Origin: Oculina patagonica
Taxonomy: Eukaryota
DNA: 64,000 nucleotides
Reading direction: 5' to 3'
NCBI RefSeq assembly: GCF_052425735.1
Contig: NC_135768.1
Location: 22,444,001-22,508,000 of the forward strand
Part shown: positions 1 through 64,000 of the stretch, in pieces
Numbering within the stretch: the stretch's first letter is position 1
How the letters are laid out: each line of letters begins with the position of its first letter
The notes under the pieces: generated by a model
Told to the model about the DNA's origin: nothing
Database searches by the model: none
The model's input: the letters and a program-made list of their open reading frames with translations, nothing else
Position numbers and translations under genes: made by a program

Positions 1-89
1 TTGTAAAATTAAGTTCTACATGTAACATCGCTAACAATTGTGCAGTGTTAAATTGCCAAGATAACTTACGTTGAATGAGTCAGTGGAAT

Positions 90-3000
90 TTAATCCTCTT
101 TCTTAAATCTTGGAAGAGACGATAAACTGTCTGTTATTCTTATATCTTTCCTTTTGACCCGACCAGACCTGTTTAACTCTTCCATCATTGATATCAGGTC
201 TAGCGTACGCCAGCGCTTGTTAAGAATCTCCAGCATCAAAGTCAAGTCGGTCCGGGAAATTACCATTAGAGTTTCTGGCAGTTTGTTTTGTGTCCACATG
301 AGACTGGATTCCTGCTGAACAACAAACTTAACTTTGTCTGGTATTCCGGTCACCAGCTTATCCAATACATCTTTCGATAACGTTGTCCACATTCTCTTTA
401 CGGTGTAAGACAAGTCAGGCCACGACACAAGGTCCGAGAATACAAAAACAGCAAATAATGAAAGGTTTCCTAAAATAGAAGCGTCATAAAAGACAGAACG
501 TCAGTTTTAGGATGTATAATGTGGCGACAAGGAATGTGAAAACTTATTCAGAGAAATTTTGTGTTCTCTTTACGACCACTAACTAGATATATTGAAATGC
601 AAGCACGGAGACCAATCTTTCTACTTTTTTTAGCTTTCTTCGCAGGATAAATTACAAGGGAAGCATGTACATCTTAAACACATGTCATAAAACTCGCGGA
701 TAGCACTACCATGCCGTGTAACGCTGTTATGAGAAATTGCCGGCTCGGTGCCAAAGGATCTGCCGGTTACGTCAAGTATCGCTATTAACATAACGTTTTG
801 CTTAGACAGACGACAATATAACGCCTTGTTATCCAACTCCAATCAGTAGAATGCAAATATAACAAGTGAAACGAGTTATATGTAGGCCTCCGTTCTAAAG
901 CAAGACCGTTCTCGGTGAGCTAAAGTTCTCTTCATCTCACAATAAAGTTTTCCGAAATTACCTAGAACTGTTAAGCCGATATAAAAATAATGATGGAAAA
1001 TGAAAACGTCAACGAAAACAACTAACCTTTATTTTATTTAGAAAGTTATTAAACTAAAAGAGCTTAAAGCTATGTGTTCAACCACCATTCATGGATTTCA
1101 TGGATAAATTAATAAATAAACAAACAAACAAAAAAAAAAACAAATAAATAAACTCGCTGATAGAACGTGATCGCGCGTGCGTTGTTCTGTAAAGGGACAA
1201 TTTTTCATTATTTTTGACTTAAAAGTACATAACATTTGAGGTTTTGGACTGCAATCCTTTAGAATTTCTACTAAAACAATAAGACTACTCACCCTCGTTT
1301 TATATGAGCGATGGTCAACTCGGCTGTGCCTTGTTGACTATCCGCCCATAGAAATCTGGAGCGTACAGTATAGTTGTTAAAGTGTATATCAAACGGTTTT
1401 TTTTATTTGCCTGATCGAATGTACGTGGAATGCTGATGGGAACATCGAAAAAAGAAATACCGAAATCTCTTTTTTTCACCGCGTTTTCGCGCTCTGAAAT
1501 GGTGAAATTTCACTTCCGGTTGGGTCCAAAACCGCGCACATTGGGGAGCTGGGTCTATTCTGCTTTTGACGTCACGGCCGATCTAGACCCAGCTCCCCAC
1601 GGTGCGCCGTGACGTCAAACAAGAATGCGCTCAGTGATACACTCAATAACCAAACAAACCAAACATGGAATTTTAAAGCTGCGACGGCATAGATTTAAAA
1701 TCGCTAAAAACACAACAACACGTGCGCTACTTCTAAATTCGTTTTGAGCCTAATACGTCAAGATTAAATACCGCCTTTTCATTTTACTTACCTGTACATT
1801 TGCTGATATGATATATGATAGCTTTATTTTCACACGCTGTTTCCATGGGCTTTTCTAAAGAAACTATTATTACACTAGTATCCCTCTAGACTTCAGATCA
1901 TTTATAAACTTCCAAGCCTTTAGCTTTTTTTTCGGTTTTCCGGCAACCAAGCCGCAATCTTCCCTGTTCAGTTTGTTTGGTTCTTGAGTGTATCACTTGT
2001 TTGACGTCACGGCGCCCAGTGGGGAGCTGGATCCAGACCGGCCATGACTTCAAAAGCAGAATAGACCCAGCTCCCCACTGTGCGCGGTTTTGGACCCAAC
2101 CGGAAGTGAAAATATTGCGTGTTTTAGGTCAAAAACGCGGTGAAAAAAACGAGATTTCGAATTTCTTTTTTCGATGTTCGCATCAGCATACCACGTAGAT
2201 TTGATCAGGCAAAAAAAAAAATCTGACATATACACTTTAAATAAAAAACGTAAAAATCCAACTGTTAAGTGTAGTACACTGAATAAGCTCGTTTTACAGG
2301 ACATCACGGCGACCATATTGGTGTTTCCAAACAATGAAAATTATTCTTATGCAAACAACTTCTACTGTTTGGAACACCGATGGCTACCGCGAAAAAGATC
2401 TATATTAGCGTTAGTCAAGTTTTGAAGTAAATTGTACAAAACACTTTAATAAAGGTAATTAAGGATATTTTTTTCTTATTATCACTAACCTTGATTGTGT
2501 ATCCAACTGTCAATGACCGATGACGCAGCCAACTTGGCCTCATCTATCTCCTTACATACCTCCGGTTCTATCTTTTGGATCTCACCCTGTAGTGTTTGCG
2601 TCTCTGATCGCGTCTCCCTACCAAATTTCTTCTTGTCGTCAACAAGCCTTCTTTGCCTGTCAATTACTTTTATCTCCTTTTGCAGGTTAAGTAGCTCTCC
2701 TAATTTTCTGCATTGAATTGTAGTTACCTCGCTCTTGGAGTTAAGATCTTTAAAAAAAGAATCAATCCCTTTTGTGCCACGACTCCCGACACGAGCATCA
2801 ATAATCAAAACAGCAGCATTGCTATGATACGTTGTGGGACGCTCAGCAGTTCTCCTCAATTTTTCTATCTCGTGTAAAGGGAGAGCGGCCCGCAGCGATC
2901 TTGCGGGGTGCGATTTCCTTGGTTTCTCCAGCAAATCCACGAGGTCATACAACTGTAATGCCTCAAACACTTCTTTCATTAGCTTCACAGGAGTGTCCGG

Positions 3001-6000
3001 AAAGTATTTGACAAGATTAACCAATGTGAGCCCACCGAATTTTTGTTTGATTCCGATTCCAAATGACTGATATAAATGTTTTATAGCAACATTGTCAACC
3101 ATTAGCCTTATTGACAGTTCCCTGATGACTTCTATACTGAGATCCTTTAAGCGAAGTGCATAGAGGTCATCTGAAAACAAGAATAAAAAACAACAAAAAT
3201 GAGATAATAGTCAGTTAATGTATAATATAGCTGTGTAATAAGAAAAAGTCGGTTTTGAGGTTAACTTTCTTTTAACTCCTGCAATCCCTACAACCCCTGA
3301 AAAAGGTACCCCTTTCGGGCGCAGCCTTTCCGTATAGTCTACCATAGGGAGGCTCCCCCCGGGTCCGTATAGAAATACCAAGGGTTAATATTCTCCCATT
3401 ACGGACACGAGCAACCTTGGTTAATTAGACAGTTATTGCTCAACTGAAAAATATTTTTATAGATATAAGTGGAAAGCAAAAGAGATGAAAAGAACGGGAT
3501 ACAGTGGAACCCCGATATAACGATATGTCAAGGGAGCAGTAGAACTATATCGGGGTATCGTTATATCGAAACTCCCGATATAACGAGATGGCCGTAAAAT
3601 AACCGAAAATATCGTTATATCGGGGTCAAGCTAACATGTACTTCGATGTACTTCTTTACTGGATAACGAGGCTTAAAACACAGTATCAAAATTGTATATC
3701 ATCATACAAAGCTGTTGTCAAAAACGTTAGAGATTACTCGATGACAGTAAATTTATTGTATTAAATTAAGGGTTTTGCTTAAATTTTGACTGTGTTCTGT
3801 TAATATCGTTATATCGGGGAAGATTTTACGTTCGGTTCGCTAAATTCTCATCGTTATATCGGGGATATCGTTATATCGAAGATCGTTATATCGGGGTTCT
3901 GTCCCATACATTTTACTGTAACTTTTGCCGGGACATAGAATATTCATCGTTATATCGGGAATATCGTTATATCGAAGATCGTTATATCGGGGTTCTGTCC
4001 CATACATTTTACTGTAACTTTTGCCGGGATATAGAATATTCATCGTTATATCGGGAATATCGTTATATCGAAGATCGTTATATCGGGGTTCCACTGTACT
4101 GACCGAGGAACCACCGGACGGATGTTTTGGTTGGAAAAGAATTCCCTAACGTTGTTTTACAAACCAATAGAAAGTTCGAGTGTTTCTTATGCGACTAGCT
4201 TATTGTTTCTCTTTTGTAATCCATTACAATGCACGTATCCGCGCGGGATTATATGACATAACACCCGGTCCAGTAAGAGCTAAAACAAAATTAGTACCAA
4301 CAGGATGCGATGTTAGACGCTGTGTTTTCTTTACGTTTGGGTTACTCAAGTTCATGTTTATTAATTATAGTAATTTATGAATTATGTAACAATTTAGAGC
4401 CCTGTCATGACTCCGATCGAATCACATAGATATCAGTATTGTTCGAGAATGCAAAATTGCATCACCAGTGTATGAAGTTGTTGTATTGACTATAATAAAG
4501 TGATGGCATAATTATAACGAAATATGCATTCAGTTTGTCTTCATTTTTAGAAACGAATTTTGTGTTGTGAATTGAAGGAACATTGGAATAAAAGCTTGCA
4601 AATGACAACACTTAGTGAACGTGATGGAAACAAAATTAAAAAAAATTAAGGGGGAGATCTGCGATCTGCGCTGTGACACCTGCAATGAAGGTATCTCATT
4701 GGTTTATTATAGTTACTGGCCCTCAGATTACTTAAGTCGTGTAATAATAATGTCGAATATTGTCCAAATAACTTGTTGATAGTTACCAGAGATGTCTTCC
4801 ATTCCAATATCAGATGGTGCACCATGTGTTCTTATCCCGCTATCACTCGTCTCTGTCGTCATACTCTGCGTCTCATCACGGATGTTCTGTAGGTAACTCT
4901 GAACGAACGCGTATTTCTCGGAATCAACATATCTCGCTTCATCTCCAACAGATATTTCCTGGGCTCCCTTACCCCCTGTAATCTCCTCGTCTCTTGCTTT
5001 GTAATACAAATCTGAATCAGAATGTCTTCGACGGCTTGTTCCAGGTCTTTCAAGCTTTTCCGTTTCTTGAGCTGTGAAAGGTAACGTGCATCAACAATGT
5101 TAAAGATCGTAGCCAAACTGAATCACTCGTAGAGACAACCATTTAAAGTTGTTTTAATCTCTAACTTTTTTGTGACCGCGATAAAAGTCCCCCCCCCCTC
5201 CCTAAAAAAGGCTCGTCGCGAAGATCATACGTTTTCAATCATCTGTAATAAACATTCCAAAAGGATAGATCGGAGAGCCTTAATACGGTACAATTTTTTA
5301 GTTCCAAAAGCGATGGTGGGCTTTAAATTTAAAGAGGACATCATTATTCCTGAACTGCAGCCGCTTTAGTAGCGTTGTTTTTCAACGCTTTTCACGTTAC
5401 AAGCCATGCACATTTCTGTTTCCGTGCAGAATTATTAGAAACATACTGATAAATAAAACGTTAAGCTCTTACAATCCCTACCATTTACTTCCTCCTGCCA
5501 GTCCAATCTCCTCAGTGCATTTTTCGCTTCCGCAATCTCGGCTTTTAGCTTCTTGTTTTCCTCTTCTAAAGCTTGCAGTCTTTGGCTGTAAAAATTCAAC
5601 TTGTTTTCTGCATGTTTTAGTTTCATCAAAGTTACGTCATCTTCATTTGTTTTGAAGCAAAGAAAAGAGTCGGAGTTCCTTCGACGTCTTCCTGCAAGTG
5701 TTTCTTCGTCTTTGATATCAGACACTGAAAGAAATTCAATGAAAAAAATAATGATGAATTTCTCCTGAATTTTGCATGACCACCGTCTCAGGTTAATCTG
5801 CCTTAACTATACAGATAAATCTGTAAATAAATTTGAGAATCACGAATACTTGACACGGAAAATAAGAATGTAAAATACATATTAAGCCCCTACGCCAGCT
5901 TATAAATTTTACGATTATATTATTTTGTTCCAATTGCACGGAATATAGACAACTTCAGAGGAGATGTTTCGGATGAGGTTTCTGTCTCGCTTGCATTCCT

Positions 6001-9000
6001 CGCGTTTCATTTAACTCACACCATGAACACTGCGCAACAAATCTTGCCGCCTTTTTATACACCCCTTTTTTAAATCAAACTTAAACGTCCACAACACCCA
6101 GTCGATTTACAATTTAAGAAATTCAAAAGATCGATCAATTGCTCGTTTAAGAATTTACGCAAAATGCTACCAGCGACCGAAAACAAAATTTACTGTTCAA
6201 CTATCGATACAATTTGGGATGAGACTCAGATCGCGCACGCGCAGTGCAGGGTGCCTTGGGGGCGGACAATCACGTGGAAACCAAACTTTTTCGGCTGGAT
6301 GGGTTTACCATGATTTTGAAGAAGCATTAGACCAAGATAAGCCTCCTTATACTCCTGTTCGTCGATAAACACAGACACCTCAACGTCTTTACCATTCGCC
6401 AGCTCTTTGACTTCTTCAGTGACAAGGAATTCTTGAAGGCGACTCTGCAATGTTCCACTTTTGTAGATGTCCCATAACTCCTTCAAAGCTGAGGATGTCT
6501 CTGCTTGCACAGTGAAGCACAGGGATCCCTCACTGATCTCAACCAGTTTAGTATATGAGACCAAAACCACTTTGTTAAAGACTTCCACGAATTCGTCAAG
6601 ACTGGAGCAGCTACGTAGAGCCATTCCACTGGAAACCACCAGAAGACCTCCAGCGATCGTACGTATGTTACAAACCATCTTAATGGCTGTTGAAACAAGA
6701 CAATAGGTAAGTGTTGCTGAACGTAATGCTTTGATAATTAATTCTGTGGTACGTTTGAGCACTTAAAGTAAAACGGGAATTCCCTTTTGAGTACAAGGGT
6801 GAATGAATAATTATCTGAAAGATTGGAAAACCAGAGGGGGTTTAGAGAATCAAAGGCACCATGATATTAAGGGAAGGTAGGTAAGTTGAAGTCTGTGTCA
6901 AGCCAAGTGGCCCATACCACTGCAGCTTATCCCAATTTCTGTAGCATTAAGTGACTGGGAGTATTTCTACCCTCTTGGATGGGATGCTAGTCCATCGCAG
7001 GGGTTACCTTCCTCCAAGCATTATTTCTACATTTCTACACCTGGGTGGAGAGGGGGCACTATGAGAGTAAAGTGTCTTGTCCAAGAACACAACACAAATG
7101 ATCCAGGTCAGGGCTCAAACCCAGACCCCTAAATCCGCAGTCCAGTCCAGTTACCCAGGGGGGTACTCAAAGTATACATGACAGGGGGGGAGTGGCCGAC
7201 GTATATTTTTATGAGTTAGAAATTTACATGCTTGGTATTTTTGGGGGTCTGTCTGTTTCTTTAGGGCTTAAAAATGATATGCGTATTTTTTGAGTCTTAT
7301 ATCTGGGCGAACTTTTCGTTTCGGGTTTTCATTGTAATCAGTGGATCAGAAAAATATTCATTTGCACTTTTTTTCAGCGACGTGCATTAGAAAGTTCTGC
7401 TTAATTGAATAAATTAGTATTGAAGTATTTAAGTCTGGGTTGGAAATTTTGATGCCAGGTATTTTTTGGGGTCTAAAATTTTAGGCTTGTGCATTATTTT
7501 GGTTTTGCAATATGAAGCTCTGTTGGACCCCCCCCTCCCCCGTCATGTATACTTCAAGTACCCCCCCAGTGCAGTTACCATTAGGCCACTGTGTTTCCTA
7601 GGGTAAGGGGAGCCCAAAGTTACATTAGTTATACTCATAGGATGTGGAGAGGGCCTATATACAATATTCCAAATACATGTATCTGTGTTATTTTAGGACA
7701 AATTGGCATTTGTGCAAAGGGGGGACAAAGTTGTGTGCACTTTCTGACTGTTCAAGGGTTACATGTAGCTGGTGATAACTTAATTACTTAGCTAACATTC
7801 ACTATATAAAGCTCATTCCCCCTTTTCCTGGTAATTATTGCACTGTTCTTGAGGGAATGAGGAACCACATGAGGTACACACACACAGACAGAAAACATTT
7901 TAACATTGATAGGGCATTGTTAAGTAAGCTAATTTTGGGGCAATTGGACCAGTCATTTGTCAATATGTTTATACTTTAAAAAAGGTAAGGTAAAGTCTGT
8001 GTCTGAGCCAAGTGGCCCATACAGCCGGAACTTATCCCGGTTTCCGTAGCATTAAGCAACTAGGAGTATTGCTAGACATCGCAGAGTTTTTTACTCCCCC
8101 AGCAGTAGAGAAATTCACCAGTACCCCTTTATACACCTAGGTGGAGAAAGGCACTGTGAGAGTGCCTTTGTCTTGCCCAGGCACCGCCCCGGGCAGGGCT
8201 CGAACCCGGGCTGTTTGACACGGAGTCGAGTGCGCTAACCATTAGGCCACTGCACCTTTCATGTGTTTATACTTTAGCCAGAGTTGAATATTTACAGAGA
8301 AGTTTCCCTTTGCATAACTAGAAATGGACGAGGTGGTTGTCAACCAAACTTTTTTGATCCCCCCTCCCCCATCAGTGATGCAAAAAAAAAATATTTGGCC
8401 TTCATTTACAGGCAGCCACCCTCCCCATAAATAATTACCACTCCCTTAATTCTATGGAAATTGCTTATCTGCAGGTGTTTACGGTAATATGAATTTTTGT
8501 TCAAAAGAATTTTATATTGTATACATTTGTTATTGTCTTTACAAGTGTACCAAGATTTCAGTTCTTGAGCTTTTGGCCACTTCAATGACTTGATCCCATC
8601 AGTGGCCTTGTTTATCAGTAAATGGCCGCACCGAGCAACAGCAATTTACTCCCAAGGTAATGGGTTTGAATCACAACAAGGTCAAAAAAGTTTTTGGTCT
8701 CATTTTTCATAGTAATTGGGACTCACAGAAGGAAATTCACAGCGTTATTTTCTCAGTGCTAAAATTACTACACAGTTTTAAGATTCTGTTATTTACAGTT
8801 TGAGTAGCTAGTGTTAGTGCTGTGCGGCTGAACATTGCATTGCACCTGCAGCCTTCAAGTCTAATAAAAAGCTGTATTTCCTTAACTGTTGAGTAGCCAT
8901 CTAAAAAAATTTAATCATTTTTTTTTTTTTAATTAAGTCATAAAAGGGGGCAACCAAGCTCATTTCTAAGCTGTAATGACAGGCTAATTGTCAACCGTAG

Positions 9001-10096
9001 TTAATTGTCATGGTGATGCTTAAAATGTTTGGTCCCATGATTATTTATCATATTTCATTTGATCAACGGTATTAACTTCAAACTGCTACAGTACAAAGTC
9101 AAAATTTATTCAAACTATCCCTCAAGGCTGTCTGCAATGTCAGGTTTATGCCGATGGTACTAAATGGAATGCAGGTACAGGTTGATTGTGGGAGTACAGT
9201 GCACTGGACTCAAGAGCGGTGCCTCTCTAGCCCCAGGTGTATAAATGGGTACCAGTGAAACTATTGCTGTGGGGTAACCCTGTGATGTACTAGCATCCCA
9301 TCCAGGGGGCAGCAGAAATACTCCTAGTTGTTTCACGGCATGGAAACCAGGATACCTACTCAACCAGGATATAACCAAAAATAAAAGATCATATTTGGTT
9401 AAATAAAATAATATTTCAGTTGACATGTTTATGCAGCCTGTTACGTTGCCTCCAAAAACACCAGGGTTGCATGTGGTTTGTTTAAATCTATTTTCTGTCT
9501 AACTCACCTCCTTTTATAGATGTTGCCGCCCGCTTCAACGATGAAACGATACCAACTGATTGGGCTGAAATAAAAGCAGTAGTAATATATAAATCCCTCG
9601 GGGGTAAAAACCACACATCGTAACGTAAAATACGGGTTCTAAAGGGACAAGCACGGAAACTTAGTTAAAGATCACAGAATGACCAAGTAAGGAAACAGTT
9701 AAATTGAAGTTACCAGATTAGTTCAATCGTTTTGTGTATTATAAATAACTGACTTCCGGCATCACAAATTTGCATGTAAGCTTATGTAACCTAGCGTTAT
9801 ACTAAAACATCAAATTCAATTGGAATACCTTTTCTTTTGATCTCAAACTTCTCCACCTTCTTAAGCAGCGGTCGTTTCTTCATCTCTGATAATATCTCTT
9901 TCAGAGTGTCTAAACGATCAATTCCAAGGGAATTGTGTTTCTCTAGTTGTTTAAATAACGCGAGTACATCTCGAATGTTCTCTTCACTGCCTTTCGCTAT
10001 CTTATTTCTGCACATAAAAACCAATCTTGGCAGTTGGTTTCCGTCAAGTTTCTCACTGATCTCGAAAAGAAGATTATTATACTCGATTTCTGACAT
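90..10096 (-). CDS. Multi-domain death-fold protein: DED, TRADD-N-like domain, coiled coil, death-domain-like region, degenerate caspase-like domain (744 aa, 6 coding exons)
   Basis: Exons 10096-9829, 6686-6309, 5724-5482, 5071-4787, 3170-2490 and 469-90 are joined by GT-AG phase-1 introns into one open 2235-nt frame. Exon 1 is DED-like (EYNNLLFEISEKLDGNQLPRLVFMC...LFKQLEKHNSLGIDRLDTLKEIL). Exon 2 GSLCFTVQAETSSALKELWDIYKSGTLQSRLQEFLVT resembles invertebrate TRADD-N-like domains. Gene model confidence is higher than confidence in the C-terminal domain calls. Small extra exons in intron 1 cannot be excluded. Confidence 0.85.
1381..2236. mobile_element. Non-autonomous DNA transposon, Kolobok-like, with long TIRs
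   Basis: TTAA at 1377-1380 and 2237-2240; termini AGTGTATAT...ATATACACT; about 250-bp imperfect inverted arms. RR..YY termini with a TTAA target fit Kolobok. Confidence 0.8.
3502..4096. mobile_element. Tc1/mariner-type MITE with an internal 96-bp tandem repeat
   Basis: TA|CAGTGGAACCCCGATATAACGA ... TCGTTATATCGGGGTTCCACTG|TA; about 2.6 copies of a 96-bp unit at ~3845-4090; many TCGTTATATCG motifs. Confidence 0.9.
6890..7592 (-). mobile_element. tRNA-derived SINE (family A) interrupted by a CCCGGG-type TIR element (~7155-7568)
   Basis: Reverse-complement similarity to the SINE at 10757-11035. The SINE head (CATTAGGCCACTG) resumes at ~7580 after an insertion with GGGGGGTACT...AGTACCCCCCC termini, with CAGTTAC on both sides. 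Confidence 0.75.
7984..8258 (-). mobile_element. tRNA-derived SINE (family A)
   Basis: Minus strand reads GTGGCCTAATGGTTAG (A box) ... GGGTTCGAGCCC (B box), a shared core (CTCCACCTAGGTGTATAAA) and a TTTACC tail. Confidence 0.85.
9190..9355 (+). mobile_element. Degenerate SINE family A fragment
   Basis: Core CCCAGGTGTATAAATGGGTACC...TAGCATCCCATCCAGGGGG shared with 10757-11035. Confidence 0.75.
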
Positions 10097-10756
10097 CTTA
10101 GCTGAAGGAAGACGTCCTTAGTGCAAGAAAACAGCGTTTAACTCTGCATTGCAATCCAACATGGCGGACACGGCCAAGAGGGAAAAACATTGCGTGACAA
10201 CAAGTCAGCCCGCACCCACAAAACGTCACGCGACCTATAAAGGAGGGTGTTTAACCTTTGCTGAACGAGGTTTACTCTTATCGTTAATATCTATTTTGAA
10301 ACGGAAAATTATCTAAATAGATTTCGTGTCGTTTTCCCTTCGTCATTAAAGAGTAGCTAAGACAGGTTTGTTGCAGGCCTCTAACACAAATTGCGGCCAT
10401 ACGTGAGCATTGAAGGCCAACTAATTGCATTTAGGCAAGGTCACGCAAACGCAAAAAACGTATAACGCAGCTCAGTTGGTAGAGCGCCGCAATATACCAT
10501 CATCGCTGGTTACGACGAGAAAAAAAAAAATACCCCCGATACATGATTTTTTAACCAAAGGCCAGTTGTAAATGCATTTATTGTCTGTCATAGGGTTTCA
10601 AGGGCTTCTGTAGGTGGGATTCACAGCCACCTTAAACTTATGAAAAAATAACGTAGGTCCGAATCCTGCCTACAGATTTTTTTAAAAATTGGCAAAAATG
10701 TTCCTTTTGCCGGTTATAAAAAAGGCCGCAGAAAAAGATGGTGGTGGGGGTGGGGG

Positions 10757-11035
10757 TGGAGGCGCGGTGGCCTAATGGTTAGTGCGCCGGACTCCGGATC
10801 GAGCATTCCGGGTTCGAGCCCCGGCCGGGGTCACTTGTGTTGTGTTCTTGGGCAAGACACTTTACTCTCATAGTGCCTCTCTCCACCCAGGTGTATAAAT
10901 GGGTACCGGCGACATAATGCTGAGGGGAACCCTGCAATGGACTAGCATCCCATTCAGGGGGGAGTAGAAATATTCCTAGCTGCTAAATGCTACGGAAACC
11001 AGGTTAAGCTCCGGCAGTGTGGACCGCTTGACTCG
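10757..11035 (+). mobile_element. tRNA-derived SINE (family A, near full length)
   Basis: A box GTGGCCTAATGGTTAG, B box GGGTTCGAGCCC, then a body CTTGGGCAAGACACTTTACTCTCA...CCACCCAGGTGTATAAATGGGTACCGGCG; four related copies in the window. Confidence 0.9.
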
Positions 11036-11100
11036 TGGCTTCTTCTTTTTTTTTAAGGTGGGGGTACATGTGAATTTGAGTGAAATTTTAGGAGGTTTAA

Positions 11101-11550
11101 GGTCATTGCCCCGAAATAAAACTGAACATAGATTTTTAATCAAACTTCGCCTACTGGTTTATTACTTCAAGGGAACTTAAATTTTGAAATAAAAAAGGGG
11201 GGTCACCAGATTCGTTTAGGAGCAGGAAGACCATGTATATTCCATATAATTCCTTTATAATTCCTCTGCGAGTACTGGCAAAGTACACTTTTTTAGCGAT
11301 AATTTATTTTTCAAACACATGAATTGATCTGTTTTCATTTTACAGAAAGAATTTGATCGCTACACCCAAAATATGAGAAAAAATTGATAGGTCACCAGGC
11401 TCGTTTAGGAGAAAATGACAATTTACTTCTCTCGCGGACTAAGCCGCATAGAAAAAAGCCGCCATTTTGTTGATGTGCTCGCGCGCGCGCGCTAATTACG
11501 CGTAAAATTCTGCGCAGTAAGGATGCGCAATGCAAAACAGGGCAATGACC
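11101..11550. mobile_element. Kolobok-like MITE
   Basis: TTAA|GGTCATTGCCC ... GGGCAATGACC|TTAA. Confidence 0.85.
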
Positions 11551-11889
11551 TTAAAGAATAGAAAATAGAAAGAAAATTGTTTTTGGAACACCACCAAACA
11601 GTTGACCCCCACGCAAGAGCACTCCAGGTTGTCTGGGGACTGTTTTGGTGTCACTCTACTAATTATAAACTTCAAATTCTAATGTTAAAATCACACCTAA
11701 TCTTCAATATTTTTTTATTTCTCTAAATTTTACAAATCTTTTGCGAAAAACTTTCTCCTCCCAAAAATCCTCAAAGTTTACCAAAAAATTCTCAAAACAC
11801 CTCAGAACATAGATTTGTGAAATGAGCAGAGAGTTTTTGGATTGCTTGAAACGCCAACGAGATATTCGGCGCATTAAACCAACATTAAA

Positions 11890-12106
11890 TAGGGTCAGCC
11901 AGGGGGGTAAGTGGTATACCAGTATACCTGAAAAGCATGTACCCAGTATACCCAAAATTACCCCTCAAAATTATGCAAAATACCAAAATTTGGAATGACA
12001 CAGTATACTTTATACCCATAAAAGGCCCAATTTTTGGTAAAAATACATTATACCCAGTTTAAAATGCCCCTGTATACCATATACCTAAAAACCCTGACTG
12101 ACCCTG
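11890..12106. mobile_element. Small hAT-like MITE with apparent 6-bp target duplication
   Basis: ATTAAA|TAGGGTCAGCCAGGG ... CCCTGACTGACCCTG|ATTAAA; internal TATACCC repeats. Confidence 0.65.
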
Positions 12107-13541
12107 ATTAAACGGTGTAAAAACGGCTTTCACATGAACCTCCGCCTTAAAAAAGTCTGCTGAAGGTAGGAGGTCTGAGACCGAATAAATTATTCAAATT
12201 CTGTGCGTCCTTTTTTGGCAATTCCTGAGTGAGCAGTGCTCATTTCCCCCACGACATTAGCCGTGCATGTACATGTACTGTATGTTTGGACATTAATTCC
12301 AGGGAGAATTACTGTTACTTAGGCCTATTACCCCTCCTAGAGCCAGAGAGCATAGGCCACCTAGGTAGTCCTCCAGAATCCCAGGGATGGGGAATGCGAA
12401 ATTTTAGATCATTTAAAACACCAAGCAAATTTTGTTTTTTCATCCCGCATAAGTTTGCAAGGGCGGCAATGAAAAATTCCGAAAGCCATGCGAATTATGT
12501 GGAACATATCAGGTGTTTTAAAAGTGTTTGAGAAAGAAGTAAGTCTCCGAAATGATGTGGTCATTTGTGTATTACAGCAGTCTGACACAATAAACATTTA
12601 ACTTAAAAAACACTTGTAATTGTCGCATTTGCATTTATAAATATAGTAAACCTTTCCGTCCGATTAGACAGCGGCTAATTTCAACTTTCGAAATCGGCGT
12701 TGCTTCTTTTATATCTCAACTCTCTAGAAAAAGACATGAAATTTTCACCGTATGATATGCAGACGTTTACATTTTCTCCCTAATGCGTTTGTAAAATAAA
12801 AGTTGTAGATTCGTTAGTAAGAGCAGGAATCATGATCAGTGAGGTTTGGATACATTCGGAATCTGATAAGAGGAAATTGCACGATAGCCGACCCTGACTG
12901 AATTGTATACTGATGTAATATGTTCTTTTTAAAGGAGATCATCTAATTAGCCATTAGTGTGAGTCGGTTTGAATATATACACTCAATAAACTCAACAAAC
13001 CCCTGCTTATAACGACAATAATTATCATAATGATTGTCTTATTCGGGATTAAAAATATCGAAAAGGCTTCCGCCATCAAGAGGCAGTAATTATTTTGTTT
13101 GGATTTTCGATCGGATCATTACTTTTAGGATTTTATTCATTTCATGGCAAGCCTGATAATCGGCTGTCGCATCTGACAACATGTCCTGGCGAAAACCTGG
13201 CTAAGCCGGTGGTTCAGCCCCGCGTTAAATAAAGTTTTGCTAATGTCTTATTTTGCTTCCCGTTTCGATTTCTTTGAAATCAGATCAACCAGAAACTCTT
13301 ACATCGACTTTCAACCGGGTAAAATTTGCATTAACCAAGTTCTTTCTTTGTGTCTTTCCTTCTTTACAAAAGCCACTGAATTGTATTTGTTAGAAGTAAA
13401 CGGAAGCCGTGTTCGCAAAATATATTAATTATATATTCTGCTGCAATTGAATAAAGCAACGATACATTGTGAGAGCAAGGCACTTTCAACACGAAACGCA
13501 AATTAACTGCAAGCTACGTTCCTGCGTTTTTCAAAAGCGAG

Positions 13542-15689
13542 ATGAATATTTCTAAGACTTCATCAGTCGGGAGTGAAAATAATTGTAAAAGCCGTTATGT
13601 CTTCAACAGTATTCCTTGGCGAAATTCTTTATCCGATTCATTTTATGGCTTGCTAGTCGGCGCAGCTGTGTTTAGCTTGGCGACTTGTTCTTTTACCATC
13701 CTTTTAAACGCAGTGGTTATGGTTGCCGTGAAGACCAAACGACGACTTCAAAGAAACGCCAACATTCTGCTGGCTTGTTTGGCGCTTACTGATCTGATGG
13801 TTGGGCTTGTTGTACAACCTCTTCACATAACCAAGACTATTTTCCTGTTACAAGGTAAAGAATTTCATGAACTTTGTGACATTGATTTGGCATTTACTGT
13901 CAGCTATCTCACATTCGTCGTCGCTACAGCGTGTCATTTGGTTTTAATCAGCGGAGAGCGATATCTTGCCATAAAACACACCTTCATTCACTTTGAAGTC
14001 ATCACTAAAACTCGCCTCATGATTTCCTCTACCGTGGCGTGGATCGCAGCTCTTACTTTCTTCCCTATCGTTTCTTATTTACCAATCTATTTATTTGTTT
14101 CACAAGGAACAATCCTTTTCTTAATCGTCTTTTTCCAGATTCTCGTTTACAAGGAAGCCCACCGCCATGAAAAACAGATTCTTTCACAACAAGTTTCCTT
14201 AGAGGCCAGAGCAAAATTTAACCAAGAAAAGAAAGCCTTAAAACTAACCACAATAATATTAGTGGCAATTATTCTGTGTTTCACTTTACCATCAATTTTT
14301 GCCCTCATTACGCAAAAGCTTTTCAAAGAAAAATTTACACCTGAAGTGAAAGCTTTAGTTCTCCATCTAGGTCGTCTGCCTGTGATTTTAAACTCAGTTC
14401 TTAATCCAGTAATTTACTCAGTACGAAAGAGGGAGTTTCGAGTTGCTTTTATTGAGTTGCTTTTAAGAAAAACTTTTCAAGAAGCTGACGAATTTGATAA
14501 GAGACTGTTTGGATCGCCAAACAATGTTGTGAGACTGCAATTGCAACGTGGGCAAGAAGGCGAAGGGACAGAACGAAACGGCGCGGAAAGAAATGTGGCA
14601 CAAGCTAACGTTAACCGTGAAGATAACCCTGAAGTTTTCGCTTCTGGCGCGAATTTGGATGAAAACAACACTGTCGCTAGACAGAACAAGCCTGGTTCCT
14701 CAAGTACACACAACATTGCATCTGAAAAGACACAAGAAGAGATAAGAAATTCCGATGACAGAAATGTGGCCAAAGCAATCGACAACCACGAAGATTATCC
14801 TGAAGTCTTTGCTTCTGGCGCGAATTTCGATGACAACAACACTGTTGCTAAAGAGAAGAAGCCTGGCTCCTCAAGTGTACACAACAGCATATCTGAATTT
14901 AAGACACAAGAAGATTATGGCTTGAGAGGAAATTCCGAGGACAATAATGTGGCCGAAGCAATCGACAACCATGAAGATTTTTCTGAAGTTCTCGCTTGTG
15001 GCGCGAATTTGGCTGACCACAACACTGTTGCCAGACAGTACAAGCCTGGCTCCTCAAGTTCACACAGCAGCACATCTGAAAAGACACAAGAAGATTATGG
15101 CAAGAGAAGAAATTCAGACCACGGTAAAAAGCAGCAGGAAGATGACCCTGAAGTCCTCGCTTCTTGCGCGAATTTGGATGACAATAACACTGTCTCAAGA
15201 CAGAACAAGCCTGTCTCCTCAAATGCACACAACAGCACATCTAAAAAGACACAAAAAGATCACGGCACCTTTCATGGCGAGAGAAGAAATTCCAAAGACA
15301 GAAATGTGGCCCAAGCAATCGACAGCCATGAAGATAACCCTGAAGTTCTCGCTTCTGGTGCGAATTTGGATGACAACAACACTGTTGCTAAAGAGAACAA
15401 GCCTTGCTTCTCAAGTGCACACAACAGCACATCTGAGAAGACACAAGAAGATCATGACGAGAGAAGAAATTCAGACCACGGTAAAAAGCAGCAGGAACAT
15501 GATCCTGAAGTTCTCGCCCCAGGGGTTAGTTTTGAAAGGGAAAGCACTGACCCCACCCCTAACGAGAGCTTATCCTCAAATGAAAGCATCAGAGACGAAG
15601 AAACACAGCTACAAATACGAGTGGACGAATTCGGCGAACCGTTGGACATTGAAACTGTGGAAGAACTCACATACGACACATATTTCTAA
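13542..15689 (+). CDS. Intronless class A (rhodopsin-like) GPCR with long repetitive C-terminal tail, 715 aa
   Basis: Seven hydrophobic segments; TM2 LALTDLMVGL, TM3 ERYLAI, TM6 CFTLP, TM7 LNPVIY, helix 8 REFRVAF; very short ECL2. Ligand class cannot be assigned. Confidence 0.93.
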   Translation: MNISKTSSVGSENNCKSRYVFNSIPWRNSLSDSFYGLLVGAAVFSLATCSFTILLNAVVMVAVKTKRRLQRNANILLACLALTDLMVGLVVQPLHITKTIFLLQGKEFHELCDIDLAFTVSYLTFVVATACHLVLISGERYLAIKHTFIHFEVITKTRLMISSTVAWIAALTFFPIVSYLPIYLFVSQGTILFLIVFFQILVYKEAHRHEKQILSQQVSLEARAKFNQEKKALKLTTIILVAIILCFTLPSIFALITQKLFKEKFTPEVKALVLHLGRLPVILNSVLNPVIYSVRKREFRVAFIELLLRKTFQEADEFDKRLFGSPNNVVRLQLQRGQEGEGTERNGAERNVAQANVNREDNPEVFASGANLDENNTVARQNKPGSSSTHNIASEKTQEEIRNSDDRNVAKAIDNHEDYPEVFASGANFDDNNTVAKEKKPGSSSVHNSISEFKTQEDYGLRGNSEDNNVAEAIDNHEDFSEVLACGANLADHNTVARQYKPGSSSSHSSTSEKTQEDYGKRRNSDHGKKQQEDDPEVLASCANLDDNNTVSRQNKPVSSNAHNSTSKKTQKDHGTFHGERRNSKDRNVAQAIDSHEDNPEVLASGANLDDNNTVAKENKPCFSSAHNSTSEKTQEDHDERRNSDHGKKQQEHDPEVLAPGVSFERESTDPTPNESLSSNESIRDEETQLQIRVDEFGEPLDIETVEELTYDTYF
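14586..15525 (+). repeat. Coding tandem repeat in the GPCR C-tail (5 full units plus 1 partial, ~55-64 aa each)
   Basis: Recurring ED.PEV.ASGANLD.NNTVA...KPGSSS.HN..SEKTQE...RRNS; all indels preserve frame. Confidence 0.95.
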
Positions 15690-16959
15690 TAACAGATACA
15701 CTTTTGAATCAATCTCGCCAAAAAGGCGAAGTAGTGAACATTGAAAATAATTGGAAAATAATAATGAAAACATTGGAGACTTTTATATCGCGACACTTTA
15801 TATTCGCGAATTTAAGAATTTGTTTAACATTTGTTTTACTTTCATATTTCGCGACATCACGATTTAAAACTTTATAAAATCTCTAAATTTTTGTTTAATA
15901 AGCTAAACAAAATCTTTGAATTTTGGCCGTACGCTCGGATAGCAAGCGAAAATAGCGCCTCACACAGAAAGAAGCTTTCATGAAAATTTTCACGATTAAA
16001 AACGCGTTAATTTGTCATTGCGGAAGTTTTAGGTAATAAGCTAAACAAAAAGATGTGCATTTTGGCCTAATGCTCGAATTCAGGTACATTTCACACAGCA
16101 AGAATCTTGTCAAGCGAGTGAACAGTTTTTTTTTTTAAGTTAACTAAAAATTGTATGTATATAAATTAACTTTGCTCTACAAACTCACACGACAATTTCA
16201 GTTATTTTAACCGCATGGTTAAGTCCAGTTCGGGGGGTTTGGTTCAAGAACTTTGCTTTATTTGCAAATCGAGCTAAACAACAACTGTGTGACAATAATG
16301 TATATATAAAATAAATGAGTAATTTAAATTGTGGATGGGCGTTGATCATGAAAGCTAAAAGTTTTTACAGAGCACATGCAAAGATAATGCGAAATTTCAG
16401 ATAATTTAAAACACAAAGCAATTTTTTTTTTCACCCGCATAAGTTCGTATTACAGCAAGCTCGCCCATGGAAAATTCCGAAAACCGTGCGAATCATGTGT
16501 ATAACCCATATCAGGTGTTTTAGAAGTGTTTGAGAAGAAAGTAGGTCTCCGAAATAAAGTAGTCATTTGTGTATGTAGCATTCTGACTCAATAAACATTA
16601 AACTCAAACAAACACTTGTAATTGTCGCATTTGGAATTGTGAATATTGTATATCTTTTCGCCGTCAAACTGCCTTCAGTAACATTTCGTTATTTTTTGAC
16701 CGAAAAGCGTTGCTACTTATCTCTCTAGAAAAACACACGAAGTTGTGTATACCCGGGCTTTTGTAAAGAAAGAAAAACAGACACACAGGAAGAACTTGGC
16801 TAATGCAAATTTTTACCCGGTTGAAAAACTCTAAAACTTATATCTGAAATCAAGGTCCTCAGAAGTAGTTTGAGAACTTCGTTAGTTCTAAAAGAAAACG
16901 AAACGGAAAGCAAAATAAGACATTGACAAAACTTTATTTAACGTCTAGGATTTCGGTAA

Positions 16960-17870
16960 ATGTTGTCAGATGTGACAGCTGATTTTCAGGCTTGCCACGA
17001 AATGAATAAAATTCTAAAAGTAATGATCCGATCGAAAATCCAAATAAAATCAATAGTGCCTCTTGATGGCGGAAGCCTTTTCGATATTTTAAATCCCGAA
17101 TAAGACAATCATTATAATAATTATTGTTATTTTTAAGCTGGAGTTTATTGAGTTTATTGAGTGTATATAGTCAAACTGACACATACTAATGGCTAATTAG
17201 ATGATCTCCTTTAATTAAAGGGACTATGTCGAGGATTTTAACAGATTTTTGAACGGCCAAAATTTATATTTGTGTCGTAGAAAACTTAAAAATAATGGTC
17301 CATTTTTTATTAACAATTGCTATTTTAGAGCACTAAAACTGTTTAAAAACGCGTTTGGCTGTGGATGGAAATGGATGCAATTTGAAACGTTAGCCAACGT
17401 TTTCAAGTTGTTTCCGCGCGCCGTCAAAAAATCGATTTCCTTTGTCTTCTCAGGTGCAAAATTTATCCAAACCTAACCGAGTCCAGAACTTTCTTACGTA
17501 TATAATCCTTATTTTACAAGCGCATTGGATTAAAATGTAAGGGTTTCCACAAATTGAAGTACGATGAAAACTTCGTGTTTCTAGCTTTCCGGACAGTTGA
17601 GAAAAAGAAGAAAGACCGAAAGGTAAACTGAAGGCTGTTTGACGGCGAAAAGGTTTAAAAAATTCATTATTCCAATTGCGGCAATTACAAATGTTTGTTT
17701 AAGTTTAATTTTTATTGAGTCAGAATGCAACATGCACAATAATTACTTCATTTCGAAGCCTTACTTGTTTCTCAAACACTTCTAAAACACCTGATGTGTT
17801 ACAAATGATTCGCACGGTTTTCCATGGGCGAGTTTGCGGTAATATATACCAACTTATGCGGATGAAAAAA
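16960..17870 (-). repeat. Inverted diverged copy of the GPCR upstream region 12440-13185
   Basis: For example 12931-13185 (AAAGGAGATCATCTAATTAGCCATTAGT...) matches the reverse complement of 16960-17214, and 12440-12640 matches 17680-17870 inverted and 16430-16635 direct. Confidence 0.9.
17219..17438 (+). mobile_element. Kolobok-like MITE family K, truncated copy
   Basis: TTAA|AGGGACTATGTC start; matches the first ~220 bp of 23546-23945. Confidence 0.85.
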
Positions 17871-18015
17871 AACAAAATTTTGATTTGTTTTTCACATTTT
17901 TGTTAATTAACTAAAATTTCGCATTGCTTGATTTCAAATTTTCTTTGCATATTCTCGGTACAAACAATTCGCTTTCATGATCATCGCTCATTCAAAACTT
18001 GAATGAATCATTTTA

Positions 18016-18402
18016 AGGGACAACGTCACGGGGATTTCGCAGATTTTTGGTCTCAACTGTTCTGAAATAAGTGGCAGGCAACTTTACCCATGAAAAACAT
18101 TATCTTTGAACATTTAACTGAAGATATAACCTTTATCAGTTGGGATGGGATAGAAATCAAACTACGGCTATAAATATCGATTTTTTAAGGCGCCCGGAAA
18201 CAACTTGAAAACGTTGGCTTACGTTTTCAAATTGCAAATCCATTCCCATCCGAGCCATCCGCAGCCAAACGCGCTTTTTAACAGTTTTATTGTTCTAAAA
18301 TAGCAATTGTTTATAAAATAGACCATTATTTTTAAGTTTCTTACGACAGAAATATAAATTTTAGCCGTTTAAAAATTTGTTTAAATCCGTGACATAGTCC
18401 CT
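18016..18402 (-). mobile_element. Kolobok-like MITE family K, full copy (~390 bp)
   Basis: Ends GTGACATAGTCCCT|TTAA; reverse complement of 23546-23945; other end AGGGACAACGTCAC. Confidence 0.88.
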
Positions 18403-18699
18403 TTAATTTGTATATATATTCGTTGACAGCTGTTGTCATGCTCGATTGTTTGATTGAGGCAAAGTTTTCGAACTAATCCCAGACTAAACCAATGCGGTTA
18501 ATATAGCTTAAACTATAATGAGGTTGATATATAAAGGTAGAATTTTTACGCACAATTTAATAAAACAACACTATTAGCTCGCTTGAAAATCTTCTTGCTG
18601 TGTTATTCGAGCGTACGACTAATTTTTGGTCATATTCATATCTTTTGTTTAGCTCGTTACGCAAAATTTTCGCGATACGAATTTAATGTGTTTCTCTAA

Positions 18700-19210
18700 G
18701 GGCCTGTTTATATGGAGGAGAGTTCTCCCTTGTAGGAGGTTTATCCTCTTGTTTATATGAGAAAGTTGTCCCTGTTGGCCAAGCCAAACCTTGGCCCTCT
18801 CGGTTCAAAAGACTGGCAAGAGTTGTTTTAAAACATTTATTATGGCTGCTTTTTCTAAAATCAGGAACGTTGAAACTTCGACCAAGACCATTTTTTGGAC
18901 AAATTTACCACCCACTTCGATTTCAATTTATCTGCAATTTTGTTTTGGCCGATTATGGCGTTTGCGCTTGCTCCGTATGTGTCAACTTTTCCCTGGTAGG
19001 CGAGACAAAAATAACCAAACTGTTTATATGGAGAAAAAGTTGGCCTTCACCCAGGGCTACCCTGCCCCCCGAGCCAACGTTTCATTTTCTCATATAAACA
19101 GTTCGCAGCAATTTATAAAGAAACGTATGAAAAGCTTTCTCGCCTGGGGTGGCTCGGTATGGAGGGTAACCCTCTTACCAACGACAACTCTCCTCCATAT
19201 AAACAGGCCA
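18700..19210. mobile_element. PIF/Harbinger-like MITE
   Basis: TIR GGCCTGTTTATATGGAGGAGAGT ... ACTCTCCTCCATATAAACAGGCC, flanked by TAA/TTA; internal TGTTTATATG repeats. Confidence 0.8.
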
Positions 19211-19237
19211 TTAATCATGAAAATTGTGAATCGAAAG

Positions 19238-19534
19238 CATTCTCGTCCACAGAGCCGCTTGTCCCTCTTATTCAGCAGAACCTGGGGCACGAGGAACAAG
19301 TGGCTTTGTGGACACATGATCTGATTGCCTAGATTTTTAACAAAGATAATTTTAATATAGCCAATCACATCAACCGTTTTAAATTTCTCTACAACAAAGG
19401 GGTTTTTAAACGGTTGATTTGATTTGCTGGATTTAAATATCCTTTGTTGAAAATCTAGCCAATCAAATCCTGTGTCCCCAGAGCCACTTGTTCCTCGTGC
19501 CCTAGGTTGTGCCGGCTAAGAGGGGACGAGAATG
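19238..19534. mobile_element. Fold-back MITE (CATTCTCGTCC family)
   Basis: CATTCTCGTCC ... GGACGAGAATG with long internal inverted arms; flanks AATCGAAAG / GGTCGAAAG form a degenerate 9-bp duplication. Confidence 0.8.
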
Positions 19535-19796
19535 GGTCGAAAGCTTCTTTCTGTGAAGTAGAAACGATTCAGTGGCTTTTGAAAAGAAAAAAGGTGCAGA
19601 AAAACAATATGGCTTATGCAAATATGTCAAAAATAGTTTTAGCTATGGTGGCGCCATTCTATGGAACAGCCTTCCATGCCGGAGGTAAGGCAAACAGAGT
19701 CCCTTGGGCAATTTAAACATTTAGTCAAACAAGAACTTTAAGGCACGGCATTCTTGGAAAGCAGCTTTTTATTAAAACATTGTACATTGTGTATAG

Positions 19797-19927
19797 NNNN
19801 NNNNNNNNNNNNNNNNNNNNNNNNNNNNNNNNNNNNNNNNNNNNNNNNNNNNNNNNNNNNNNNNNNNNNNNNNNNNNNNNNNNNNNNNNNNNNNNNNNNN
19901 NNNNNNNNNNNNNNNNNNNNNNNNNNN
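19797..19927. other. Assembly gap (131 N)
   Basis: Run of N. Confidence 1.
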
Positions 19928-21197
19928 GTTTGCTTAAAGTCCTTAGCGCCGAGACCAAACCATGGTCCTGGGGCACTAAAGGGTAGCCAGTTTTTAGCTT
20001 GACAACACCCTCCTCAAAATATGCGCTGTACCCAGCAAGGTTATCTTCTGTAGTTCACTGATGCTTATTTGGCCGGGGATTCTTCCAATATAACTCTCTA
20101 GTCCCTTTTTGATAGCTCCAAGTGCTCCAATGATAACTGGTATCGTTTCCGTTCTCATGCCCCACATTCGGCTTGTTTCGATTTCCAAGTCCTTATATTT
20201 AGATAGTTTTTCAGTGACTTTCACGGATGTGTTTCTGTCTGATGGTACTGCCATGTCAATAAATTTACAGGTTTTCGTTTTGTGGTCTTTAATCACTATA
20301 TCTGGTCTGTTGGCTGTTATTTTCCTGTCTGTGTGTATGGGCATGTCCCATAATATTGTGACATCCTCATTTTCTGTAACTGTTTCCGGTTCATGGTCAT
20401 ACCACTTTTCTGATGTCTCTATATTATAGTTGTGATAGACTTTCCAGTGTATATACGCGGCTGCTTTATCGTGTCGGTGGATATATTCTGTTTTCGCAAG
20501 TTCAGGGCACCCAGACACGATATGGTCGATTGTTTCGTCGTATTTGTTACACATCCTGCATAGGGGGCTAGTACCGTCTTTGATAATTCTGGCGTGGTAT
20601 GATCTGGTAGCTAGGCTTTGGTCTTGGGCTGCGATTATGAATCCTTCTGTTTCTGCCTTCAGTCCACTGCTTTTCAGCCACTGGTTGGTTTTGTGGTGGT
20701 CGACATCTGCTTCCTTTATTCTCTTTGGGTATCTCCCATGGAGAGCTTTGTCCTCCCACTGCTTTGTTAACTTTTCTTGGGTCTTATTTCGTGCCATTTG
20801 TTTGGTTCTCTTTGCACATTTTGTGGTTGTTTCATCTGCTCGTTTGTCTGGGATTTGTAGGTCTAGTTCTTGTTTGAATTGCTCTGCTTGCTTTTGTATA
20901 GAGTACAATTTCTTTCTGCCATCATGTTCTTGCACTAGTTTGATTAGGGCATCATTAAGTATGTATCGAGCCCTATCGTGGTTGTTTTGTAAGAGGCTTC
21001 TAATTGGATAAGACCCCTAGCACTAGCATTTCTTGGGAGGTAGAGCCTGTCTACATCTGCTTTGGTGTGATGCATCTTTGATAGGGTGAGTAGTTTTCTT
21101 GTTTTTGTGTCTAACCTCTTGATTTCACTCATCTTCCAGTCGATTATGTTAAAACTGTAAGTCACCACTGGGATGGCTAAGTCACCACTGGGATGGC

Positions 21198-21198
<1 letters not shown>
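19928..21198 (-). mobile_element. 5'-truncated non-LTR retrotransposon with restriction-like endonuclease (R4/Dong-like), frameshifted
   Basis: ORF 19994-20935 has a CCHC knuckle (CRMC...ETIDHIVSGC), RHD, RPDIV...IDMAVP and KLSKY, the PD-(D/E)xK RLE signature. The upstream frame 20944-21168 has the post-RT motif DRLYLPR...RGLIQL. Frameshift near 20955. Confidence 0.9.
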
Positions 21199-21264
<66 letters not shown>

Positions 21265-21343
21265 AATAATATTATTATTATTATTAATGTAATGATTATG
21301 TACAGTAGTAATATATCTGATGACATGTGTGGTTGAAATGAAG

Positions 21344-21426
<83 letters not shown>

Positions 21427-21538
21427 TTTAGATTTCCAAATTTTACAGCTCTCGGACACAGATCTGTCAACCAAAATGAGAATGATTTAGCATTTTGAGA
21501 GCCATCCTTTGTTTCATAATGTAACCTGGATTGGAACA

Positions 21539-21576
<38 letters not shown>

Positions 21577-21580
21577 CGAT
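21198..21580. repeat. Microsatellite cluster: (ATT)n ~21198-21286, (ATCT)n/(GTCT)n ~21347-21426, (GAT)n ~21539-21580
   Basis: Directly visible simple repeats. Confidence 0.98.
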
Positions 21581-21797
21581 AAAAGATTTGTAAAGTGCCA
21601 TAGCCATGGCGTATGGCACTTTACAATAGAATTGTATTAAAACGGAAATTACATTAAAAAAAATTTACATCAGTGATAAACCTGAAAAAACAAAGTTACC
21701 CTCTACCGATACCGATTGTTCGACTTACAACATACAACGAATCGAAAACAAAAACTTTCTACGTTACACAACAATCTAGAATCATTTCACATTTCAA

Positions 21798-24155
21798 TTA
21801 CACAGGGTTCTCGGCTAGCTCCAAGTGATTGTCAGTTTCTGTAATTGTTATTTCAGAAGACACATGTGTGGTTTTCTTGCAGATTAAACGTAAAGATAAA
21901 AACTCTTTCCTATATTCTTTGTTGCTGAGAAAGTAAATCCATGGATTCACAACAGAGTTGGACATCGACAATATCAGGGAAACTTTGGTTCCAATTTGCC
22001 CTTCAAAACCGAATTGAAACAAAATATAAATGATCTGACTTGGGAGCCAGCACCCTGTTAGGACAGCGGCTGTGATAGCACACATGCGCAACAGCAACTT
22101 TTGTTGGGTTTGCGCCTGCTGCGTACTTCCAAATAAGGACGGAGCTGCTTTAATACGATACCAAATATGGATAAATGAAGCCCAGATAATCATTGTCGGA
22201 ATAAGAAATGTTACAGTGGCGTAACTTATAGCAAAAGCCTGTTGCCCCACCTTACCAAAATTATTAGGAATAGATACGCACGTATTATTCTTAAATTCGA
22301 TTTGGGTAAACCTATCAATCAGCAATAAAGCACTGCAGACGAAAATACCCACTATATACATGAAAACATTTTTCCTGGCAAAGAAAACTTTGTGCCTAAA
22401 CGGTATAATTACTGAAGACCATCGTTCTAATGCTAACAGTGTGACAGTCAAGATAGACGCTTTGCTGAGAAGAAATACAAAAAACCTGTTTTCAATCAAA
22501 TAGCAGAAAATATACCCAGCAGGGCCCACGAGGGATGGATCGGTGGTGATGTGAAACAGCGGTGTTGCAAAAATAGTCACCCCTGCAAAGAAAAACAGAA
22601 ATTAATTACATCTGTAGATTTTTTTGAAAAGGCCCAGCAGTGATTAAAGGATCACTTTTCTTTGAAATGTCAATACATATTTATGCAAGCAAGTCGCAAT
22701 GAAAACAAAGCTGGTCACCAACAGGGAATTTAATACCTTAAAATAATTGGTAATTGTATGAAATACTGTTATATATTGATTAATATGGTAAATGGTTTGA
22801 ACCCAGGAGTATCAGTAGGTCGTATAGTGTGATCGTCCGTTTGAGAGTAGTTCTGAGAAGAACTGTTGTTGGTGAATTGATTAATGTAAGCAGAATTTGC
22901 ACTTTGGCAAATTGGCTTATGTCCTATCGGGGATAACGAGAATTTAGTAAGTAAGGAAATGGTTCCAATAAACTAAGGACGATCAGAACTGGTATTCTGA
23001 TAAAAAGATACATTAGTAATCTTAGTAATTGTAAGTTAACATTTTTAAGTATTTTAGTATTTTTCAATTAGTATTTGTAAATTAGCAACTTTAATTTTGT
23101 AACACGACCCCACAAGAGACAGGTTTAATTTATATCGTACATAAATAAAAGTTTTTGCATTGTATTGTATTGTATCTTTGTCGTTGCCTTTGTTGCTCCA
23201 CTATTTAACTTGAAATGGATGATTGCTACTCCGGCCGGTTGCTGCGCGACAATATGAGTGAATTTCTTGTAATTTAAATATTGAAATTTATAGCTTGATT
23301 TTATATCACATGAAAATAGATTTTGCAAAAAAGACCCCAGTCGCAAATTAAGGGATCTTCAGAAAAATTCCTAATATTTGATTTGTAGTGCTGTAGGTCC
23401 CGTATTCCTTTCTCCCTCTACAGTCTAGTTTTTCCTTTTAAAATATTGGAACGTCCTGGAGCAAATTTATGATCTTGTATGGACTGATTGAGTTTACTTC
23501 TCAAACAAGCAACTGCTGGCCGCTTGAAATTTATCATTATATATAAAGGGACTATGTCACCGATTTTAACAGACTTTTGAACAGCCAAAATTTACATTGG
23601 TGTCGTAGAAAACTTAAAATAGTGGTCTATTTGTATTAACAATTGCCATTTTAGAGCACTCGAACTGTTTAAAAGCGCGTTTGGCTGCGGATGGCTCAGA
23701 TGGAAATGGATTGCAATTTGAAAACGTTAGCCAACGTTTTCAAGTTGTTTCCAGTGTTTCAGCCGGGCGCCTTCTAAAAAATCGATATTTATAGCCGAAG
23801 TTTGATTTCTATCCCCGAATAAAGGTTATATCTTCAGTTAAATGTTCAAAGATAATGTTTTTCATGGGTAAAGTTGCTTACCACTTATTTCGGAACACGG
23901 TTTAGACCAAAAATCTATCTACAAAGTCCCCATGACATAGTCACTTATATCTATGTGTGCTGAAGATTAGTTTGAATTCAAGAATCAACTAATGTTACCT
24001 GTCATCATATCAATCGTAGCTAAAGTCAGCAGTAGAATATTGTGAGGCTTTTTCAACCAGACGGGCTTCTTATACAGCAGAAAACAAAACAGAGCGTTGC
24101 TGACAATCGACGCCGTTGCAATGAAACCAAACGTGGCCCCAAGCGCTGCACTCAT
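21798..24155 (-). CDS. Class A GPCR, 2 coding exons, 313 aa
   Basis: Exon 24155-23999 (MSAALGATFGFIATASIVSNALFCFLL...HNILLLTLATIDMMTG, TM1-TM2) splices in phase 1 to 22582-21798 (LALERW, CWLP, NSVVNPWIY, KEYRKEF). An in-frame TGA lies just upstream of the ATG. Confidence 0.9.
23546..23945 (+). mobile_element. Kolobok-like MITE family K, full copy in the GPCR intron
   Basis: AGGGACTATGTCAC ... ATGACATAGTCACT; high similarity to three other copies. Confidence 0.88.
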
Positions 24156-25200
24156 GACTGGCAGAGTTCACTTTGCAAGGGTCAAAGGAAGTCTGTGAAC
24201 TATGGAGAAATTAAAACGCGTTTGGTCAACATAAGTATAAATCTCTTTGTGGCTTTAGTTGAATAATCAGAGGCACCCAACAGACCGTTTCGGCGAACAT
24301 GTGTTCAGAAGACCTATAATCGCCTACGATTTTTGGATTAACGTGTAATGAAAATCTGAAGCTTTCTTTAGCTCAAACATTTGTGACATGGGCGAGGTAA
24401 TGCCTGTTTTTTCGAAGAGAGAAATATGTCGTTTACGGTACGAAGAAGGCCAGCTACGATTTTCGAGAAGGCAACAGTGGCTCGTAAATTCGGGTAATAA
24501 CGTTTCGTTCCCTAAAATTTTCTGAAGTTTGAAAGTTCAGTTAGCATATCCGAAAAGAAACGCTTTTCTTGGCGTTGTTTAAAATAAGTATTTACATCGC
24601 ACAAAATGGACACCTATAAGGTACGTAGAAACGGTGTTCCGGCACCTATAGTAAAATTGTCCCGTTGGCCAGCCCTGAATAATCGCGTTTTTTTATTATG
24701 TTTAATATTTCCATGTAAATATACCTTGCTTTTGGATGTGTCTTTGCTCTTGTTTATGAGGTGGTCAGTTACTGGTTTACGATGTTTTTTCTCTGGCGAA
24801 GTTTAGTTTTGAGGTTTTGCTTTTTTATAACATAAAAAATATAAAGTGTTAACGTTAAGTTTAGACAACATTTTCAGAATACCTTATACTTTAGTTTTCT
24901 GTGATGTACATTCAAATCTGTCGTCTCCTTCCTCTTCGTGGCCTCGGTCTTAGCTGCGTCGCTTGTTTTCTGGCGTAATTTAACGTAACACCTTGTAGCA
25001 ACCTAGAAGTTGATTGTCAATAATATCGACTATTGTTTAATTTAACCGGAATTGTTTTGGTTATTAAAGGCCGGGTCGCATTTGAGTCGTGGTAAATTTT
25101 CTGTCAATTTTCAATGGCACAAAAATTTGATTGCGCGACCGTTAATAAGCGGCATAAGAAAACAGAGACTTGACAGCTGTCCCTTGCACTTTTAAAAGTA

Positions 25201-25811
25201 CAGTCCGACCTCTATTAAGACTATTAAGCGGCCACCCTAGGGACTTTGAAAAGTGGCCGCTTATAATTAATAGAGGTACAATATAAATTGGATAGGAATG
25301 GCAGTAAACATGATTTTATTGACTCTATATAGCAAAATGCTTTTAAAAAGTGAATATATAAAGATAAATCAAAAATTCATTGTAAATAACAAAACATCAA
25401 GTGCATTTCCAGCCTATGCATAGTTCTAACTCTAACACAGAGGGTACGTAGTTGCAATGTACAGTATTTCTTCGGGTTGAAAATGTAAAGAAAAATATGC
25501 AAAACATCGTTGACAAGTTTCTTAGGCCTTCAACAGTTAGTATGTAAAAAAATAAGCGCAAGATATTTCACGGACGATATATATCATCTGTCACCATTTC
25601 GCTTGGAAAGATAATTTGCTGGCCGCTTAATGGAGGTAAAAACCTATATAAATAATACACTTGCGACAGCAAAAAGGTGGCCGCGGCCGCTTAAAAGAGG
25701 TGGCCGTTGAAAAGAGGTTTCAAATGTGACAAATAAATCGGGACTTTGCAATGTGGCCGCTTAATGGAGAGTGGCCGATTAATAGGTGGCCGCTTAATAA
25801 AGGTCGGACTG
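25201..25811. mobile_element. Tc1/mariner-type MITE
   Basis: TA|CAGTCCGACCTCTATTAAG ... CTTAATAAAGGTCGGACTG|TA; repeated GGCCGCTTAAT motifs. Confidence 0.9.
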
Positions 25812-26125
25812 TACACAAAAAGTATTTTTAAAAGTACACTTTTACCCGTGTAAATTTTCCGCGAACGGAGTGTAAACAAACGTAAAAATGGATCGAAATG
25901 AAGCCTTATGGGTCGCTTTTTTGATACTTCTTCTTCAGAATATCAGCATTCAGCAGCAACAAATGGTCGTATTTTTCATATTATAAATGAGATGGATGCA
26001 CAGTTGCCAGGCAATGCTATAAAATATCGCGGTTAGGCTACGGCGAAGGAATCAGTGATTGCGGCGACAACGCATTGGCCCCTATACATGGAATATTCCT
26101 CGTCCCGCTGAATCTTAGTTCGACA

Positions 26126-26296
26126 CAGTGGCGGATCTAGGGGAGGGACCCGGCGGGCCCGGGGGCCCGCCTTATTTTTTGGCCTAATAGAGGCCCGAAG
26201 GGCCGAGAAAAATTATTTTCGAAAGCGGGCTCCCTCCTTTCCTGGGCCTGGATGATCGGGCCCCCTCACTTAGCTGAAGGTCTGCATCCGCTACTG
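26126..26296. mobile_element. Small CAGTGGCGGAT-type (hAT-like) MITE with 5-bp target duplication
   Basis: CGACA|CAGTGGCGGAT ... ATCCGCTACTG|CGACA. Confidence 0.75.
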
Positions 26297-26510
26297 CGAC
26301 ATACATAGAGGATATTACATGGTTGCGCGGAGATATGAAATTTATCTTCGAGTGTTCAAATCGATATCTCACGAGTGAGCGCAGCGAACGAGTGGGATAT
26401 CAATTTGAACACGCGAACCTACTAATTACGATGTTTTTGACGATTTTCCGAAGATTGCCGACCATTTTCCGAAGATTTCCGAAGATAAGCAAAATGTTGT
26501 CCGAAGGTCG

Positions 26511-26811
26511 TAAATAAATAAATAAATCAACTTTGTTTAAATAAAATAAATCAACTTTGTTTAACGAGGGTTGCACATAACAGTCTTTCGACTGACAAAC
26601 CTGTGGCCCTCGGATTCCCGATCGAATTGGAATTTAGAGGTGTTGGTTTTTGTGGAGGGAGGAAAACCGGAGAACCCGGAGAAAAACCCTCGGAGCAAGG
26701 ACGAGAACCAACAACAAACTCAACCCACATATGACGCCGGGTCCAAGAATCGAACTCGGGCCACATTGGTGGGAGGCGAGCGCTCTCACCACTGCGCCAT
26801 CCCTGCTACCC
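26511..26811 (-). mobile_element. tRNA-derived SINE (family B) with TTTA tail, nested in an unclassified repeat (~26305-27059)
   Basis: Minus strand GATGGCGCAGTGGTGAG (A box), GAGTTCGATTC (B box), body GGGTTTTTCTCCGGGTTCTCCGGTTTTCCTCCC, and (TTTA)n tail. Confidence 0.88.
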
Positions 26812-27136
26812 CTAAACATTCGTACGAATGTTTCCGAACATTTTCCGAACTTTTCCGAAGATTGCCGAAGATTGCCGAGGAAGATCCGAAGATGTTTCGA
26901 CTTAATATCGATTTACTTTGGCTCATTCGGCATTGAAACAGGGCAAACTTCGATATCGATATCTTCACATGTGAAAATAACATGTTATTTTCACGTGTGA
27001 AGATATGATTTTTTCGTGCGAAAGATTTCCTGGTATTTCACTGATGTTTATATAATAAACTATAGTGATCCTGCTATATATATCCCACAAGAGTACTTTC
27101 GACAGCAGTTACGTGTCAACAAGAATACGTTTGATA

Positions 27137-27621
27137 ATAATAGCATCTGTAACATTTTTAACGAGCATAATTCCACGTATAACCTGAGACAATCAGATTT
27201 TTCCACTCCTAGATACAACACTGTTACTTATGGAAAGCACTCAGTTTGCGTTATGTAGGACCCAAACTATGGGGAAAACTTTCTACGGCTGACAGATCAG
27301 CCAAGACTCTGCAGGCTTTCACAAACCGTATTCGCAAAAAAGATACAACTCCCTTAATGGACAGCGGCTGTAAGGGATGCATCCTATGCTGCACTTAGTG
27401 CCTCTCAAGTCAAAACATTATTATAAGATTTTAACATTTTTTACACCATAGATTATAATAACATTTTTATATGACTTATATATATTTTTATTGTATTTAT
27501 ATTTAGTATTAGTGTAGCTTTTAGTTTTTAGCAGTGTCCCCTAATTAGTATGGTTTTATTTTCCAGGCTATAAGGCTTTGACACTTAAATAAAGTTTCTT
27601 ATCTTATCTTATCTTATCTTA
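27137..27621 (+). mobile_element. 3' fragment of a CR1/L2-group LINE with (TCTTA)n tail
   Basis: Translates as YNLRQSDFSTPRYNTVTYGKHS...GPKLWGKL...GCKGCILC, followed by an AT-rich UTR, AATAAA and a TCTTA tandem tail. Confidence 0.8.
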
Positions 27622-28303
27622 TTATACGGAATACTCTTGGTGCGAGGATCAACAGGGAAAATTCAAAATTCCGAGATTGTTTGCCGCCGGAGAAAGTGTT
27701 AGCTTTAGGACTTTATCGACTAGCCCATGGTAATTCTTACTCGACGATTGCTCCAGCCTTCAACGTTGGTAAACCAACTGTCATTGAGGCAGTCCAAGAT
27801 GTTGTTAATGGTCTCTATGAGAATAGGAACGATCACATAAAGTTTCCAGAAACCCTCAGGCAGAGGTGAATACGTCAATTGAAACATTTGCAAACTTGAC
27901 TGACCTGCCGAACGTTGTTGGAGCAATTGATGGCTTGCGTCTCAAAATTAAAGCGCCAGTCGACAGCGCCCCAGACTACTTTAGTCGTTATCAACAGCAC
28001 GATTTTATTATTCAGGCCGTCGTCAATGGAAGGAAGCATTTTCTTAATTTTGCCTGTGGATTCCCCGGTAGTACGCACGATGGTCGCGTTCTAATTTAAG
28101 CCTGGTTCTCATATGATCGTCCCGATCGTCGCTGTCGCTTCTGTCGCTTCAAAAAGTTTGCTTCCTCCAATCAACTGTAAATGTGGCTGGCCAATAGGAC
28201 CATATCTTGTTGGCGATAGTGCCTATCCGCTTAGCCCGTGGCTTATGAAACGTTTTCCAGAGGGAACACGAGATCGAGATGAGATCAAATTTAACAGAGA
28301 TCG

Positions 28304-28506
28304 ACTCTCTCCTCCGCAGAGGCCTCTTTCGCATGTTTCGTGTCCTTTCGTGTTTCGTACGGGCTGGGAAATGGAGAGAGGTTTAAAGTAAGCGCGCGGA
28401 GCCTGGAGAGAATCGAAATGCGCTCCCCCTATTTTTCATTTTTCGTGTTTTTCGCCTCCCTCCCCCCGTGTTTCCCCCACTAAAGGAGCCTCTGCGGAGG
28501 AGAGAG
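28304..28506. mobile_element. Short palindromic MITE
   Basis: CTCTCTCCTCCGCAGAGGC ... GCCTCTGCGGAGGAGAGAG inverted termini. Confidence 0.8.
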
Positions 28507-28878
28507 CGATGGAGACGACATTCGAGACCTCCTAAAAGAAACATTGTAGGGTTTTAATTTTTAATTTTTTATTTATTTTTCGTCGTTGTCCAATCCTAAT
28601 TTTTTTGCGAAATGAATATGCATGTTGGATAAAAATTACAAATATAATGCCCTAGATCAAGCTGAAAACCAAGAAAATCACTATCAAATAAATATACGTC
28701 AAATTATATGTTTTCATTTGGGCATGTACTCTCCCTTTTATCATAATTGTGTACAATATATTATTGTAGAACTCAGTTGTTTCTGTTTTGAACGATTGCA
28801 TAGATATGTATATAAATGGGTATAGGTATATAAATGGTAAATTTATAACACATTTAAACTTTGGGTTTTGCTGAATTA

Positions 28879-29493
28879 GGGACGGTTCATTTTTTATGAG
28901 ATAGGGGGGGCTGGTGGGATTTGAGGGGGGGCCATCCGAAAAAATTTGGCTTTAAAGGAGGGGCCAGCCAAAAAAATATGGTCTGTAAGGGGGGGTCACT
29001 AAATATAATTGTACTTTTAAGTGTTGTAAAGTGGCTTCTGTAAGAGTAAAAAAAATTTGCCAGAATGCCCAAAATAACATTCCTGAGGTTCTCAAAATTC
29101 AATTTTTCCCGGGGGAGCATGCCCCCGAACCCCCCTACTTTGTTATGTACCAAAGGCCATTAACTCAACCCAACAGGTTATTAGTTACAAGTGCAGACAA
29201 CCCATACTAACAGACGACATCCACAATAAACAGTTGAGGCAATGCCAGCTATTTGGGATGTGTTTTTTGTACACTGATAAATTCTTTATTCACAAGGCTC
29301 GATATATTTTAATTTCACTTGATTATTGTTTTTTTTTTTTTTTGGGGGGGGGGGGGGTCATCGAAAAAAAAAATTGATTTCGCGGGGGGGCCAGGCAAAA
29401 ATTTTCGATGAAGAAGGGGGGGCCATTATATATAACAGTGACTATCTATCAAATCCCACCAGCCCCCCTACCCCATAAAAAATGAACGGTCCC
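28879..29493. mobile_element. PIF/Harbinger-like MITE
   Basis: TTA|GGGACGGTTCATTTTTTATG ... CATAAAAAATGAACGGTCCC|TTA. Confidence 0.85.
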
Positions 29494-29869
29494 TTAGACA
29501 TTACAATCATGCTTACAAAAACAAATGCTTCCCTTTACTATCACATTATGCATAGAGTTCAGTTCAAGTTCACCTAAAAGTCTCTATCCTTTTTTTACGT
29601 TTTGGCTTTTGTCTTGAGTTAAAAAGTTGGTCAATACCCTAACCAGTACAGTGGCGGATCCAGACCTCCAGCTACGAAAATAATTGCGAAAATAATTCCG
29701 GCACTTCAAAGAAAATGCACCATCTAGCAATGTATTAATTTACTTGTCTATTTTCGATTTAAAAAATGTTTGTTTTTTTTGTTTTTGTTTTTTGTTTTTT
29801 TTCATTTGCTTTTTTTTTTTTAGCCAGCGAGCGCGGCCTCGTCTTGAGACCGAGAGTCCCAGGGTAAAC

Positions 29870-29950
29870 GCGACAGCCAATCAGAAAGCGGCGCACGAAG
29901 TTCAAGTCTTCGTTCGAATGTTCGCGTGTGATGCTCTTCGGCCATTTTGA
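29870..29950 (+). promoter_or_regulatory. Putative NEK2 promoter: CCAAT box, GC-rich element, CHR-like motifs
   Basis: AGCCAATCAG at ~29875-29884, GCGGCGC, TTCAAG (29901-29906), TTCGAA (29913-29918). Likely 5'UTR intron from GTAAGT (~29990) to GCAG (30104). Confidence 0.5.
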
Positions 29951-30186
29951 TTGTGTTGCTTCTGCAAGGCTAGTTTCCACGGTGTTTTGGTAAGTTTTCG
30001 ATAAAACGTGACCCTTTGACTGTTGCTAGTTTAACGATGGATTTGTTTTAATTTTTCTCAAGCAGTAAGAAGACTTGATGGTTTTAAACTCTGTTTGTTC
30101 GCAGATAAACTGTCGAGCGGTTAAAGAGCCAGGCAAATCGATAAACAACCAACGGAGAAATATTGTGAGCTTCAGAAAGAACAACT

Positions 30187-33100
30187 ATGCCTTCTAAACT
30201 CTTAGATTACGACATTCTGGGTGAAATAGGGTCCGGTTCGTACGGGACATGCAAGAAAATACGTCGAAGAAGCGATAACAAGGTATGGCCGGCGAAAGTA
30301 GTTGAATAAATTGAGCTTGCAGTGTAAAAATTTGTGTGTTCCATAGTCTCGTTTTGTAAAATAAATTTTGCAAGAGTAGGCTTATTGAGTATAGAATGAA
30401 GACCAGTAGCAATTATTTGGACAAACGACACAACTTAACACATGTTCATGTCTAAATGAATAATTTCATCGTACATTTTCTCGATATCAAATGAGACTTG
30501 TATAAGCTTTTTATTTAGTATGTTTCTTTGCTATGCTGGTCGTAAAAAATGTGAAGTCAGCTTTAATAGTCAAAATGCGCTATTACTATTTTCAGATTTT
30601 GGTTTGGAAGGAACTGGACTATGGCAAGATGACGGAGGTTGAGAAGCAAATGCTTGTGTCAGAAGTGAATCTACTAAGAGAGCTAAAACATCCACATATT
30701 GTTCGGTATTATGACAGAATCATTGATCGCTCAAATACAACAATCTACATCGTAATGGAGTTTTGTGAAGGAGGGGATTTAGGAGCATTAATAGCCAAAC
30801 ACAGGAAGGAAAAGTAAGTGTCAGTTCCCCCACGGAGATCTGTGCAACTGTACATGTAAATTACTCTCACAAAGATTTTGTAAACATTCTGACACTTGTA
30901 GAGAATGTGCCTCTTTTCCACCCAGGGACATTGGTTGGTTACAGTGTACCAGCGCAAATTCTACTACCGAATTAGGTAGACTGTTTTTCGGAGCCGCATG
31001 AAACAGTTGTCATTGGCGACAAAGACGTGTGTTTTGAGTCACGTGGGTTACAGCTGTCAAATGAAAAGGTAAACGCACGTGAGCACATTCCTTAAAGCTC
31101 GTTGAAACAATGAAAACACTTCTGATTGGTCGATCTGTAACGCGCCAAAATTTGAACGTGCCTCGGGATGGTTGTCCTGGCCCCTGGGGAATTGAATGTC
31201 TGTGCTTTATGCAAATCAAAGATTGTGCACGCAATCGTAATATGTGCTGTTTTTGGATGTATTTCTGTTTGGAGACGACATCAACAGTCTCGGAGCAATT
31301 ATTTTTCACTTAAATAAGCATGTTTAATGTATAACGATGTTTAATAACAGAGAATGATCCCAAAACAGCACTCATTACAATTACGTGACACAACCTGAAT
31401 TTGCATAAAACCGCAGACATGTCTAGTCTCCGGTGAATGAATTAACGGTCGAATGGACGAATGACTAACGCCTGATCGCAGGTTATACAACGAGCAAAGG
31501 AATGTGGCTCACGTGTGTTTACCTTTTCATTTGACAGCTGTAACCCACGTGACCCAAAACACACGTCTTTGTCGCCAACGGCAACTGTTTCGTGCAGCTC
31601 CGAAAAAACAGTCTACCTAATTCGGTAGTAAGGATGTTAGTATTCTTGGTGCAGTGACATCATGACTTACCGGTTTTAGTTTCTGTAATAATACTGGGAG
31701 GGGGTTATTAGCCCTCTGCCCAACCCCACCCACCTCCAGGCTACAAGCCCCATCTACCCGAAGCAAGCTGGTTTTAAGGTGCTAGCAACCCGCCCTCACA
31801 CCTAGAATCTGTCAGAGTAGTCCTGCTTGTGCTAGCAACCCGCCCTCACACCTAGAATCTGTCAGAGTAGTCCTGCTTGTGCTAGCAACCCGCCCTCACA
31901 CCTCTAGAATCTGTCAGAGTAGTCCTGCTTGTGCTAGCAACCCGCCCTCACACCTCTAGAATCTGTCAGAGTAGTCCTGCTTGTGCTAGCAACCCGCCCT
32001 CACACCTCTAGAATCTGTCAGAGTAGTCCTGCTTGTGCTAGCAACCCGCCCTCACACCTCTAGAATCTGTCAGAGTAGTCCTGCTTGTGCTAGCAACCCG
32101 CCCTCACACCTCTAGAATCTGTCAGAGTTAGTCCTGCAGGTGCTAGCAACCTGCCCTCACACCTCTAGAATCTGTCAGAGTAGTCCTGCTTGTGCTAGCA
32201 ACCCGCCCTCACACCTCTAGAATCTGTCAGAGTTAGTCCTGCAGGTGCTAGCAACCCGCCCTCACACCTCTAGAATCTGTCAGAGTAGTCCTGCTTGTGC
32301 TAGCAACCCGCCCTCACACCTAGAATCTGTCAGAGTAGTCCTGCTTGTGCTAGCAACCCGCCCTCACACCTAGAATCTGTCAGAGTAGTCCTGCTTGTGC
32401 TAGCAACCCGCCCTCACACCTCTAGAATCTGTCAGAGTTAGTCCTGCAGGTGCTAGCAACCTGCCCTCACACCTCTAGAATCTGTCAGAGTAGTCCTGCT
32501 TGTGCTAGCAACCCGCCCTCACACCTCTAGAATCTGTCAGAGTTAGTCCTGCAGGTGCTAGCAACCCGCCCTCACACCTCTAGAATCTGTCAGAGTAGTC
32601 CTGCTTGCTGCAAGGGGCATGCTTCTGGAGGAGAGGCTATTTGAGATGCGAGCCAGGTCAGAGCATTTTCTAAGGGTTTGCAGCTTATCCCTAACCCACC
32701 CTGTGTCTAATCCTAACCCAATTCAAGACCAAATTCTAAGGGCAATCAGGCAAGATGCTACATGTAGCCAAGGGCAACATCCCATCCAAGGGGGTAGCTG
32801 ATGCTCGCCCCCTGAATTAACTGAAGTTACATGTATGGCCCTGAATTACAAATGTAACTTATAAGTTGAACAAAATGGTCTTTGGGACCTAAAGGAGAGT
32901 ATGCTAAGGAGAAGTGTCATAGGTTTCATAAAGTGATGTTACCCCTGATCTTTTCATATCAGGAGATATATTGAAGAAGAATTTGTAGTGAAGATCATGT
33001 ACCAACTGGTAGAGGCACTTCAAGAATGTCATCGCAGGAAGGATGGCGCTCATGTCTTACACAGAGATCTTAAGCCAGCTAATGTTTTCTTGGATAGTAA

Positions 33101-35817
33101 CGATAATGTGAAACTTGGAGACTTTGGGTTAGCAAGGGTACTTCAACATGACACAAGCTTTGCCAAAACATTTGTTGGGACACCATACTACATGTCACCA
33201 GTAAGTTGAAACGTGGCAACATCAGTGTGCAAGGAAAGTGTGATCTGATTGACTAGGTTTGGGGGAATGGGGTGGTTGATTTTTTTCTGAAGTGGCCATA
33301 ACATTTGGTTGTGGCCCGTCTGTTCAATGGAAGGATGTTGCAGACCTGCGATCATGCCCTTCTTCCCTATTTATTTATTTTTATTTTTTTTACACTTCGT
33401 TTGTCTGTGGTGATTGGTAAACTGAATATAATTAGAAGGAATCATCCAATCTGATCTTTTAAGTCATTAAATTTTCGGTGGCTTCTGTCCACCTTCATCA
33501 GAGAAAAATAATGTTTGCTATACATTAGCATGCGCTAAGCATGTTTAAATATGCCATCCAATTTTGAATTTTAAGAAGTGGAGTGTACATGTAAGCACTG
33601 GGAAGGGATTTTCTTTCATTAAACGTGCTGGAATCCATCATTGAGTGTCACGACTCTAAGAATTTTTTATTTTTTTTGTTTGTTTTATTCATGTGTCTTG
33701 TCTACTGTGCATAAAAATTATTTATTATTTTATTTTATTTTTTTTATTAGGAACAAGTGAATAAACAAAGTTATAATGAGAAATCAGACATCTGGTCACT
33801 TGGCTGTCTGGTTTATGAACTCTGTTCCCTATCACCACCATTCACTGCTATGAACCAGAGAAGTCTTGAAGCAAAGATCAGAATAGGAAAATTCCGTCCA
33901 ATCCCTGATCAGTATTCACAGGAACTGAGTGAAGTTGTTAATTCAATGCTAAGAGTAAATGTAAGTTTGTAGGCTCCAGTGTATATGTAGGTTTGGTGAA
34001 AATATTGTTCAACAGGGTTCTCATACTGTACATGTAAGAGGGGGGGGGGGCGGGTACCTGGGTACCTGTACCAGGATACCCAAGAGTCAGTACCTACACT
34101 GTAGCTACTTTTAAATCGAACATAAAGAAATTTGCATTCTTTTCTGCCCACCTACTCTCCTTTTGGTGCAGACCTTCTCAATTTAAAACTTAATGAAACC
34201 CCTGTTAAATGTGATAAATCAACTTATATTTAGAATAAATTCTACACTGTATTTACTTTCTGTATTGTCACCAACGATTTTAATTTAAACTTTTATGTAC
34301 AAATGCAGGAAGACCGTCGACCATCAATAGATAAACTTCTTTGCAGCCCACTTTTTCAGAGATTTCAAAGAGACCAAGAACCACAGTTATTGTAAGTATC
34401 AACAAATGTCAAGCTTGTAGGCTAATATTGAAAACAAGGAGAGGCACCAATTGAAAAATTAAAACTTACGTGTGACAGTCCCTTAAAAAAAAACCTTTAG
34501 TGTTCATAAACCAGGAATGCCCCCAACCCCCCACCCTTCTTCTGCCCAATCAAAAAATCTGATGTTGGATTCTCCATTTTTCCATGGTCTTTATGATAAA
34601 ATGCAAGTTGGCACCTGATTATGAGGCAATTCTAATGGGTTCTGATGATCTTTTTTCTTCGATTTTTGAACTGTGATATATTATAATGTTGTTTTATAGA
34701 AATGATGGGAAGAAAAAGGAAGAATTCTGCAAAAGATGGGAAAAACAACTAACTGAGAAACAGAAAGAGTTGGACAGTATGTATTAATATATTGTATTAA
34801 TAATTATGCTGAAGTACTCAATCATTACATTTGACAATAAATTTATCCATTTAACATGTCATATTGAAATCTGAGTCATTAACTGAAGATTTTGTAACCT
34901 TCCTTAGGGAGAGAGAAAATGCTAGTAGAAAGAGAAAGATCTCTTAGTGAAAGAGAGGAAAAAGTAACAAGGTATGATGACAATCCAGCCCAAAAGGGCT
35001 GAATTTAAATTTTAAAAATCTTACTGAGTTACGATATCGTTGAAAAGTTTTTGCCCAGCAGCTCTCATCAAAAAGGTCAAGTAAGAATTTCATTTCACAG
35101 CCTTGAATGCAACATACACTCAGTAATTTATTGCTTTGTAGCATTTTATTTTATTTAGAAGTCACAATTGGAATTTTATTTAAGACTCTAAATCATATGA
35201 TTTGTCTCTTAGAGCACGGATCTAGCTAAAAAAAACTAAGCTGGCTGGTTAAAAAGGCCAGCCGGCTTTTCTGGTCATCATATCCTCAAAATTATCTTAA
35301 GTCTTTCGTTTTTTGGTGAAATTTCAGCCGGTCATAAGCTCTCTTTCAACCAGTAAAATTAACCGGCAGCCGGCTCTTAGCTACATCAGAAACCCATGAG
35401 TTTCTGGCTACATCCCTGTTATAGCCATGACTCCATGGTTATAGCCATGGTTTTAGAACGTGTAGCACCGGGGATTAATCAAGATGATTTTTTTATTAAC
35501 TTTTAATTTGTTTCTCATTTTTTCCCTTGCACAGGGCTGAAGCAACACAACGTCTTCTTGGCCTCCAAGAGGCTGCGCCTCCAATTTCCAAAAGGCCATA
35601 TTTATATGGAAACTTAGCCATGGATAAGGAGAATGATGTCTTTGCTGTGAAAAGGAAATTTCCCACCTTTGATCCTGAAAACAGAGAAAGACTTTTGAAA
35701 GATGCGACAAGTAACATTTTTGGCATTGATCGACATCTGCCAGAGTTAGGATATAGGCATCCAAATATTGCTGCTGGGAATGTCAGAGCTGCGCGATTGC
35801 TTTCAGACTTTAGATAA
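30187..35817 (+). CDS. NEK2: NIMA-related Ser/Thr kinase NEK2, 8 coding exons, 422 aa
   Basis: Exons 30187-30282, 30596-30813, 32963-33200, 33751-33960, 34309-34391, 34700-34776, 34908-34971 and 35535-35817 give one open frame. ILVWKELDYG..TEVEKQMLVSEVNLLRELKHP, HRDLKPANVFLD, DFGLAR..HDTSFAKTFVGTPYYMSPE and YNEKSDIWSLGC closely match vertebrate NEK2; coiled coil and KEN box follow. Confidence 0.96.
30964..31628. mobile_element. TIR element (probably Tc1/mariner MITE) in NEK2 intron 2
   Basis: TA|CTACCGAATTAGGTAGACTGTTTTT ... AAAAACAGTCTACCTAATTCGGTAG|TA; about 125-bp TIRs. Confidence 0.85.
31779..32607. repeat. Minisatellite, 16 copies of a 50-53-bp unit
   Basis: Unit GTGCTAGCAACCCGCCCTCACACC(TC)TAGAATCTGTCAGAGT(T)AGTCCTGC(TT/AG), contiguous with no spacers. 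Confidence 0.97.
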
Positions 35818-37175
35818 AGATGCCTTTACTTGATTATCATCTTCAAAATTTAACTTAACAAGTATCCCCTTAATAAATCCACCCCTTTTTTCATAGAATA
35901 TAAGCGAAATAAAACATACAGTTTTACATGTACATCCATCCCTTCACGCATGCCACAAGAGCACACATCATTTTTCTTTTCTTTTCTTTTTTTTTCAATC
36001 ATTAGCAAAAAATCCAGTGTATTTTCACAAAATTATATCATGTAAATTATGTCTTAAGTTTAGTTTCAGATTAGTGTATATTTTTCTTTTCTATTTGTTT
36101 ATACTTCCACTGTAAGATATTGTAAATATTTATGTAGAAATAAAAGAAAATATTAATTTCCTAAGCCTCCTCTGTCTGTTGTTACTTACAATTAATGATA
36201 CAGATGTTATTTTGTTAAACATTGACAACCAGAAACAAAACTGTTGCAACACTTTTTTTATTTTTTTTCTCACTGAAGTCCACTTATTAAATACATAATA
36301 TGTATGTTGTATGTTGTGTGGTCAATACAAATGAATGTTTATATAATAAGTATCATGTTACATCTTTATGTACATGTACATCACAAAAGTCTAAATGTCC
36401 TATGTACAGCAATATACAGTATGTACAGAATGATAACCTCAAAGGTATAATTATTTTGTCACTAAAACACTAAATAATATTTAAAAACGCAATACAATGC
36501 TTATAAGACCCCCCTTCCAAACATCTTCCTATCTTATATGCCCTTCCCCTTTCTATTTAAAGCTTCTGGTATCTCTATAAATTATTTTAAAGGTTCAGTC
36601 ACTTGTTTCATCAGCATTTTTTTTTTTTTTTGCTCTTCTGTTTTATCAGCACATAAAAATGGCAAGCATGCCATAAAATCTTGGTTTGTACTTTGCAGGA
36701 ATTATTAACTGTCATTTGCAAATAAGTGGCACCACTTACAGGCATAAACCTCAAATTTTGTCAGCAATGTTAAAAATTAATGACCAAAAAAATTTAAATT
36801 ATTGATTTGCTGAAGAATCGTTATTTTTTTGCACTAAGTGATGCTGCTAAGATGAAAGTGACCGATTATTAAAAATTTTCATTTTTTGCATTGTTCATTT
36901 AATACAAAGTACATCAAATCAAAAAATAACTCGCCGTTTTCTTAAATAACTCTTAATAATACATGGATGTACATTTCTCGCTTTTTTTCACCAACATTGT
37001 CCAATATCTCAGCCAAAAACCTGATCTTTATTATCGGTGGATTAATGAATGCCTCTTACAGAGGTAGTTTTCATGTAGCCATGTCATCTGAAGACCTTCC
37101 TTGAACTGGAGTGTTTTATAACCATGATGGTTTGAACATCTGAGGAATCACACACGAATCTCCCTCTCAAAATCT

Positions 37176-40100
37176 TTATGTTCGGAAACTCTCCACTCTG
37201 GGTTGAACTCTCTCAAACCTGAGGGTACCACAAAAAAATTGCCTGTGTTAGTATATAAAAGAGTTATCACAAAATTCCAAGTTATACATATTTTTTAAGC
37301 CCTCCAGTCATCAGCTCAAGGAAAAAAGTAGATAATCCCCTCAGAAAACCACACAGACTAAAACAGGATTAAAACTGAATAAACTTCTAATGAGTCATGT
37401 TTATATTCTACAAAGTTTCACGTGGTACATGTAGTTGTATTGATTTGTGTGTACAGTACAGTTAATTAAGCTTAATGACCATAAAGAAGTCAATTATTAT
37501 TAAACTTTGCTAAAACTTTTTTTATAACTCACAGTAAAAATATTAAAGCCTATCCAAAAACCCTTAAAAATGTTAATAGGTCCTGGGTTCAAGTAGTCTT
37601 TTTTTGATTATCAATCAATCATTCTTACCTGCTGAGTTTAAAAATGGGCTTATCACTGTCAGAAGCATTCTTTGGTCTCCTGAAAATAATTATAAAATAT
37701 TTTATATAAGATTAAAGCTCTCTGACATACACAACATTTAAAAGTTGACATCCCCCGCTAATAACCTGTCTGCAATGCATGTCCATTAAGATGTCAATCA
37801 CTACAAAATATTAAATAAAACAGTTTTAAAATTTGCATACCTCATTGCATTTCTGTTCTGTATCTCTCTCTTTTCTTCCATTTCCTGTTGTTGTTTCTAC
37901 AGTAAAACATTAAATGTCAATCGGTGCTCTAAAATCACTACTGTATGCATACATGTGCTCTTCAATAACACGCAAAGTCAGCACAAGTCATCTAACTGGA
38001 CATCTTAGGAAATAGAAGCTCACTTCAATACATTTGTTGGTTCAAAAGATCACATTAATTTTGTCTGTTGTGATTGGTAGAGTTTGGAAAAAAATTGTTT
38101 GTTTTTGCTTTTCAAGGTCTGTTGGCTGTCAAAATAATTTTAAAAGATTGATGGTAACGAAAAACACAACTTTACGCTTTAAAATTCCCTTGAAATTTTA
38201 TACTACCTGTTTTCTTTGTAACATCACTGGCTATATTGCCAAACAACAGCAAAATAGTTGCAATTAGAAATGAACTGCCTTATTCACATTCTTGCCATTT
38301 TGTTTTTACCTTTTTATCGTCTCTTTCATTCTTGACCTTGTGTCGTTGTTCCTCAAACCAGTCTCGTTGGTAACCCATCGACAACAAATGCCCAAAGTTC
38401 ACAGGCTGGTTTTCACTAATAAGAAGCAAGATAAAAATTCATTACAAAAAGATGTCAGAATCATGCAATTACTGCTGCAGGAAAATGTTAACATTCTTCA
38501 AGTCTGATTGTGACTGGTATGAAAAAGAATCCATTTGCTTTGCTTAGGGCCAAGTGATAAGCTGCAAGAGAGGATACTGTACCCCCTCTTGTAATCGCAC
38601 TCTCTGAAATTTTGAATGAGGGGATATGAAACTCTCCCTATACCAGACCAAGTATACTGCTTACTTTGCAACCTCATTTCTAAACAAGCCAAAAAAATCA
38701 CTAGCCTTTCCCAGACTCAATATTTTTCAGAAACTTTATTACTATTGCAGTCATTTGCTACTGTATTTTAAAAACTTTTTTCCTAATCATTTATAACCCT
38801 ACACTGTATGTATTGGGACACCAGCTAACGGCACTAACTAACTACCGGTAGTTCAATTTACTGGGCCATACAACATGTATATTTTACTTACATTTTTGGC
38901 AGTCTAGCTTGTCTTCTTTGCACCTGAGGTTCATTTTTCTGTGCTTCTTTCAGTTCTTCATATCTCTTGTCTGTCTTGTGAGTCTTCTTCAGAGGGGGAA
39001 GTCTAACATTGTTGGGGTTCTGTTTTGTATCTTTGGCATCCCTTCAAAAGGAAAAATTTTATAATGTATGTACATTTTAAGTCATTTTTTTTTAGTAAAA
39101 TAATTATCTGTTATACCAAATCTATTTCAAAATTTTATTTAATTATGTCATACATTACTTTTCATGTTTGTTCTGAGAATTTGGTGGTCAATATCAAGAC
39201 AATAATTAATATTTTCCCCTGCTTGATAATTTTCTTAAAAATCATATTGCGGAGAGGGGCAGAGGAGTCTGAATCTCCCGCCTCCCGTACCTTTAACTCC
39301 CACTTCCCTAATGTCTTACTCCCGCCTCCCACCCCTTTCCAAAGCCGTTCTCCCCTCTTTATGCCATATCTATTGGAAAATTTAACTCGTTTTCTCCCAG
39401 TTCCCGCCACTTAGGAATTCTGTTTCCCGCCCTTCCTGCCCCTTTTCTTCCAGGCTCCCACTTTATTCTCATCTCCTATCTCGGACGTACAAGCAAACTC
39501 GTACCCCCACCATCGTACAAGGGCGGGGGGGGGGGGGGAGGATGGAACCCCTCCCCGGAGTTTTTGTTATATTAAGGCGTAGCGAAATTATTTTGCTCTC
39601 AGAAGAAAGCCCGTAGCTTACTCTACAAGATGGCATAATTTTAATTGGCCGTGACGTCACATGACGTCATTAGAGCCGCCATCTTGGATCCACCATCTTG
39701 GATTTCAACATTTTCTTAGAAAGTCACAAAATAACGGAAATTGATGCAAAATCAAGTCAGAGTGCTTATGGAATGTTAAAATAAACAAATCGTGCAATTC
39801 TGTTTAAAAAAACTGGAAAAAATAAAGAAAAATGTTAAAAATGACAATTTTTGGCAAGACCTGCCTGTATTTATGACGTTGTCATGGCAACGTCAAATAT
39901 CATGGACACATGGTTGACATATCAAAATTTCGGCAAAGGATGAATGAACAGCTACTGTAAGTTTCAGTACTGTAGAGTAAATCGTTTTCTCAAAATATGG
40001 AACAAACCTTATGGGGGAGGGTGGCATCCACCCCCCCTTGTACGTCCGAGGGTTAACAGTATTGAAATTGAGACATTCAATGTTTATCAGTCTGAACACA

Positions 40101-42564
40101 CTCTTACCGTTGCCATTTTGACAGGTTGTCAAATCCCATGATTGGTCGCTTAGTTCGATAAGAACCTGTCACAAATTGATCTTCGTCTGGCACATCATGG
40201 ACATGCGAGTGGACGTACCATTCAGGAAGGACATGATATCTGAAAATACCACACAAAACATATTCATGAAATTGATTCAATTAATAAAGGTTATTACATA
40301 TTATAGAAGGCCACAAATCCGATTTAGATTTTGGGCTAGTGGTGTCAACTGCCCAATATGAATTTAGTAGTAAGTGATACTTGATGATAGTATAACTTCA
40401 ATTGAACTACTTAATTGCCAGCACTCTGGACTACGAACAGTCCCTTTTTTTGCAGGGTGCGCCTTGCCCCGCGTTGTCCCCATTTTTTGTGTGATCATTT
40501 ATTTTAATTTTACTTCCCTCGATGGACTCTTCGAAAAAATAGGGACTGCTCATAGTCTACCAGCACTATGGAAATGGTGAAAAATCTTTTCCTGGTGGTG
40601 CTCAGTATATCAACTGTTTTTTAGTCTCCCTATAGTCGGTCGGTATAAAACGCAGACCATGCAGACTGCAGACTGCAGACCGTGCAGACCGTGCAGACTG
40701 AGTAATTTTTTCTTCTTCTTTTTTTACATTGTGTTTCACAAAACTTTTCACGAACGGTTTCCGAAGTTCGTTTGAAATTCGCGAAGTTCGCTACGAACTT
40801 TAGGGGGAATTTCATTATGTAGTTGTCAATCAAATTACGAACTTCGAAACGAAATTGTGAATTTCACGTGCAGCGAAGTTGAAAGGTTGAGGAGTTCGCA
40901 AGTTGAGAAGAAGTTCGTCCAGTTTGTTTAATTTGATGCAATGAATCCGTTCCCAGTACAGCAAAAAGCAATCCCAAGTCCAGTAAGGCAGGACATCAAC
41001 GGACTAAAACTGAAGCAAGGCTGCCCTGAAAATGGTTTGTGAATGTTACAACTGAGTTTTCCCAATGTCACCCGACACCCGGCTAAAAATAGATTACAAG
41101 TTCTGCCGTGTGCAGTTTCGAAGGAAAAAATTTCAACAGATGAACCGGTTTACATATAAAAATACTGTTTGTGTGTGCCGTAAAAATCTTCTAAAGAGAA
41201 AAAAACGTTTTCCTTCTTGAATACACATCAGTTTGGAAAATCTGCGGAAAACCAGAACTTTTCAATTCCGTGTTGTTATACTTCTGTGTTTACACAACAC
41301 GCAAGTCACGCCATCTGTCTGTTCGTGATAAACTCTGTTCCTCTGAAGTTCGTAGCGAACTTCGCGAATTTCAAACGAACTTCGGAAACCGTTCGTGAAA
41401 AGTTTTGTGAAACACAATGTAAAAAAAGAAGAAGAAAAAATTACTCAGTCTGCACCGTCTGCACGGTCTGCACAGTCTGCATGGTCTGCGTTTTATACCG
41501 ACCGCCCTATAGTGGCCATCCCAGTTGACCATAGAAGAAAGCTTTGACTGTTATAGCGTCACCATATACCCTTACCCTTCCTTGTGTTCTTTGTGTTCCT
41601 CCATGTGTTGAGCTTCATCGTCATAGTATTCATCTAATTCATCTTCTGCTGGATGCTCGTGATCAAACCAATCGACTCTTGGATACGCAACTGGTTCTTC
41701 GGCTTTCTGAGGTGGAGTGCGAAATGACAACAGATTCTTTCGGCCTCCTCCCTTGGCGAGTTTTATGTACTTTGAGTCGGTATCTCTTATCCACTTTCTT
41801 CTAAAGTGTCTGTCGTCACCCTCAGGATGTGCCTGCTCATCTGGGAGTCCCCCTATCCCTGGGATTTGTGATGCAGGGGGTGCTGCCTTGGGAGTTTGGA
41901 CAGTCTTTTTACTGGGAGCATGGTAGTACCAATCTGAAGAATAAAGAGGAAATTTTAATAAAATATGTTAGTAAAGATGTCAAACTTTTGACAACTACAT
42001 TTTTGTAAGCTACAAGACTCTTGTACTGATTTTGAAGGCAGACCAGGATCACGAATACAAAAACAGATCCTTTAGCGTTTAAGCTTCACGAGTCTTCAGC
42101 CCAGCAATGTCAAAACTTCCAGTGACCATCTCATATCAGTTATTACGATTAAAAACGATCGTTCATTAGCGATTTAAAGTTTCCGAGTCTTCCTCTTTAT
42201 GTAGTGCAGCGTTAAGCGAAACCAACTGAACATACGAGCAATAAATTGCATGCAATTCGCACAAGAAGTGAACTTTTGAAATGAAGATTTTCAGCTGATT
42301 GCCGCGTTGTTCTTCGACTGTAAGTTCCCTTGTGAATAAAATAAAGATCGAAATCTCGTGTCTAGGTGAAACGTATACGAACTAAGCACGATTTGGGAAA
42401 GAAATAAGCATTTAAATTCTGCAGAACCCTGGCTTCAACTTCGCTTTTTGCTGTGACAACATGGCGGTCGAAAACAAGTTTCACAATAGTTGACATTTCT
42501 ACACGTACACACGAAAAAACCAAGCGAAAGACTTACCTTGAGTTGAAATGTGTGGGTTAGGCAT
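37176..42564 (-). CDS. C7orf57: C7orf57-like uncharacterized protein, 8 coding exons, 307 aa
   Basis: Exons 42564-42537, 41933-41576, 40239-40108, 39041-38892, 38415-38310, 37896-37841, 37679-37629 and 37218-37176 give an open 924-nt frame that the ORF track misses. Motifs DWYYHAP, APPASQIPG, WIRDTDSKYIKLAKGGGRKNLL, PVAY..DW, FD..SKWQR and VNFGHLLSMGYQRDW match my recollection of human C7orf57. Confidence 0.9.
39480..40052. mobile_element. piggyBac-like MITE with damaged left end
   Basis: CTCGGACGTACAAG ... CTTGTACGTCCGAGGG|TTAA. Confidence 0.75.
40427..40559. mobile_element. Short TAGACT-type palindromic MITE
   Basis: TGGACTACGAACAGTCCCT ... AGGGACTGCTCATAGTCTA with CCAGCACT on both flanks. 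Confidence 0.7.
40637..41504. mobile_element. Mutator/MuDR-like non-autonomous element, ~165-bp TIRs, 9-bp target duplication
   Basis: CCCTATAGT|CGGTCGGTATAAAACGCAGACCATGCAGAC ... GTCTGCATGGTCTGCGTTTTATACCGACCG|CCCTATAGT. Confidence 0.9.
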
Positions 42565-42709
42565 TTAAATCGTTCAACTTCCTTGGAAGAATGTCTTAAT
42601 TTTATCGTTTTCTCGGGTACGCTGTTATTTCCAACTGCCGTGAAACGAAGCAAGAACAACTCTGACGACGCTGGACGATGGCGGTCGCTTTGAAAAAGAT
42701 TATGTGTTT

Positions 42710-42723
42710 GTTTCTATGGTAAC
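42710..42723. promoter_or_regulatory. RFX X-box upstream of the C7orf57-like gene
   Basis: GTTTCTATGGTAAC fits the X-box consensus GTHNYY-AT-RRNAAC and lies ~146 bp upstream of the ATG. Confidence 0.75.
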
Positions 42724-43382
42724 AAAATTTCCAAACAGCTGTTGCGTGACGAACACATCACGCATCTCCAAACGCATCCCACATCACGGACCGAACCGAA
42801 CAACAGTAGTGAAAAGCCGCTTAAATAATACGGACGGACCCGCTTATTACGGAATGTTTTGTTTCTCAGAAGCTCATACAATTAATTTTACATTAACCCG
42901 CTAAATACGGACAACGGACACTTTCTCTTTTCTTTGTAGTGACAGTGTAGTCATATAAAATAAAGTGACTCCTTTCATTGCTATAATTCAACTGTACTTT
43001 ATTTAATAATTAAGATACTATATTCTTTACATGATCTCGTGATTAGTTATTTTATATTTAATGAGGAAAGTAATTTTACAGTATGATTGGGTAATAACGT
43101 CCGTACAATAGTAACGCTATGTAACGCAATACTTAGTTTAGGTAACGCAATACACTACAACACTCTCTCATACAAAGTTAGCCTCGCTTACACTTTTCGG
43201 TCATTGCTTATTTGTGCACCGTACAATTTCATTTGAAAAGATTGTGTGTCAATTGTACCCTGTTAAAAAAAATGAAAACCTTCTTTGGATAAATATAATA
43301 AGATACTGCAATATCACAGCGACAAACCGATGAGTGGTGCCGGATCTATTGAAGACCTGGATCAGTAACTTAGTTAAAACGG

Positions 43383-43568
43383 AAAATATAGACGGCAAAC
43401 TGATCCTGACGGCTAAAGCGGTCAAAAATAAACAAAGTGGATAAAAATAAAAAAAACTAGAATATAAGGGCAAAGTTTTTTTTATATATTCTAGTTTTTT
43501 TTATTTTTATCCACTTTGTTTAATTTTGACCACTTTAGCCGTCAGGATCAGTTTGCCGCCTATATTTT
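43383..43568. repeat. Long hairpin (~80-bp arms) inside a degenerate mariner-like MITE (~42805-43712)
   Basis: AAAATATAGACGGCAAACTGATCCTGACGGCTAAAG... pairs with ...CTTTAGCCGTCAGGATCAGTTTGCCGCCTATATTTT. Confidence 0.85.
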
Positions 43569-45067
43569 TCTTTGGATAATGCGTTTCGTTTTTGTATTTA
43601 TAAAACATGTGTCCGTGACGTTCATTCTCAGAGCCCTTATAATAAGGACACCACGATAATACTGACACTTGTGCGTGTCCCTTAATTCGTGTCTTTATTA
43701 ACGGGGTACCACTATAATGCATGAAGTTTATGGATCTGAAATTCTATTGAAAAAAGCTCACTACTTTATATCGCTTCTGGTTCTTAGAGGCCGTTTTGCG
43801 CGTAAAACACCTGAAAAGAACGACAGCTGAGTGTAATTATTCACTTCATTTCCCGCTTTGCGAAGGATAAAAGAATTGTTTTTCGATCAGTATAAGATCA
43901 AAAAAGAGCAGGGAATTGAAATGAGAACCGCGAGGTTCTTCAAAAAATGTGTTTTTTTTTCTCAAACATGACATAGACTTGCGCTCTGAACGGCTGTACA
44001 AGAGAGACTGATTTCAGAACCCCCTTCAGAAAGGCTGAGGACGCCCCTGCCGATCATAACGAGCGAAAGCTCAGTCAGTGATTTTCTTTAAAAAATACCG
44101 TCTGTAATATGGCCACCCAGTTAATACAGTCAGATTTTTGTGACCCTTTGGTGACCAGATTAACGGGCTTCCAATATAGCACTTTGGTTACCTGTGGCAT
44201 TAAATGCGAAGTGTCATTTAGAGCAATCTTAAAAGTCAATTTCACCCAAATTTATGTTGCATTTTTTGCAAACTAGAGTAAAATAGAGCAATACCTTGAT
44301 AAAACAAACCCTAGGCAGTAAAATGATTTTTCACTTGTTTAAATTACTTCGTCAGTTCTCCACTCACCGCCAATGTTTTTTTTTTTACAATTTTCTTTTA
44401 CACACTACCAGTTGACTACGATGGATCATAAATTATAGCTAGTCTCGCGTGCCAAATGTCCTATTTTCTACCTGTATAGGCTACATAACTTGCTGTCTGC
44501 GGTTGTCGAATGCTAAACCACAAGCTTTAATACTGACCCACTCTTTTAAAATATCTACACAAACGCTTTTAGTATCATGTCAACAACGGATCTTTCATTC
44601 CATGTCAATATTTTTTTCGTCAAAGCTGAGTGCCAAAGATGTCTTTTGAGTAGAGCCGGAAATTATTGGCCACAGTTGCTGTGAATAGGAGGCACAATTA
44701 TGATTATGATGTGATTATGATATGATTAATTATAATTATGATTATTAATGCTGTCACGAAGACGGCAAAACGTTGTTCGCTATGGATTTCGCTATTTTTT
44801 ATTTAAGATAGTTTTTAAACTGTTAATTATTTCGAAGCGCCGCGTGGCAACCCAGATAACGGTACACGCGTTAGAGACTGTACAAACTGAATAACGGAAA
44901 CAAATTAGGGAGACTATACTTTAAGTGTCGCTAACATGGAAAAACGTGAATCGTAAAGATACAGCGTTTTAATTTCGTTCAAGTTTGGAAAACTGAAACA
45001 TGATGAAGTATTAGATTGTTAGTATTTTTTGTAAACTTTCAATGTATCAATGTATCAATATATCAAC

Positions 45068-45265
45068 CTAGTAAATGGCCCAGCTCACAACGAGTCTCTC
45101 GTAGCTCAGTTGGTTAGAGCGCCCAACCGGTATCTGAGAGGCCATGGGTTCGATTCCCGTCGGGGACTCAGATTTTTTCTTTGTCCCATGGCCCACGCTC
45201 GAGTCATGGTGAATAATTTCTTCACTATTTATCACCAAGCTTAAAATTTACCATCTTTATTATTA
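45068..45265 (+). mobile_element. tRNA-derived SINE-like repeat (family C)
   Basis: GTAGCTCAGTTGGTTAGAGC (A box) and GGGTTCGATTCCC (B box), but no proper anticodon stem; continues into a non-tRNA body. Confidence 0.7.
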
Positions 45266-46006
45266 CATCTTTTTTTATTTTATTTATTTTTTTTTATTAA
45301 TCTCGATCTACACCTAATTGCAATAAGGTTGTCATAGAAAAAAGGAAAAAGGAAAAAGCCAAATAGGAATTAATTTAGCGCATGCATGAATTTTATTTGT
45401 ACAAATGGCCTCAAAATGCCTCAAAATACGAATAAATCAATTGTTCTTGTTACAGAATAAAAAATTGGACTCAAAGTGTGCAGATAAAAACTCGTGAGTT
45501 TTCTGTAAAGGCTATCAGTTATGAAACTACACTAATTAATTCCTATTTACCTTTTTTCTTTTTTCTTTTTTCTATTACAACGTTATCGCAATTAGGTGTA
45601 CACAAAAAACACACTGAAGAAATATTTCATATTTTAGGGGGGAGTTCGATGGGCGAAATGGTTCTGCCAGGTCCTTTTGGGACGCCGCAATTCGCAGAAT
45701 GCGCGCGCGAGACGATTTTAAGTTAATTGTCTCATGCGCGCATTCCACTTTTTCCACGCGCGCATTAGCGTTTTTTGGCAGCCATATTGGCATCCCCAAG
45801 TAATATATATAATTTTGCGTAAGGAAAGAACTCATTTTCTAGATAAAGAAGAGAAGAGAGATTCCATTTATTCGAAACCGTCACAACACCTATGTCCGTC
45901 ACAACTTCATGTGAAAACGTTCTTTCCCCTCTCCCTCCCCTCCCCTCTCCCTCCTGTATTACTCTCTGTGAGCCTGAATCTCTCTCTCAAAATACGCCTG
46001 CGTTAC

Positions 46007-47057
46007 TCGACCGCGGTCAAACGACAGAAATATGCAAAAAATAAGAAAAGTACTGCAAAGATAAGGTTTTAATTTTCACTGTTCAAAGTTCGATACATAA
46101 CCGGTATCCTAAGGGTTTACTAAGTTTTTTGGAGCTTTACTAAAAAAGTTCTACGAGTTTTAAAAAAGCAATATGCGGACTTGTCGGCGCCATTTGTCAC
46201 TTTGGTTTGGATGCGGAACATTTAAAAAGTAAAAACACTCGTTTACCTGAGGAAATGGGATTATGCTTACACTCAGCAACTATTTTTATCTATCCTTGCT
46301 CGTACTAACACTTCAATTTGAACAATTACCGTACCCAAATTCGCAAGTAGCCAATCAGAAGCGCGATCTACTGTCCTGATATCCTACGATATCAAGTCAC
46401 TGACCTGATATGCCCCCATATCACGGTAACTTTGAAGTAAAGTAGTGTTACTGTGTAATGAATTGAAAAGACGTTTTACCAATAGAACAGAACTTCGTAA
46501 TTTAAATTAAGCGGTGTTAAGTGGTCTTAGAAAGAGAAAAACTTTCCCGCCAAAACTAAACTTGAGCGCGCTCGCCAATTGCGCGATGTTTGCCGACGAG
46601 TACTGAGCCATTCAGAGTGAAAAAATTGGAGTCGGAATTTCCAAGTTTTTCGCTAAATTTTAATTTTGAAAATGTAGAGAATGAAACTCTAAACAAACGA
46701 GTGGAAAAAGGCAGAAGATGAACTTGGTAAAAGTGTCGAAGACCAAGTCATCACAATTTACAGTACGTGTATCCTTGCAAGCATGGCTTCAACAGAGCGA
46801 TAAATATAACCGGATTTTTTTCTGAATTTGGGTACGGTAAATACCTAATCGTACCTTTTTGGTACGCTTCGGCTGCATATCAGGCTCGCTTGGTCTCGCC
46901 ATAGGTATTTTGGCTCGACTGCGTCTCGCCAAAATACGAAACATGGCTCGACCAAACTCGCCTGATATGCAGCCGAAGCGTACCAAAAAGGTACGATTAG
47001 GTATAAAAATCGCCGAAATGGTAAAATAAGCTGCCTGAGACGTTTGACCGCGGTGAA
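46007..47057 (+). mobile_element. Non-autonomous TIR element with 9-bp target duplication (MuDR-like), long copy
   Basis: CTGCGTTAC|TCGACCGCGGTCAAACG ... CGTTTGACCGCGGTGAA|CTGCGTTAC; contains a hairpin at ~46841-47003. Confidence 0.88.
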
Positions 47058-48112
47058 CTGCGTTACAGGCTGTTTCGTGCAATATATACAATGTATATAT
47101 GGATCATTTTTAATTTTTTCACATTAAAGGCTTCTGATTATTTAAATTTTTGCTTGCCCATTGTGTGTTTGGTCGTGCTTGGGTGTACTAGGAGCTCACA
47201 GTCTGCTTGTTTTTGCAGTGCTACTTTGATAGTTTTGACGCAGATAATAGTCTATTCATTTGCCTACTTCTAAGAAAGAGAACGGATGTGGCTAGTAATT
47301 AAAAAAAACATTTAACTCTTTTATGTGTAAACAATGGAAGCACTGTCTAGGCCGTTTCACCAAAAACCTGAGAGAAATGCAAAAAAGTTACTCATCCGGC
47401 AAAATCTATAACAATAACGTATTAAACACTAAGCAGTTTTTGAAATATGGAAACTGACGTTTGGACGCGTTTCTTTGTTTTGAAGACGATATAACCTAAT
47501 TATACGTATAAACAGAGTTGAGTGCTTTTAACATGTTTAACTTCTAATGCACGTAATGGGTTAACTTTGGTGTTCGGAGAAGCACTGTTTCTTTCCTTCC
47601 AGCATTCCAGGCAATTCCTTCCCATTTGATTTTCATACGTGCTGTTTCTTACAAGGTAATTCTAAGATGTTTCAAAACAGCAGCTGAAAACTCAAATGAT
47701 ATATTGCTACTCCCAACCATCCCCCTCACGGTTTGCAAGGTCGTATGGGTGAAGCCTTTCCAGGAAACGTACGTGTTATCCAGCATGTAGTTTCTGTCTG
47801 CCACAGCTGACAAAACGATTGCACGCACGCCGTGTTCACGTGCTAACGTGCTATTGGAAAACGGAGATTGTTTCTGTGGCACTGCTGGAACCAGGGAGAG
47901 TACACAAACTGGTTTTTGTTTTAATGTACTCGGCAAAAGCGCCTGCCCTCTACTGAACGGCGGTCGTCGAATTTTAAATTTCTGTGGTACAACTAAATAA
48001 CGCCGCACAAGAATTGTGCAAAGCGCGAGTTTCAAGTTGTTGTTTGCTTCATAACTGGCAATGCTTCTCAGAATAATCTAAGCCTTACGCGACGAAATTA
48101 AATTATAGCCCC

Positions 48113-48341
48113 TAGGGCCGTAGGCAGGGGGGTGCGATGGGTGCGTCCGCACCCACTCACGGGCCACAAAGTTCCGCCTAATCAGGGAGTGAAGGTTAAA
48201 ATGAATCTCAAAATGCAGGAAATGTGGACTTAAACAACTTCATTTTTCAAAATTTCCCAGGTGAGAATACCCCCGGACCCCCGAGACGCTCACGCCTCTG
48301 GTGCTCGCACCCACCCATGCAAGATCCTGCCTACGGCCCTG
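48113..48341. mobile_element. Small hAT-like MITE
   Basis: TAGGGCCGTAGGCAGG ... CCTGCCTACGGCCCTG, flanked by AGCCC(C/T). Confidence 0.75.
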
Positions 48342-48759
48342 AGCCCTTTCTACTTTCTTACACTACACATCAATTAAGTTTTTCTTACTAGTAGTAGCAT
48401 CACAATCAAAAAGCCTGAAGCAAACTGCAAGTTAAAATTTACAATTACAAGCTCGATACCTGCTGCTTGATGTAGAGAGTTTTAAAAGAACCTGGCTTTT
48501 CAATCTGAAAGTTATCTTATTTTTAGAATCTGTTTCCGATCCGAAGTTCAGTTCGAGATTCCTTTTCCCGTTTTCAATTTTCAAATTCCAAATGTTAATG
48601 ACTGTATCAAATCTCAGTAAACAACCCCTCACAAGAAAATCATATGACTCAACTATGACTAGACAGCATTGTTATGATTATTAAAGCTGGACTCGCAGAT
48701 AGCCCGCCCTCACTCGTGTGAGCGCATCGTTGGCTTTTTCCAACGTTTTCGAGCGAAAA

Positions 48760-49753
48760 ATGAAATCCATTTATTTCCTGTTGTGCCTGACTTTCGCGAA
48801 GGCCCATCCTGCATACGAACAAATTCCGGTAAGTTTTACAAAGACATTTATAAACGTTTTCCTTGGAAAGCTGACTTGCAGTTGGGCGGAGATTTTATGT
48901 TAGTTCTTATACGTCGAATCGTACTCGTAAATAACATAATCGCAAATCATGGCCGATGCAAATTTCGTCGCCTTTGGTACAGACTGGCAAATGATTTTTT
49001 GCAGTATCTGGAGCCCGTTCGTAAGTAATTCAGCCACATTTTATGTTCTTTTTTATTTAGGTTCTCGGAAGCATCAACTCGAAATTGAACGAATTCATTC
49101 CGCGATCTTGTCTGGACTACTTACAGCATGGCAAAAACGAGAACGATTTCTACTGGCTTTATGACGATCAAGACAAGCCTTATGTGGCTTTTTGTGACCT
49201 CTCGTACGAGCCTGGATCAGCTTGGACTTTAGTCGCGTCTTGGGCGACAGCAAAATTCCGAGAATTACCTCATTTCAAGACCAAGCCATTTCCGGTGAAC
49301 TCGCCACTCAACGAGAATACCCCGAACTGGAACGCCTTTCGCCAGACTCGGGATCGCATGTACAGCGTGCGCAAACGGTCCACGCATTGGCGCGCAACTT
49401 GCGACATAAACCATCAGCAAACAATCGATTACCAGGATTACCTCAGGGGTAAATTCAGCAGCTTCGATATCATGTCGTGGCTTGGTGGCCGCACTTGTTG
49501 GCCGGTAGAATATGTGAATATTCTTGGAAATACTGGCGTAAGTGGCATCACCGTAGGGTTTTGGCAGAAAGATGGTATGTATTTTCTTCACACCGACAGC
49601 TCAAATACTACTTGCGAATTTATCGCTGAGGCAACGCCTTTAGTTGATTACTTTGGTTACTATAAAGACGGATTAAGCTACAACTTTCGTTGTTCCCGAT
49701 ATGATACTTCTACAACACAATGGTGGTTTGGCGGATACTTACAAGAAGACTGA
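48760..49753 (+). CDS. Secreted fibrinogen-related-like protein, paralog A (253 aa, 2 exons)
   Basis: Exon 48760-48828 encodes a signal peptide (MKSIYFLLCLTFAKA) and splices in phase 0 to 49061-49753. PRSCLDY...Y.L.....Y.AFCDL...GSAWTLV resembles the N-terminal subdomain of fibrinogen-C/intelectin folds; ends STTQWWFGG. Confidence 0.88.
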
Positions 49754-51254
49754 TTATGCGAAATAACTGTTTTACTTGCTAAGTTTAGAAGCTGCATGGC
49801 TTAGAAAAAGGTGATTCAATTAATATATAGATACATAACTGTGCTACTGTATTATTATGAAAAATTGATTTAAAAAAGTGCTAAATAAGAGTTATATTGT
49901 GAAGAGTTTTTTGGTGGGTCTCAGTAGAATGTAAGTTTTATTATATTATATAAGTCATAAATCATTAAAACCGAAATCACAAATATTCCTTTAAAAGTCA
50001 TGGACTTACAAGAGTTAGAATATTGAGCGCAGTCTTTAAACGATTTTTCCTGGTTAACGTTATATTCAGGAAAACGAACATTTCTTCTGCTTTTTCATTG
50101 CAATCAGAGTTTGGTTCTATGACGGGGGCAAAAACTAGCCCAACAACCAAATGAACTTTAAACTGTGTAAATTTTAGTTTACAGCACTTAGGCCACCAAC
50201 AGTCAACTGTGCTTAGATTCAAATTGTAGCCCCAACCGTCCGCAAGTACTTGTAACGTTCTGAATCTTTTAATGCCTGATGTGAAGTCAAGGCTTGTTTA
50301 AATAATTAGAAAAGTGTCTGTAAAATATGCTTATTTTCTCAAAAAAATAAGGTGCTTCAGTTGTTGCTGGTAGAATATTGATGCACATAGCAGCGGCATG
50401 TGACTATGTCTAAATGGCTGCAATTTAAACAATAACAAACCTTTTAAAAACAAGACTTAACTGTTTATTTTACTTTAAGCTAAAGCAGGTTCTTATGCAA
50501 AGCGGGTCCAGATGGAATATCTTAGCCTAACCGCTGGTTCTTGATCACTAGGTTCTTATATGCGGGTTTTTATTTGTTGTAAATTTGAAGCTGTATCGGT
50601 CAGTTTTAAATATATACTTCGTTGTTCTTGTAAATCTTAAGCCAAATTTTTATTTCAGTTTTTCCAATTAGTTTTAACAAAATACAGTGAATAAAGTTAT
50701 TCATTCCTTCATTCGTTGAGGGTTTCTTTAAAAACAATAGCAACAACTAGACTACTGGTACATGTAGATCCATGTAGTCTGTCTTTTCTCTTAGGTCTCG
50801 TAGGGTCGGAGCGCGCGGTTATATCATGCAGGAACGCGAGCAAAGTGGTTCAACTAGCGGGTGGATGAGAAGGGGCTTATTTTTCCTCGATCGCGCAATC
50901 CGATCGCGCGCGCACTCTTGTCTCTCCCCAATCTTTCCTCACGCGTCTTAAACCCTCCCTATCCTAGCCTCCCACTCCCTTACTCAATTTCGAGAGAAAA
51001 ACAGACTGCAAGCAGTCTAAGCAACAACAAGAAGGCAGGACATCTTGGCATCTTACTTGCCTCAACTAGTAATTCCCAGGCGTTCTCTCTTGTGTCAGTG
51101 ACCACGCAAAGCCTGGGACGGGAGCGGCACTCTTCGGTGACGTCACCGCTCACGATAGGGCCCATGCTCCCTTGAGCCGAAAAAGCACGGGGACTAGGCT
51201 GATATCTTACGTATCAGTGCTAAAATTATAGTAAAAGGAAGGAGATACCGGATT

Positions 51255-51625
51255 TCCACCGCGGTCAAACGACAGAAATATGCAAAAAATAAGAAAAGTA
51301 CTGCAAAGATAAGGTTTTAATTTTCACAGTTCAAAGTTCGATACATAACCGGTATCCTAAGGGTTTACTAAGTTTTTTGGAGCTTTACTAAAAAAGTTCT
51401 ACGTGTTAAAATAGCGATATGCGGACTTGTGGGCGCCATTTGTCAAAGCACCTTTGGTTCGGATGCGAAACATTTAAAAAGTGAAAACACTGGTTTACCT
51501 GAGGAAATGGGATTATGCTTTCACTCGGCAACTATTTTGATCTATCCTTGCTCGTAATCACTTCAATTTGAACAAAAACGGCGAAATGGAAAGAAAACCT
51601 GCCTGAGACGTTTGACCGCGGTGAA
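51255..51625 (+). mobile_element. Internally deleted copy of the 46007-47057 element
   Basis: TACCGGATT|TCCACCGCGGTCAAACG ... CGTTTGACCGCGGTGAA|TACCGGATT; first ~320 bp nearly identical to 46010-46325. Confidence 0.9.
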
Positions 51626-52944
51626 TACCGGATTAGTTTAATAAGTTTATTTGTCTTTAAAATAATGAGAGGATAACCTACCCCTCCTGGTTCAGAACCG
51701 GATATTGTGTTGTTCGACATGAGAATAGAAACCAGACGCACCGTTACCAGAAACCCATAAGGGTTGAAACGTGTAACGCACGCGCACAGCGTTTGAATAT
51801 TCATTTTGCTAAGTACCATATTTGGAAACACGAAGAATTTGTACGCGAATGCTTTATACACGTAATGACACACGCAACATAATTTTGGGTTTTGCGGTAA
51901 GTTGCTTGGATTTCGACCTAAACGCCGTACATTTCTTGCAGAAACTAAAAATACATTAAGTGTATCGAGGCGAAGTTCTCCAGACTACTCCAAGAAGATT
52001 AAACAGGAAGATTTAACCCAAACTAACTTTATTTAACCAAGCTTGTTCAAAAACATGATTACGCCATCGAGCGCGAGCTAGCGCGCGCTGTGAATTTAAT
52101 CCAAATATAGTAATTTTGATTGGTTAAATGTTTCTCGTGATTTTCCAAATATGGTACTTAGTGTGGACGAATGTGCAAACGCTTTGTACAATGCGAATCA
52201 TAGAGAGTTACACGTTTCAACCCTTATGGGTTTCTGCCGTTACTCAATGATAAAAAACAATAGAAACGACTTCCCCTTTCCTATGGCTGAACTCCAGCCA
52301 CAAGACTTCTGGATGGGGAGGCCGGGAAAGCGGTCGAACGATGTATTTCAATCTTTTTCTGGTCAGGGTAAAAATTCAGTGACAAGAAGTAAATTAATTG
52401 GAATGATTACAAAAAAGGTTCAAAAGGTTCAAAAGGTTTCAAAAGGTTCGCATGTCGCTGTCGAAATTTCGAATTCGTAAATGGTCGAGTCTGGAGTGCA
52501 TAACCTAAAATGACGGTTCTCGTAATTCTGTCGCCTAAATATTCCCTATTCTTGGATTTGTCAATTAGATTTGTTGGCACAGACGAAGGAGACACCTTCC
52601 TAGGGGGGTCTGGGGGCATGCTCCCTCAGAAAATTTTGAAAAACTGAAGTGACTGAGACGTGTTTTCCTTTATTCTGAGCCGGTACAAAGAGAACATGGA
52701 GTGAATTATTTTCAGAATGATGGATAAACTTAAGCAGTGTAAAAATGAACTGTTAGAGCGTCGTTTCAGGCTTTTTTGCCTACAAGCCATTTTTAAAAGC
52801 GCCGATGTCGCTGTCGCTTTTGCTCTTTTCTTTGTCGCTGTCGTTATTTCACGCCACGGGAGCATCTTGTCGTTCGTCGTCATTTCAGCTCCTTCATGTC
52901 ACCGTTTCAGAGACGTGTCGCCTGTCGGAATTTACCCTAACAGG

Positions 52945-54251
52945 CATAGGCGTACGGGCAATTTTTTGCCAGGGGGGGCGGTGAGACATTTGCCCAAAAA
53001 TTTTTCACAAGTTGCCCAAATTTTTACGAAACAGTCGAGAAGAAACGATGGTCATACGGCGATGCACTAGCATAGGCTTACAAATGAAGTGAAGAATTAT
53101 TACATAACAATCTATCATATGAGCTCATAAAACACGTTAAAAGTAATAGTTTTCTCAACCATTTCGACGGCCGAAGATATTAACAATACGATCCATGTCA
53201 TTGTTGACTACAGAGTTGGAATATGCCCATTTAAAAATGCTAATACAAGTGCGATGACAAGTAATAATTTAGGCCAAGTAAAAAAAAATGTTTCTCGTCT
53301 GGATTTCTATAAAAGAGAGCGGGCGGGTGCATTTTTTGTTATTTTTTAATTATTTATACTTTTGTTGCATTTCATACCTGTGTTGTTCGAATATCGATCG
53401 ATAAATCCTGCAAGGTAATTGTCAGACCTATCCAGTACGGAACTAGCGTAACTAGGATTTAAAGTTTTGGCCTTAGTTTGCATTAAAACGCAGACAAAAG
53501 TCATGTCTTACTCCGTACAAAGTAAAAGAAAACATTGTTGGTTTTTGTTCGTTCTAACTTTTCCAAAAACAAATAATTAAAAAAGAGAGGCGGCCCCAAA
53601 AAATGAAGCGGGCGGGACGAGAAACATTTGTTTTAATGTGTTTTTTGCCTTATCATTTTTCAATCTGTGCAACGCACTGAATGATCGCACTGCAGAACAC
53701 GTTGTACGTAGCAGGTATCACTGCATGGATATGAACCACGTAAGAAAACTCTGAAACCTTATCAAATAGATCATTCTCTTGCATTGTCTCCAGCATTTCT
53801 GAAACAGTCATGTAGCCTAATCCGCGCACACGACGAAAACTCGCGCACATTTTCTGCTCGGCTTCCAGAATCTCGCCCTCGATTTTGTAAAATTTAGCAA
53901 CGCGGAGAAGCTTTCTTTATCAGGTGTTTAACTGTGACAGATATTTGCAGTACAGTGCCCAACAGTAAAAAAAAGAAAAAAGTACAAATATGTCTATCAA
54001 CAAATGACCCCCTTCACTATTAACCAGAAATTTATCAGGTGCTAAGCAACCACTGTCTTGTGTGAATTTACATCGCTTTAACCCGCCGACTGCAGGTTAA
54101 AATAGAAAATATCTATCTCTTCGAAGAAAAAAAACTAGCTTCTTTAAAAACTGGCTTTGCCCAAATTTCTCTTGCTGCCCAAAAAATCTGAGTTGCCCAA
54201 AATTTGGGGGGGGCTGCAGCCCCCCCTGCCCCCCCGGCCCGTACGCCTATG
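52945..54251 (-). mobile_element. hAT deletion derivative with 8-bp target duplication and transposase remnant; nested TIR element at ~53270-53652
   Basis: CTAACAGG|CATAGGCGTACGGG ... CCCGTACGCCTATG|CTAACAGG. Minus strand ~53655-53850 reads AVIPAT../SAVRSFSALHRLK, like the hAT C-terminal dimerization motif SAERSFSALRRLK. Confidence 0.9.
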
Positions 54252-54532
54252 CTAACAGGGCCTGAATAAATTTCTTGCTCAGGGGATTTGCGGTAATTTC
54301 AAATCTGTTTCCGATCCATCGTTCAGTTACATATCTTTCCTGTCTCCTTCATTTTCAGGTAAGGGGTTATGTTATCTCTATAACCATTCCCTCACAAGTA
54401 AATCATATGACAACTAAATTTAGTCTCTAGAGCCGGATGTGTGTCAAAAAAGGGTCAGTGGACTCACTGATCGTATGTGAATCTATCACAAGCGCATTGT
54501 TAGATCAGTTTGAAACTTTTTCTCGCAAGAAA

Positions 54533-56496
54533 ATGAAATCCATTTATTTGCTGTTGCTTGTAACTTTCGCAGAGTCTTATCCCGATCATGAAGGAATCCT
54601 GGTGAGTTTACATAGGCAATGTTAAGACGTCTTTGTCTTTGAAAGTTGACTTGCAATTTAATAGCGCGTAGGTTATTGCTAGTTGATATCCCGGGGGGGG
54701 TACTCCATATAATGGCCTATACGGGGAGGCTCCGCCCGAAAAGGGTACCTTTTTCAGGCTTCAGGTATATAAAAGGGTAGGGATTTCACAAGTTTAGGTA
54801 TATGAAAGGGTATCTAAATCCGTCATTTACGTTTTCAAAAGGGCCTTGAATTAAAATATTTCGAACAGACGCAATTTATGGCTGTATTATTTTAATTTAT
54901 TAAGCGCAACATGAAAATTACAAGAAAACGTCCTCTTCTAAGTCTATGCCATGTCTTTTAGGTATATGAAAGGGGTACCTATTTTCAGTAAAAGGTGTAC
55001 GAAAGGGGTACAATTTCTGTGAAAATGGTATATAAAAGGGTAAGGGGTAAGAGCTTGGGGCGGAGCCTCCCCGTATAAAACTTTTTTTGAGTGCCCCCCC
55101 CCCCCCCCCCCCGGGGTTGATATCATCTGCAACAGTAAGAATCACAAGTTGCCAGGTCTGTACATGTGCAGAACGTTTCGTCTTTCTAACTACATGGCTC
55201 CAAGGCTTTGGGTCTAAAAAATGGCCGGCTCCAGGGCTCCAGAACCGTGCTTTGAGGCAAAGGTTTTCAGCGCCTCCATGATCAGCAGAAAAATCTCTGG
55301 GGGGAGGGGGGTACACCCATATATGAGCAATATATATAGGTATGTGCCGCTGTGAAGGGTATGGTTTTTTAAGCAGCTTAGTCTGGGATAGGGCATAGAA
55401 ATCAGAGAATTTTGGGCTAGAATAGGATGTCATTTTCCGGAAACTGAACGGTGGTATGGTGGTATGATGAATTAGTTCAGAATAGGAACAGAAACTCGGA
55501 AGAGAAAGAGAGTTTCCTAAACGTAAATAAAATCATCACAGCAATGTTTTTGAGAGATGGTTTGCTATTAAGTCTGGGATAGGTAGGGAGTTTGGTGTCT
55601 AGTCTGGTATAGGGTTGCAAAATCAACTAAACATGGTCTGGTATAGGGTTAGGGTTTCAGAGTCCCAGCAGGACTCCTCCACCCAAAAATATACAGAATA
55701 CCTCCCCGGGAGCAAAATAAGTTTAGGGCTCTGAGCAAAAGAATGGGGAGCCAGCCACACGCAATTTCGCCTTCTTCATTTTATTTTTTTGTATAAATTT
55801 TAGTCTCTCAATAGCACCAACTCGAAAGAAGAAAGATTCATTCCCAGATCCTGTTTGGACTACTTGCAACATGGCGAACATAAGGATGGCTTTTATTATC
55901 TCCATGACGACTACGATCAGCCCTACATGGTTTACTGCGACCTGTCAAATGAGCCCGGGTCAGCCTGGACTCTAGTCCTATCTTGGTTTTCAGTGTACGC
56001 CCGGTTTTTGCCTTATTTTAGTAGCAAGGCATTTTCTGAAGACGCGCCAATCAACGCAGAGACTCCGAACTGGTACATTTACCGGCAGAATCTGGCTCGC
56101 ATGAACACCATCCGCAAACACTCGACACATTGGCGCGCAACATGCGACTACCAGAGGACGCAAACGATCGAGTATCAAGATTACCTCAGGGGCAAATTCA
56201 ACGACTTTGACATCATGAAATTTCAGGGGAGTGGTTCTTGTCGGCCAGTAGAGTATATCAATATTCTTGGAAAAACTGCTAAACATGGCGCCACCGTGGC
56301 ATTCTGGCAGGAGCCTGGTAACTATAGTCTTCACATCTTCAGTTCTAATACTGACTGTGACTTTGCCCCTTGGTTTGAACCATATTGCGACTTCTTCGGT
56401 TTCTATGGCGACGGGCTTAACACTATATTCCGTTGTTCTCTGTATGATAATTCTACAACGCAGTGGTGGTTTGGTGGATACTTAAACGAAAAGTGA
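54533..56496 (+). CDS. Secreted fibrinogen-related-like protein, paralog B (253 aa, 2 exons)
   Basis: Exon 54533-54601 (MKSIYLLLLVTFAESYPDHEGIL) splices in phase 0 to 55804-56496. Exon lengths (69 + 693 nt) and Cys/Trp pattern match paralog A. Confidence 0.88.
54690..55115. mobile_element. CCCGGG-terminus MITE with 8-bp target duplication (P- or hAT-like)
   Basis: GTTGATAT|CCCGGGGGGGGTACTC ... GAGTGCCCCCC..CCGGG|GTTGATAT. Confidence 0.88.
55295..55710. mobile_element. Second CCCGGG-type MITE in the paralog B intron
   Basis: AGAAAAAT|CTCTGGGGGGAGGGGGGTAC ... ATACCTCCCCGGG|AGCAAAAT; internal TCTGG(G/T)ATAGGG repeats. Confidence 0.75.
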
Positions 56497-57319
56497 TCGT
56501 TGCAGAATACGTAAATTTCACTAGTTTGCATGCTTTTGGAGATTATTTGTACGGAATTAAATTGTAGAGAAGACCTTGTTTTGAAGCAAATTCATTTGAT
56601 ACCTATGAGATATTGACCAAGCGTGAGATCAAGGTGGTCTGATATTTTAATCTTTTTTCTTTAATATATTACTAGTAAACTCATGGACTCACAACAGTTA
56701 TAATTTTTTCAATGGATATGAATAGAAGCAGATAGAATCGCTATAAGCTTATGAAAAAGGACGTTACATTTGATTACAGAACAAGACATTTTAAGAGAAA
56801 GGAAAATGCTTTTTAGTTTAAAAACAGCATAATCTGTCATTGTCTGTTACAATATCTACGTTGAATTTGAATATTTTTGTTAATACCTACAAGTTTGCGA
56901 CAAACGGTGTTACTTTGAAAAGCATACCTAAATAAATTAATTAAATTGATTGATTACAAAAGAACAGGCAACAGATTCAGGGAAACATGCAGAACTGAAA
57001 AGTTAAAACGAGAGGGACAATTTTTTTCTGCAGGTTTTTCATGAAGAAAACCTTACTGAAAAGTTAAACAACTGAAATCAAAATTCACGTAATCCTAGTG
57101 CTTTGAACACCCGGCCCTTTCAAGGCTCTTTGCAATATCACGGTTTCCTCGCAGAGTTATCAAAGGAGCCTGATGCAACTATTGGCAACTGATGCCAATG
57201 GTGTCTACTCTGGAACGGGAAGGAAATTTCGAGACTATAAGCAGAACTAGAGCATGATTGGCGAGAGCGCGGTACTCCACGCAACACGCGCGCGCACGTT
57301 TCTTGCGCCGCGCCGCTCG

Positions 57320-57404
57320 CATCCTCGTACCCAGGGTCTTCGTTCCCTTTGACCCGTTTCTTCAAGCCTGCGCAGAAGGGACGAAGACTCGAGATACGAG
57401 AATG
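57320..57404. mobile_element. 85-bp miniature palindromic element with perfect 9-bp target duplication
   Basis: CGCCGCTCG|CATCCTCGTACC ... GATACGAGAATG|CGCCGCTCG. Confidence 0.82.
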
Positions 57405-58297
57405 CGCCGCTCGTGGATCACGCAATTTCCGCTTTCGCTCGCAATTTTGCTCGCAGCCTGGGCGAAGAATTGTGACTTAATATAAATTGACCATTTTTTA
57501 TTGTCAGAGTTCTGTGGCTGTGAAACAAATATCTCAATATTGTTTAGTTTCTTACCACTAGAATTGACAGCGCAATACATACATAAATAACTCTTGAACA
57601 GAAGTGGTTTAAAAGTCTTAAAAATTAGACAACGGGGGTGTTTCTTGGCAAAAATTATTTTGCCAAAGCCTCCAGTCACGAAACGGCTGATTTTATGTCT
57701 TTTTTTGTTCCCACGATATCCATTTTTCGATTTTTCCGGGAAACAAAATATTTTTAATTGGTTTTACAAAGCAAGCAGCTGAGACAATTAACTGACTAGA
57801 CTGTCCACAGCCCTCTATTTTTTCGGGTTTTTTCCATCGATGAGCGCGCGGTGAGGACGGCGAAAAAATAGCTGACAGGAGATCATATTAGTCAAGGATA
57901 GAACCGATAAATTCGCGTACGCTTTCCGATAACTGTCGTTGTAAGGGCCGAGATAAATTATATAGGGCACACATAACACACTTTCCGTGATCTCGCGAGA
58001 TAACTCCCACTCATCTTGACTTACGCGGGTGTAAATCCCACTCGTCATTTTCCAGTTCGATTACAATTAAAAAGTCAACAGTATTTGCAACATCACGAGG
58101 AGCTTCGACTCACCACGGATAGCGCTTTCGTAATCTGTCATACACTTCTCTAATCTAGGCCTTTCTTGTTCCCGTTTTATTATTATTGCCTTTTCGTTAT
58201 TTCTCTACCTTAGTGAATTATTGAAAATCAGTAATTGTAGTCAGGCATGATTAAAAATAGAAAAATATTATTGACTCTGACTAAAACAAAAATTAAA

Positions 58298-58340
58298 AAT
58301 GGACGTTTCGGTTAAAAATACTGTAACCTTTTTCAGCATA
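58298..58340 (-). ncRNA. Degenerate minimal hammerhead-like motif (Penelope-type relic)
   Basis: Minus strand ATG-CTGAAAAA-GGTTA-cagtatttt-TAACC-GAA-ACGT-C-CAT; the core G of CUGANGA is replaced by A. Confidence 0.45.
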
Positions 58341-59710
58341 AGTTCAAATGGGGTCCAGATGTAAATTAGATGTTTGTTGTTTTTTTTTTAAGAAAGGCGA
58401 GAAACCACTAGCTAGGGGTTGGCCAGGATTTTGAATTATTAAACCGAGTTTCTTTCGATTTTGAAGCTAATTTTCTAATTTTCTACAAAAAAAAAAACGA
58501 CTTCATCTGGAAATACCCCATTCAACGGAAAGGCATTAGCCAATGGCTCAACCATTTGAGAGCGACATATCAATTTATGTGACAGAATAAATAGCATATT
58601 TAATTGCATAATTTAAAAACGAGCTAATGGAAGAGGCATCCATCTGTCTTTTAGAAGAGTACTATTTGACTAAAGATGAGGTTAAGTAGTTTGCTGTGAC
58701 AGGTTAAACAACGTGTCACAAAGGCATTAAAATAATTATTTATCTAGTTGTATAAATAATTTAAGTACTGTTTAAGATGCATGCGTACGTACACGCGATC
58801 GACTTGACGAGCGCGCGAATTCAGTTGTTATCATTGTTTTATCATTTTTGCTCTGTCCCATTTTTTATTATTTAAAACAATATTTATTTGAAAAGAAATA
58901 ATGGTTAATGTTAAAGCTTGGTAAAAACAAAATGAAAAATATATTAGAGACTTTGAGAAAGATTTTATTCAGTCTGTTCTACAAGCCGCTCGGCAGCTTG
59001 CAAAAGAGGCGTAGTTTGGACGAGCAAGCGCTGAATATTCCATCGAGCGTTTTAAGTGTTGAGGCGAGTGAAAAAAAAAACGGACAATTTGAGTGGGAGT
59101 CAGGCTTAAAAGCGAATCTTTCTCCCTTTTTTTCACTCGCGTTTTTTTTTATTTAAGCGCTCCCCCTCCCCCCTCCCCCCCACCCCAGTTGTAGTTGTAG
59201 GCTAGCCAGTCAAAAAAAGAAGGATTTCGAATTTTCCTTTTACTGTCCGCATACAAACTTTTAAGCCAGATAATATATTATCAAAACAAGATTGTTTTCT
59301 CTATGTTCAACGCCCCATCTAAGACCGGAACTCTTCTCGAACGGAAGTGAGTATTAAAACTGAAAGATGAATAAAGCGTGAAAAAATTTGCGGTCAAAAA
59401 TGAAATCGAAAAAAGCCCAACTATAAATATTACATAAAGACACGAAAATGCAATAATATTGTAACATATTTTGACGATTTAATCCACATAGTTTGGTGGT
59501 ATTAAAAGCAAGCTGAATATTGACTGCGGAAACGTGCTGTGTTCGGTGTTATTGTTTATGCAAGGTACATAAATTATACATTTACGCTATTTATAACGTA
59601 ATACATACAGAGTGACGTCACAGGTCCCCTCGTGATATATTGCCGTAAGCGAACTGACTTATATTGTTTAACCTGCGTTGTTTAACATTACTGTTCAGAT
59701 CTTAGCTGCG

Positions 59711-60131
59711 ATGGCAAAACACAATTTCTGGTCCTTCGTTCTATTTACTGCTGGACTTGTTTTGACTACGGATATCTCTTTTGGTCACAAGAGATTAGCC
59801 GAAGGTAAAGACAGTAATTTGCGCATCTATACTCTGGGTAGAGCGGTTTAGAAAGAGATACCAAAACTTTATCCATACAATTAGTTTTCCATGACTCCTA
59901 ATCAGCTATGCTGTCTTTGATATTTTGTTGTCTAACTCAAATTTACTTGACAATGTTTAATATTTTAAACTAATTTGTCTTTTTTTCGCTTCAGGCGCTT
60001 CAAATAAAGGCGAGAAAGATTTAGTTGAGCACGTCCTGAAAAGCACCAATGCGAATGTGCGACCAGTGATCAACCATTCGGAAGCTGTAAATGTCACATT
60101 GGATATCACTTTCCACGGCGTTATAGAAATG
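59711..60131 (+). CDS. Cys-loop ligand-gated ion channel (nAChR-like) subunit, first two coding exons; gene probably continues beyond the window
   Basis: Exon 59711-59804 encodes a signal peptide (MAKHNFWSFVLFTAGLVLTTDISFG) and splices in phase 1 to 59995-60131, EKDLVEHVLKSTNANVRPVINHSEAVNVTLDITFHGVIEM. This ends at a phase-0 donor typical of nAChR genes. Confidence 0.85.
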
Positions 60132-63100
60132 GTTAGCAATATTTTATTTTCTGGTGGTATAGGTATTATATATTTCCGTGTAGCGTTTGAGTTTACCGCT
60201 AGAAATCAGCTTTATAAGCTGTACTCCGCTCGAAATAGCTTCGAACTTCCTGTTTCTTGAATACCGAGTTGTCTTAATTCTTGAATGAAGTACTTCACAC
60301 AGTTATCAACGGACAATTCAAGCGAACAAAACTATTTCAAACCAAAGAACTATTGATTATTAAAAGACCGTATTTGTTTTATTGAAGTAATATAAAACAT
60401 GAAAGTTTCGTGCGAGTTTTCGTTTTATGACTACCGTATGAGCTTCGTCTGCTTTAGTTTCAAAGAAATTTAGCACAGACGTGCGAGTTTATAATGCGGG
60501 TATGAATGACTAGAAGGTCCGTTAATTAGCATATTGTCTTAAAATGAAAGTTTCAGAATAACAAATTATTTAAAGAATTGCTTCGCAGCAGTTTCATACT
60601 GCGCTGTAATTTTGGAACCTTGACCCTGCGTTATTTTAACGACAGGTTTTCGTTCTCGTTTTATAGTGGAATGGACTCAAAGTCCGCTGGAAGAACAAAA
60701 CATATATCATATGTAGTGTAAATTTTTGTATCGCCCTGTCAGCAGCTCAATTATTTTACGAATGTATTGATTTTTTATGTTTTACTTAGCGGTATAAAAC
60801 GTGCGATTTCTGAAGGGTTTTAGAAAGGAAGTGTCTCTTGAAGCGCGCGCGCTCTTCGTCACATTAAATAAACATTTACTCTAGTAAATGACGCATTTCG
60901 TAATTAAAGATAAAACCATTATTTCAATTATCCGATTGGCTAACGAATATGTAATTTTAAAAGCAATTCATTAGCTGGGGACACCTGTTAGTTTGTATAC
61001 ACATTTTGTTTGTATTTCTTGGTTTTCTGAGAGCTTTTTTGAGAGAACTGAAGATATTTTTAGTCGGAAATGGAAAGTTTCACGAACTGTTGCCGAGTTA
61101 GAAACGCGCGTGGCAACGTGCAACATGATTGATCTGTGTGACACATCACTGGACGCCGCTCTGGTTCAGTTTTGAAACATTTACAGCATTGCAATTACAA
61201 TGACATTGCAATATCTATGGTCATCTATAGATAACCTACAATGCCAGGTGATTTTAATTCTCGCAAAGAAAAATAATTTTATATCATTATTATCAGAGCT
61301 AACGCAAATGTTTTAATTAAGCGCAAGGCCTCCTCCTTGATGTTTGAGCGTTTATTGCTTAATAATGTACAAAGCCTTCGTTTAAGACATTTTCATGCAG
61401 GTCATAGCGTGCAATTTAACCGCAGAAGTTTTTACGCTCTTCTGGGTTTCCTTGCAGATACGGTCACGTAGAAAATTATGAGAGTCTTTTTAGGGAAACC
61501 TGATCATAAAATTAGTGCACGCGATTTTAAATTCCACGGTACCTGAACCATTGTCAATGTTCTTTTCAGTTTAATTGTGTTTTCAACCGAAATTTCAAAA
61601 CAAAAGGCTCAAACTGCTCGTTTCTACAACAAAACATAATTAAAGGTTACGCTTGTTCGCGTTTTATGAAAAGGACAATTTAAGTTTATTTTAATCTGGT
61701 CATAGTGAAACCAACCTCTCAAATAGAATAATAAACATCCTAGTCTGGCGATTGCGAAATGCGCAAGAGAGAACGTCTTAGAGTTGTTGAAGTACTTTGA
61801 CTGTTTTGCATTCACGTAATCGAGTGCGTTCTCTGTTTTGACACAATGCTTTAATACCCGGGTCAACAAGGCGAGATGAAGCCAGGTTTTTGTTAAGATA
61901 TTGTTGAATGACTTTAAAACAAAGACATACAAGAGTTTATGATAGTAATACTAAAAGCTGGCAAAAGCTTAATTTAGTTAATTTATGCAAATGCTCCACA
62001 ATTGAATTGTTTACAATCCAAAAAGAAGAACGTGAAAATATTCGCTCTTAATATTTAAAGTCGTCAAGAATTTGAATATTTGACCGTGCTTGCATTGTCG
62101 GTTTGTCGATTTTTTTCTCTTTTTTTCGACCTTCACGCTTGACAGAACGACACAAAAACAACACTACTGGAAAAGAAACAGTGACTTGCCTTGAGGAAGG
62201 AAGATAAACGCAAAGAAAAGAAAACAAAACTTATGCTTAGAAAGTTAATCAGGAAAGAGGTGTGTTTTGGAATTTCAGCTCTAAGGCAATTTTTTTCCTT
62301 TAAAATTTAATTCCTACTTTATTTCGACATTTGATAGGATTTGAATGTGTTTGTTGAGAGCTGTATCTTGTTTCGTGGGATATCTCGGTGATTTTAATCC
62401 ATTGCTGGTACATGGTGGTTATAAGATAAGATATCGCTTCGTCTAAGATTTCAATTCTAAAGTTAGTAATGTCTAGAAGGCTTTAAAACGCCCTCGTCTA
62501 CTTCCGCCCGCGCGCGAGATATGTTGCAATACAACTTCCGCGCACAGCCATACAAGGAAATCTTTGTTTACAATGTTTGCCTCATATAGCATAAGTGCTT
62601 CAGTTTCTGATCGAGCTCCAAAAAAATTAATTATAAATATTGAGAGAACATAGCACGATTAACTTTCGCTATAAATTTCAGCTCGATGTATTAAACACTT
62701 TTTCTGCTATCTGGGTTTGAAAACTCAAAATTGTACAAAGAATGTATGGGCTCATTATAGCGCTTTTTGCCACCCAGAAATTTTGCAGTTTTTTAAAACC
62801 AATATCTCCTTTAACATTAGACGCAAAGACCTGAAAATTCCGATGATTATTAAGTTTCACAAGCTCTTTAAACATATGGAGTCAATTGGCAAAAAGTATG
62901 ATGCCTTCTCTCCGCAAAGTCGCATGCTATTGAGCCATGACGTCAGCAAAGACCGCCATTCTCTCGACTAATGCTGGATTTCCACTGACGCGTAATTTTT
63001 TTACGTGCGTTTATGTGCGTGAAGAAATTTAGAGACAAGGTATGAACGACTTGCGTACGCGTACGCAAGTCGTTGCGATTTTTGAAGACTTTGCGTTGCG

Positions 63101-63636
63101 AAGCCAGTTGGGATTTTTAACCATGTTATGTTCATTTATAAAATTATTTGTTTCCTCTGTTTTAGTGGCATGCCTGTAAACTAGTTATCTCGTTGAGATA
63201 TGAAGCTAAGTGCATGACCACTATAAACACATATTTATTATTTTTTATTTTTATTTTAAAGAAAATCATAACCGTTAAGATGGTTTGAATACCCGGTCTT
63301 TTATTAGCATAGATTTTTACGATTTTTCTTCTCCGTTTACTCCGTAGTTTTTGTTTCGATTGAGAAGATATATTTAACACTCGAGGCAGTGTTTCATCGC
63401 CTACCAAACGCCTCGAATTTCGTCATAAAAATTCCGCTGCGCGTCGTATTTTCAACTCTCTTCTCAGTGTTTGGATATCCGATGAAACACTGTCGCTCGT
63501 GTTTGATATATTACATCTACATGCATCCACGGTTCACGTATGAAACATTTCATATACTTTACATCAGGAAGAGTTCTAATACTAACCACTAATTGTGCGA
63601 AGTCAGAACTGAAGTTTTATCATACGTATTAACTTG

Positions 63637-64000
63637 AAGGGACTATGTCACGGATTTTAACAGATTTTTGAACAGCCTAAATTTATGTTTGTGTCGTAGG
63701 AAACCAAAAAAAATGGTCCATTTTATTAACATTTACAATTTTAGAGCACTTAAACTGTTTAAAAGCGCGTTTGGCTGCAGATGGCCCGAAAGGAAATGAA
63801 TTGCAATTTGAAAACGTTAGTCAACGTTTTCAAGTTGTTTCCGCGCGCATTCAAAAAATCGATATTTATAGAGGAAGTTTGATTTCTGTTCCCAAATAAA
63901 GATTATATCTTCAGATAAATGTTCAAAGACATTGTTTTCACGGTTAAAGTTGCCTACCACTTATTTTTGAACAGTTTAGACCAAAAAATCGCGAAATTCC
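63637..64000 (+). mobile_element. Kolobok-like MITE family K, copy running off the window end
   Basis: AGGGACTATGTCACGGATTTTAACAGA..., colinear with 23546-23945. Confidence 0.88.

Follow-up and report, generated by a model that had tools for sequence, protein, structure and literature searches.

The Oculina patagonica gene ACROYT_G036221 is a real, annotated gene in a catalogued, expanded coral family of cell-death/immune adaptors, and the last domain of its product is a predicted pseudo-caspase, i.e., a catalytically dead caspase-like fold. The order of domains in the protein is DED, TRADD-like N domain, coiled coil, acidic linker, putative death fold and a predicted caspase fold that lacks the catalytic His and Cys and holds a hypervariable hairpin inside it. 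An earlier note on this DNA had proposed a new scaffold whose domain order was that of no known protein. The architecture is largely described already in the catalogue of Kaur et al., and because this domain order is in the literature, we claim no new architecture. What we add to that catalogue is one point only, that the last domain reads as a pseudo-caspase.

Gene structure and N-terminal domains

The gene occupies positions 90..10096 of the window (the whole 64-kb stretch of DNA that was analysed), with its stop codon at the 90 end and its start codon at the 10096 end. The six exons first proposed on the minus strand (10096..9829, 6686..6309, 5724..5482, 5071..4787, 3170..2490 and 469..90) splice as claimed, giving exactly 744 aa with GT-AG at all junctions and introns in phase 1. 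That model had, however, missed an in-frame exon of 57 nt (9564..9508, minus strand), which is phase 1-1, carries cag at its acceptor site and gtgagt at its donor site, and has a conserved counterpart in the closest paralogue. The seven-exon product is 763 aa and agrees at every residue with P0181, which was deposited as "hypothetical protein ACROYT_G036221 [Oculina patagonica]"; GenBank already carries an annotation of the gene. All six introns of the seven-exon model are in phase 1 with canonical sites, and the 57-nt exon could be skipped with the reading frame kept. The features are as follows (a slash marks the splice junction):

9829..10096, minus strand: exon 1 (aa 1-89), with the start codon and the DED (Pfam PF01335, residues 6-85); donor AAAG/gtattc
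9508..9564, minus strand: exon 2 (aa 90-108); sites ttatttcag/ and /gtgagt; 90% identity to residues 90-109 of the Oculina paralogue P0143
6309..6686, minus strand: exon 3 (aa 109-234), with the TRADD-like N domain (Pfam PF20694, P0181 residues 137-200)
5482..5724, minus strand: exon 4 (aa 235-315), with the coiled coil and, before it, a conserved RRRRNSDS motif (aa 247)
4787..5071, minus strand: exon 5 (aa 316-410), an acidic Ser-rich linker with RRRHSDS (aa 329) and TETSDSGIRT (aa 388); no Pfam match
2490..3170, minus strand: exon 6, with the predicted death-fold domain first, then the N-terminal part of the predicted pseudo-caspase and the coiled-coil hairpin
2926..3156, minus strand: predicted death-fold (DD-like) domain (aa 416-492) in exon 6, from AF2 and Foldseek; translation checked
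2713..2835, minus strand: N-terminal part of the predicted pseudo-caspase, with a short strand, beta1 (aa 529-535), alpha1 and beta2 (aa 558-563), from AF2
2497..2709, minus strand: coiled-coil hairpin (aa 565-635); helices at 161-182 and 186-231 in the numbering of the AF2 model
105..469, minus strand: C-terminal part of the predicted pseudo-caspase in exon 7 (469..90), with beta3 (aa 642-648), alpha3, beta4 (684-689), beta5 (704-709), alpha4, alpha5 and beta6; translation checked
90..92, minus strand: stop codon TAA; several Oculina paralogues extend about 11 residues further

Two N-terminal domains that had been recognized by eye are confirmed by Pfam. The DED in exon 1 matches PF01335 well above the cut-off (E 3.6e-19, 69.2 bits against 35.9), and the TRADD-like N domain, located in the second exon of the six-exon model, matches PF20694 (E 9.4e-8, 32.2 bits against 23.7). 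The residue pattern quoted earlier for the latter picks out the correct segment but is off by one position at two places. The PF20694 TRADD-like family was the only one of its kind among the Pfam matches, which included none to the classical TRADD-N family. By homology to members of the Kaur et al. table labelled TRADDN-DEDD2, the domain would belong to the DEDD2 clade. A sequence search with the DED region returned close paralogues only.

For the proposed coiled coil in exon 4, the Pfam matches to coiled-coil families are weak, each falling under its curated cut-off, but the equivalent segment of relatives carries the label "Coiled-coil" in Kaur et al. The exact string RRRRNSDS is present in 14 of the 22 relatives searched, and the linker motifs RRRHSDS and TETSDSGIRT recur among relatives.

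The C-terminal module

No sequence method that was used links the last 350 residues to caspases or to death domains. Pfam gave no match for the translations of the last three exons of the six-exon model, and noise only for the C-terminal module when the full protein and 50 aligned relatives were searched at E<=10. Peptidase_C14 was absent among the 25 families shown of 108 matched by 50 family members at that threshold, and the C-terminal module of ACROYT_G036221 itself had no such match. Sequence searches of the PDB, with single exons and with two family profiles, returned chance-level matches only, e.g., designed proteins and a tRNA hydroxylase, and no caspase.

An AF2 model of residues 405-763, built on a 50-sequence alignment of homologues (pLDDT 86.1, pTM 0.85), consists of two parts, a death-fold bundle and an alpha/beta domain; both of the folds that had been suspected in the C-terminal exons, death fold and caspase-like fold, are thus predicted. 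The bundle has five helices and a short N-terminal turn, compared with the six-helix antiparallel bundle of the death fold. Modelled in isolation, the region 410-504 has a pLDDT of 72, and the same region reaches 72-93 in the larger model. About 35 of the 44 Foldseek matches of the isolated region are death-fold domains (TM 0.58-0.66), but with weak E-values (best 0.34); the top PDB matches are the death domains of Pelle, UNC5H2, TRADD/p75NTR and NF-kB p105 (TM 0.58-0.66, E 0.34-3). Pfam Death, DED, CARD and PYD have no match in this region of exon 6. The start of the large exon, as the earlier note claimed, may be a death domain: the predicted bundle and the kind of structure matched agree with this, although the E-values are weak and Pfam has no match. 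Kaur et al. give this domain the label "Death" in relatives. Foldseek E-values of this size (at least 0.34) are not significant alone.

For the alpha/beta domain, every one of the best 50 listed Foldseek matches in the PDB is a caspase (E 1.7e-5 to 6e-4, prob 1.00), among them drICE, CED-3 and the protease-like domain of cFLIP-L (3h13, E 5.1e-4), and the best three matches in a separate viral structure library are likewise caspases. Among the best 50 listed, TM on the target chain is 0.41-0.61, rmsd 5-15 Å and sequence identity 9-16%; the high rmsd is to be expected because of a 70-residue hairpin insert. The elements of the predicted domain follow the order b1-a1-b2-a2-b3-a3-b4-b5-a4-a5-b6, which is that of the six-stranded sheet of the caspase fold, with two helices between b5 and b6. 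In caspases the catalytic His comes after b3 and the catalytic Cys after b4 (SHG and QACxG). At these positions, mapped by topology and not by residue-level superposition, ACROYT_G036221 has S-D-L and Q-E-S-S. With the same mapping by topology, 28 relatives lack Cys throughout the 13 columns that follow beta4 and have no conserved His after beta3, His occurring in just 3-5 of the 28, at non-conserved columns. Because neither residue is conserved at the catalytic loops of the 28 relatives, the domain is predicted to be a pseudo-caspase, as the earlier note had supposed for the remainder of the protein. Invariant residues in its C-terminal part are K685, R723, D728, E735, R738 and S754, and the motifs KRW..LDL.SMM.E..R and LSSLPRF are conserved.

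The coiled-coil hairpin sits between strands 2 and 3, at the position of caspase alpha2. It varies from 41 to 163 residues across 28 relatives, with a mean identity of 16% compared with 36-48% in its flanks, and among neighbouring paralogues this stalk is 43% identical, compared with 68-79% for other parts. An implication is that a large helical insertion can conceal a caspase fold from all sequence methods.

Paralogues and distribution

At least eight paralogues are located on the same Oculina chromosome-scale contig. ACROYT_G036221 heads a tandem array, in which three more family genes follow downstream, head-to-tail; elsewhere inside the 64-kb window there is no paralogous copy of the gene. 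The array paralogues keep the region from TRADD-N to the C-terminus, and their N-terminal head is a DED in some and a HEPN RNase in others. HEPN_DZIP3-headed paralogues (E 1e-41) are 65% identical to residues 156-763 and are found 12 kb downstream, oriented the same way. An exact-sequence look-up of the paralogue P0178 returned no record.

Three other coral genera are catalogued with the same architecture, and RefSeq/GenBank models unite the same parts in Oculina, Orbicella, Stylophora, Porites and Acropora. All family members with names are Scleractinia. On transcript-sized contigs a single ORF encodes the DED, TRADD-N and C-terminal module together (824 aa in 3.46 kb; 905 aa in 4.97 kb). An exon 6 query matches Stylophora XP_022808330.1 (P0018) at E 6e-30, and Orbicella XP_020616562.1 (P0187) matches paralogue P0143 at E 1.9e-60 over 97% of the module. 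Both proteins, as well as PFX16518.1 and PFX16507.1, are in the table of Kaur et al., and all align across the entire C-terminal module. Some Stylophora and Acropora relatives have two DEDs, which are also set apart from the caspase fold. With a DED, a TRADD-N domain, C-terminal homology and multiple copies all found, ACROYT_G036221 is, judged by its sequence, a member of the "Death+domain1" subfamily of the cnidarian DED/TRADD-N (DEDD2-clade) expansion, the clade being taken from the labels of its homologues in the table.

Discussion

The family catalogued by Kaur et al. comprises direct homologues of ACROYT_G036221, which share its domain order and, like it, are lineage-specific and present in multiple copies. 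In the catalogue, the last domain is named by the placeholder "domain1" and the coiled coil is positioned between "Death" and "domain1"; in our model, in contrast, the coiled coil is a hairpin within one caspase-like domain, whose first strands precede the hairpin. All accessions in the published domain1.aln are of the XP_/EKC/OWF kind that is listed for Crassostrea, which we take as bivalve; none is from a coral, and "domain1" may not denote the coral domain. A caspase-like identity for "domain1" does not seem to have been described before.

Several known proteins share parts of this organization. cFLIP-L (CFLAR) and caspase-8 also combine a DED with a caspase-fold domain in one protein, and in cFLIP-L that domain likewise has no catalytic dyad. 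ACROYT_G036221 differs from them in having one DED (residues 6-85) rather than two, which is not directly before the dead protease domain: the caspase fold begins near residue 523, and TRADD-N, the coiled coil, a long linker and the death fold lie between. It differs further in its 70-residue hairpin insert, its short b4-b5 loop with no cleavable intersubunit linker, and a sequence similarity that is undetectable. MALT1-type paracaspases resemble it in that a single chain has a death-fold domain, putative in the coral protein, ahead of its caspase-fold domain, but ACROYT_G036221 has no Ig domains and no catalytic residues, and paracaspases are not found among the best 50 listed Foldseek matches, which are all animal caspases. 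Vertebrate TRADD, a protein of about 310 aa with a classical TRADD-N domain, a C-terminal Death domain and TRAF2 binding, is similar as an adaptor without enzymatic activity that pairs a TRADD-N-type with a death-fold domain (predicted in the coral protein), but it lacks the DED, coiled coil and caspase fold. Orthology with vertebrate TRADD was rejected, given that only PF20694 matched, that the coral architecture is far larger, and that the classical TRADD-N clade is restricted to vertebrates (Kaur et al.). In DEDD2/FLAME-3, a DED at the N-terminus precedes a TRADD-N domain that Kaur et al. assign to the same clade, but DEDD2 as they describe it has no C-terminal module with a death fold or caspase fold and, in vertebrates, is nucleolar and single-copy.

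On balance, we lean towards the view that the seven-exon gene belongs to the lineage-specific DED/TRADD-N expansion of corals and encodes a cytosolic adaptor of 763 aa, which carries a dead caspase fold and tunes caspase/TRAF signalling rather than acting as a protease. We infer its partners, the direction of its effect and its oligomerization, i.e., all of the functional steps. The shared C-terminal module (death fold, pseudo-caspase and stalk) would provide a binding or regulatory input. Its partner may be a death-domain protein, a caspase-type protease domain or both; pairing of the second kind is known from cFLIP-L, whose dead protease domain binds caspase-8. Oligomerization would be driven by the coiled coils, and the exchangeable N-terminal head would supply the output. 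The DED head of ACROYT_G036221 would join or nucleate FADD/caspase-8-type DED assemblies, and TRADD-N may recruit TRAF-type partners. The net effect would be that caspase activation and TRAF signalling are tuned in coral immunity or cell death by a protein that is itself no protease.

There are other possible scenarios for the function. One, which we think unlikely, is that the protein is a pure brake, a cFLIP-like dominant-negative that would use its DED to enter DED filaments, prevent caspase-8 from dimerizing and itself receive no signalling input. Having both a DED and a dead caspase fold is the defining combination of cFLIP-L, and 3h13 is among the Foldseek matches (E 5.1e-4); however, there is one DED and no tandem pair, about 430 residues (TRADD-N, coiled coil and death fold) intervene before the caspase fold, and the same pseudo-caspase is present in HEPN-headed paralogues without any DED. 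A strictly cFLIP-like reading is weakened because these paralogues show that the C-terminal module needs no DED on the same chain. Another scenario is a decoy or tripwire sensor, in which the dead caspase and its hypervariable stalk would mimic a host caspase, be bound or modified by pathogen factors, and so release the N-terminal head, with apoptosis resulting from a DED and RNA cleavage from a HEPN. Such an arrangement would be comparable to the integrated decoys in plant NLRs. Here one C-terminal module is joined to two output-type heads in a single tandem array, the stalk is the most variable part of the protein (41-163 residues; 16% mean identity family-wide; 43% compared with 68-79% among neighbouring paralogues), and conflict genes typically expand in tandem arrays, as Kaur et al. 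argue. Still, variable coiled coils may also result from neutral drift, and invariant surface-type residues (KRW..LDL.SMM.E..R) in the pseudo-caspase core suggest a conserved host partner, and we regard the decoy as doubtful. Quite unlikely, in our estimate, is the proposal that corals possess a guard-type family of innate immune receptors, whose caspase-mimic module would detect caspase-targeting pathogen factors and fire interchangeable DED/HEPN heads.

Two further alternatives concern the structure itself. That the C-terminal alpha/beta domain is unrelated to caspases, its likeness being that of a generic three-layer sandwich or a modelling artefact and "domain1" a new fold family, seems decidedly improbable. 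It would agree with the lack of sequence or profile signal to Peptidase_C14 and with the moderate TM (0.41-0.61), high rmsd (5-15 Å) and low identity (9-16%), but the best 50 listed PDB matches and the best three in the viral library are caspases and not other Rossmann-like folds, and the caspase order of elements, including the two b5-b6 helices, is predicted with high model confidence. More improbable still is that the gene model fuses two genes, one encoding DED and TRADD-N and a separate one encoding the death domain and pseudo-caspase. The C-terminal module does stand alone in some entries, e.g., the 435-aa Montipora XP_068745004.1, and on transcript-like contigs encoding 351-420 aa; however, each of the six introns is phase 1 with canonical sites, the same parts are united in the models of all five coral genera named above, and the whole architecture is found in one ORF on short, transcript-sized contigs.

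Finally, we consider what an adaptor with a predicted dead caspase fold would mean for corals, which have large, poorly understood death-fold expansions in which most C-terminal domains are without names. If "domain1" of the whole subfamily is a dead caspase, the subfamily would become comparable to cFLIP/caspase-8 regulation. The dead-caspase reading, if true, also names candidate partners, namely coral caspase-8, FADD and TRAFs. Because all introns are in phase 1, the swapping of DED and HEPN heads on a constant dead-caspase body may provide a tractable case for how immune adaptors are rewired by exon shuffling in animals.

Gene structure and N-terminal half

The window is eukaryotic DNA of ~38-43% GC, with a single assembly gap (an N run at 19797-19927). 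The earlier note had spliced six exons on the minus strand at 90-10096 into a protein of 744 aa; this splice was reproduced exactly, with canonical GT-AG junctions, but it is one exon short. A tblastn search with the closest full-length relative as query gave an additional 20-residue match at 9565..9506, and the omitted exon is as follows.

9564..9508, minus strand: 57 nt, pyrimidine-rich cag acceptor, gtgagt donor, phase 1 on both sides

With this exon the product has 763 aa and is identical at every residue to P0181, deposited as 'hypothetical protein ACROYT_G036221 [Oculina patagonica]', whose annotation already has seven exons. This places the window in assembly GCA_052425735.1, on contig CM126645.1 at ~22.444-22.508 Mb. 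All introns of the gene are phase 1, and the N-terminal half has one phase 1-1 exon per domain, a layout that permits exon shuffling. The intron between exons 5 and 6 carries a 96-bp tandem repeat (3848-4091; 2.5 copies, 98% identical), which on the minus strand stays open for 84 aa, with no sign of coding. The stop codon at 90-92 (minus strand) lies 11 codons earlier than in several Oculina paralogues; the sequence beyond it is still recognisable against paralogues that read on through the aligned region.

In Pfam, residues 6-85 match a DED (E 3.6e-19 on the exon), and residues 137-200 match PF20694, a TRADD-like N domain, over the curated cut-off. Exon 4 matched coiled-coil families weakly, in every case under the cut-off; the equivalent segment is labelled 'Coiled-coil' by Kaur et al. 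(PMC8195603). Exons 4 and 5 also encode a linker with three short motifs, which are found again in relatives from Stylophora, Montipora and Desmophyllum.

5482-5724 and 4787-5071, minus strand: RRRRNSDS, RRRHSDS and TETSDSGIRT, at P0181 residues 247, 329 and 388

The first two of these conserved motifs are of a basic-Ser-Asp-Ser type, and the DSGxxT core of the third resembles a beta-TrCP phosphodegron; regulation by phosphorylation or degradation at these sites is possible.

A predicted caspase-like domain with an inserted stalk

The last 350 residues gave nothing above noise in Pfam (exons, whole protein and 50 relatives at E<=10), and sequence and profile searches against PDB sequences gave chance-level matches only. 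Exon 6, used as query in an exhaustive HMMER search, recovered 142 representative relatives, the named ones being stony corals throughout (Oculina, Stylophora, Montipora, Desmophyllum, Orbicella and Porites). One deposited relative, P0097 (Desmophyllum pertusum KAJ7377988.1, 682 aa), runs from the end of one C-terminal module through a TRADD-N and linker into the first half of another module, and looks like a mis-join across two tandem paralogues.

Residues 405-763 were modelled with AlphaFold2 from a 50-sequence alignment (mean pLDDT 86.1, pTM 0.85). In the model, residues 416-492 form a small bundle of helices; the other part is an alpha/beta domain whose elements run in the order b1-a1-b2-[two long helices, hairpin]-b3-a3-b4-b5-a4-a5-b6. 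Foldseek returned at least 500 PDB matches (65 with E<=0.001), and all of the best 50 listed were caspases: caspase-6, -9, -11, -4, -7 and -3, drICE, CED-3 and the cFLIP-L protease-like domain (E 1.7e-5 to 6e-4, probability 1.00, TM 0.41-0.61 normalised to the caspase chain). In an unrelated library of viral proteins the three best matches were also caspases, from one ascovirus and two pithoviruses.

In caspases, the catalytic His lies in the loop after b3 and the catalytic Cys in the one after b4. By topology, the corresponding loops of P0181 read S-D-L and Q-E-S-S. In the 28 relatives covering the region, none of the 13 columns after b4 contains a Cys, and only 3-5 sequences have a His after b3, at non-conserved columns. 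Since neither residue is conserved at these loops, the predicted domain is a caspase-fold pseudo-enzyme. Seven residues are invariant in the 28 relatives (K685, L705, R723, D728, E735, R738 and S754) and three are near-invariant (E703, L753 and K722; 27/28), which points not to decay but to a conserved binding surface. Variability within the module is highest in the hairpin between b2 and b3, which ranges from 41 to 163 residues, with a mean identity of 16% across the family against 36-48% in the flanking parts, and of 43% against 68-79% among neighbouring Oculina paralogues.

Residues 410-504, modelled alone (pLDDT 72), gave 44 Foldseek matches, about 35 of them death-fold domains (TM 0.58-0.66, best E 0.34). 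The death domains of Pelle, UNC5H2, TRADD/p75NTR, NF-kB p105 and IRAK4 came first, then the DEDs of caspase-8/cFLIP and PEA-15. This agrees with the 'Death' label given independently to the region by Kaur et al. (PMC8195603). We take residues 416-492 as a predicted death-fold domain, with support at the level of the fold rather than proof. The domain interpretation of the earlier note was a good one, and now has structure prediction behind it.

A tandem array with alternating heads

The gene opens a head-to-tail array, with at least eight paralogues on the same contig. Its neighbour is as follows.

~12 kb downstream: ACROYT_G036220, 1052 aa, 65% identity with P0181 residues 156-763, with a HEPN_DZIP3 RNase head (E 1e-41) and not a DED

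Next come P0143, which is a DED-headed paralogue, and then another HEPN-headed one. In the stretches downstream of the window (L002 10001-25191, L002 30824-35191 and L003), HEPN_DZIP3- and DED-headed genes of the family alternate in the same orientation.

Other features of the window

The upstream side of the gene is occupied by an unrelated rhodopsin-type receptor gene, and further open reading frames follow.

13542-15689, plus strand: rhodopsin-type GPCR gene, single exon, 715 aa, 7tm_1 E 1e-24
19994-20935, minus strand: 313-aa ORF, weak zf-RVT match (E 6e-4), abutting the gap
21798-22580, minus strand: second 7tm_1 receptor ORF, 260 aa, matching the profile only in its C-terminal part (positions 52-260)
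49085-49753 and 55855-56496, plus strand: two clearly similar ORFs of 222 and 213 aa, ~6.8 kb apart

The long C-terminal tail of the 715-aa receptor is encoded by about five copies of a 183-bp unit (14589-15517, 76-80% matches). The 260-aa ORF represents a fragment or, alternatively, a single exon of a split gene. The 313-aa ORF is probably the tail of a retrotransposon ORF; retrotransposons often adjoin TRADD-N genes (Kaur et al., PMC8195603). The last two ORFs have blocks in common, among them STHWRATCD and TTQWWFGGYL. Pfam matched neither ORF, and the two are possibly tandem copies of an uncharacterised gene.

Discussion

Large lineage-specific DED/TRADD-N expansions in cnidarians and other marine invertebrates were described by Kaur, Burroughs, Iyer and Aravind (eLife 2021, PMC8195603). 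The earlier note knew of no protein with this domain order and proposed a new architecture. That claim is not upheld, since the order is on record and the case that the note named as refuting it, an already described family, largely applies: two relevant architectures are catalogued in Figure 4-source data 1 of that study, and four of their accessions were direct matches of our searches.

The analysis shows the architecture, as modelled in its C-terminal half, together with the missing catalytic residues, the variability of the stalk and the exchange of heads; the function of the protein is a matter of interpretation. Because everything from TRADD-N to the C-terminus stays constant and only the head changes, from DED (an adaptor) to HEPN (an enzyme) and back, the simplest reading takes the head as the output. 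The death fold and pseudo-caspase would then form a binding or regulatory input, and the coiled coils would supply oligomerisation. The DED head of P0181 could link to FADD/caspase-8-type DED assemblies and TRADD-N to TRAF-type partners, and the pseudo-caspase may, like cFLIP-L, form a pair with an active caspase domain.

There are rival explanations, each of them less likely. The protein could be a pure cFLIP-like brake, against which the HEPN-headed paralogues speak, or a decoy or tripwire sensor, a reading favoured by the variable stalk and weakened by the invariant residues. The C-terminal alpha/beta domain could have a non-caspase fold, against the evidence of the structural matches, and the model could represent fused genes, against which the deposited protein and the catalogued domain order speak. 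We favour a swappable output head on a constant body.

For 'domain1', the placeholder label of the last domain in the table of Kaur et al. (PMC8195603), we found no identity in that study or in other literature located by full-text search. Their table places a coiled coil between 'Death' and 'domain1', whereas our model places it as an insertion within one caspase-like domain, downstream of the first two strands of that domain; such an insertion would explain why the fold has so far gone unrecognised. All accessions in the supplementary alignment domain1.aln are of the XP_/EKC/OWF kind that is listed for Crassostrea, with no coral accession; we take these to be bivalve, and the label may or may not denote the same domain in corals. 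We suggest that the one point added to the published catalogue is that the terminal domain of the family, as modelled, is caspase-like and catalytically dead, with a variable stalk inserted in it.

Follow-up and report, generated by a model that had tools for sequence, protein, structure and literature searches.

Near the start of the window, the stretch of 64,000 nucleotides of Oculina patagonica DNA that was analysed, lies a gene of seven exons on the minus strand (Table 1). Joined at GT–AG introns, the exons give a translation that is exactly that of P0304, a 763-residue protein (XP_078345183.1 / KAL9959133.1) annotated as 'hypothetical protein ACROYT_G036221' of Oculina patagonica, and the tblastn map agrees with this chain. 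Exons 6 and 7 match residues 411–638 and 638–763 of P0304, respectively, with 100% identity, and an identical gene span of 10,007 nt is present in CM126645.1. The gene lies on a 24-Mb Oculina patagonica chromosome scaffold, where a GPCR gene adjoins it; the surroundings within the window are coral chromosomal DNA that is rich in introns and contains GPCR genes and the remains of retroelements. The gene is thus an intron-bearing coral nuclear gene and is not viral. An Rfam scan of the window returned one tRNA-like element only, which is far from the gene.

Table 1. Features of the gene encoding P0304, numbered from the first nucleotide of the window (aa, residues of P0304).
Feature	Position	Strand	Basis or comment
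Whole gene, start to stop codon	90..10096	-	7 exons; encodes P0304
Exon 1 (aa 1-89), death effector domain (DED)	9829..10096	-	Pfam and gene model
Exon 2 (aa 90-108), short helical linker	9508..9564	-	AF2: within long helix aa 75-106
Exon 3 (aa 109-234), TRADD-like N-terminal domain	6309..6686	-	Pfam PF20694
Exon 4 (aa 235-315), basic-Ser motif RRRRNSDS, then long coiled-coil helix	5482..5724	-	AF2 helix aa 260-315
Exon 5 (aa 316-410), predicted disordered linker with conserved short motifs	4787..5071	-	Low pLDDT
Exon 6 (aa 411-637), Death-like domain, conserved linker and N-terminal half of caspase-like domain	2490..3170	-	
Death-like helical bundle (aa ~417-492)	2926..3153	-	AF2, published label
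Caspase-like domain, first half (aa 522-637): strand 0, strand 1, helix 1, strand 2, helical hairpin	2490..2838	-	AF2, Foldseek
AAVLIID, strand 1	2817-2797	-	Exon 6
GTKGIDSFFKDL...EVTT	~2778-2719	-	Exon 6; GIDSFFKDL = helix 1, EVTTIQ = strand 2
Helical hairpin insertion (aa 565-587 and 591-635), strand 2 to strand 3	2497..2709	-	AF2 helices
Charged helical stretch LNLQKEIKVIDRQRR...EIDEAK	inside 2709-2497	-	Exon 6
Intron 6, interrupts caspase-like domain	470..2489	-	2,020 nt; large inverted repeat inside
Exon 7 (aa 638-763 and stop codon 92-90), second half of caspase-like domain	90..469	-	
Exon 7 elements: strand 3, helix 3, strand 4, strand 5, helices 4 and 5, strand 6, C-terminal motif	90..469	-	AF2
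Strand 3 and following loop (LFAVFVF-SDLV, aa 642-652)	426..458	-	Catalytic His position of caspases; without His
PDKVKFVVQQESS	~341-303	-	Exon 7
Strand 4 and following loop (VKFVVQ-QESS, aa 684-693)	303..332	-	Catalytic Cys position of caspases; without Cys
PETLMVIS (TLMVIS = strand 5)	~278-255	-	Exon 7
MLEILNKRWRTLDLISMMEELNR	~236-168	-	Exon 7; LTLMLEILNKR and LISMMEELNR = helices 4 and 5
Helix 4 (LTLMLEILNKR), helix 5 (LISMMEELNRSGRVK), strand 6 (IRITD), C-terminal LSSLPRF motif	105..245	-	

The caspase-like domain is divided between the last two exons by intron 6, the donor (CAAG/GTTAGT) and acceptor (TATTTTAG/GA) of which are both in phase 1. The intron site is common to the relatives: their exon-6 open reading frames all stop at the same WIxNQG position and their last exons begin at the same residues as exon 7. 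In addition, no interruption is present in the coding sequence of the relative P0311 on a transcript-like contig, which supports the splice. The original prediction had treated positions 90–2830 as encoding one continuous protein region, which requires the removal of intron 6, and the exact translation of P0304, the exon ends and starts of the relatives and P0311 all agree with this splice. Every peptide that it quoted is present on the minus strand within these two exons, and its range corresponds closely to the distance from the stop codon to the start of the domain at PTTYHS (position 2838). Intron 6 also contains an inverted repeat, with arms of 226 nt at positions 1398–1623 and 1996–2221 that are 85% complementary.

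From the N-terminus, P0304 is composed of a DED, a TRADD-like N domain, a coiled coil, a disordered linker, a Death-like helical bundle and the caspase-like domain. The DED matches Pfam family PF01335 above the Pfam cut-off (E = 4.3e-19 for exon 1 and 3e-17 for residues 6–85 of P0304), and the second domain matches TRADD-like_N (PF20694) above its curated cut-off (E = 9.4e-8 for exon 3 and 4.3e-7 for residues 137–200). The Pfam matches of exon 4 are to coiled-coil families alone, each under its cut-off, and the columns of its RRRRNSDS motif are common to 12 of 12 relatives. Exon 5 matched no Pfam family. The pLDDT of the linker is below 50 at residues 310–363 and 381–411; within it, the motif T388-E-T-S-D-S-G394 keeps the residue of the window protein in 17–19 of 20 relatives at each column. 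The bundle that follows is modelled as five to six short helices (residues 423–491), with pLDDT values of about 90 in three of its seven ten-residue blocks and of 58–77 in the other four. Pfam Death did not match this bundle in 23 relatives. Orthologues carry the label 'Death' for it in supplementary file 18 of Kaur et al. (2021; PMC8195603), and UniRef names the relative P0317 a 'Death domain-containing protein'.

Sequence profiles do not recognize the C-terminal region. Pfam searches of the two exons, of P0304 and of 23 relatives found nothing in the C-terminal 350 residues. Peptidase_C14 (PF00656) in particular gave no match in 23 family members at E values up to 10, being absent from the 25 families listed for them, on the exons at up to 1 or on P0304 at up to 0.01, and Pfam TIR gave none among the families listed for the 23 relatives at up to 10. 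When a family profile built from 97 sequences was compared with all PDB sequences, no caspase, cFLIP, MALT1 or TIR sequence was retrieved at E values up to 10, and the matches that were returned were at chance level (a tRNA hydroxylase, E = 0.23). The PDB contains cFLIP-L (entry 3h13), yet the profile missed it on sequence at this threshold.

Structure prediction gives a different picture. With AlphaFold2 (AF2), we modelled P0304 itself and the two-domain relative P0127, which is 40% identical to the window protein. The C-terminal domain of P0304 has pLDDT values mostly above 90 (mostly 80–97 in its first half), the model of P0127 has a mean pLDDT of 84.9 and a pTM of 0.83, and the five AF2 models of each protein lie within about 2.5 pLDDT units of each other. 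The underlying alignment comprises 97–101 sequences, many of them single-exon fragments, from one lineage, and the two predictions are not fully independent because most of this alignment is common to both. In each model the elements follow the caspase order of strand 1, helix 1, strand 2, helix 2, strand 3, helix 3, strand 4, strand 5, helix 4, helix 5 and strand 6. Foldseek comparison with the PDB indicates the same relationship: for each model the 50 best matches (100 listed in all) are caspases or cFLIP-L only, with E values of 7.7e-5 to 1.6e-3, a probability of 1.00, TM scores by target of 0.45–0.68, r.m.s. differences of 5–9 Å and sequence identities of 8–16%. The matches include 6wi4, a coral caspase, 3h11_B, in which caspase-8 is complexed with cFLIP-L, and 3h13, the protease-like domain of cFLIP-L. 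No TIR, CheY or flavodoxin structure and no MALT1 or other paracaspase is among the 50 best for either model. The C-terminal domain is therefore predicted to fold like a caspase, and the modelled resemblance is beyond chance. Of the two kinds of similarity to the caspase fold, by profile or by structure, on which the original prediction was to be judged, that to the Peptidase_C14 profile was not found and that of the predicted structure was. Common descent from caspases is likely rather than proven, because the Foldseek E values are near 1e-4, the r.m.s. differences are 5–9 Å and the identities are 8–16%.

The alignment made by eye in the original prediction had placed the caspase elements in their proper order, and each of its peptides falls on the corresponding element of the AF2 models (Table 1), with KFVVQ, for example, forming strand 4. 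It had also described a charged helical insertion of about 50 residues. The insertion is present in the models and varies among the relatives, but it is longer than was claimed, forming a helical hairpin of about 70 residues (565–635). The distance from strand 2 to Trp633 is 69 residues in the window protein and ranges from six to 163 residues in 66 relatives, with insertions and deletions seen in the alignment, and Trp633 itself is kept in 96% of relatives. In the models, this conserved end of the hairpin probably occupies the position of helix 2 in canonical caspases. The connection between strands 4 and 5 (QESSLMWTQNKLPE) has 14 residues and contains no Asp, and the cleavable segment that joins the large and small subunits of caspases is absent from the window protein.

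Neither catalytic residue was found at its expected place, as had originally been proposed: SDLV follows strand 3 and QESS follows strand 4. With the His and Cys positions assigned by topology, as the loops following these two strands, and not by residue-level superposition, His occurs in 0–2 of 15–53 sequences per column of the first loop (any His in five of 47 relatives) and Cys in 0–2 of 41–62 sequences per column of the second (two of 47 relatives); none of the 47 has both. There is no conserved His or Cys anywhere in the caspase-like domain. The Asp-binding pocket of caspases has a conserved Arg after strand 1, a Gln before the Cys and an Arg after strand 5; near these places, again by topology, the window protein has Arg537/Arg541, Gln689/Gln690 and Arg710. 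They are not conserved (Arg541 in 12 of 66 relatives and Arg710 in eight of 57), and the family as a whole keeps no basic residue behind strand 1 or strand 5. The alternation of hydrophobic strands and amphipathic helices is conserved throughout the family. Buried hydrophobic positions aside, conservation is highest from helix 4 onwards, through helix 5 and strand 6 to the C-terminal motif, where Lys722, Trp724, Leu729, Ser731, Glu735, Arg738, Leu753, Pro757 and Arg758 are each kept in 85–92% of relatives; the highly conserved polar residues of the domain are Lys685, Glu703, Glu735, Arg738, Ser731 and Arg758. On the basis of these models and alignments, the caspase-fold domain is predicted to be a pseudo-enzyme that has lost both catalytic residues.

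Searches with exon 6 gave 316 relatives at 90% clustering and exon 7 used alone gave 35. All of the named relatives are from scleractinian corals, and at least seven Oculina paralogues with nearby locus numbers lie on the same 24-Mb scaffold. Kaur et al. (2021) described a cnidarian expansion of proteins with a DED and a TRADD-N domain of the DEDD2 clade, the C-termini of which are variable (PMC8195603). The window protein belongs to this expansion: it has a DED followed by a TRADD-like_N domain, a variable C-terminal region and multiple paralogues, and its Orbicella (XP_020616562.1) and Stylophora (XP_022808331.1) orthologues are tabulated among the members (PMC8195603). There, the C-terminus of the coral orthologues is labelled just 'domain1' and not caspase. 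The 'domain1' alignment of that work contains sequences of about 100 residues, which in the part covered here come from bivalves (Crassostrea and scallop), and the three coral accessions that we searched for are absent from it (PMC8195603). The same study tabulates Orbicella faveolata XP_020625600.1 as 'HEPN+TRADDN-DEDD2+CASPASE' (PMC8195603). This protein, known here by its table entry, resembles the window protein in coming from the same expansion and in having a caspase-type module downstream of the TRADD-N domain, whereas its caspase domain was recognized by those authors from sequence and the caspase-like domain of the window protein is not recognizable by sequence. Descent of the latter from a real caspase is most likely, because a true caspase domain follows TRADD-N in this other coral protein of the expansion.

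In predicted fold and element order the caspase-like domain resembles active animal caspases (caspase-6, -9, -3/-7 and -8, drICE, Dronc, CED-3 and the coral caspase 6wi4), which are its best structural matches, with E values near 1e-4 and TM scores by target that reach 0.68, and like initiator caspases the window protein has a death-fold domain upstream. Unlike the active enzymes, it lacks the His–Cys dyad, conserved basic pocket residues, a PF00656 match and the intersubunit linker, and it has the extra hairpin. MALT1-type paracaspases, which act in signalling scaffolds, also have a Death-fold domain N-terminal to a caspase-fold domain, as the window protein has its Death-like domain; they are active, keep the His–Cys dyad and have Ig domains between the Death and protease domains. 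The window protein shares with cFLIP-L (CFLAR) an N-terminal DED and a C-terminal caspase-fold domain, here predicted, without the catalytic Cys and His. It differs in showing no detected sequence similarity, in having one DED where cFLIP-L has two, in interposing the TRADD-like N domain, coiled coil, disordered linker and Death-like domain, and in carrying the hairpin of about 70 residues within the fold and the 14-residue loop between strands 4 and 5. The coral family is, moreover, restricted to stony corals as judged from its named relatives, and is expanded there. The original description of a cFLIP-like pseudoenzyme consequently holds as an analogy, that of a DED protein with a putatively dead caspase domain; as a statement of family membership it does not, and orthology to cFLIP is not supported by sequence. 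With DEDD2/FLAME-3 the window protein shares the order of a DED and then a TRADD-like N domain, but neither a Death-like nor a caspase-like domain is present in vertebrate DEDD2. Vertebrate DEDD2 binds cFLIP (PMC8195603), and the window protein appears to unite a DEDD2-like half and a cFLIP-like half within one chain.

In our view, the region is probably the pseudo-enzyme, caspase-fold C-terminal domain of a stony-coral death-fold adaptor that would regulate caspases by binding. The canonical His after strand 3, the Cys after strand 4 and the long cleavable intersubunit loop would have been lost and a variable helical hairpin gained before strand 3. Such a domain would be unable to cleave protein, so that binding would be its mode of action. 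Recruitment of the protein into death-fold assemblies would fall to its N-terminal DED and its Death-like domain; there, the dead caspase domain may form a pair, either with another copy of itself or with an active coral caspase, the activation of which it would tune, much as cFLIP-L pairs with caspase-8 and tunes caspase-8 activation (PMC11121540). The pairing surface would be the caspase dimerization face (helix 5 and strand 6), where the coral family is best conserved. The cFLIP-like regulatory role is one that we infer by analogy. A bolder form of this interpretation, which we regard as speculative, is that stony corals independently evolved their own counterpart of cFLIP by fusing a decayed caspase to a DEDD2-like module, with the paralogues serving as tunable brakes or switches of coral DED-caspase activation. 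The vertebrate partners DEDD2 and cFLIP would then correspond to one coral fusion protein, and the arrays of paralogues, with hairpins of varied length, might act in immunity, allorecognition, symbiosis or bleaching.

Of the other interpretations, the one that deserves most attention is that the domain is a generic three-layer α/β module (Rossmann-, TIR- or flavodoxin-like) with a caspase likeness that arose by convergence alone and implies neither kinship with caspases nor a shared mechanism. The absence of a sequence-profile link to caspases and the Foldseek E values of just about 1e-4 against them are consistent with this, as is the second-ranked match in the viral structure library, a weak one to a TIR domain (E = 0.01, probability 0.95, TM by target 0.39). 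However, the many TIR, CheY and flavodoxin structures in the PDB are missing from the top 50 of either model, the models end in a way specific to caspases, with strand 5 followed by helices 4 and 5 and then strand 6, and the domain sits after death-fold domains, as caspase domains do, with the tabulated coral protein having a caspase after TRADD-N. We consider convergence unlikely, and the identification of the domain as a TIR domain is rejected on the PDB top 50 of both models and the lack of a Pfam TIR match. It is less probable still, and by a clear step, that the fold is an artefact of prediction and that the two exons encode a helical or partly disordered tail without a single globular domain. 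The fold is indeed predicted, from a moderately deep alignment of one lineage that is rich in fragments, but the confidence is high over the whole domain, the five models agree, two proteins at 40% identity give the same fold and the pattern of hydrophobic strands and amphipathic helices is conserved in the family.

The conserved polar residues Lys685, Glu703, Glu735, Arg738, Ser731 and Arg758 might be taken as signs of an enzyme, protease or other, that uses residues other than the canonical His and Cys. They lie outside the catalytic loops after strands 3 and 4, namely where strands begin, within helices 4 and 5 and along the C-terminal tail, no His or Cys is conserved in the domain, and the loops expected to line any substrate pocket differ in both sequence and length, so that we judge retained catalysis to be very improbable. 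The least credible interpretation, which we give almost no weight, is that of a viral FLIP-like protein directed at host caspase-8. A virus had been implied by the mention of a 'host caspase-8' in the original prediction, and nothing beyond the co-occurrence of a DED with a dead caspase-like domain speaks for it. The structure and location of the gene, with its six GT–AG introns, its place beside a GPCR gene on a coral chromosome scaffold and its paralogues on that scaffold, rule out a viral origin; this interpretation is also rejected because a search of the viral structure library returned nothing at E values up to 0.001.

Since the last two exons encode a predicted caspase fold without the catalytic pair, corals appear to carry an expanded family of dead caspases. 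This family, previously unrecognized, may regulate live caspases as cFLIP does in vertebrates. The control of cell death is central to coral bleaching, disease and symbiosis, and inventories of coral caspases rely on sequence profiles, which are blind to the caspase-like domain of this family, although public data hold hundreds of related sequences. If the prediction is true, stony corals possess dead caspases that are connected to DED, TRADD-N and Death domains, and the region listed as 'domain1' in the one systematic study of these proteins would gain a name and a testable role. The coral proteins would then join cFLIP as the second, independent example of a pseudo-caspase linked to a DED, which would suggest that the regulation of caspases by decoy caspases arose more than once in animals. 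The example also indicates that a topological alignment made by eye can detect what profile methods overlook.

The N-terminal part of these proteins also varies within the family. Pfam finds a single DED in the window protein, while some relatives, for example P0136, align with a second DED-like stretch. In two of the Oculina paralogues, P0301 and P0303, HEPN_DZIP3 is found instead of the DED before the same tail of Death-like and pseudo-caspase domains.

The caspase-like peptides quoted in the original prediction are all present, in exons 6 and 7 of a gene on the minus strand, and the one continuous protein read there matches P0304 exactly, but only once the 2,020-nt intron 6 has been spliced out. 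Joined across their GT-AG introns, seven exons yield precisely this protein of 763 residues, whose database entry is 'hypothetical protein ACROYT_G036221 [Oculina patagonica]' (KAL9959133.1 / XP_078345183.1); the identical 10,007-nt gene span is recorded on scaffold CM126645.1 (assembly GCA_052425735.1). Intron 6 has donor CAAG/GTTAGT and acceptor TATTTTAG/GA, both phase 1, and the join, ...WIHNQ-G-NLSLFAVFVF..., is identical in P0304. The intron is common to the relatives: 14 of 14 aligned exon-6 ORFs from other contigs end directly after WIxNQG, and the last exon at two other loci starts at the same residues as exon 7. P0311, a relative of 905 residues, is uninterrupted on a 4,972-nt contig, as in a transcript.

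We note some minor features of the gene. Intron 6, which divides the caspase-like domain, contains a large inverted repeat (226-nt arms, 85% complementary, 372 nt between them) with smaller palindromes nested in it, and has the look of a repeat element present twice in opposite orientations, or of an insertion of the foldback/MITE type. The repetitive ORF 'EPRYNDLRYNDIPDITMNI...' arises from a tandem repeat in intron 5 (96-nt unit, 2.5 copies, 98% matches). Five Oculina paralogues (P0121, P0301, P0302, P0303 and P0305) are eight residues longer at the end (…KKED-PIPLTHST). In the window gene a TAA stop directly follows KKED, and the same residues continue in frame beyond it; the stop was therefore either recently gained here or lost in the five paralogues.

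Features of the P0304 gene, protein and window (nucleotides are window positions; aa, P0304 residues)
Feature	Position	DNA strand	Remark
Exon 1	10096-9829	-	GT-AG chain
Exon 2	9564-9508	-	GT-AG chain
Exon 3	6686-6309	-	GT-AG chain
Exon 4	5724-5482	-	GT-AG chain
Exon 5	5071-4787	-	GT-AG chain
Exon 6	3170-2490	-	GT-AG chain
Exon 7	469-90	-	GT-AG chain
Stop	90-92	-	TAA
Intron 6	2489-470	-
Inverted repeat, intron 6	1377-2240		arms 1398-1623, 1996-2221
Tandem repeat, intron 5	3848-4091
Linker motifs, coding	4787-5071, 5482-5724	-	aa 247-254, 328-335, 388-394
DED	aa 6-85		E 3e-17
TRADD-like N	aa 137-200		E 4.3e-7
Basic-Ser motif	aa 247-254		RRRRNSDS
Coiled-coil helix	aa 260-315		long
Second basic-Ser stretch	aa 328-335		RRRHSDSD
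Helical bundle	aa 423-491		five short helices
Strand 0	aa 523-526		TTYH
Strand 1	aa 529-535		AAVLIID
Helix 1	aa 543-553		TKGIDSFFKDL
Strand 2	aa 558-563		EVTTIQ
Helical hairpin	aa 565-587, 591-635
Strand 3	aa 642-648		LFAVFVF
Helix 3	aa 659-679
Strand 4	aa 684-689		VKFVVQ
Strand 5	aa 704-709		TLMVIS
Helix 4	aa 713-723
Helix 5	aa 729-743
Strand 6	aa 747-751		IRITD
Short strand	aa 756-759		LPRF
GPCR gene	13542-15689	+	7tm_1, E 1e-24
Run of 131 N	19797-19927
313-aa ORF	19994-20935	-	zf-RVT, E 6e-4
GPCR gene	21798-22580	-	7tm_1, E 7e-20
tRNA-like sequence	45098-45164	+	33.8 bits
222-aa ORF	49085-49753	+
213-aa ORF	55855-56496	+

P0304 consists, in order, of a DED and a TRADD-like N domain (both above the curated Pfam cut-offs), a basic-Ser motif, a coiled coil, a predicted disordered linker, a Death-like helical bundle and, at aa 522-763, the caspase-like region. 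The basic-Ser motif is common to 12 of 12 relatives, and across T388-E-T-S-D-S-G394 in the predicted disordered linker the window residue is kept in 17-19 of 20 relatives per column. Speculatively, the conserved linker motifs resemble kinase sites, and the one containing Asp, immediately ahead of the Death-like domain, may be cut by caspases.

Structures were predicted from an alignment built around full-length relatives. The P0304 model has a mean pLDDT of 80.1 (>90 over most of aa 520-760); that of P0127, a 351-residue relative comprising only the helical bundle and C-terminal domain and ~40% identical to the window protein, has a mean pLDDT of 84.9 and a pTM of 0.83. Each caspase element that had been matched by eye lies on the element named for it in the AF2 model of P0304, and the order of the elements is that of caspases. 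In Foldseek comparisons with 350,542 PDB chains, all of the best 50 matches listed for P0127 were caspases (caspase-6, -9, -3, -7, -1, -4 and -11, drICE, Dronc, an insect pro-caspase and a scleractinian caspase, 6wi4), with E values of 7.7e-5 to 1.6e-3, probability 1.00, TM by target of 0.45-0.68 and identities of 8-16%. The best 50 listed for P0304 were likewise caspases, and included CED-3, the caspase-8:cFLIP-L complex (3h11_B) and the cFLIP-L protease-like domain (3h13).

In caspases, the catalytic His is carried by the loop that follows strand 3, and the Cys by the one that follows strand 4. With these positions assigned from the topology of the predicted model, P0304 has SDLV and QESS there, and the absence of both residues, as originally proposed, extends to the family: in any column of the two loops His and Cys occur in 0-2 of 15-62 sequences, and among the 47 relatives covering both loops some His follows strand 3 in five, some Cys follows strand 4 in two, and no relative has both. 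The 40 columns of aa 412-763 with the highest conservation include neither His nor Cys. The Asp-binding arginines of caspases follow strands 1 and 5, where basic residues are not conserved across the relatives. Compared with active caspases, the domain is without the dyad, without a profile match and without a cleavable linker, the last because the 14-residue connection between strands 4 and 5 contains no Asp. On the strength of the predicted structures, both the assignment to the caspase fold and the missing dyad have good support.

The helical insertion is recovered as a hairpin of two long helices ending …SVIDSWIHNQ, with W633 kept in 96% of relatives; in the model the hairpin end (W633 region) probably packs on the sheet where caspase helix 2 would be. 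Strand 2 and W633 lie 6 to 163 residues apart across 66 relatives (69 in P0304); this stretch is therefore hypervariable, in the way that an insertion would be. Besides buried hydrophobics, the best-conserved residues are K685, P681, E703 and L705 where strands 4 and 5 begin, K722, W724, L729, S731, E735 and R738 within helices 4 and 5, and L753, P757 and R758 of the C-terminal LSSLPRF motif. The caspase dimer interface is formed by helix 5 and strand 6, and a pairing surface kept within the family would fit the conservation seen there.

Other readings of the domain were considered. Profile similarity to caspases was not found: Pfam gave no match in the last 350 residues of P0304 and 22 relatives, even at E values up to 10, and a profile of 97 family sequences searched against all PDB sequences at the same limit returned no caspase, cFLIP, paracaspase or TIR. 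TIR, flavodoxin and response-regulator structures are absent from the best 50 PDB matches listed for either model, which argues for the caspase fold rather than a TIR. The viral framing of the original prediction, which spoke of a 'host caspase-8', is rejected, since the 64-kb window is animal chromosomal DNA (G+C 31-43% per 2 kb, ~39% overall; besides scattered short ORFs it contains two rhodopsin-type GPCR genes, the remnant of a retroelement and a single assembly gap) and predicted viral structures gave no Foldseek match at E 0.001; the weaker viral matches mixed one TIR domain with several viral caspases. The proposed likeness to cFLIP holds as far as a degenerate pseudo-caspase is concerned, but not as membership of the cFLIP family, to which the domain has no sequence relationship and from which its architecture differs.

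P0304 is a member of a known cnidarian expansion of DED + TRADD-N proteins. Lineage-specific expansions of DEDD2-clade TRADD-N proteins (17-168 copies), with a constant DED + TRADD-N part and variable C-termini, have been described in cnidarians (Kaur, Iyer, Burroughs, Aravind 2021; PMC8195603). Their table labels the C-terminus of coral orthologues 'domain1', which the text does not discuss; its alignment file holds ~100-residue sequences, bivalve ones among them, and none of three coral accessions looked for. The table also lists a coral 'HEPN+TRADDN-DEDD2+CASPASE' protein, so true caspase domains do follow TRADD-N in the expansion. The C-terminal domain of P0304 is most aptly called a pseudo-caspase variant, new and highly degenerate. 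Vertebrate DEDD2 binds cFLIP (noted in PMC8195603), and the pseudo-caspase cFLIP-L alters the activity of caspase-8, with which it pairs (PMC11121540); P0304 has a DEDD2-like and a cFLIP-like half in one chain. By analogy, the variant may work like cFLIP, and the domain would pair with caspases or with itself inside death-fold assemblies.

Exon 6 alone retrieved 316 relatives (90% clustering) and the profile search 161 representatives (50% clustering), the majority being single-exon ORF calls from coral assemblies. The named full-length relatives are all from stony corals (Oculina patagonica, Orbicella faveolata, Stylophora pistillata, Porites evermanni, Montipora foliosa, M. capricornis and Desmophyllum pertusum), with at least seven Oculina paralogues on the same 24-Mb scaffold. 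In the Oculina proteins P0301 and P0303, HEPN_DZIP3 replaces the DED ahead of the same TRADD-N, Death-like and C-terminal modules. P0210 (682 aa, from the representative search) starts as the C-terminal half of one member and continues as the TRADD-N and linker of another; it looks like a gene model fused over two tandem paralogues, which fits tandem arrays of these genes in other corals.

Elsewhere in the window, both GPCR genes are of the rhodopsin family; the one on the plus strand, for which the Oculina scaffold also carries a 715-aa gene call, has a ~400-residue C-terminal tail of degenerate repeats (…NVA.AID.HED.PEVLASGANLDDNNTVA…). The 313-aa ORF, which adjoins the run of N and whose weak zf-RVT match is below the cut-off, is probably a non-LTR retrotransposon tail; retrotransposons are often found near these TRADD-N genes (PMC8195603). 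The paralogous 222-aa and 213-aa ORFs share the motifs …CDLS.EPGSAWTLV.SW…STHWRATCD…TTQWWFGGYL…, have no Pfam match at E values up to 0.01 and look like an uncharacterised duplicated coral gene. The tRNA-like sequence, which narrowly exceeds the Rfam gathering score of 29, may represent either a tRNA gene or a SINE derived from a tRNA.
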